The notes below the pieces were generated by a model. That model saw nothing but the letters and a program-made list of their open reading frames with translations, was not told the DNA's origin and did not search any database. Positions 1 through 36,192 of a stretch of DNA of 36,192 nt are shown one piece after another. The DNA is taken from the NCBI GenBank assembly GCA_003990765.1, contig RBNJ01000227.1:1-36192 (forward strand), in the 5' to 3' direction. The DNA comes from Jimgerdemannia flammicorona (Eukaryota). The position numbers were made by a program, and so were the translations under genes. Each line of letters opens with the position of its first letter. Within the stretch, counting starts at the first letter, position 1.

Positions 1-341
1 CTGAAGATCTGATGGATCTTCTTTGCTGTCCTTGCCTCACATAGGTCCATGGGGGTGGCATCTTGTAGCTCTTGAGGGCTGGCCTGTGGGAACTCCCGGC
101 AGAGGAGGTTTCCTATTTCATACTCCTGCCACATTTGGAGGCATTCGGTGGCAATGGTGATCCTTGTTTCCATTTCATGGCGGTAGAGGATAAAGTGATA
201 AGGGTCTGCAGTACTCAGGTTGACGCTAGGAGTCCTTCTTGAGTGGGTCCTCATGGCTCTTCTGATGTCTTGGAACATCCTTTCCTTGACCGAGATATCT
301 TGATGATTCCTTGACCTTGAGGTTTGGCAGGCAGCAGGCAT
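1..341 (-). CDS. LTR-encoded accessory protein ORF-X (family A), N-terminal 113 codons, open to the window edge
   Basis: ATG at 341, MPAACQTSRSRNHQDISVKERMFQDIRRAM...NLSTADPYHFILYRHEMETRITIATECLQMWQEYEIGNLL...EARTAKKIHQIF with no stop. Absent from the ORF track because the stop lies outside the window. Aligns to 26993-27823. Confidence 0.8.
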   Translation of the reverse strand, partial: MPAACQTSRSRNHQDISVKERMFQDIRRAMRTHSRRTPSVNLSTADPYHFILYRHEMETRITIATECLQMWQEYEIGNLLCREFPQASPQELQDATPMDLCEARTAKKIHQIF

Positions 342-421
342 TTTATTTGTGGTAAGTCTTTGAGCTATTTTGGGATTGGGGGTTCTTGTTGGTTGCTACT
401 ACTGTGGTTCCTTGATCCTTC

Positions 422-465
422 TTTTATATTCTTCAGGATGCTTGTGCTGTGGTCACAATGACTCA
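422..465 (-). promoter_or_regulatory. Putative ORF-X promoter: TATAAAA (428-422) and AP-1/Gcn4-like TGAGTCA (465-459)
   Basis: Motifs lie ~80-120 nt upstream of the ORF-X ATG and recur in the copy near 15961-16005. Function is inferred. Confidence 0.45.
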
Positions 466-583
466 CAGTTGGTCATCGTTGCTCATCTCATATGCCGTAT
501 GATCTTCTTGTACTCTGATCTGGTGGCTTGTAAAGAAAGGCTGTCTCCTGTACTGATGTCATCATTCTGGAGTCACCGTTACA

Positions 584-2750
584 CTATATTAGAGTAGATT
601 TTCTGAATCTTGATCTTGATTTCTTCTTCATTATTGCTATCTTCTAGAAGGGCTAGTGGTTTATCATCTTCTTCCTCCTCCTTTTCTTGTCTTATCTGTT
701 TCTTGAGAGCCTTCTGTCTTCTTTTATAATAGATTTTCTTGATTCTACTAATATACTGATAGTAATCATCAATATGTTTTATATAATACATCTTGATTCC
801 ATAAGGATAGACTCCTTGTAGTATATATTTTTCAATGATCCTTTTGTACTATTCTTCTTTACTGATTCATCCAACTTTCTTCTTCTTTTTCTGAGTAGTT
901 ACCATATAGGCTTCTTCTTGCTTCCTTTCTTCTTTCTCTATCTCAGACAGTACTCCTTTATTAGCATTAATAGGAATTTACATCTTCTGATCTTGGTAGA
1001 TAATCTGTATCTTCTGGACATTGAGGTCAATTATTGCTCTAGCTTTATGAAGTCACTGATTACTGATGAGGATGTTATAGTTAGTAGTATTAGTTATAAT
1101 TATATCTACTGAGATAGTTGCTCCTCTAAACTTGATAGGAATATCTCAGATCTTTCTCAGAGATATGACTCTTATACTATCTGCTATAATGAATATTAAT
1201 TTGATTGCTTCTTCAATCTCTCAACCTAGGCAGTCTACTACTTTCTTGCTGAAGAGACATCCTTCTGCTCTAATATCAATAATGGCTTTGAAGATTCTAT
1301 CTTCAATTTGATAGATTGTATAGGTAGAGATCTTATAATTGTCTTTACTTTCTTCTCCCAAGTCTTCTTAAACATTGTTGGCCTTGATTATCTTTTATCC
1401 TTATTTCTTAGTTATCTCAGTAAGTTTATATCTCATTTGCTATCTGAATGTAAGTATTTCTACCAGCTGGTCAAAGATTATATTGAACTTTTGTTAGCTG
1501 AGATCCTTGAAGATATCATACTTGAAGGTCTTGGTTTTGTATAGTTTCTTCTTCTTTTCTCCTTTACTGACTAGAGCAGTTTCTTAGATAATATCTTGGA
1601 CAGCCTGTTCCAACTCTATATCTTAATCTATTTTTTTCAGCTTGGCTTTCTGTAGTACTCTCTATCTATTTCTCCACTGGGTTCTTCTTAGGTCTCTCTG
1701 ATAGTCTCTTATAGGGTTTCTTTTGAATATCTTTCTTAGTAGTCTATACAGAATAGGTCTCTCATTCTTCTTCATCTGATTCTCTAATTTCTTCAAAAGT
1801 AATAATATTGGTCTATTTCTTGTTCTTTATAATATTACTTGGCTGAGCTTTATACTTGATCTTACTTATATATTTATATAAGTAGTGGTCTTCTTCTCTA
1901 CAAATATAGCAGGTATCTTTCTTCTTGTCTAAGATGGCAGTAAACTTCTAAACTGAGTGATGGTCTCTTTCTCTGATCACTTTTACTATATCTCCCAGGT
2001 GAGTAGTCATTTCAGTAAACTTTTTAACAAGTTTCTCCATAGGGTTGCTATTACTCTATTGCTTAGTAGCTCTGGCTAAGGTATGTTTCAATTGATCACT
2101 ATAAATAGGAATTATACTAGTTGCCTTAGGTACTTTGATTCTGACTCCAGTGACTCTTTCTATTATATAGTCTTGTGAATATCTGGCTATTCAATATTGC
2201 TGGACATAGATGATCTTTTGTACTAGATCTAGCATTACTAATAATGAGCAGATAGCCATGGCTATCTCTGGGTAAACCCCTTTTATGAAGATTGCTTTGG
2301 CTACTTGATCTCAGATAGTATTAGTATAATTAGTAAGAATTATCTGATATGATATTCTAGTGTAGAATGTGTTTGAATCCTTACTCATTCTTTGATATAT
2401 TATATTGAGCTGATTCTTCAGAGCTTACTTAATCTCATCTATATAATAGATAGTTTAGAGTCAGGTCTTCTATATTGTTAGTATAGCATTATCATCATTT
2501 CCTACATAGGTTATAGCTGTAAATACTGCTCTTGCTGGTCCTCAGAGACTGAAGGGCATCAGAGCTACTTACTGTCTTACTGTCACAGTCCTTATAGCAG
2601 CATTCTGCTCAAAATTATCAATGAAGGTAATGATTGATTCATCTGAGGTACATATATCTGTAGAATACTAGTAATCTCATATCTATCTTATCTAGATATC
2701 TTGATTCAATTTGTATAATTGTTGAGGTAGTAGTAGTTATTCATTATTTA
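584..2750 (-). pseudogene. Relic Ty3/Gypsy element D: gag (CCHC) - aspartic protease - CxHG zinc-finger-like module - first residues of dUTPase
   Basis: Decayed gag (TFIDNFEQNAA...SL*GPARAVF near 2520-2640), knuckle CYICREEDHYLYKY near 1875-1912, protease AIIDIRAEG (DTG decayed) near 1260-1290 similar to the element A protease, *YKRIIEKYILQGVYPYGIKMYYIKHIDDYYQY near 755-850, then IKIQKIYSN cut at 584. Right boundary approximate. Confidence 0.8.
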
Positions 2751-3239
2751 ACTTGAAAGTGAGAAATTCATCTTAAATCATCAGTCAATAGGCACTAAGT
2801 TATAATATAGCATATATATAACTATATACATAAGTATATCAGATTTCTGTATCTTGAAAACTTAATCTTCTTTGACTCTGCAGAGTCCTCGGGATGTAGA
2901 AGTGGGTGAGTTCAAAGTATATCTGTCTATAGGCTTACTAGTTCTCTTACTTTCTCTTTGCTTTGAACTACATATTTTGATCTGAGGTTTATTTACTCTA
3001 GATATTAGGATATTTATACAAGTTTGCTAGCTATATGTTGGCTGAGTTATAAGTCACTTTTTGTAAATATTATATTTCTTTAGTATCTGCAGAATCTTTT
3101 GTATTTGCCAAAGTTTCTACAATTGTAAAATATGACTGCTATTTATAAGGCTATACTATATTTAGGAATCAGATTCAGATACTATAATTAAATATCTATT
3201 CTCCTGATTTATATTTCTAATTCAAATTAACTATTATAA

Positions 3240-4110
3240 TATATTAAGATATAATATATATATTTTTAATAAAAGTAATACCAATCAGTACAAGTTTAAG
3301 CTAAAGGCTAGCAAGTATGTGTTTTTTAGATATTCTGATAAGGTATATTAATTTGAGATCAATGTAAATATAATAGTAATCTTATATAATATGCAGTTTA
3401 ATAAAAAAGAAAATCAGGAATCTCATATAGATATATCTATCAGAATCTCTATTTCAATATCTATATCTCAGTTAGTACAAATACAATATCTACCATTAAT
3501 CTCTCTGATTAAATAAAATTATTTTCAACTATTATATATATCTGAGCCAAAGTTATCTGAGCTAAAGATAATAGAGATTAAAGATAATAAGACTGATAAT
3601 AATGAAGAATTCATCAAGAGATAGGAAAAGCCAAAGTGTAAGCTCAGAAATGAGACTTATTTCAATTTAGAAAATTATTAAGATATGTTAGAAAATCTTA
3701 GATAGTAATATAAAACTATATAAGCTATGCTGAGATATATAAATATATATTTATTATAACTTCTAACAAGCCAAATATATATGATAAAGTAATAATATTC
3801 TCTAATAGTAATAAATAGTAAAGTATAATAAATAAAAGTATAATTCACTTATTAAGAATAATATATAGAATCTGATATCTCTTCTAACCAATTGATAAGC
3901 TATAGAATTACATTAGATCTATAAAATTAAGTATAAGAGCAATAGAAGTATATATAGAATATTATAAAGTCATTTTGTTACTAAGAGTTATTTATAAAAT
4001 TATAATATAGATTATGATAAGATATTTTTACTAATATTCAAGTTTACTTTATTAAGAATACTTCTTATAATTAATACTATATATAATTTGAAAATCTATC
4101 AGATACATAA
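3240..4110 (+). pseudogene. Highly mutated Ty1/Copia pol fragment (integrase C-terminal SH3-like region plus RT N-terminus)
   Basis: KFKLKASKYVFFRYSDK (KL.PKA.KC.F.GY consensus); YNSLIKNNI*NLISL, *IYKIKYK, FVTKSYL*NYNIDYDKIF, LKIYQI (VAKGY.Q..GIDY.ETF ... QMD consensus after G->A/C->T reversion). Integrase before RT is the Copia order. Confidence 0.75.
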
Positions 4111-4466
4111 AATATAATGACTGCTCATAAGGTTTTAGTCTGCAAATTATAACAGTATATCTTATAACCAGCAGATAATCTATCTGGACTATTTTCTAAG
4201 AGATATAGTATCAGTAACTACTTATCTATGAGACTTTCAAAGCCAGAGAAGTTTGAATCATCAACTGATTGGTCAAGATCAGAATTAAGCCCTTGCTCTA
4301 TATGAAGAGAGCAACTCTTCACTATTATACCAAAATATATATGGAAGATATCAGCTCATAAATACTACTTTTCAACCCTCTGTCAGAAGTTATAAGATTA
4401 GCAAATTTTTCAGACTAGACTAATGAATAAGAATATTCAAGAGAAGATTCTTATTCAGGAGAAAGA

Positions 4467-6032
4467 TGTAATGGTAATCTCAGAATAGTGATATTATCAT
4501 AGAAGACAGCCTTTCCTTATAAGTCACTAGATCAGAGCATAAGAAGATTATATAGTATAACTCACCCAGGCTACAAGATGAGCAATGATGACCAACTATG
4601 AGTCATCATGACTATAAGATAGATATCTCAAAGAATATTAAAGAAGAACTAAGGAACTACAGTAGTAGCAACTCAAACAAGACTTACAAAATCTCAAAAT
4701 AGCTCAAGACTTACTATAAATGAAATGTCTGCTGTCTGCTAAACCTCAAGGTCTAGGAACTATCAAGGATTCTCAGTCTAAGAAAGAATATTCCAAGATA
4801 TCAAAAGAGCCATGAGGATCTATATATATAAGAAAGACTTCTAGCCTCAACCTGAATACTGGTGACCCTTATCACTTTATCCTCTACTGTTATGAAATAG
4901 AAATAAGGATCATTATCACTACCAAATACCTTTGGATATAGTAGGAGTATAAAATAAAAAACCTCCTCTGCTGGGAATTCCCTCAGGCTAGTCTCCAAGA
5001 GATATAAGATGTCATCTTTATAAATAGGATAGCCAAGAAGATTTATCAGATCTTTAGGCATACACTATGGTTGATCCCCAACTTGGAGTATATTAGAGTC
5101 TCAGATTTTAAGGAATTGTCAGCCTACCACACAAATATAATAGAAGCCATAGTGGTCACATAAGCCCAATCCACTATTACTCTTAATAGTAATGGTTCCA
5201 GCATCTCATTCTTCAGAACAATCCAGATCAATTTCTGCAAAGACTGACCTCAGTATTTCAAGACCCCAGTATTCAGGTTAGACCTCTCTAAGATCCCACA
5301 TTTATTCTATATTTTGTAGAAGAGAATATTATAGATTAGAGAGCCCCTGATCTCCTTACTCCTGCTGCTGAACATAATGATGTCATCCACAATGATATTA
5401 TCAGCAATGATATCATCCTGCTAATTAGTGATATGAACAAAGTATATAAAATGTGCAATATATATAAAATGGATGAAACATTCATAGATCTCATCTCCTT
5501 CAAAGACATCCTGTTTCTGATCTCTAACTTTGATGATAGTAATAAAGATGAAGTCTCTAGAGTTCTGAACATTCTGTTCTAAGTTTCTTATATAACTATT
5601 TATCTGAACACTGAAATCTTCTGGCATCTTTTTCTTATATAACTGAAATCTACTGGCATCTTGAACTTATGCAACCATTTGTACAGACACTTGAATTTGT
5701 ACTTATAACTGAAGTTTTCTATATTCCAGTATTTATTTAGTTATTAGAATTTATATTTAGCTTTATATCTTAGCAACTATTGAATTATATTTTATATAAA
5801 TACCTCTCTTATTTTTTTGGAAATAAAGTCAGTCTCCTCAGTTCATACTTAATTCCATATAAACAATTTAAGAGATAACAAGACAGTTTAAAGATAAGAA
5901 GTTTGAGAACTATAAGATCTTAGGAAGATACTCTAATAAGAACTTACTTATAACAAACTTGTAGTTAGTCTAACAGATATACCTTAAAGAGAATCTGACA
6001 TACTTAAAGAACTCAGTATCTATTATATAATA
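4467..6032 (+). repeat. Family-A LTR (~1.57 kb)
   Basis: Starts TGTAAT after the PPT. End matches the reverse complement of 8638-8700 (terminal TGACA decayed to TAATA). TATAAATA near 5795 and AATAAA near 5822. Confidence 0.8.
4725..5582 (+). pseudogene. ORF-X copy inside the family-A LTR (decayed)
   Basis: ATG at 4725 (MSAVC*TSRS...), contains IPNLEYIRVSDF, QNNPDQFLQ and FIDLISFKDIL; ends TAA 5580-5582; several stops. Confidence 0.75.
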
Positions 6033-6107
6033 GTATAATTATTTTGTAGTTATTACTTAGTTATATTATATTTCTACTTATATTGTATATTATTTTATTA
6101 ATAGAAG

Positions 6108-6683
6108 TAGTACTCTGAATGAGCTGATCTAGATCAGATTCAAATCCCATTCAAATTGATTTGAATCAACTATTGTTTTGATTTCCAAATTAGACAATTA
6201 AATGTTTACATCAATAACTCAATAAATAATCATCTAATTTTGATGATCTTGATATCATTTAAAAGCTCTTAATAAGGCCTTTCTAATGATATCAAAAATA
6301 CTGAAATTAGATCATATATTGCTGAGTTATCAAGGAAAATATCTGACTTACCAATTTTGGAAATTATTCAACTTGTCAATTTTGGAAATTTCTTCAAAAG
6401 AATGTTTTCATTAATAGCTTAGTAATATATAATCTGATTTTAATGCTATTGGTATCATTAGAAAGACACTATTAAGGGCTTTCAAATAATACTAAGATTA
6501 TTAAAATTGGATGATTATTTATTAAGTTATTAATATATATAAACATTTAATTATCTAATTTGAAAATCAAAACAATGATTGATTTGAATCAATTCAGATA
6601 GAATTCAAATCCCATCTGAGATAGAATTCAATCCAAATCTAATCTAAATCTATCTGGATTAAATTGACTCATTTGATATACTA
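6108..6683. mobile_element. Non-autonomous hAT-like MITE with an internal ~190-bp inverted repeat
   Basis: 8-bp TSD AATAGAAG (6100-6107 and 6684-6691); imperfect TIRs TAGTACTCTGAATGAG.../...CTCATTTGATATACTA; arms ~6154-6342 and ~6402-6594 are reverse complements. An 8-bp TSD with TAG ends is typical of hAT. Confidence 0.8.
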
Positions 6684-6741
6684 AATAGAAGTATTAAAAT
6701 TCTCATTATTATATCTCAATAATATAGCTTATTCTGTAATA

Positions 6742-6910
6742 TAATACAGCCAAATTTGACTGTAAAAAAAAAAAAATTAAATTTTTAAAAATTTTTTTAA
6801 CTTGATAAAAAAAGTTAGAAAAGTTGAAATTTTTTGATTTTTTGATTTTCTTTTGATTTTTATAATATTTTTATAATAGTTTTTTTTTATAGCCAAATTT
6901 GACTATATTG
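6742..6910. mobile_element. Small MITE, probably Tc1/mariner type (TA target)
   Basis: ~30-bp TIRs (TAATACAGCCAAATTTGACTGTAAAAAAAA / TTTTTTTTATAGCCAAATTTGACTATATTG) flanked by TA on both sides. Confidence 0.65.
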
Positions 6911-9042
6911 TAGAGTAAGAGATATAACTATATCATCTTTAAGTTATATTACTTAATGTATAAATATATAATATCTGGAATAATAAATAACTATCTCTCT
7001 TCTCCTCTATTCTATATTTCTAACTAATATATAATAAGATCTGATATCTATAATAGTTAATATAGAGAACTACATATCTACTAATACTTAAATCTTTCAA
7101 TTAGAGTAATATTATAAATCTATACTTATAATATAGTAGTTATAGCTATATATAAGAGTAGAAGACTTATAGACTATATTCATAATTATAACTCTTATAA
7201 ATAAAGAGATATATTAAGAAAATAGTACTAAAGATAATAAAAAGGCCTTCTATAGCTTCTATAGATATAGTGGTAATAAATAAGATTAAAGTCAGTATGA
7301 CTAATCAAATTAAAATTAATAAAGATAAATCTAAACTCAAAATTAAATAATAGTAACTAATTAGTCAAGTTTGATAGTTATAATAAATATTACAATAAGT
7401 ATAAATATAGGAAATACATACTATTGTTATTATAGAGAGAATAATAAGAAGAGTAGTAGTAAAAATAGAGTAAGATAAAGGAAAGTATAATATAAATACT
7501 ACTAAAACTAATAAAAGTAGTAATCTATTTTTATATAAGCTACTAGTTCTACTATCAGGTCTACTATTAGCTTCTTTATATATATAAAATCCAATTAATA
7601 GGATTATAATTTTTAACTAACAAAAAGTCTTATTAGCATTAGTTCTATTGCTAACTATATATTTAGTTATATACCTACTAAATACAGTACTAATATAGTT
7701 AATAACAATGATATCTAGCTTATAAATTCTAGTACTATATAATATATAATAGTCTATAGAGAGTAGTTTTCTATATATGAGTCTTTTAAGTATCTGGTAC
7801 TAATTAAACTAAGTAATAATAATATTATATATACTCATGATAAAGAGAATATAGAAATATATCTCTATAGTAATATTATCAAGTCTACTATTATTCTCAT
7901 AGATACTGTATACTCTAGAGATAGAAAAGAACCTCTTTTCTATTAGTAAGATGATAGCTTATAGTAATAAGAAGATATCCCTTTATCTGTTTTATATTTA
8001 TATTTAGAGATAAGATTTTAAAATTTTATAACTTTTAAAATTATAATAGCTTTTAAAAAAAATTTTACCAATAATTTTTTATATAATAATTCTATCTTTG
8101 ATAAAAATTTTATAAAAAAAAATTATTTTTTTTTAAACAAATTGAGATATATTTTTTAATAGAAAAACAATATTTCAAAAAATTGTTTTTTTCAAAATTT
8201 AATTTGTCTACTAATTGATTTTAAAAGATGATCTTATCTATAGTCAAAGAGATATATATCTGGAAGATACTATTATATATAGTCTATATGGTAATAATTA
8301 TAACAAGAAGTTGATAATAGTCTCAAAATAAGATATTTTTATATAATCAATAGTATACTAAATAGAGTAAAGTCTCTGTATATATAATAACTATACCCAA
8401 TATATTTAATATATATATAATATTAGTATTTGGAGTATATAGGATGATCAGAAGTAGCTTAGTAAGTGAATTACTGATAGTATATCTATATGATAGTTTT
8501 TATAAAAAATAAAACATCTTAGCACTCATTTGAAGAATAATTAAAGTATATTTCCAGTATTCTAGATCTTATCCATATTGATATATATAGGCTAATGTAT
8601 ACTCTATTATACTCTGGTAAGAGATATTTTCTTATATTGTCACATAGTAATTGCTGAGTCCTTTAAATATACCAGATTCTCTTCAAGATATATCTCTTAG
8701 ACTAACTCAAGTTTGTTATAAGCAAGTTCTTATTGGAGTACCTTCCCAAGATCTTATAGTCCTCAAACTTCTTATCTTTAAACTATCTTGTTATCTCTTA
8801 GATTACTTGCAAGAGATTATATATAAGTAAACTGGAACTAACTTTATTTTAGAGGAAATAAGAGGAGTATTTATATAAAATATAATTCAATGATTGCTAA
8901 GATATAAAGCTAAATATAAATTCTAATAACTAAAATAAAATACCAAGATATGGAAAACTATTAAGTTTCAGTATTAGCACTAATGGTTGCACAGATTCAG
9001 GATACTGATATAATTTCAGTAGTATAGGAAAATAGTGCTGGA

Positions 9043-9122
9043 ATAATTCAGTATCACATCAGAATACTAGTGTTGGCATAATTTGGTGTCACATCAGAAT
9101 ACTGGTGCTAGCATAATTTGGT
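9043..9122. repeat. 35-bp tandem repeat (~2.3 copies) in the LTR downstream of the ORF-X stop
   Basis: ATAATTCAGTATCACATCAGAATACTAGTGTTGGC / ATAATTTGGTGTCACATCAGAATACTGGTGCTAGC / ATAATTTGGT. Confidence 0.8.
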
Positions 9123-9135
9123 ATTACTAAGGGAC

Positions 9136-9988
9136 TTAGAGCAGAATATTCAAGACTATAGGGGCTTCATTTTCATCAGAGGTCAGGATATCTTTGAAGA
9201 AGATAAGGTCTGTGAATGTTTTATCCATCTTATTATCATTGAGTAGGTTGCATATTTTACATATATCACATAGTTCACTTATGTCATGCAGGATGACATC
9301 ATTATCAATGACATCATCATATTCAGCAGTAGCAGGAATAAGAAGGTCTGGGGCTCTCCAGTCTATAAGGTTCTCTTCCACAAAATAGGGAACAAATGTG
9401 GGATCTTGGGGAGGTCTAACCTGGATGCTTGGGCCTTGGAATACTGAGATCAATTCTTGCAGAAATTGGTCTGGATTGTCCTAGAGGATGGGATACCAGA
9501 AGTTTTCTACTTCATCACTATTGAGAGTGATAGTGGACTGGACTTCTGTAGCCACTCTGGCTTCTAGTACATTGATATAGTGAACTGATAGGTCTCTGAA
9601 GTCTGAGACTCTAACATACTCCAAGTTGGGGATTGACTATGGTACATACCTGAAGATCTGATGAATCTTCTTAGCTGTTCTTATTTCATATATCCATGGG
9701 AGTGGTATCTTGTAACTCTTAAGGGCTGGCCTGTGGGAACTCCCAGCAGAGGAGGTTTCCTATTTCATACTCCTGCTATATTTAGAGGCATTTAGTAGCA
9801 ATAGTGGTCCTTGTTTCCATTTTACAGCAGTAGAGAATAAAGTAATAAGGATCTACAGTACTCAGGTTAATACTAGGAGTCCTTCTTGTGTGGATCCTCA
9901 TGGCTCTTCTGATGTCTTAAAATATCCTTTCTTTGACTGAGGTGCCTTGGTGGTTTCTTGACCTTGAGGTTTGGCAAGCAGCAGACAT
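9136..9988 (-). pseudogene. ORF-X copy inside the 3' LTR of element A (~284 aa ancestral; stops and a 2-nt deletion)
   Basis: ATG at 9988; QIFRYVP*SIPNLEYVRVSDFRDLSVHYINVLEARVATEVQSTITLN...FWYPIL*DNPDQFLQELISVFQGPSIQ; the C-terminal part is track ORF 9136..9453. Confidence 0.8.
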
Positions 9989-10132
9989 TTTATTTATAGT
10001 AAATCTTTGAGCTATTTTGGGATTAGTGAGTCTTATTGAGTTGCTGCTACTATAGTTTTTTTTTTTTTTTATAGTCACTTAGACTCCACCTTTATTACCA
10101 GTCTATGAATAAATATACATTATTTCTACCCA

Positions 10133-13100
10133 CTATCCAATCCCCACAGGGGGGCCCCTCCCTACTTCCTCACAAATGAAAATTACCCTTTCACCAACTA
10201 CCTCAACTCGCCTCCCACTTTGCCCACAGATTTTCTCCACCAAGCAGCACCTCCGACCACCCCACATCCCCCAACCCAGCCACCAGTCTGTTAAGGTGTC
10301 TTCCATAAGCCTATGCCACCACAGCAACCAGTCCCCTAAGCTCTGTCTCCTCCCATCCTCAAAAACAAATAGCCAATGACTGGCCAGCCTCACCCAAATA
10401 GCCAAAGCCCAACCCAAAGTAAGCCACTCCTTCCCTATCCCCCCTACCAATCTATCCCTCAAGTTCTCCCACTGCCCCTGTACTCCATCACCCCTACCCC
10501 ATACCCCCAAGCAATCCCCAATTGTCTGCCAAAAATCCCCCAACACCTCACACTCTCCTAGCCAATGTTCTGGCATCTGTACATAACCCCCCTCCTGCCC
10601 TACATTATGGTACTCCTCACAGTCAAAGCAACCCCCTATGACAAGGTGCCCCAAGCAAAAGTTGAGCATAATATTCCTCTGCAGCATGCACCACCAGATC
10701 TCCCAGTACTTTGGCGGCAGCCACGTTCTCACTGCAGCACTCCAGGTCCAAACACCATACCAGTTCCACTCTTCACCAATTCCAACTCCTTGCCAACTGC
10801 TAGGCCACAGATCCTGGCCTGGTCCCCTTTGGCATTCCATTTTATTACCAATGTCGAACTCAATTAAAGGAGTGCCACCCAGCAGTATATGATCCCATCT
10901 CCACATTGCCAGGTCCCAATCCTCCTCTCCTTCATTCCCCTGCCAATGAATACCAATGCAGTGTACCCCTTCAGCAATCCCCCACCAAAATCCTTTATAT
11001 CACAGTTGGGCAGTGTTCTGAAGCCCAACCAAGGAGAGGAGATTGCCAGTTGAGCCCCTTGGCAATGTCTGCCTCTCCCATATCTTCTGTAGCAGAGGCA
11101 CCCATCCACCTTCTCTCAACTCCACCACTCTCTTCAGCCACCATGCTCTCAAGCAGTGTAACCATTTTGGAAAGTCAACCAGCCCAAGACTACCTCTTGC
11201 CACTGGTAGGGACAAGGTCTCCCAACTAATCTGACTCTACCTGCCAGCCCAGATCCATCTCTTTGCCAACTTCATCAATCTCTTCACCACCTAAGCCGAG
11301 AAGTCCAGATAATATGCCAGGTACCACAACTTTAGCAGCCAGTAGACATTCAAAATTGAGACCCACCCTGCTAGAGAAAAATGTCTTTCCCCCCAACTCT
11401 GCAGGGCCTCCTCCCAGATTCCAATTCTCTGCTCCCACCAAAGCCTGGGCAGAACTGATCCATAGACTGATAAGTAGATACCTAAGTACCATACTGCTTC
11501 ACTGGTGGGGACAATTGTTCCTATAACTTCCCCTCCCACCAGGCCATTGCCTAGCACCATTGTCTCACACTTATGCCAATTCAGCTTAGCTCCAGAGTAC
11601 TCCTCATACCACTCCACAGTCTTCTTGAGCTCCTCAATATCAGCAATCGACCCCAAACCCACCACCATGTCATCAGCAAAGGCCCCAACTTTCCATCCTA
11701 TGCCAAAGACAGAGAGCCCTGCTATCCTCTACCTAATTCAGTCCATAAGGGGTTCTAGGGAAAGAGCATACAAAATGGGAGACAGTGGATCCCCCTAGGG
11801 CACCCCCCTACCCAAGGGGAATGCTACCCCTCTATATCCATTACATGTGAGTGCAGCCCTACTCCCTTCCAGTAGGCTGACCATTGCTGACCAGAATTAT
11901 TGCAGAACCCTCATTCTATCTAAAACTTTCGCCAGCCAGACTCTTCGCACCCGGTCATATGCCTTCTCCTGGTCCAAGAAGACTAGATGCCCATCCAGTC
12001 CACAGGCCCTTGCTCCTTTGATAATGCCATGCACCCAGGCAGTGCCATCCCTGATGAGCTGACCACCCACAAATCCCCTCTGCTCAACACCCATAACTTG
12101 CTGGGCCACCTTCTATAGTCTTGCCACCACTACCTTAGTTACCAACTTTTTGTCCATATCTAGCAACATTATCAGCCACCAGTTCTTCCAATCCTCCCAC
12201 CTTCCTTTGTTTTTATAAAGCAGTATCACCAGCCCAAGGTCCTGCTCCCCCACCCACCTCCCTGTCTGTAGAATAAGGTCGCACAATGCTGTCATCTCTC
12301 CCATTACCCCTGGAACTCCAACCATTCGCTTCCAAAAGTCCCAGGGCAGACCATCCTCCCCAGGTGCCATACCTGGTGTTGTCGTGGTAAGAACCTAGTG
12401 GATCTCATCCTCCTGTACAGGCATCACCAGGTCCCCTAGCCCTTCGACTTGTGGTGGGTACCAATCCTCCAATGTTCATTCAATTGTAGCAGCATCTATC
12501 CCACCCTCCTCCTCACTTCACAATCCACTCCATCTCTCCTTCAGCAATCCAAGAATGTCCTGTACACTATGCACCAGTATACCATTGGAGTCCAATACCC
12601 CTTCCCACCATTGCTGTACTCACCTTGCCCTAAGGGCCCTTGTAAGAAGCTTGGAAGGCCTCTCTCTGTCCTCCAGATCCTGCTAGTGAAGACATGCTAC
12701 CAAGCTCTGTACCCTTGCCTCTTCCTCCTCCCACAGCACCTGTTGAAGTTCCCCAACCTCCATTTTCGCCCTCATTAATCTCCAATCTTCTTCTCCCTCC
12801 AATATTGTCAGCCTTGTCCACTCCTCCAGGAGCCTCATCAATCTAGCAGAGGCCCAATACACTCTTTACCTTCACTGCTTCCCTGCCTTCTTGCCAGCCT
12901 CCCTCTAGTAAATCCTGGCCATTTCTTTCATCCTCATCCACTGAGTCCCAACTGAGGCCCCTTCCTGCCTCCAGTTCTCCACCCTCAGCTGAATGTCTTT
13001 AGCCCACTCATCCCACCAGGTCTTGTCATCTAACAAAGAGAAATTGAGGTGCCAATGTCCAGGCCCATCCCCACTTCCCCCAAAGCACTCCTGTCTCAGA

Positions 13101-13789
13101 AGCCCCCAGTGATCCAACCATGGACACCATTCCACCTCCAGTGACTTCCAAACATCTAGTCCCCAGCAGCAGGCCATCAAAATCTAGTTGATTCTAGTCC
13201 CCAGACCCCCTGCCCAATGTGTATAGACTCTCCTATTCCCCCAGCACTCCCTTCCAGCATCTAATAGTGCACTTAGTCTTTCTACTTTCTCCTATGCCAC
13301 CAGTCCTCCACTCCTGCTCTCAGCACCTCATCCTCCATCTATTCTATCCAACAGTATGTCCCAAACCATATTGAAATCTCCCCCAAGCATATCCACCCCA
13401 GCCTCTGCAAGTAATTTACTCTTCTGTAAGCCTTTCACCCAATCTACTCTCTCACTCTATACCACAGGGCAGTAGCAGGAGCCAACCATAACTGGCTCCC
13501 AGCCTGCCTGAATCCACTCTCCCCAGACCAGTCTCTCCCTCCAGCACCATACATTCTGTATCTCCCCTCTGTCTTTCCTCACCAAAATCCCAACCTTGCC
13601 CTTCCAAATCACCACACCTCTCCATTTCTTCATCCATTTCATCCTATCAGAGTCATCTTTGCACCAGACATCCTGCAAGAGGAAGAGATCGGCCTCCAAT
13701 TCCTTCATCCAAGTAAAAATATTCCTACGTCAAGAAGCGCCCCATAACCCATTTATGTTCAAAGAGAAAATGTAGGTTGTACTGTTCAT
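10133..13789 (-). pseudogene. LINE ORF2: APE endonuclease - reverse transcriptase - C-terminal Cys/His motif (spans 1219 codons, many stops)
   Basis: FSLNING, DLFLLQD, GGDFN, GPGHWHLNFSLL; PGEDGLP, QRGFV, LDQEKAYDRV, GDPLSP, FADD (~11669-11680), YLG; CFDC...EHWLGEC. The main track fragments share one frame with the ATG at 13789. Confidence 0.92.
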
Positions 13790-13822
13790 AATGATGATAT
13801 ATGTTATGTTGTCAATTAGTCT

Positions 13823-15844
13823 CTACTGCTCCATGCTCATCTCCTCCTGCACCTTGTCCAGATTATGTTCCACAGCCACCTCCTCCTCTTCTGCCCTCTG
13901 AGCCTCCAATCCAGCCAGCAGTTCAGTCATCTCGCCATCTGCCTTCTCCTCAAACTTCTCTTGGTATTTGATGCATGCCTTCTGCAAGAGCTGTAGTCCA
14001 TGATACTTATTCCAGCAGTATTCAGCCCTCTCTCCAGCAATGACCGCCATCTCTACCTCCCTCTCCTTATCTACCTCATACCCTTCCTCCTCCAGATACA
14101 CTGCAAGAATTTCCACCTTCAATGCTCTCATGATGCCATCCCCCTACAGTATCTCTGCCCAATGTTCATCACTTATCACTCACAAGTCCACTTCCCCCAA
14201 CTCTTCCGCTGCCAGGTTATTCATCATCCAGCATATCCAAAGCAAGTTCCCCACCTCTTTTCCCCCCAGAGTCACTGGCCTCTCTCCATCCAACATTGTG
14301 GTGTCAGCTCCAGCACTTGCAGACTCATCCCATACCTCCGGGACATCTACTAGTTCCTCCTCACCAGCTGCCATCACCTGTCCTCCATATGTCACCTCCA
14401 GAACTCCAAATTGCACCCTCTGGGCCCCTCGCATTGGCACATCTTCTACCACCCTGTTCCGGGAAGCCAGGCCATGCCTGATGAGCAGGGTAGGGGTAGG
14501 GGAGCCCCCCCAGTCCTTCTCCCAAACCTCCAGTATACCATCCACATACAGGTTCTTCCTAGCCTTCTCCTTGTCCTCCCCCACCTCCTCCTTGTCCTTC
14601 CCCTTCCCCTTGCCAGCCCAGACACTTGCTTCAGTACCCCCTGTGCCCTTCACCTTGCTCGCCTCTCCCAGTGGTCTGCTATCCAGCTTGGCCAGCAACT
14701 TCTTCTGTCTCTTATGCCCCTGAGCCCTTTCCCACTGCTCCTTGGTCACTCGAATCCACTTTCCATCCACCACCTCCAAGTGTGTCGACTCCACAAAGGC
14801 CTCTCAAGCCTTCACTCGCCTCTCTACAGTATCACCCAGCTCTTCTAGTGCTTCCAATAAATCCTCCTCCTCCTCCTCACTCCCCTTCACCTTTGTCACC
14901 TTATACAGGATTGCTCTCCAGACCATCGCCGAAGGCCAGTCCCTTGCCTTTCCAGTGGCTTCTTTCCCAGCCAGCTGAATTCTCACATCCACGTCATCAG
15001 TCTGGAGCAAGGTCCCTTCCCAGACCCTGAATCTGATATCCACCACCTCTCTATATTCTGCCATAAAATCCTCAACTCTCTTCCTTATCTCTATCACCAT
15101 CACCATCGGCACTCCTTTCACCAGCAGTTGGACCACCCTGGGGTCCCACTTCAGGCACCGCACCATTGGAACACACACCTCCCCAACCACCAATCTAACC
15201 TTCAGCACCTCCTCCAGTGGTGCTACCTCCTCAAAACCCACCTCCACTCCTTCCAGTCCCTTCAAAAACTTCACAGATGCAGCTCCTGCCACCTGCTTTG
15301 CAATGAGCCCCAGTACCATTTTCGCCATCACCACTAGGCCCTGGAAGCATAGTGTGACTGCGAATGCTGAAATCGATTTTTTGAGTAATGGGGCCACCAC
15401 CAGACCCATTACACCATCTGCCAAGTCCCCTTGTCTTCTAAGCCTCAGCCACTCAGCACCATCAGCCATCATATCTGGATTTTTTTCCAGATTGACAGTT
15501 CCACCACCATCAGCAGTCACACCCCCCCCAGCTGCTACTCCCCCTGCTCCACTGCCCCCCCTTCCAAGGACCACTCCCCCCTGCACTGTCACCTTCTCGG
15601 TCTCCTTGCCCTTCCTCAGCCAGCCCTCCAGCCCTGACGCCTGCTGTCTCCCCTTCACCATCTCTGCAAAGCTCACCCTCCCAGATCCTGATCCTCCACC
15701 ACCTCCTCTACCCCTTCCACATCTACCCACTAGCAGGCCCCTCATACCCCCTCCCAGGCCTGGACCCCTCCCCACCTGCTGCCAGTTGAAAGCACTTAGG
15801 CCACCCTGCCCAGTATGTACCTCAGGTTGCCTGTCAGTTGCTAT
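13823..15844 (-). pseudogene. LINE ORF1 (Gly-rich N-terminus, probable RRM-like middle, acidic C-terminus; ~674 codons with stops)
   Basis: Track ORFs 14804..15775, 14180..14794 and 13823..14131 share one frame; probable start ATA (ex-ATG) at 15844; sits 5' of ORF2. Confidence 0.75.
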
Positions 15845-16122
15845 GATATTAGTCTCTTTTCGCCAAAAATGATATTAAAAGTGCCTTCCAAAGGTTGTAT
15901 AACTTGAATGGTACTGGAAAGAGCCCATATTGTGCTGCTACTATAGTTTCTTGATCCTTCTTTTATATTTCTCAAGATGTCTATACTGTGGTTACAATGA
16001 CTCACAGTGGATCATAATTGCTCATCTTGTATGCTGTATGATCTTCTTATGCTCCAATCTAGTAACTTGTAAGGAAAGGCTGTCTCCTGTACTGATGTCA
16101 TCATTCTGGAGTCACTGTTATA

Positions 16123-16132
16123 TCTTCCTCCT
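16123..16132 (-). other. Polypurine tract of element A (AGGAGGAAGA)
   Basis: Directly abuts the LTR start at 16122; same arrangement at 4457-4466. Confidence 0.8.
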
Positions 16133-16435
16133 GAATAAGGATCTTCTTGAGTATCCTTATTCATTAGTCTAGTCCTGAAAAATTTACTGATCCCATAACC
16201 TCTAGCAAGGGGTTGAAAAGTATTATTTATGGGCTAATGTCTTCTCTATGTATTTTGGCATGATGGTGAAGAGTTGCTCTCTTCATATAGAGCAAGGGCC
16301 TGATTCTGATCTTGATCAATCAGTTGATGGTTTGAACTTCTCTGGCTTCAAAAGTCTCATAGATGAGTAGTTGCTAGTACTGTATCCCTTAGAGAATGGT
16401 CCAGACAGATAGCCTGCTGGTCACAGAATATGCTG

Positions 16436-19400
16436 TTATGATTCGCAGACTAGAACCTCATGGGCAGTTATCTAGTTTTGCTTCTCTTATATAGGTTTAT
16501 GGTACTTCTTGAGTCTGTTCCTGTATACTATGGTAGGCAGTATAGTCTCTGAGATTTTTCTAAGCTAGAAGGTAGTTTCCTTGATATCTTGTATATAGAG
16601 GGTCCTTTCCATTTGTACTTCAGTTTTCATAACCATGAGGCTTCTACCATATTTCAATATAGTAGGACCTTTTCTTCGATTTGAATGGGTTCTAGGGTCT
16701 TGTGATTCTTTTCTGCATTTTTTCTTATCAGTACTTGTGACTTGATGATGTGATCTTCAGCCTTCTTTCTGATTTGGTGTAGTCTCCAGATTTCTGCATT
16801 GACCCATCTCCAAGTTAAGTCTAGATTTGTGGCTGAGGTTCTATCAGAATCTTCTTCTCTGAAGAGCAGTTCTCTTGGAGTAAAGTGTGTGCTCTGTGAC
16901 TATATGTCTCATAGGACAGAGAGGGCAGTTGGGAGGTAGTTATCCTAATTCTCATATGTCTCTGAGATTTTCATCAGGATGTTCTTGAGGGTCTTGTTGG
17001 TTCTTTCTATCTGTCCATTTCCTTGAGGGTAGTATGCAGTGGTCTTGATGTGCTGAATCTTGTATTTCTGATACATTATCTCATAAAATCTATTGACAAA
17101 TTCTGTACTGCAGTCTGTGGTGATTTGCCTTGGTGTCTTGTAGTGGCAGATGATTTCTCAGTATAAGAAGTCAGCTATAGAGAGAACATTGGTTTCTTAT
17201 AATGCTCTTGCTTCTATCTATTTGGTAAAGAGGTCTATAATAACTATAATATAGCAGTTTCCTGATATTGTTACTAATAGTGGCTCAATGATATCTATTG
17301 TGATATGGTGGAAGGGGATAGGCTCAATTCTTGATGACCTAGATATCTGGTCTTACTGATCTTGTTTCTGTTTTTGACACTTATCATACCCTTTGACAAA
17401 TTGGCATAGGTCTTCTTTTATTTTGGACCACCACATAGTTCTTCTTGCCTTATTGTATGTATTGGTTCCTCTTAGGTATCCTTGCTTATGTACTTCTTTC
17501 ATTACTTGATACTTCTTGTATTCAGATATTACTAGTTTTTCTCCTTTTCTGAGTATAGTGTTATCTAGTTCAAACTATTTCTAAGTCTAGTTGATGATAG
17601 TGATTGTCCAGGGTTTGAGGTGGTTGGGCATCTTCTGCTGCCTAAGATAGCTGATTAATTTATAGTATAACTCCTTATTCATATTGAATAGTCTTGATGG
17701 GGGTGTTTCAGAGTATCCTTGAGAGTATATCAGCATTAGTATTAGTTCTTTCTAAGCAGTACTTGACAGTACAGTCATACTCTTGCAGCCTGTAGATCTA
17801 TCTGATATATATTCCTTTGGGGTTCAGAGTGTGGAATAGCCAGGCAAGAGCAGAATGGTCTGTTTGAATAGTGAAGTGTTTTCTGGCTAGGTAGTAGTGG
17901 AACTTGTCTACTATCTAAACTACTGCTAAGCATTTGAGCTTACATGACTTGTAGTTCTGTTTTGCTCTGTAGGTACCTCAGCTTACATAGGAGATGACAT
18001 ATTTATGTCTATCTTTCTTCTGAGCTAAGACTGCTCCAAGTCCTATAGTACTCACATCTATTTGTAGGATGAATTCTAGGTTCCAATCTGGTCTTCTGAG
18101 GATAGGTGCTTGGGTCAATCTAGTCTTGAGTTTATTGAAGATTTCTTGGCATTTCTTGGTCCATTTGAATTTGGTCTCCTTCTTCAGTAGCTTGTAGATA
18201 GGTGCTATAATATTGGAGTATCCTTTAATGAATCTTCTGTAGTAGGAGGCTAGTCTAAGAAAGGCATGGACTTCTATAGTTGTTCTGGGTCTTGGGTAGG
18301 CTGCAATAGTCTTGATCTTCATGGAGTCTGTATAGATTCTAGTTTAGTTGATGAGGTGTCCTAGGTAGGCAATTTTCTGAGTAGCAAACTTGCATTTCTT
18401 GGGCTTGATGTAGAGGCCATACTCCTTGAGCTTCTTGAGGGCTAGCTGTATGTGATTGATATGTTCTCATGCAGTATTGCTGAAGATGATCACAATATCA
18501 ATATAGACAAAGAGCCATTTTTCAATCTTGTTACTGAAGACTCTGTTTATCAATTACTGAAAACTTACTAGGGCATTACACATTCCAAACAGTATTTGCA
18601 GGTAGATATAGGTGGCATCAGGTATGATGAAGGCTGATTTCTCACTGGTATCTTGAGTGAGACCAATCTGATGGAAGCCTGAGAATAGATCTAAGGTGGT
18701 ATAGTATTTGGCTTCACTTTCAAAGAGTGGTAAGGATTTCTTGAATATTTGGTAAGGGCTGCCTATCCTTCTTAATGATTGTATTGAGCTTCCTGTAATT
18801 AATGCAGAGTCTTAGTACAAACTCTCCAGGCTTGCTTCCTTTTTTTGAGGCAAGGATAATGGGTGAAGCCTAGGGACTGATAGCTTGCTTGATAATTCTG
18901 GCTTCTTTCATTTCCTTGAGTTCTGCTCACAGCCATTCTCTGTAGGCAGGTGGTATAGGTCTGGCTTTCTGATAGATGGGCTTGGTATTATCAGTGTCAA
19001 CTTCATGATAGTACTTGGGTTCTTGATTATAGATATCCCTGAAGTCTATAGCAAGTACTCCTTTATTCTGGTGTAAGAACTTGAGAAGTTATTCTTTTAG
19101 AGAAAAGTTTTCTCCAATAGTATATATATACTTGTTTTGGTCCCTGTCTTTCTTGTACTTAAGTTTGGTGATCTTGGTGGCAGTATAGGCTCCTCTTCCA
19201 GTAGATCCAAAGTCTTGTTCTCCTCTCTTAGTCTTGATGAGTTTGATGGCTTCAGTGATCTTGAGCTTCTTAATTTCATAGATCAGTATCTGGCCAATTC
19301 TGTCATACTTCTTGACTTCAAATAGAGTGATGGGGTTGTGATTCCTAACTATGAGGAAGATCTTGCCAGTGTAATCAGAGTCAATTACTCCTCCTTCAAC

Positions 19401-19453
19401 TGAGATTTCACTTTTGGCCAGACTGCTCCTAGTCTTAATAATTCTAGTATAGT
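16436..19453 (-). pseudogene. pol: Element A pol, 3' part: dUTPase C-half - RT - RNase H - integrase (no chromodomain)
   Basis: TRSSLAK, GGVIDSDYTG, DRIGQ, RGEQDFGSTG; decayed YIDD near 18495-18505; FLRLASYYRRFIKGYS; LQIDVSTIGLGAVL, QTDHSAL; TTAYYPQGNGQIERTN; KWKGP and VYRNRLKKY; stop at 16436-16438. Confidence 0.9.
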
Positions 19454-20260
19454 TGTAATAGAATGAGCGAACAGATGGGATGCAATGAGATGAACAATCA
19501 TGTGACCCGGCGATGACATCATCATATGATCAAGCATGGCATATGGATAACGAGTGATGAATGATGTAAATGAACAACACAGAAAATGATATTTAGCTTA
19601 TCCCTGACAACCAGCACTGCAGCAACAATTGCCATAGCTACTGATCATTGCTTAGTAATTGAGGTCCTGATCACAAAGACATTTTTTACCAAAAACCACC
19701 TGACAAAGGTCATAATCACAAACCTCATTATAGTTACCAAATTAGTCACTCATACTTAGTCAGAAATTGCAGACCAACTTGTATAAATACCCCCCAGTTT
19801 CCATCTGAAATAAAGCAGTTTTAGTTTAGTCCTTGATACTAGAATCAAGTCCCCCCCATACACACACATTCCCCTGAGTCTTAGTAATGACATCTAAGTG
19901 ACTCTAGTGTTTCTGACTAAACTCCAGAAGCCTAGCTAACTTCTGCCAGAACTGAGACTGGTATATAAATCCCCAAAGACTTAAGTAAACCCATTGAACC
20001 TGAATTTCAAGGCAAATTCAGTCTGTGCACAACAAAGAACAAGACCCTCGAAATAGGGCACAAGAGAAAGACCTTTGAAACAGAAGGCAAACTAGAGAAA
20101 GACCTTTGAAAGATAAGGCACTGCTGCTACAACTACTTTAAGTGAGCACTTCCTCAAACTGAAGGCTTCTTGGTACACATTGTGTACTAAGTCCCTAAGT
20201 AATAGTTCACTTCCCTAATTATTCAAAGAATAAGAGGGGGTAGAAGTGAGAGTTATTACA
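19454..20260 (+). repeat. 5' LTR of B (807 bp)
   Basis: Direct repeat of 27835-28611; TATAAATA 19782-19789; AATAAA 19809-19814. Confidence 0.95.
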
Positions 20261-20263
20261 ACT

Positions 20264-20275
20264 TAGTAGCAGCGG
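20264..20275 (+). other. Primer-binding site of B, probably initiator tRNA-Met (TAGTAGCAGCGG, ex-TGGTAGC...)
   Basis: 3 nt after the LTR end. TGGTAGC is complementary to the ...GCUACCA 3' end of eukaryotic tRNAi-Met; element C retains TGGTAGC. Confidence 0.7.
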
Positions 20276-21964
20276 ATTACCAGCCAAGAAGGCACCAAAT
20301 AACACACTCCTGAAGTTGGAATAAGACCAACCTTGGACAGGAGTAATCCCCAGAATCAACTGTGGATCCTCAAACCAGAGCTAGAGAAGCCCTTGCCATT
20401 AGGACCAGGTAGTACCAGGAAACCACAGACCCAAGAACCCATCAGCTTGTAATTGACCAGACTTACAAGAATCTATACCAGGTCTTTAGGACATACCACC
20501 CAGGACTTAGGAATATTGTTAGCCACCGTAGGTTCTACGAACTCCTATGAGGACACATTGGAACCACTAGGACCCCAGAATCTACTGCTGCAGCCACCCA
20601 GGATTTTTTAGATTATATCACACCCCCTGCTATAAGAGAAGCAGCTGCTGAGTGGATTGCCTCTGACAGATATCATCATACCCCTACCAAGACCTCCCTC
20701 TACTATTGGCTAGTTGTATACTATGCCTCTGCCATAACTAGGTACATATGAGAATGAGCAAGCAGGCCATCCATCCCCTACTGCTGAACAAGAAGCAGGT
20801 CCATCTACCCAGCCAGAGACTGATATCCTCTTTGAAGGACCTAGTCAGTATGAGGACACACTATCTCATCAGAGAAGAGAGTCAGATGAAGACTCTACAG
20901 GTTACCAGTCTGACAATAGCCAATGAGGAACAGCAGGCCTAGGAATTTACCAAGGAACTACAGGTCAAGAAGATCAGACCCCAGAACCAATCCAGCCACC
21001 TACACAGAGGTTTGGTTTACCCTCTCTCATAGGACTCTTTGACTTAATATCCAGGAACTAAGTAACCCCAAGTCATATAGCACTACAACCCCACCAAGCA
21101 GAACAATCTTCAGGAGAATCTACCTCAACAGGCCCACTACTACTAGTCAACACAATAGTAGATATCAACATTACAGTACTGACCACCCAGCTAGCAGCAC
21201 TAGCAGGGATAGTAGGACAGATTGCTGAACAGAACAAACCAACCAAGACCTTGCAAATTCCAACATTTAGTGGAAAAAACAGTGACATTGAAAACTTCAT
21301 CAATGCAGTTGATACAGGCAACCGAGCAAACCAATAGAATGACAACCGAGTACCTATAGGAATGCTCACCAACAACCAGAACAGCACCCTTTAACAGCTG
21401 TTTGCCACATCAGCAGCACAAGTAGAAACAGTAGCCACATTCTTCACTGGAACAGCAGCCAAATTCTGGTGAACCTTGGAATAACACCCAGTAACCTGGG
21501 AAGCCTGCCCTCAAGTCAATAGACAAGTATCTGGCAATAATAGACCAGGTTGGGATGACTACAAAGCAAGCCCCGGACTCAAGGTCTTGCTACTAACCAA
21601 ATTGCGAAATGCAGCCTACATACAAGAAACTTGGAACAAACTGTCCCAGATGAAGTTCCACAAGAATGGTGAAGAAGATCTAGAGACCTTTGCCACCAGA
21701 ATGGATGCATATCTCAAAACAGTTGGACTTACCTACCAGGAGAACAATTTGGCCATCAATGGTATCAGAGCCAATCATCTCTTTATAGCCCTACCAGACT
21801 GGCTCACCCAGAAGATCAAGGAACAAGATCTTCCCCAAGGATGCCCCCACTACTCATGGTGCTTTGCCCAAGTACAAAGAAGAGCCTGCAAAATCCTTGC
21901 TGCACAAGCTCCACGAAATCAAGAACACAAGAAAGATATCCAAGATAGGAGAAATCCTACCAGG

Positions 21965-22030
21965 AGAAATGATCAAAGAAATGATCAAAGGAATGACCAA
22001 AGATATGATCAAAGATATGATCAAAGGAAC
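21965..22030 (+). repeat. 12-bp coding tandem repeat in B gag (RNDQ/RYDQ x5)
   Basis: AGAAATGATCAA-type units repeated in frame. Confidence 0.85.
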
Positions 22031-22229
22031 CAGCAAAACCCCAGAGGTCCCAGACCTCCCACTGAGAATAAGAAGAAGCAGCTCCATGAAAAAGGATTGT
22101 GCTTCATCTGCAAGAAGGCAGGACACATCTCAGTCAAATGCCCCAAGAAGAGAAACAGATCAGGTGAACCCAGTAACCAGAACATTACTGTCATTGGAGA
22201 AGGTCCAGGAAAGAAGAACCCCAAGAATG

Positions 22230-22645
22230 TCATCAAAGTACAGAAGATATGGTACAAGGCTACCATCCCCACTAAGGCCCACCCAACTGATGCTGGATAT
22301 GATCTTTATAGTAGCCAAGACCTCACCATCCCACCAAGCACCAATGCTACAGTGCGAATAGAAATTGCAATGCAAGCTCTCAAAGGAACATACATCTGCC
22401 TTGCTGAACAAAGCAGCCTAGCCAAAGAGTTCAACATTGGGCTAGGAGGAGGAGTAGTTGACCAAGAATTTACTGGTGAAATCTGTGTCATCTTGTGAAA
22501 TTTTGGAGACACATCATTTGAAGTCAAAGCAGGCCAAAGAATTGCCCAAGCAATCATTGAAAAAATCCATCAAGATCTCACTATTGAAGAAGTCTCTGAA
22601 CTCTCCCAGACAGATCGTGGCAAGAAAGGGTTTGGATCTATCAAT
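22230..22645 (+). pseudogene. dut: dUTPase domain of B (between nucleocapsid knuckle and protease)
   Basis: All five trimeric dUTPase motifs are recognisable; motif 2 RSS is decayed to QSS and there is one TGA. Confidence 0.9.
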
Positions 22646-25600
22646 AAACCTCTCAGTCAAAAGGTCACTACCATGAAGGAAGATGATGAAAACTGGTACA
22701 AGAGAATTGCAGATGGTTATGCACCATGTGGATGATGTCCTTATTCTATTTGAATGTACTACATGGAACATATTGGTAAATGCCATGCATGCCTCTCCAA
22801 AGTTTTCAAAATTCAATCCGAGAAGTGCCAAGCTCAACAGACTGAGGAACCCAAACAAGACAACCCTCCTTGTGAAGGATGGGGAGAAACTAACTTCGAG
22901 GAGACTGACAGCAATTGGGACAACAATGAGGATGAAGAGTTCAATATCATTAAGAAGGATAACAGTTGCATCAAGTTCACAGGCCAAGTCCACAGACAGA
23001 ATATCAATGTCTTGCTTGATAGTAGTGCTACTGGAAACTACATCAGCACTAAGACTGCTAAGAGGATTGGAGCTCAAAGCAGACCAACTACTGAAAAAAG
23101 AAGTGTTACCTTCGGTGATGGAAAAACTGCACCATTGACTAAGATCTGCAAAGACCTTTTGCTTAAGATTGGCAAATATCAAGAGAAGTTGGACTTCAGC
23201 ATTGTAGACCTCCCAGGACAAGATATTATCTTAGGAAAAGCCTGGTTGACCCAGCACAACCCAGACATCAACTGGAGAACCAATGAGGTTAACCTGACCC
23301 ATGAAGGCAGAAAGATCACCCTGACACCCCAGGAAGGTACCAACCACCAAGGAATCGAAATCATCTCTGCCATTCAAATGAAGAGACTCTCTTGAAAAAA
23401 GGAAAACACCTACTTCATCTGTATAGTACAAGAAGTCACTGAAGCTATAAGCAGCCCAATTCCAACAGAAGCTCAAGAACTATTTGAAGAATTCCAAGAT
23501 ATATTCCAAGATCCTCAAGGACTTCCACCCAAGCACCAAATTCAACATGGAATTGATCTTATCTTAGGATCTGAACCCCTATATAAGAGTATCTACCAAC
23601 TGGCCCAACCTGAGCTCAAGACCCTCAAGGATGAGTTGACCAAACTACTGACCCAAGGATACATTGAACCCAGCTGCTCTCCATTTAGAGCCCCCATTCT
23701 ATTTGTCAAGAAGAAGGATGGCTCTCTGCGAATGTGTATTGACTACAGAGCCCTCAACAAGATCACCATCAAGAACGAATATGCCTTGCCCAGGATTGAT
23801 GAGTTACTATACCAAATCTTCAAGGCCAAGACCTTTTCTCTACTGGATTTGTGAAATGGCTACCACCAGATTCTCATTGATGAGAAGGACATTGAGAAGA
23901 CAGCTTTTCGAACATGGTTTGGACACTACCAGTTCCAAGTCATGTTTTTTGGATTGACCAATACACCAGCAACATTCCAGTATCTGATGAATGATATCTT
24001 TGGACCACTTCTCAACATCTGTGTTCTTGTGTATATTGATGATATACTAATCTACAGTGAGACAGTAGAGCTACACTACACCCACCTTAGACAAGTACTG
24101 ACCCTTCTGTGAGAACACCAGCTCTATGCTAAGATAAGCAAGTGTAAGTTCTACCAAGACCAGATTGAATATCTGAAACACATCATCTCTGCTGAAGGTA
24201 TCAACGTGGACCCCCAGAAAGTATCAGCCCTCAAGGATATCTCTATCCCTACTACCCTCAAGCTACTCCAGTGCTTTCTGGGTATTGCCAGTTATTACCG
24301 AAGATTTATCTAAGGATACTCTGCTATTGCAGCCCCATTGACCAGCCTGGCCCATAAAGAAGTGAACATCAAAGCTGAATGGACCCCCAAATACACTCTG
24401 ACTATGAACCATCTCAAGAGACTCCTTACTGAGGCCCCAGTGCTAATTGCACCTGATCCTACCAGACCATTCACTCTGACTACAGATGCCTCTAACATTG
24501 CTATTAGAGTAGTGCTCAGCCAAGAAGACCACCCAGTGGCCTACCTTTCACAGAAGCTCAAGCCAGCTGAGACCCATGAGAAGAAACTCCTGGCTATTGT
24601 CACTGCACTCCAGGAATGGCGCCATTTCCTCCTAGGACAGCCATTTGTGGCCTATACTGATCACCATGTACTGCAGTATATTCACATATAGCCCATGCTG
24701 ACCCACAGACAAGCCCGCTGGATGGAAATCATTACCAACTTTGATATGGAAATCAAGTATATCTCAGGCAAAACCAACCATGTGGCTGATGGTTTCTCCA
24801 GGTACATAGAAGACGAACTTATCTTCATAGTTGAAGTAATTAGAGACCTTACCCAAATGATCAAGGACAGCTACCAGCAAGATAGCCCCCTGATGAATTT
24901 CCTTCAATTCTGCCAAGACCCAGAGGCTGAGGTTCCAGAACCCATGAGGCAAATGGCCAAGAGATTCACCTATCATGATGGACTTATCTACAGAGACCAT
25001 GACAGAGTGGTTATACTCAGCAATAATACTCTACAACTCAAGATCATGCAGGAACTCCATGATACTCCTGCAGCAGGACACTTTGGTTTCGAAAAGACCT
25101 ACAACCTCCTTTCAAGAGAGTTCTACTAGCCAAAGATAACCAAGGATATCAAAGACTTTGTGGCCTCATGCGAGATATGCCAAAGGTTCAAAAGTGGTAA
25201 CAAGCTACCAGCAGGACTCCTGCAACCCTTACCTATCCCAAGTCATAATTGGGACCAGATTGTGATGGACTTCATTGTTCAACTCCCCAAGACCAAGGCA
25301 GGATGGGATGCCATCATGGTATTCATGGACTGCCTAAGTAAACAAGCCCATTTTGTACCCACCAAGACCACTGCTACAGCACTAGAGATTGCCAAGATCT
25401 TTCTCAATCAAGTATTCAGGCTACATGGCATGCCTAGCACCATTGTATCTGACCGAGATGCCAAGTTCACAAGCAATTTCTGGAAGGTATTTTTCTCCCT
25501 CCATGGAACCAAGCTGAAGTTCTCTACTGCCTACTACCCTCAGACTGACGGTCAAACTGAGCAAACAAATAGGACTCTCAAACAGATGCTTAGCATCTTC

Positions 25601-26920
25601 TGCTGTTATAAGCAAAATGATTGGAACAAGTACCTAGCTTATGCTGAGTTTGCCTACAACAACAGTCAGCAAACCTCCACAAAGAAGACTCCATTCTTTC
25701 TGAACCATGGTCAACACCCAAGGACCCCAAGTACTACTGCAAAATCAGCAGTCCCAGCAGCCCAAGATCTGGCTGAGACCATTTCTGACCTTACCCAAAT
25801 GACAAGAGATGCTCTCATAGAAGTACAAGACTACCAGACTAAGTACATGAACTTGAAGTGAAGAGAAGTCTCCTACAATATTGGTGATATGGTCATGCTT
25901 AGAACAGACCACCTCTATCCAGACACTCTGACACAACAACCAGCTAAGAAACTCCATGCTAGAAGAATTGGACCATACAAGATCATGGAAAAAATCAGCA
26001 AAGTCAACTACAAGTTACAACTTCCCCACAATATCCGAGTACACCCAGTATTCCATATCAGCCAATTGATGGACTACCATGAGAACCCATTCCCCAAGCA
26101 TACAGTTCCACTACTACCCCCAATTAGGATCAATGATCATGAGAAATTTGAAATTGAGGAAGTACTTGACCACAAGGTCCACAAATATCCTAAAACAGTC
26201 AAGCACTTTTTTCTGATCAAGTGGAAGGGATATCCCACCCACAATGCCACCTGGGAAAAAGAAGAAGCCCTGAAGAATGCATGTGAAGCCCTCCAGGACT
26301 ATATGGAAACACTCACCCCCCAGCAAAGGAAGGAACTATAGCTCTAAGTATAGGAGTACATAGCGAGTAGAAGGATACCACATATTTTTATCTGGAAACA
26401 TATAATACCAAATATTGCAAAAAAAGGAACACTATGGATAACCAACAAAAAGATATTCTGAACAAAAGAACAATCTAGTACAGTACAGCAAAACACATTT
26501 GAACAACTCTATTTCACGCTATCTGTGTCATCTCCACTGGATGATGATGGATGCTTCATGTGAAACTTAGGAAAGCCGACAATGTCGAAACCCATCTAAG
26601 TCCATTCATGTGACAGATATTGTTACTAGGAATTGCCTCAGATTACAAGAAAAGTCTATTTCCAAGAGGTTTGAACCCCCAGCCACGACAATGGGAGCCC
26701 TCGCCCTAGACAAGAATGACTAGTCCTCGCAAATGCGCCAACCAGACAAAAAAAAAGTGGACCAAGACCTATTAACCCTGTGTAACCACAACTATGGATA
26801 ACAAGATCTTTGAAATCAGGATTTTCTCATGTGACCAGCACATGCTCTGCTTACAGCACAGGTCATGCATTTTGCCAGAAAGTGTGACCAAAGGAAGGTC
26901 ACATCAGACAGGTGAATAAG

Positions 26921-26928
26921 TATAAATA
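26921..26928 (+). promoter_or_regulatory. Putative internal TATA box for ORF-X of B
   Basis: TATAAATA ~70 nt upstream of the ORF-X start; analogous placement in family A. Confidence 0.45.
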
Positions 26929-26992
26929 CCCAAGGCAAGAATACCCCACAACTCTTATCTCCCTTTCCTCACAAAGAAAAGACAAGACAAGA

Positions 26993-27823
26993 ATACCTGC
27001 CACCCACTGCCAAACTGTCTGCCGTAGCCAGCCCCTCCCAAGCCAGGTTGACTGCCTCTTTGGACACATCCAGGTTGCTATCCAAGGAAGGAACCACCGC
27101 TCAGAGGCTCTTAACCTCTCCAGTCCAGACCTAGGATAGTATGTCCTTGACCACCATAAAATTATTGAAAGGGCCTACCTCGCTACTAGCCACTTAGAAA
27201 TCTGGCACGAATATGAAATTGGTCACCAGCTTCTCCAACATACAAGTGGCCTATCTACGGACCAGGTCTCTGACTGGACTCACCTAGACAGGCATGAGCA
27301 AAGACTTGCCAAGAAGGTCTATCAAATCATGTGCCATGCACCCTTCACAATCCCCAACCTCAACTACATACAACTGAAGGACTTCCAGAACCTCTCTTTC
27401 CCTGAGGTTGATGCCCTAGAAGTCAAGGTCGCCCAAGAAGCCAACTCCTGGATTACCCTCAAGTCTACTAACTACAAACCCTACTGGAGCCCCCTCCTGA
27501 ATGACAACCCTGACCAATGGCTCCAAGGTCTCTCTGACCTCTTTGAAGGACCACCTATCCAAATAGATATTCCCAGACATGAAGATCAAGAGCTCTACTT
27601 AGATGGCCCCAACTGCATCAGATGGAGAACCCCTACACCAGCACCTATTCCAATGCAAGAACCATTTGCAGACCTCATTGACTTCTCCATTCTGGACAGT
27701 GAGCCATCTGCAACCACCACCTCCTCTGCCCCTGAAGAAGATGGTAATGACCCTGAGGAGGATTCCCCACCTTTCTCTCCCCTAGTTCTCAATTTCTCAA
27801 TTAACAAGGACATTGATTTCTAA
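26993..27823 (+). pseudogene. Accessory ORF-X of element B (276 aa; start ATA ex-ATG; one internal TAG at 27137-27139)
   Basis: Track ORFs 26912..27139 and 27329..27823 share one frame and are joined by open codons; homologous to family-A ORF-X; the stop overlaps the PPT. Confidence 0.85.
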
Positions 27824-27834
27824 GGGGAGAAGAA
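27822..27834 (+). other. Polypurine tract of B (AAGGGGAGAAGAA)
   Basis: Directly precedes TGTAAT at 27835. Confidence 0.9.
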
Positions 27835-28611
27835 TGTAATAGAACAAGTGAACAGATGGGATGCAACAAGATGAACGATCACGTGACCTGGTGATGACGT
27901 CATCATACAATCGAGTGTGACATATAGATAACGAGTGATGAACGATGTAAATAAACAATATGGAAAATGATATTTAGCTTATCTCTGACAACTGGCGCCA
28001 CAGCAACAGTTGCCACAGCTGCTGATCATTGCCTAGTAATTGAGGTCCTGATCATAAAGACATTCTTTACCAAAAACCACCTGACAAAGGTCGTGATCAC
28101 AAACCTCATTATAGTTACCAAATTAGTCACTCATACTTAGTCAGAAATTGCAGACCAACTTGTATAAATACCCCCCAGTTTCCATCCGAAATAAAGCAGT
28201 TTTAGTTCAGTCCTTGATACCAGAATCAAGTCCCCCCCACATACACACATTCTCCTGAGTCTTAGTAATGACATCTAAGTGACTCTAGTGTTTCTGACTA
28301 AACTTCAGAAGCCTAGCTAACTTCTGCCAGAACTGAGACTGATATATAAATCCCCAAAGACTTAAGTAAACCCATTGAACCTGAATTCCAAGGCAAATTC
28401 AGTCTGTGTATAGCAAAGAACAAGACCCTCGAAATAGGGCACAAGAGAAAGACCTTTGAAAGATAAGGTACTACTGTTACAACTACTTTAAGTGAGCACT
28501 TCCTCAAACTGAAGACTTCTTGGTACATATTGTATACTAAGTCCCTAAGTAATAGTCCACTTCTCTAATTATCCAAAGGATAAGAGAGGGGTAGAAGTGA
28601 GAGTTATTACA
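27835..28611 (+). repeat. 3' LTR of B (777 bp)
   Basis: Direct repeat of 19454-20260, lacking one 31-bp unit and with one extra base. Confidence 0.95.
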
Positions 28612-29425
28612 ATAGTTCTCTGGCAGCTTGACTCCAATTCCAGTGCCAAGTAGAGTGGTGGTCTGTGGTTCAAGGGTAGTATCTTGAATGCTGGCAAGGT
28701 CTATTTCTATAGCTCCTTCAGTCTTATATTCTGGGATCTTAGCTTTGGGGTAAAACTTTTTGACCTTGAGAGTGATATCTGGTTCTTATTCCTCCTTATC
28801 ATTACTATTAGCTTGAAGCTTGGGGGGCTGGTCATCTTCTTTGACTTTCCTTTTTGATTCTGCAGCTTCTTGCTCATATTTCTATTGGCAGATTTTTCTG
28901 ACTTCACTGATATAGGACCAGTAGTCATTCAGGTGTTCAGAGCAGTACATCCTAGTACCATGGGGGCATCTTCCTTGAGGAGTATAGCCATCAATGATCT
29001 TGTTGTACCACTGCTCATCTGTGAGCTTGGGTGTCTTGTTCTTGTTCTTGTTCACTAAGTGTATGAAGACTTCTGTGTCCTCCTCATCTCCTTCCTTCAT
29101 GTCTAGTAGAACTTCTTTGTAGACATTGATAGAGACTCATATCTTTCTTCCTCTATAGTTGATCTGCATCTTCTGGGCATTGAGATCAATGATGGCCTTG
29201 GCCTTGTAATACCATTGGTTACTAATGAGAATGTCATAGTTGGTGGTGCTTGTAACAATTACATCTACTGAGATGGTAGCTCTTCCTATCTTAATTGGGA
29301 CTTCTTGGATTTTGCTAAGAGGGGTAGCTCATATACATATCATCTGCTATAATATAGACCATCTTGGTAGACTCTTCAATATCTCAGCCTAGGTGGTTAA
29401 TTGCCTTCTTGCTCATGAGGTATTC
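28612..29425 (-). pseudogene. pol: Element A pol, 5' part: protease C-half - CxHG ZF - dUTPase N-half
   Basis: YLMSKKAINHLG...YDILISNQW (protease); WYNKIIDGYTPQGRCPHGTRMY; LKVKKFYPKAKIPEYKTEGAIEIDLAS...GTGIGVKLPENY, which continues in frame at 19453. Confidence 0.88.
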
Positions 29426-31493
29426 TGTAAGTACACAACCTCCAAGCTACTGAAATCACATGTCACCCTCTGATTAAGCCACCGAAATCACACACAACAA
29501 CTGAACAAACCTGGAAATCACCTATATGATTATAAAGCTGAGTCAAACAGAAGTCATAGTACATAAAGCTGAGTCAATATGAAGTTATGGAATATAAGAT
29601 TTATATAAACAGAATCTTACCAATCAGGACTAAATGCATATATACCAAGTACTAAGACATGTCAAAACAGAGAACTAAAACAAACTAAACAAATAACCCC
29701 AACTCTTGAATATATACAAATATGACCACTGAAATCTACAACTATATCTGTGCTGATATTTGGAATACTATTGTCAACCAAGCCACACCCCCTCTGCCCC
29801 TCATAAATATTCATAGCCTAGTACTGCTCTACTTCATGAAAGCCTGATGGAATGCCCTGAACATGCTTAGTAAAGTCTACCAAATTGGACAAATCTCAAG
29901 CTACTACCAGATCAGCTGCCTCCTGGAAGACATGGTCAAATACTACTATAATACAGATATTACTCAGATGTCTCAACACTAGAAACTCATTGCCCACAAA
30001 CATCGAGAACTCTTTTACAAGTATAGCACTATTATCCCCTACCTCTGAGTCACTACCACCAAAATAGTTGCTACTCTATCCTATGGCCAAATCGATGATA
30101 TAATATAAGAACTCAACCACAAGTACATCGAGTATATCCAGACCACAGACAGAACCTTTCCGCACCCTGATGATCATATTCTGCAAATGCCTCAAGTCAG
30201 ATATACTATGAAGGATGTCTATAATATAATCCAATTTGATGAAGATGAAGCAGAAGACAATGATCCCTCTGATGTCAATATGACCTCAAGTCAAGGATCC
30301 TTACCAACCCTAATCACTCCACCAATCTTACCAATAGACTTACAACAGTTCATATCCATCTATGAAACTTATTGGGATAATGACTATTGGTATAAATACT
30401 AACTCATATTTACTCCTGATTACTTCAACTATAATGAAGAAACTGGAGAACATAATCTATATCTTCAGACAACTCTTGAGATCAAACCAACCACTCTATC
30501 ACCCAAGTATGAGTGATATGAACTACAGCTGCCAGCTTACTACAACCCTGCAACTTATAGTGCTATAACCTATAGAAGATATGCAGATAGTGAATCTGAT
30601 GAAAGTGAAGATGATGTACCCCTCCTTCATCCACCAATACCTTACTCAGCATATGAGACAGATGATATTATCCTGTAGAATGGTGATGAAGTTCCAATAT
30701 ATTACTATCTCAGCAAACAGGAAGAATTAATCTGCAAACAACTCTTTCTAGATGACTACTTTATCAGAGATGATATCATTAATGGTGATGTCATCAAAGA
30801 CTACCCAGATAGTGTCTAAATCTATAGATAGTCTAATAGTTATAGTATAGTTAGATTAGCCTTGTATAATATGACTGTGAACTGACTCAGCAGTCAGATA
30901 ATCTCTTTATATATCAGATCACACTTATACTATATAACTACATTCTGACTCAGTGCTATATTCATATTCAGCATAGTCTAGATAGCCCCTCACTAGTATA
31001 AATATTCCCTCTCCCAGACCTCAGAATCTTAGACTTGAATACTTGAACAATCTGAGCACAACTCCTGAGCACTTCTCCACAATATTCCTTTATACAACCA
31101 CTCCTAGTATAGTAATATCATAAATAGCGAATAAACCTATTTAATAACTCACAAACTACTCTTAAGTAAATCTGCTCCCCATTAGATCCCACTTCTAACC
31201 CTGTTATGAAATTTCCTAATTGGGTATTGTCTGTAGCAATATGCTAATTCAACTAAGCTGGTCTTAGTTTCTTAAACTTCCTAAAATACAGAAAATCCTG
31301 AATATCTAGAATTAGTCCAAAAAGGGACTTTGGTTGAGATGTTAACTCAATCTTGAAATCAATAAGTATAGAGGATATACTCCATATGAAATTGATCTTG
31401 ACCTTAAGAAAATAGTCTTTCTGAATATTCAGAACTTCCAGAAAATCCTTCCAGAACTATGTAATGGTTACCCTAACAAGTAACCCTCTTACA
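29426..31493 (+). repeat. Putative 5' LTR of C (2068 bp)
   Basis: TGTAAG...CTTACA 6-bp inverted termini, followed by a PBS; TATAAATA near 30997 and AATAAA near 31130. No second copy in the window. Confidence 0.75.
29722..30819 (+). pseudogene. LTR-encoded ORF of C (365 codons, 7 in-frame stops, no frameshift); probable remote ORF-X homologue
   Basis: One frame from ATG 29722 to TAA 30817-30819 that includes track ORF 30187..30402; every stop reverts by one C->T change. Confidence 0.7.
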
Positions 31494-31496
31494 ACT

Positions 31497-31508
31497 TGGT
31501 AGCAACAG
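31497..31508 (+). other. Primer-binding site of C (TGGTAGCAACAG), probably tRNAi-Met
   Basis: Same ACT spacer and sequence pattern as the PBS of B. Confidence 0.75.
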
Positions 31509-31514
31509 TTTATA

Positions 31515-34500
31515 ATTCAATTCTACTTCAAGATGCTTCCTTACTCCACTACAAACTCCTCTGAGAATTTCTACAAGTTGATATAAAGCCCAATCTCTGA
31601 ACTGGAATTTATCCTGAACCACCTAACAATCTGGAGAGAATTGAACCTAATGTATAAGGACAATTTGACCTCCACATCTACAACAAGTGGGACAAACTTT
31701 ATTTAAAGAAAGAAGTACTCTAGTTAAATCAGCAGATAGACAAAATCCTATTCACCAAACTTCTTACTCTACACCCTGCAAGTCAAGATGAAGAAGGTCT
31801 TATAGAAGCCTTCTTTACCCTTCTTAACAAGAGTTTTGTCAGCTCTACAAATCCAAGCAATCTAGGACAATCAGCAGCAGTCTTTCTAGCCTTAGTTCCT
31901 TATAAAGCCCAAGCCTCTGTAGCTAAGTGGCTCAACTCTACTGATTTTCACTGCACTAGGACCAAGACCACATTATACTACTGATTCCAGAATTGCAAGG
32001 TCTGCCATATTCTTAAGGAAGAAGCAAGGAAAACTCTCTGCCAACAATCTGACCCTAAATCTGAAGCAGGCTCTACTATAGCTCTACTTGAACCTGAAAC
32101 CAACACTGAACCAGAACTTGACTTTGAATTAAGTCCATCTGAAATCAGATATACAACTGATTCTGTTTACTTCAATGCTGAGCAAACTCAACTATATAGG
32201 GACCAAGCTAAAGAGGAGGAGGAGTATCTCAGTAAATTTGATCCCAGATATACTACTGAAGGAGACACACCTCCATCAGGACAGAATATACCTATACAGT
32301 AACAGATAGCTATCTATTGAGCTCTCACTCCAGACCCATAACTATTACTCCAGCAACTTACACAGACCCAAAGAACTCCATCACACTCTGCACCAGTATC
32401 TCAAGTAGTACCAGTAACACCACTACCAGTAGTCTAACTACCTCTAGCAAACAATATAGTGAATTAATAGATTCTAGACCTTACAGCCCAGATAGCAATA
32501 ATGGTAGTAACTATTACTGCCTTAGCTGAACAAATCTGACCTACCAAAAATCTGAGCCTACCTACCTTCAATGGTACTGCACAAGAAGTCCAAAGCTTCA
32601 TTAGTGTAGTTGACACCAACTTTGAAGCCAATCAATAGACCAATGAGTGAGTGGCTGACTGCCTTCTGACAAACAATCAAGACCACACTCTGGAACAACT
32701 CTTTGCTACTACTACAGCCTATGTCTGCCAAGTTGTTACATTCTTCTAAGGACCTGCTGAAGAATGGTAGTGAACTCTTCCTGAAAAACCCCTCACATAG
32801 GACATGTGACCTGCAGTAGTTACCCAAAATGTAGCAAATAATACCCCAGGATATGGAGCCCATCCTGTAGCTCCTAAACTCAAACAACTCATAATTGGTC
32901 AATACTGCAGTGAAACCATGATTGCTGAATCTCGAGTAAAACTCCACAACCTCAAATTCAATATATATAGCAAAGAAGAATTTGAAACCTTCTGTACAAA
33001 ACTTAAGTTACTCCTAAATACTGTTGGCCTAGGATATATTGCTAATGATGAAGTACAAAATGGTATAAGAGCAGATCATCTATTCAATGCACTATCTGAA
33101 TGGCTTATAAGAAAAATCAGAGAACAAGGATGCCCAGTTGGTTGTGATCACTAACAATGGTACCTGGTAAGAATCAAGACCATGGTCAAGTGAATCCTAA
33201 CAGCTGGACCAATTCTGCCCTAAAGACAATTCAACAACAAGGAAAAGACTTGGACCAAGAAAGAAGAATCCAAGTATGAAATATTCCAAGCTCTCTCTAC
33301 ATCCACCTCTTGAATACTTAGAAATCATGAATCCACCCAGCTGAGTATCTTCAAGAAACTCACTGAAGGAGAAAGGAATGAACTTCAAAGAAGTGGAGCA
33401 TGTTTCTATTACTAAAAGACAAGATATGTGGCCAGTGCCTGCCTTAACTGAAAACCCCAAACAACAATATGAGCAACTGTTACTACTCTGCACCACCTCA
33501 ATAACCTGACTACCAGAACACTGGACTTTGTCAAGTTATGACAAACTGCTAAGGCCCCAACCAAAGGAAGTCAAAAGGCAGCTGGATATGACCTGTATAC
33601 AGCCAAAGAAGCTATAGTTTCCAACCAAGAAGTCAAGCAAGTCTATATAGGAATCAGCATTCAAATCTCTGAAGGACATGTTGGAAGAATATGCTGTTAC
33701 AGCAGCCTAGCATTAAAAGAACTTTTAGTAGAATGAGGAGTCATTGATGAAGATTACACAGGCAAAATTATTGTCCTCATCTGAAACCATAGTTGGACAT
33801 CCTTCAAGAACCCTATTGGCTTCTGTATTGCCTAGATCCTATTTGAGAAAATTGAATCAACTCTAATAGTCAAGGAAGTCCCTGAACTACTGCCCACCAT
33901 CTGAGGATCCAAAGGATTTGGCTCATCAAACAAGGCCCCAGCCCAATCTACTATAAACAAAGAAGAACAATTCTACAAGAAAATTGAAGATAGATATATA
34001 CCAAGTGGCTGATGTCTTCATGGCATTAGAATGTACTCTTCTCAAATAATTGATGATTGCTTCTCTTGTATCAATGAACTGACTCAAAGAAGAACCAATA
34101 GAAAGAAAGCTCCTACAACTGAAATTACTACCATTGAATTAGACAAACTGCTTACACTTTAAGCTTTTGTCAACCGAGTATCTGTCAAGATTATAATAGA
34201 CAGTGGTGTCTCAGGCAACTTCATCAATGAAGAAATAACCAATAGACTCAAGGTCTTCATCTCTCCAGTATAACAAACTCAAGTAGTTGCCACAGCTGAT
34301 GAAACCTCACATGTTATTAGCAAGGAAGTCTGCAATCTACCCTTCCGAATTGGTGACTACCAAGTATATATTACCCTCCAGATCATACCACTCTCCAATA
34401 ATGAAATAATCCTTGGGACTCCATAGTTAAAACAAGAGAACCCCATGATCAATTGGGTAAACCATTCTCTGACCATCAAGAAAGGATGTTATAACTTCAA

Positions 34501-35912
34501 ACTATAAGGTGAAAAGAACCCACTCAGCTCTAGTGACCCTAGACCAAAGATCACCCACATCAACAAGCTATAGCTCAAGAAATTGGCCAAGAAATGTTCT
34601 CTCTTTGCCATCTCCATCCACCCATCCAAAGGAGAACCCAAGAACTCTGAAGAAGACTTTTCCAAAGTCAACAGCCATGTTAGACCCCTACTCTAGAAAT
34701 TTCGAGACATATTTCTGAAGAAACTCCCAAAAGGCCTACCTCCTAAATGAGCAGTAGACTATGTCATCAAGACTATTCCAGATGCCAAGCCAGTCTTCAA
34801 GTCAATCTACTACATGTCTCTGAGAGAAATTGATATACTCAAGAAAGAAATTAATGAACTCCTAGAACAAGAATTCATTAGACCAAGTGTATTACCATAT
34901 AGTGCACCAGTTCTCTTTGTTGTAAAGAAAGGAGGAGACCTTTGAATATGTATTGATTACTATGACCTCAATGAACAGACCATTAAGAACTGTTATCCAC
35001 TACCCAGAATCAATGAAATATTCAATAGACTTACTAACCCACAATTCATAAGCTCTTTTGATCTGTGAAATAGTTACTGGCAAATTGCTATGAAAGAAGA
35101 AGACATCTACAAAACAGCCTTCTGAACTCACTATAGACACTTCAAGTTTCTGGTTATGCCTTTTGGCTTAACTAATGCTCCTACAATCTTCCAGACCCTG
35201 ATGAATACTATTCTGTACCCATATCTGGACAAATTCATTATTGTCTACATCGATGACATTCTAGTCTTCAGCAAAACCCTGGAGGAACATCTCGAACACC
35301 TTAAACTAGTGCTACTGAAACTCCAAGAAAACCAACTCTTTATAAAACTTAGCAAATATGAATTTCTTTTAAAAGAAATTTAATTCCTTGGACACATTGT
35401 CATGCCAAATAGAATCAAAGTAGACCTCAGCAAAATCTCTGCAATCAAAGATTGGCCCAGACTCAAGAAGCTGAAAGACCTCTAGTTATTCCTGGGATTA
35501 GTAAACTATTATAGATAATTTGTTACCAACTTTGCCAAGATTGCTACTGCCCTTACCCAAATGACCAAATATAGCAAGAAAGAAGAACAGCCCTGGACCA
35601 TGAAATAAGAAAAAGACTTCAACAATCTTGTTAACTGGGGACCCAAGCAAGATACTGCCTTTCAAGTACTGAAGGATATCTTGATAACTACTCTAGTACT
35701 TTAAGCAGCAAACCCTGCCCTACCATACAAAGTTACTACTAATGCCTCTGACCTAGCCCTTGGAGCAGTACTCATACAAGAAGAACACCCAGTAGTCTAT
35801 CATTCCTGCAAGTTCAATGATACTGAAATCAACTATGCAACCTATGAGAAGAAAATGCTAGCCATTGTAGACACTCTGATTAAATAGCAACCATATTTAA
35901 AAGGAGCATATT
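31515..35912 (+). pseudogene. gag-pol: Element C gag-pol: N-extension - capsid - CCHC - dUTPase - CxHG ZF - protease - RT - partial RNase H
   Basis: LPTFNG; NGIRADHLFNALSEWL (B has NGIRANHLFIALPDWL); decayed knuckle 33401-33442; [58 protein letters not shown]. Confidence 0.9.
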
Positions 35913-36192
35913 TTAATATTTGATTTTATATATTCAGCAGAATCCTATTGCTTATCAATTTACCAGAAGAGAGACTAGATTCCAGATATTATTCTTAATA
36001 AATAAATCATATTTCTCATATAGCATTTTTTTACTTCTTTCTATTGTCTGAGTATATGGCTTTATTATAGTATACTGGCTCACCAGTTATTACTATATAG
36101 GTGCACTTATAGATATAGTTTATGTAATATTGTTTACTATTATAATAGAATGTCTTAAGGTCTCAATAATCTCCTAAATTCACTTTGACTTT

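Follow-up and report, generated by a model that had tools for sequence, protein, structure and literature searches.

The Family-A LTR and Its Copies

We analyzed a window of 36,192 nucleotides of Jimgerdemannia flammicorona DNA (contig RBNJ01000227.1). Self-blastn and alignment showed that positions 4467-6032 on the plus strand are a true long terminal repeat (LTR), which starts right after a polypurine tract (PPT) and carries inverted TG..CA termini. This copy, A1, is a family-A 3' LTR of 1,566 bp, and blastn self-matches, alignment and composition (GC 32%, no CpG) identified it as the most decayed copy. Its polypurine tract AGGAGAAAGA (4457-4466, plus strand) adjoins the LTR start, and an identical tract precedes the LTR of copy A3 (sequence, alignment). 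The other two copies lie on the minus strand. A2 (583-1) is a family-A LTR in a non-3' context, which fits either a 5' or a solo LTR, and is cut by the window edge. A3 is split into the first 188 bp of the LTR (16120-15933), with its PPT and internal 3' end at 16121-16471 (blastn, alignment), and a distal part (10058-8638) holding the remnant of an open reading frame, ORF-X (blastn, alignment, tblastn).

Comparing the window with itself by blastn and alignment, we found the common 5' end TGTAAYGG in A1, A2, and A3. The internal sequence before the LTR is homologous in A1 and A3 (4117-4466 versus 16471-16121, 79%). A2 borders on a PR-dUTPase linker belonging to another A-like element, not on the internal sequence of A1 and A3, and the homology of A2 to these two copies begins exactly at TGTAACGG, the TGTAA immediately after their PPT. 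At the other end, the A1 and A3 LTRs stop at the same base, with unrelated flanks beyond (blastn, alignment); this end reads ..ACA in A3 and has decayed to ..ATA in A1 (6030-6032). The LTR termini are TGTAA..(T/G)ACA inverted repeats. In addition, a contig of sequencing run X8 departs from the LTR at 16109, close to the 5' end, and continues into dissimilar sequence.

The window contains no full-length family-A element, and A2 is cut at the edge after the first 113 ORF-X codons. The A3 LTR is split between its TATA box and the ORF-X ATG by a LINE-like insertion (10059..15932, minus strand; A15 tail, 17-bp TSD TGCTGCTACTATAGTTT, GC 50%), whose translation looks RT- and endonuclease-like when read by eye. 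Contigs of runs X1 (one), X4 (one), and X2 (two) join 10038 to 15933, indicating that an uninterrupted LTR exists elsewhere. All A copies in the window have been inactivated through C>T hypermutation.

Within A1, the LTR has its own TATA element TATATAAATA (5794-5803) and an AATAAA (5822-5827), both on the plus strand and conserved in A3, which may serve as promoter and poly(A) signal. The original prediction had described family-A LTRs of about 1.6 kb with these two signals, and it was right on both counts, given the length of 1,566 bp, three copies, a PPT before A1 and A3, TG..CA ends, and the two motifs at these positions.

ORF-X Is a Dead Gene in the A1 Copy

The ORF-X pseudogene of A1 occupies 4725..5582 on the plus strand. 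By translation and tblastn with the intact 247-aa metagenome protein P0002, it is read in three pieces, 4725-4817 (frame +3), 4831-5190 (+1), and 5196-5582 (+3). Read in these homologous frames against P0002, it holds 8 premature stops and 2 frameshifts, and in a single frame 17 of its 286 codons are stops, the terminal one counted; the ORF listing contains no ORF of at least 150 aa anywhere in the A1 LTR. The ancestral start and stop had been placed correctly at 4725 and 5582, but the reading frame predicted between them is closed in A1.

P0002 mapped onto all three LTR copies in tblastn searches, in three pieces on A1 (joint E 3e-57) and in two on A3. The A3 remnant runs from an ATG at 9988 to a stop at 9138-9136 on the minus strand, with 6 premature stops and 1 frameshift. 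ORF-X codons 1-113 of A2 (341-3, minus strand) are open and match P0002 with 90% identity over 92 aa and 0 stops. A2 lies outside a 3'-LTR context and still carries the start of the gene, as is expected of a gene truly borne on the LTR. The whole of the ancestral ORF-X lies inside the LTR and reads in sense, with the TATA (5794) and the AATAAA (5822) downstream of it. We conclude that 4725-5582 is what is left of a genuine protein-coding gene, dead in the A1 copy, and the data support a former whole gene in sense orientation in the family-A LTR.

A variant genetic code was considered as the cause of the stops and rejected. Translation tables 6 and 4 left the frame closed, all three stop codons are used, frameshifts are present, and the stops mostly fall where other copies have CAA, CAG, or TGG; decay is therefore the preferred explanation.

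A TATA box had also been proposed directly before ORF-X. This one proved to be an artefact of C>T decay, because the TATAAAT that touches the A1 ATG (about 4715) aligns with ACCACAAATAAA in A2, the least decayed copy. A conserved box, TATAAAAG, is found farther upstream, 87 nt before the ATG in A2 (428-421) and A3 (15967-15960). Aligned with these copies, A1 has the decayed form TATTAAAG at 4636..4643 (plus strand), a candidate ORF-X promoter. TATA boxes also lie 72-75 nt before the ORF-X start in two ORF-X loci of another type, element B (26920) and the metagenome locus L001, though TATA-like strings are frequent in AT-rich DNA.

Element B and L001 Carry ORF-X Outside the LTR

Element B (19454..28611, plus strand) is a complete dUTPase-bearing chromovirus with the TSD ATAGT, nested in the dUTPase domain of A3. 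Its LTRs (19454-20260, 807 bp; 27835-28611, 777 bp) have TGTAAT..TTACA ends. Pfam searches returned dUTPase, followed by RVP_2/gag-asp (PR), RVT_1, RT_RNaseH, Integrase_H2C2, rve, SH3_Tf2-1, and Chromo. This is the PR-RT-RNase H-IN order, with a chromodomain at the integrase C-terminus, of Ty3/Gypsy chromoviruses (Metaviridae), and it is accompanied by TG..CA ends, a 5-bp TSD, and a PPT before 27835. Two bases downstream of the 5' LTR, in primer-binding site (PBS) position, is TTAGTAGCAGCGG, which we take to be a match to the initiator tRNA end. Families A and C (described below) share with B the RT-RH region (36% and 43% identity, respectively) and the dUTPase.

In B, where pol ends at 26338, ORF-X (26993..27823, plus strand) is found downstream of pol and ahead of the PPT. 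Its start has decayed to ATA and one premature stop is present (27137); the three frames over this ORF contain 2, 9, and 26 stops. The stop codon TAA (27821-27823) overlaps the PPT AAGGGGAGAAGAA (27822..27834, plus strand), and the LTR begins at 27835. L001, the one further ORF-X locus found in a metagenome scan, is an intact B-type copy with the same layout, in which the ORF-X stop overlaps the PPT and TGTAAT follows. No ORF-X locus was found in viral and prokaryote genome collections.

Over 269 codons, the ORF-X genes of B and L001 differ with pN 0.248, pS 0.666, and dN/dS 0.18, and the differences are distributed 84/59/130 over the three codon positions. On this comparison of sequences, ORF-X appears to be a real retrotransposon gene kept by selection.

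The ORF-X Protein Family

When 1.84 billion representatives were searched with a profile, 8 matches reached E<=0.001. Six of them were accepted as relatives (P0001-5 and P0008), two multi-repeat proteins were set aside, and no relative appeared outside this small group. The family as assembled comprises P0001-P0005, P0008-P0010, and the L001 ORF in one colinear alignment. It is marked by the motifs W-x-EYEI, AKK-HQ, IPN-x-YV, DNPDQ-LQ, F-x-GP-I, WR-x-P, and VLNF, which A1, A2, A3, and B fit in tblastn with P0002 and P0003. All the relatives are unnamed or annotated as 'hypothetical'.

The intact protein is about 270-290 aa long and mostly helical, with an acidic C-terminal third (net charge -16 to -21) and no membrane segment (maximum 19-residue hydropathy <=0.66). 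Pfam gave nothing above noise, the PDB profile search found no match (best E 0.51), and the ESM Atlas returned chance-level neighbours only, with an Atlas model at pLDDT 0.38. The AlphaFold2 model from a 10-row alignment (mean pLDDT 50, pTM 0.41) was too poor for a fold search. Among longer proteins no fused form of ORF-X was found, which is weak evidence. Judging from composition alone, we consider it most likely, with low confidence, that the protein has no enzymatic activity and regulates either the element or the silencing by the host; the more specific role of transactivator is a guess from the acidic tail.

ORF-X Is Inside the LTR in A but Outside It in B

The original prediction treated the gene in the A LTR and the B ORF outside the LTR as the same ORF-X, and in B a 0.8-kb LTR would directly follow an ORF-X stop codon lying on the PPT. 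The coordinates of B given above agree with this layout, and the homology was confirmed: the A1 LTR matched B at 27302-27466 with 47% identity (tblastx), P0002 matched B at 27056-27796 with 37.5% identity and E 1e-48 (tblastn), and the A-type and B-type ORF-X are colinear over their whole length in the alignment. Homologous genes thus flank the PPT/LTR boundary on opposite sides in two related dUTPase-bearing families. ORF-X is inside the LTR in A and outside it in B and L001, so the boundary has changed sides relative to the gene.

The non-coding sequences of A, B, L001, and C gave no alignment except for 26 nt just before the ATG, a leader that is 92% conserved between A2 and L001, and the LTR 5' ends have only TGTAA in common. 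No relic PPT, TGTAA, or LTR end was recognized beside ORF-X in either arrangement. The A-type proteins finish with ..VLN(I/F)LL, whereas the B-type proteins extend 6-23 codons farther to a conserved ..DIDF, with the stop on the PPT; the 3' junction of the gene therefore differs between the two types. In L001, a 28-nt stretch upstream of ORF-X (170-197) recurs in its own LTR (1480-1507) with 86% identity.

A Different Gene in the LTR of Element C

The 5' LTR of element C (29426..31493, plus strand) measures 2,068 bp, has TGTAAG..CTTACA ends, and is present as a single copy in the window. It is followed by AC and then the PBS-like TTGGTAGCAACAG (31496-31508), the PBS-like string two bases downstream being TTGGTAGCA. 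In blastn, homology to the A-like element at 997-1256 ends at 29419, before this LTR, and tblastx of the C LTR against the window gave no match outside it. The LTR contains a decayed orphan ORF, ORF-Y (29863..30819, plus strand), with 6 premature stops, located upstream of a TATA and an AATAAA; the intact relative P0011 is 62% identical. Compared with ORF-X, ORF-Y reached an hhalign probability of 0.1%, and the best blastp match covered 48 aa with 25% identity (E 0.024). By these comparisons it is a different orphan gene, unrelated to ORF-X. The C LTR had been predicted to share the layout of A, and by position it does, with an ORF upstream of the TATA and AATAAA, but the gene is another one.

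Coverage by Sequencing-Run Contigs

The runs that matched the window, with shares of <=0.28 each, are mostly soil metagenomes, which do not count here as evidence of habitat, and none is listed as RNA. Positions 9521-10026 of the A-LTR ORF-X are covered by contigs of X8, a run that is RNA only by guess, and a single contig of 946 nt spans the B-type ORF-X, starting at 26970 and passing over the stop and PPT as far as 27899; both are weak evidence, as run contigs carry neither transcript starts, ends, strand, nor levels. In X8, the LTRs are covered and several gag-pol bins have little or no cover, but contig depth cannot rank regions and absent cover is no evidence.

Discussion

We think that positions 4467-6032 are probably best explained as the 3' LTR of a dead, truncated, dUTPase-bearing family-A Ty3/Gypsy element, whose U3 would house the wreck of ORF-X and whose boundary would have moved across the gene. 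The boundary that sets the U3 start would have come to lie on the other side of ORF-X during the history of these families. A PPT shift converting one arrangement into the other is plausible, and its simplest route would be a different plus-strand priming site paired with the TGTAA end. In the A arrangement, reverse transcription would copy ORF-X into both LTRs. With a TATA 70-90 nt before the ATG and the LTR AATAAA downstream, each LTR could form a transcription unit of about 1.2 kb.

The gene could instead have changed sides by recombination, either through a template switch between co-packaged RNAs or within one RNA that put an ORF-X cassette in the U3 of the A ancestor, or through duplication of a PPT-plus-LTR-start segment upstream of the ORF. 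Taken together, we hold these two variants to be rather unlikely. The different 3' junctions of the gene and the lack of a relic PPT after ORF-X in A speak for them, and the short L001 repeat may reflect a U3 origin of the sequence before the gene; on the other hand, the orientation and 3'-proximal place of ORF-X are alike in both families, and the conserved 26-nt leader is expected if a larger block stayed put. It is also conceivable that the 1.57-kb unit is no true LTR, that ORF-X is internal in A as in B, and that A2 is a deletion derivative or chimera with a coincident breakpoint. This would fit a window without a complete A element and an A2 oriented the same way as the A-like element it adjoins, but it is very improbable in view of A2 homology starting exactly at the post-PPT TGTAA of A1 and A3, the inverted-repeat ends, the single base at which A1 and A3 end beside unrelated flanks, and the X8 contig leaving the LTR near 16109. 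Moreover, in A neither a PPT nor the start of an LTR follows the ORF.

A further alternative concerns the gene rather than the repeat, since ORF-X might be captured host sequence or a passenger without a role, its position relative to the LTR being accidental. No family, domain, or fold was found for it and its relatives have no informative names, which would suit a passenger; yet at least two diverged element families have retained it and independent contigs carry it intact, its dN/dS is low, it is in close contact with the PPT in both B-type copies, and the search of all representatives found no relative outside the small group, so that we judge this reading very improbable as well.

Part of this picture is already known: Ty3/Gypsy elements can carry an additional ORF that follows pol and precedes the 3' LTR, and retroviruses can carry genes inside U3. 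The superantigen gene sag of the mouse mammary tumour virus (MMTV) is encoded in the LTR U3 (PMC11998498). In sag and ORF-X alike, the LTR encloses an entire accessory ORF in the sense direction, which is hence present in both LTRs, and MMTV, like the present elements, encodes a dUTPase. ORF-X shares the sag-type layout (a complete ancestral ORF in the LTR, sense, before the promoter and poly(A) signals), but we found neither homology to Sag in the Pfam and PDB searches nor its membrane type: Sag belongs to the type II membrane proteins, a hydrophobic segment is lacking in ORF-X, and the two lack sequence similarity. The host here is also not a vertebrate.

Partial overlaps with U3 occur elsewhere among retroviruses. 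HIV nef overlaps U3, and the 3' accessory genes tas/bet of foamy viruses reach into U3, with an internal promoter upstream and the genomic poly(A) site shared. This mode of own promoter and common poly(A) site is, by analogy, the one we propose for ORF-X, although foamy viruses and HIV differ in that the overlap is partial, that they are retroviruses with env, and that there is no homology. In the Cassandra TRIM elements, a 5S rRNA gene is found in each LTR. As would hold for ORF-X, an independently transcribed gene sits in their LTR, is duplicated, and is kept in solo LTRs, but the gene is a Pol III RNA gene of a non-autonomous plant element and is not protein-coding.

Additional ORFs (aORFs) of plant LTR retrotransposons have been reviewed (PMC7264820), and for fungal chromoviruses the Figure 3 legend of PMC2864245 names an 'add. 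ORF'; that paper also describes dUTPase at varying positions in these elements. B and L001 appear to fit this kind, since in each an extra ORF follows pol and precedes the 3' LTR of a chromovirus (ORF-X was compared by Pfam only), while A, and C with its other gene, differ in having the ORF inside the LTR. A term search of the plant review returned no mention of aORFs inside an LTR, and in the literature we searched, which lay mostly outside subscription journals, we found no Ty3/Gypsy retrotransposon described as having a protein-coding ORF within its LTR. New here is a single orphan gene that two related retrotransposon families carry on different sides of the PPT/LTR boundary, together with a third family, C, with a different gene in its LTR.

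The A/B pair provides a concrete, testable case of a U3 gaining or losing a gene. Annotation pipelines that take LTRs as non-coding would miss such genes, and solo LTRs in such families, normally regarded as non-coding remnants or as promoters, could be coding for protein. A broader reading that joins these observations is possible, though we offer it tentatively: a clade of dUTPase-bearing chromoviruses, in a soil-dwelling eukaryotic host, probably a fungus with RIP-like hypermutation, might repeatedly have put orphan genes in U3 (ORF-X in A, ORF-Y in C), so that every LTR, solo ones included, would be a protein-coding unit with its own TATA and the LTR poly(A) signal; the proteins, with their acidic tails, might act as regulators, either LTR transactivators or host-silencing antagonists, and a moving PPT would be the way in which genes enter and exit. 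If this were true, these elements could be called 'complex' retrotransposons, as one speaks of complex retroviruses.

Composition of the window and boundaries of the family-A LTR

By comparing the window with itself (blastn and a repeat finder), we found that it consists of decayed LTR retrotransposons of a eukaryote, nested in one another. It holds three copies of the long family-A repeat, A1 (4467-6032, plus strand), A2 (583-1, minus strand, truncated at the window edge) and a split A3 (8638-10058 and 15933-16120, minus strand), together with a complete element of family B (19454-28611), the 5' portion of a family-C element (from 29426) and a GC-rich LINE-like insertion (10059-15932, minus strand). 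The Pfam order in B was dUTPase, protease, RT, RNase H, integrase (H2C2, rve, SH3) and chromodomain; on its domain content, B is a chromovirus. The RT-RNase H of A and C was 36% and 43% identical to that of B, and dUTPase is common to all three, indicating that these families are related but old.

A1 begins with TGTAATGG immediately 3' of the purine tract AGGAGAAAGA. Upstream of A1, 350 bp (4117-4466) matched the sequence upstream of A3 (16471-16121) at 79% by blastn, so both are 3' LTRs with their own polypurine tract (PPT). They also have a common 3' end base, with ..GACA in A3 and its decayed form ..AATA in A1. A3 is split by the LINE, and contigs from public sequencing runs (one each from X1 and X4, two from X2) joined 10038 directly to 15933, so an uninterrupted A3-type LTR exists elsewhere. 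A2 opens with the same TGTAACGG, and its significant similarity begins at the first base of the LTR; its flank, unlike those of A1 and A3, aligned with the protease-dUTPase linker of another A-like element. The same start with a different flank marks A2 as a 5' or solo LTR. The LTR boundaries originally predicted at 4467-6032 were thus upheld by the PPT-adjacent start, the matching copies and the common end base.

The nesting has three levels. B, with the target site duplication ATAGT (19449-19453 / 28612-28616), interrupts the dUTPase domain of A3, an element on the minus strand that also received C at a site further upstream (junction 29425/29426). The LINE (GC about 50%, strongly C-skewed, A15 tail, 17-bp target duplication at 10042-10058 and 15933-15949) separates the TATA box of the A3 LTR from the ATG of the accessory gene ORF-X, and the empty site was present in contigs from three runs. 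An A-like element at 584-1900 (minus strand, 70% identity to 29156-29419) has protease and linker running up to the A2 LTR; A2, which shares its orientation, probably inserted into it. A 2.6-kb stretch of ~20% GC (6033-8637) separates the convergent LTRs A1 and A3, and a similar one lies at about 3000-4116. The place of dUTPase differs: between protease and RT in A (A3, 29100-28613 and 19453-17837, minus strand), between gag and protease in B (22256-22639), and ~1 kb upstream of RT in C (33548-33925). Varying dUTPase positions are reported for fungal chromoviruses in one study (PMC2864245).

The family-A LTR contains the remnant of a gene

Read in a single frame, A1 4725-5582 has 17 stops in 286 codons (terminal stop counted), and the ORF listing contained no ORF of at least 150 aa within the A1 LTR. 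Ciliate-type and TGA=W codes were tried and left the frame closed. A profile search against 1.84 billion protein representatives returned 8 proteins at E<=0.001; six (P0001-P0005 and P0008) were taken as ORF-X relatives, and two were excluded as long multi-repeat proteins with 9-10 matching stretches. None of the relatives bears a name other than 'hypothetical', and all were recovered from short metagenome contigs of ENA or JGI. One of them, P0002 (247 aa), is an intact family-A form of ORF-X. In tblastn, A2 matched it at 90% identity over 92 aa with no stops, A1 in three pieces and two frames (4788-4817, 4831-5190 and 5196-5576) with six stops, and A3 in two pieces with six stops and one frameshift. 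The total damage to ORF-X in A1 is 8 premature stops, two of them in the first 21 codons, and 2 frameshifts, and A3 reads CAA, CAG or TGG at most of the A1 stop positions. Judged by these matches, the predicted ORF at 4725-5582 stands as the remnant of a gene but not as an open frame.

The damage is a hypermutation by transitions, RIP-like or of the deamination type, and as such points to a fungal host: 62 of the 80 polarised changes private to A1 were C>T or G>A, 33 of these 62 in CpA context. CpG was absent from A1 and A3 and occurred 8 times in A2, and GC content was 32% in A1, 36% in A3 and 47% in A2.

ORF-X lies outside the LTR in family B

With the A1 LTR as query, tblastx hit the other A copies and only one further site in the window, 27098-27466 in B (47% over 55 aa). 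The A and B forms of ORF-X align colinearly across the whole protein (P0002 versus B, 37.5% identity over 248 aa, E 1e-48, tblastn). B ORF-X (26993-27823) starts 650 nt downstream of the pol end, its start has decayed to ATA, and it has one premature stop. As originally predicted, its stop TAA overlaps the PPT AAGGGGAGAAGAA right outside the LTR, after which the 3' LTR opens with TGTAATAG. The single related locus found in metagenome contigs, L001, holds an intact B-type copy (ATG at 376, 291 codons) that ends in ..GATTTCTAAGGAGGGAGGAT followed by TGTAATAAG. By sequence comparison, then, the LTR encloses ORF-X in family A but not in family B. Over 269 aligned codons, B and L001 gave pN 0.248, pS 0.666 and dN/dS about 0.18, with 84, 59 and 130 differences at codon positions 1, 2 and 3. 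ORF-X was thus a gene under selection in these elements.

Promoter and poly(A) signals

The predicted TATA next to the ORF-X ATG had to be given up: the TATAAAT adjoining the A1 ATG is a product of C>T decay, A2 reading ACCACAAATAAA and L001 CCACAAACAAAG there. Further upstream, A2 has a TATAAAAG box 87 nt before the ATG, which A3 shares at the corresponding position and which in A1 reads TATTAAAG (4636-4643). In B, GTATAAATA stands 72 nt upstream of the position of the start codon, and in L001 CTATAAAAG stands about 75 nt upstream of the ATG. These boxes are compatible with a candidate dedicated ORF-X promoter in both arrangements, but DNA of this kind abounds in TATA-like strings. The box TATATAAATA (5794-5803) that belongs to the LTR itself and AATAAA (5822-5827), both predicted, are conserved between A1 and A3, so a transcript begun at the upstream box would reach a poly(A) signal in the same LTR.

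Contigs of the run X8, taken as RNA only by guess, cover ORF-X in the A LTR and cannot show starts, ends, strand or level; one of 946 nt begins 23 nt upstream of the B start position, crosses the stop and PPT and reaches 65 nt into the LTR. They lend weak support to ORF-X transcription. Summed X8 contig depth, which cannot rank regions, was tens to thousands over the A LTRs (8632-10632, 15969-16635) and B LTRs (19304-20637, 27975-28612) and near zero in most internal bins; the DNA runs were even throughout. With the RNA nature of X8 a guess, this depth is suggestive of LTR-derived transcripts but does not count as evidence for them.

A different gene in the LTR of element C

The left end of C was placed where blastn homology to A-like sequence stops (29419). 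Its 2,068-bp LTR starts with TGTAAG (29426), ends with CTTACA (31493) and is followed by AC and TTGGTAGCAACAG, the same geometry as after the B 5' LTR. Inside it lies ORF-Y (29863-30819, plus strand), decayed by 6 premature stops (7, 10 and 41 stops per frame), with a TATA and an AATAAA downstream. An intact 247-aa metagenome protein, P0011, is 62% identical to ORF-Y, so ORF-Y is also a real gene. It is an orphan, acidic like ORF-X and with no Pfam family. Identity of the two was ruled out, since blastp gave nothing meaningful and hhalign a probability of 0.1%. The predicted common layout therefore holds for the order of ORF, TATA and AATAAA in the LTR, but the gene is unrelated to ORF-X. On the basis of a single C LTR copy, the gene-in-LTR layout recurs with a different gene, which we consider more interesting than a plain repetition of the same layout.

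Possible routes of the gene across the LTR boundary

U3 starts at the plus-strand priming site, and a switch of the PPT used, paired with a usable TGTAA end, would in a single step bring the gene into the LTR or take it out. A2, a non-3' LTR copy, carries the ORF-X start. The main rival is that the cassette was moved by template-switch recombination, in favour of which the C-termini differ between A-type and B-type ORF-X proteins, and in L001 a stretch of 28 nt (170-197) that precedes ORF-X recurs at 86% at 1480-1507, ~220 nt inside its own LTR. This stretch may be U3-derived sequence ahead of ORF-X. The non-coding sequences of A, B, L001 and C are too diverged for choosing between a PPT change and recombination. 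The original observation was partly confirmed, and its interpretation partly supported.

ORF-X protein and comparison with known systems

ORF-X had no Pfam family, no PDB relative, no fused form among longer proteins and no informative structure-atlas neighbours. Its AlphaFold2 model was mostly helical and poor (mean pLDDT 50). The protein has no hydrophobic segment, and its last third is strongly acidic (net charge -16 to -21). From this composition and retroviral parallels, we would guess that ORF-X is a regulator expressed from its own promoter. Retroviral parallels include foamy virus tas/bet and HIV nef; a further parallel, a gene in an LTR, is the 5S gene of Cassandra.

Additional ORFs placed after pol and ahead of the 3' LTR are a known class, reviewed for plants (PMC7264820), and a Figure 3 legend marks an 'add. 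ORF' in fungal chromoviruses (PMC2864245). B and L001 fit this class. MMTV sag is an LTR-encoded ORF of a virus that also has dUTPase (PMC11998498), and the family-A arrangement resembles it, with an ORF in the LTR of an element with dUTPase. ORF-X itself is not in the Sag family, since neither homology nor membrane topology agreed. Full-text and term searches of literature mostly outside subscription journals found no description of a protein-coding ORF inside a Ty3/Gypsy LTR. The copies in the window are dead, but the gene-in-LTR architecture is real, and it is testable in organisms with young copies.

Follow-up and report, generated by a model that had tools for sequence, protein, structure and literature searches.

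The question raised by this locus is whether the extra open reading frame between pol and the 3′ LTR of a chromodomain Gypsy element (element B) is a real gene, and how a related frame came to lie in a long repeat of a second Gypsy family (family A). The frame, here called ORF-X, was analysed in a window of 36,192 nucleotides, the window being the whole stretch of DNA under study. Extra genes of LTR retrotransposons are known and mostly unexplained, and they have barely been studied in fungi. ORF-X is a useful case as it is selected, contains no known domain, is preceded by its own promoter-like element, and is found on opposite sides of the PPT in two related lineages. The best explanation overall, to which a probability of about 0.7 is given, is that ORF-X is an inherited accessory gene with its own TATA box which in family A has probably moved into U3. 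It would then be an accessory gene of approximately 250–340 codons, belonging to a dUTPase-bearing group of Ty3/Gypsy elements whose host is probably a soil-dwelling fungus. A truffle-like or other soil fungus is a guess at the host, drawn from the C-to-T hypermutation, the CpG depletion, the chromodomain, and the dUTPase (compare PMC2864245 and PMC12581995), and from soil and root metagenomes, with small shares, among the public runs listed for this sequence; none of the 12 runs listed is recorded as RNA.

Retroelements of the Window

Several retroelements are nested in the window, with element B lying within the dUTPase of element A. The main features are listed below.

19454–20260, + strand: 5′ LTR of B, with the 5-bp target duplication ATAGT at 19449–19453 and 28612–28616
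22256–22640, + strand: dUTPase of B, between the gag zinc knuckle and the protease, as also in element C
25862–26338, + strand: end of B pol with integrase SH3 and chromodomain (Pfam, Chromo E 1.7e-12)
27835–28611, + strand: 3′ LTR of B, TGTAATAG...TTATTACA, with a TATA at about 28163 and AATAAA at about 28189
29328–29140, − strand: protease of A
28746–28612 and 19445–19200, − strand: dUTPase of A, between protease and RT
17574–16948, − strand: integrase of A, after RT and RNase H
10058–15932, − strand: LINE that has a poly(A) tail and is flanked by a 16-bp target duplication (AACTATAGTAGCAGCA); remnants of its endonuclease and RT are recognisable, and it interrupts the 3′ repeat of A
32789–36192, + strand: element C, a Gypsy element with gag, dUTPase, protease, RT and RNase H, cut by the right window edge

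Pfam domains found inside element B are zf-CCHC, dUTPase, protease, RT, RNase H, integrase, SH3 and a chromodomain that ends at 26338, giving the order gag-dUTPase-PR-RT-RH-IN-chromo. The order in element A is gag-PR-dUTPase-RT-RH-IN without a chromodomain; its pol frame ends at 16487–16489, and a chromodomain would not fit. The first-pass annotation had described ORF-X as shared by two Gypsy lineages of different architecture, and the domain maps bear this out, both in the chromodomain and in the position of the dUTPase. Element C is closer to B, with an RT identity of 43–55%. A strongly mutated C-like RNase H fragment was also observed at 3664–3941 (−), directly left of the second copy of the A repeat.

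Aligned over 775 positions, the 5′ and 3′ LTRs of B are separated by 58 transitions and not a single transversion, and their identity rises from 88.9% to 99.7% under purine/pyrimidine coding. The transitions occur in the contexts CpA (17), CpG (11), CpC (11), and CpT (5), with an ambiguous neighbour in 14. These differences are repeat-induced-mutation-like damage and not the result of ordinary ageing. The observed/expected CpG ratio is 0.05–0.13 over the whole window, and GC content is only 20–21% in 3001–4000 and 6001–9000. A direct duplication (6200–6333 and 6400–6533, 87% identical under purine/pyrimidine coding) lies in a featureless AT-rich stretch between the facing A repeats. The LINE is not hypermutated like its surroundings, with a GC content of about 50%, an observed/expected CpG ratio of 0.13, and a GC skew of about −0.45. 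Matched at 80% likeness, contigs of four public runs (X1, X2, X4, and X11) represent all three families (A, LINE, and B), and LINE-free joints (10038/15933) were found in contigs of three of them (X1, X4, and X11).

ORF-X of Element B

In plant Ty3/Gypsy elements, extra ORFs located 3′ of pol and ahead of the 3′ LTR form an established class, termed aORFs (PMC7264820, in the part of it available). ORF-X of B has the same placement, being an ORF besides gag and pol that lies between pol and the 3′ LTR.

26993–27823, + strand: ORF-X of element B, a pseudogene copy (translation, tblastn, and alignment of members)
26921–26928, + strand: TATAAATA box, the putative own promoter of B ORF-X, 72 nt from the start codon by hand count
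27822–27834, + strand: PPT of B, AAGGGGAGAAGAA, overlapping the ORF-X stop and directly followed by the 3′ LTR, as in L001

In translation, the first codon of the B copy is ATA where intact relatives have ATG, and a single in-frame TAG is present at 27137–27139. No frameshifts were found, and the frame closes with a TAA at 27821–27823. The same 3′ layout is seen in L001, the single ORF-X locus obtained from a scan of metagenome contigs (1535 bp, intact, from soil). Both in B and in L001 the stop codon overlaps the PPT, and the LTR start TGTAATA comes at once after it.

ORF-X Copies of Family A

Three further loci in the window contain ORF-X, all of them of the A type.

3–341, − strand: A copy 1, with an intact ATG (341) and 113 open codons, the rest being cut by the window edge
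4725–5582, + strand: A copy 2, with 8 in-frame stops and two frame changes
9136–9988, − strand: A copy 3, with its ATG at 9988, 6 in-frame stops, and one frame change

A tblastn search of the window with the B peptide matched 9925–9292 (−) at 55 of 134 residues (41%, 1 gap) with a further 21 of 59 (E 6e-29), 278–6 (−) at 32 of 91 (E 6e-13), and 4834–5190 (+) at 42 of 123 (E 6e-11). Searching the window with further members of the family yielded no loci beyond these four. The first-pass annotation had reported an alignment of well above 100 aa between the B and A frames. This was reproduced over 134 aa with a score that is significant (E 6e-29); all four quoted pairs of strings are present in the tblastn alignments or at the C-terminus of the A copy, and the hand count of 16 identities in 37 was correct on recount. 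Intact A-type proteins gave similar results: P0015 is 34.8% identical to B ORF-X over 267 aa, and P0003 matches B at E 3.4e-38 against 1.84 billion representatives, which places the homology of A and B far beyond chance.

A copy 1 is 77% identical to P0015. An MPA... start is common to P0015 and L001, and corresponds to the ATA of B and to the ATGs of the A copies at 9988 and 341. All complete copies of ORF-X in the window are dead, having been inactivated by C-to-T hypermutation. A copy 1 belongs to an A-like element with an internal deletion in which the ORF-X start is intact. In this element (1–1263, −), the protease region at 621–1263 (like 28789–29426) is joined at 585/621 straight to repeat position 358, and dUTPase through integrase are therefore missing.

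Intact Relatives and Selection

An exhaustive phmmer search of 1,835,955,588 representatives gave only 5 proteins at E ≤0.001, none of which is named or exceeds 342 aa. Word-indexed profile searches led to about 20 metagenome protein clusters related to ORF-X. All of these relatives are encoded on ENA or JGI/IMG metagenome contigs and are either unnamed or labelled "hypothetical protein". Intact ORFs of 247–342 aa occur among them, and the relatives form three or four subfamilies with 30–57% mutual identity.

B type: P0001, P0002 (342 aa), and the L001 ORF (291 aa)
A type: P0015 (271 aa, full length), P0003, and others
Third type: P0006 (325 aa) and others
Further branch: P0018

Scans of viral contigs for ORF-X found nothing, and no named relative was found in the ESM Atlas, where the best match was an unnamed 244-aa cluster (score 0.93).

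A codon alignment of B and L001 (271 codons) gave pN 0.25 and pS 0.67, corresponding to a dN/dS of 0.19, a value that is only rough, given the hypermutation of B and a dS close to saturation, but whose direction is clear. The differences number 86, 59, and 131 at the three codon positions. The ratio is far from the value near 1 that would speak against conserved function, and it indicates that ORF-X is a real, selected gene. Together with the intact metagenome ORFs, it upholds the selection proposed earlier. By its pattern of substitution, ORF-X is a true protein-coding accessory gene under purifying selection.

These data also bear on the idea that ORF-X is a transduced fragment of a host gene and does nothing for the element. 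Host-sequence capture by LTR elements is documented in the available part of PMC7264820, where captured ORFs are typically present in one or a few copies, whereas ORF-X is found in several lineages. Moreover, the few matches among the representatives include no named protein and none longer than 342 aa, the position of ORF-X is the same in two lineages and L001, its promoter-like region is conserved, and the dN/dS of 0.19 points to selection. An origin by transduction is therefore considered improbable.

Descent or Exchange

The occurrence of ORF-X in two architecturally different lineages had been taken in the first-pass annotation as a sign of probable modular exchange. Such an exchange would have passed ORF-X between unrelated Gypsy lineages through recombination or template switching. 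A and B do differ in the position of dUTPase, the chromodomain, and LTR length, and no similarity could be detected between their gag regions. Extra ORFs common to diverse retroelements are also described for rotifers in the available part of PMC5408684. However, the window copies of ORF-X (35–41% identical between A and B) are no more alike than RT (33–36%), RNase H (34%), integrase (32%), or the C-terminal part of dUTPase (43% over 81 aa), a comparison that is rough because the pol identities come from mutated copies. The layouts of A and B are collinear, the pol stop and the ORF-X start being separated by about 640 nt in family A and by 655 nt in element B.

Since ORF-X identity is about that of pol and the spacing is the same, shared descent suffices and modular exchange is not needed. 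The differences in dUTPase position and chromodomain show that other rearrangements have taken place in the A and B lineages, which leaves some room for exchange, although it is rather unlikely. The preferred reading, judged from these identities and spacings, is that ORF-X most likely came down to A and B from a shared ancestor that already carried it.

Position of ORF-X Relative to the LTR

In family B, the PPT stands after ORF-X and the gene is internal; an ORF downstream of the PPT, as expected of an LTR-borne gene, is not found there. The layout of family A is different.

16476–16489, − strand: A pol stop (16487–16489) overlapping the purine run AAGAGAAGCAAAA (16476–16488), the probable PPT of A, upstream of ORF-X
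15933–16470, − strand: proximal part of the A long repeat, carrying the ORF-X TATAAAAG at 15960–15967 and split from the rest by the LINE
8638–10057, − strand: distal part of the A long repeat, probable 3′ LTR, with ORF-X followed by TATATAAATA at about 8880 and AATAAA at about 8850
4118–6032, + strand: A long repeat copy 2, with the two ends of copy 3 and unrelated flanks, a probable solo or orphan LTR

The A repeat is a unit of about 1.95 kb (LINE excluded) which extends from the purine run to about 8638 and recurs in inverted orientation at 4118–6032. Within the unit, ORF-X starts at position 619, and a second TATA with AATAAA, resembling the LTR promoter of B, is located at 1732. No purine run was found 3′ of the A ORF-X. 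With the PPT upstream of the gene, the A ORF-X is probably within an LTR of about 1.95 kb. ORF-X had been placed in the LTR of A without reservation; the purine run at the pol stop and the repeat ends shared by copies 2 and 3 agree with that placement, and as the 5′ LTR of A was not found in the window, it is probable rather than certain. The repeat boundaries and the purine run thus suggest that the unit is the LTR of A, with ORF-X in its U3.

A purine/pyrimidine-coded BLAST of the window showed no further copies of the A repeat after score filtering, before which the short-word search gave thousands of chance matches. The TG/CA ends of the repeat are ambiguous in this AT-rich, mutated DNA. 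A candidate target duplication of copy 2 (ATATAA and GTATAA) was rejected as too weak in such AT-rich sequence.

A shift of the PPT to a place right after pol would account for the arrangement in A, since ORF-X would thereby have become part of U3. Each element would in that case contain two copies of the gene, and each solo LTR one. If the U3 reading is true, every LTR, solo LTRs included, would be a self-contained protein gene. The contrast between A and B is in effect a natural experiment on LTR growth and on a gene riding inside an LTR. The probable move of ORF-X into the LTR of family A is the most unusual point of this system. Keyword searches of the literature, which are blind to sequence families, found no account of the ORF-X family, of a fungal element with a gene borne in its LTR, or of a self-contained LTR-borne regulator gene outside retroviruses.

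Promoter-Like Region and Leader

ORF-X is a stand-alone frame located 3′ in the element, and a TATA box precedes its start by 72–87 nt. By hand count the distance from TATA to start codon is 72 nt in B, 80 nt in L001, and 87 nt in A copy 1.

L001 296–303: TATAAAAG box of L001, 80 nt 5′ of the ATG and homologous to the B box

The earlier claim of a TATA box 70–90 nt upstream is accurate for these three loci. One correction concerns TATAAATAAA, which abuts the ATG in A copy 3 and is a C-to-T artefact, since A copy 1 has CCACAAATAAA at that place. In A copy 3 the LINE insertion stands between the true TATA and the ORF-X ATG. Upstream of the L001 ATG there are stops in all three frames, and ORF-X is therefore not a tail of pol. 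Based on this organization, a short ORF-X mRNA would start from the gene's own TATA promoter and run to the LTR poly(A) signal.

A leader, GACTTACCACAAA, is found immediately 5′ of the ATG in both A copy 1 and L001. The coding DNA of these two is only about 60% identical, whereas their leaders are near-identical. The leader may be a translation or processing signal. The near-identical stretch AAAGACTTACCACAAA, which abuts the ORF-X ATG, lies at 348–363 (−) in A copy 1 and at 360–375 in L001.

Protein Features and Possible Roles

No credible match to ORF-X was found in Pfam, PHROGs, NCBIfam, or the sequences of the PDB. Matches to Apo-CIII (E 0.02) and ATG5_HBR (E 0.13) were each obtained with one of six members and are not credible. 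Two AlphaFold models (pLDDT 46.6 and 44.1) gave no match in a fold search; with models this poor, the lack of a known fold carries little weight. Both models contain a helical core to about residue 190, followed by a short hairpin and an unstructured tail of low confidence. Long helices are predicted at residues 50–86 of ORF-X. The ORF-X family is undescribed in the resources searched, in line with the remark in the first-pass annotation that it was not recognised.

The N-terminal 50 residues of ORF-X are neutral to basic and hydrophilic. Strong acidity marks the last 50–130 residues, in which F-x-D-L-I-x-F and V/I-L-N-F recur as motifs, and the net charge of the last ~50 residues is −3 to −13 (pI of the protein 4.6–4.9). 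In all four members analysed, the highest 19-residue Kyte-Doolittle mean is 0.59–1.07. These values agree with the earlier observation of an acidic/Pro-rich tail and no transmembrane segment. Overall, the N-terminus of the protein is weakly basic, its core of about 190 residues is alpha-helical, and the acidic tail is disordered and contains hydrophobic motifs.

An env-like or cell-to-cell movement protein would fit the position of ORF-X, which is that of env, in sense orientation after pol and before the 3′ LTR. Its sequence does not fit: a hydrophobic segment is absent from all four members, the N-terminus is basic and hydrophilic, and the protein is acidic and helical. This role is very improbable, as had been supposed when the frame was first annotated.

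Genes found at such a place in complex retroviruses are regulatory. Activation domains are usually acidic and studded with aromatic and leucine residues. Based on the analogy with retroviral 3′ genes and the resemblance of the tail to an activation domain, a regulator or adaptor is ranked first among the possible roles and a helper of the RNA or particle second. As a tentative proposal, ORF-X may act in trans as a regulator or adaptor, its tail drawing in host machinery, for instance so that promoters of the element itself are activated. The trans-activator or anti-silencing role considered plausible in the first-pass annotation would fit the composition, with an acidic tail rich in hydrophobic motifs, and the separate TATA box. 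A more specific version, which is less probable, is that of a trans-acting regulator (activator or anti-silencing factor) which is encoded by the element, has its own promoter, and was brought into U3 together with that promoter by the PPT shift in A. If ORF-X regulates transcription or silencing, regulatory genes also evolve in retrotransposons outside retroviruses. A regulator could also help to explain how elements expanded in a genome that heavily mutates its repeats.

ORF-X could instead work not on transcription but on the RNA or particle of the element, with a helper function in export, packaging, or assembly comparable to that of CERV in Cer1. Ty3/Gypsy accessory proteins with such roles exist according to the available part of PMC10309623, and the helical core with its long predicted helices would suit them. 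Neither an RNA-binding motif nor a zinc knuckle was found in ORF-X, however, and its alignment showed no likeness to B gag, the one gag compared (hhalign probability 0.14%). A helper of this kind is thus rather doubtful, and the regulator or adaptor is retained as the first candidate.

Comparison with Known Extra Genes

Two retroviral genes are similar to ORF-X in their organization. Tas (Bel1) of foamy viruses is encoded by a 3′-end gene of about 300 codons with an internal promoter, and its C-terminal part is acidic. ORF-X is similar in size, 3′ place, promoter-like element, and acidic C-terminal part, but no sequence similarity to Tas was detected. The sag gene of MMTV, a mammalian retrovirus, is located in U3 of the LTR and encodes a membrane glycoprotein. 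It shares with the family A ORF-X a place within the LTR, probable in the case of A, but Sag has no likeness to ORF-X in sequence or composition, and ORF-X of B is outside the LTR. As for a VANC-type anti-silencing protein, as found in VANDAL elements, a Pfam search of ORF-X gave no family match.

Among retrotransposons, the plant aORFs resemble ORF-X in position, in their presence across copies and lineages, in being conserved like other element proteins, and in having no assigned function (PMC7264820, in the part available). Recurrence of this kind is seen for ORF-X in four window loci and about 20 metagenome clusters, with a dN/dS of 0.19 and an identity close to that of pol. In contrast to ORF-X, which lacks a membrane segment and probably has a fungal host, the sense-strand aORFs of plants are env-like in that account, and no sequence relation was found between them. 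The rotifer ORF3 types in the available part of PMC5408684 are also comparable, in that one extra ORF recurs in retroelements of different build, some of which have a dUTPase. They have recognisable enzymatic or env-like domains and cross element classes, whereas the carriers of ORF-X are both Gypsy and of similar divergence.

In fungi, an antisense extra ORF, brtn, is described for Boty (BcGypsy1 of Botrytis cinerea) in the available parts of PMC7264820 and 10.1101/2021.04.13.439636, and an "add. ORF" is drawn for some chromoviruses in the figure 3 legend of PMC2864245. By description only, both are like ORF-X in being extra ORFs located 3′ of pol in fungal Gypsy elements; brtn is antisense and ORF-X sense. 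The position of the dUTPase, which differs between A and B, also varies among the fungal Gypsy elements described in the available part of PMC2864245.
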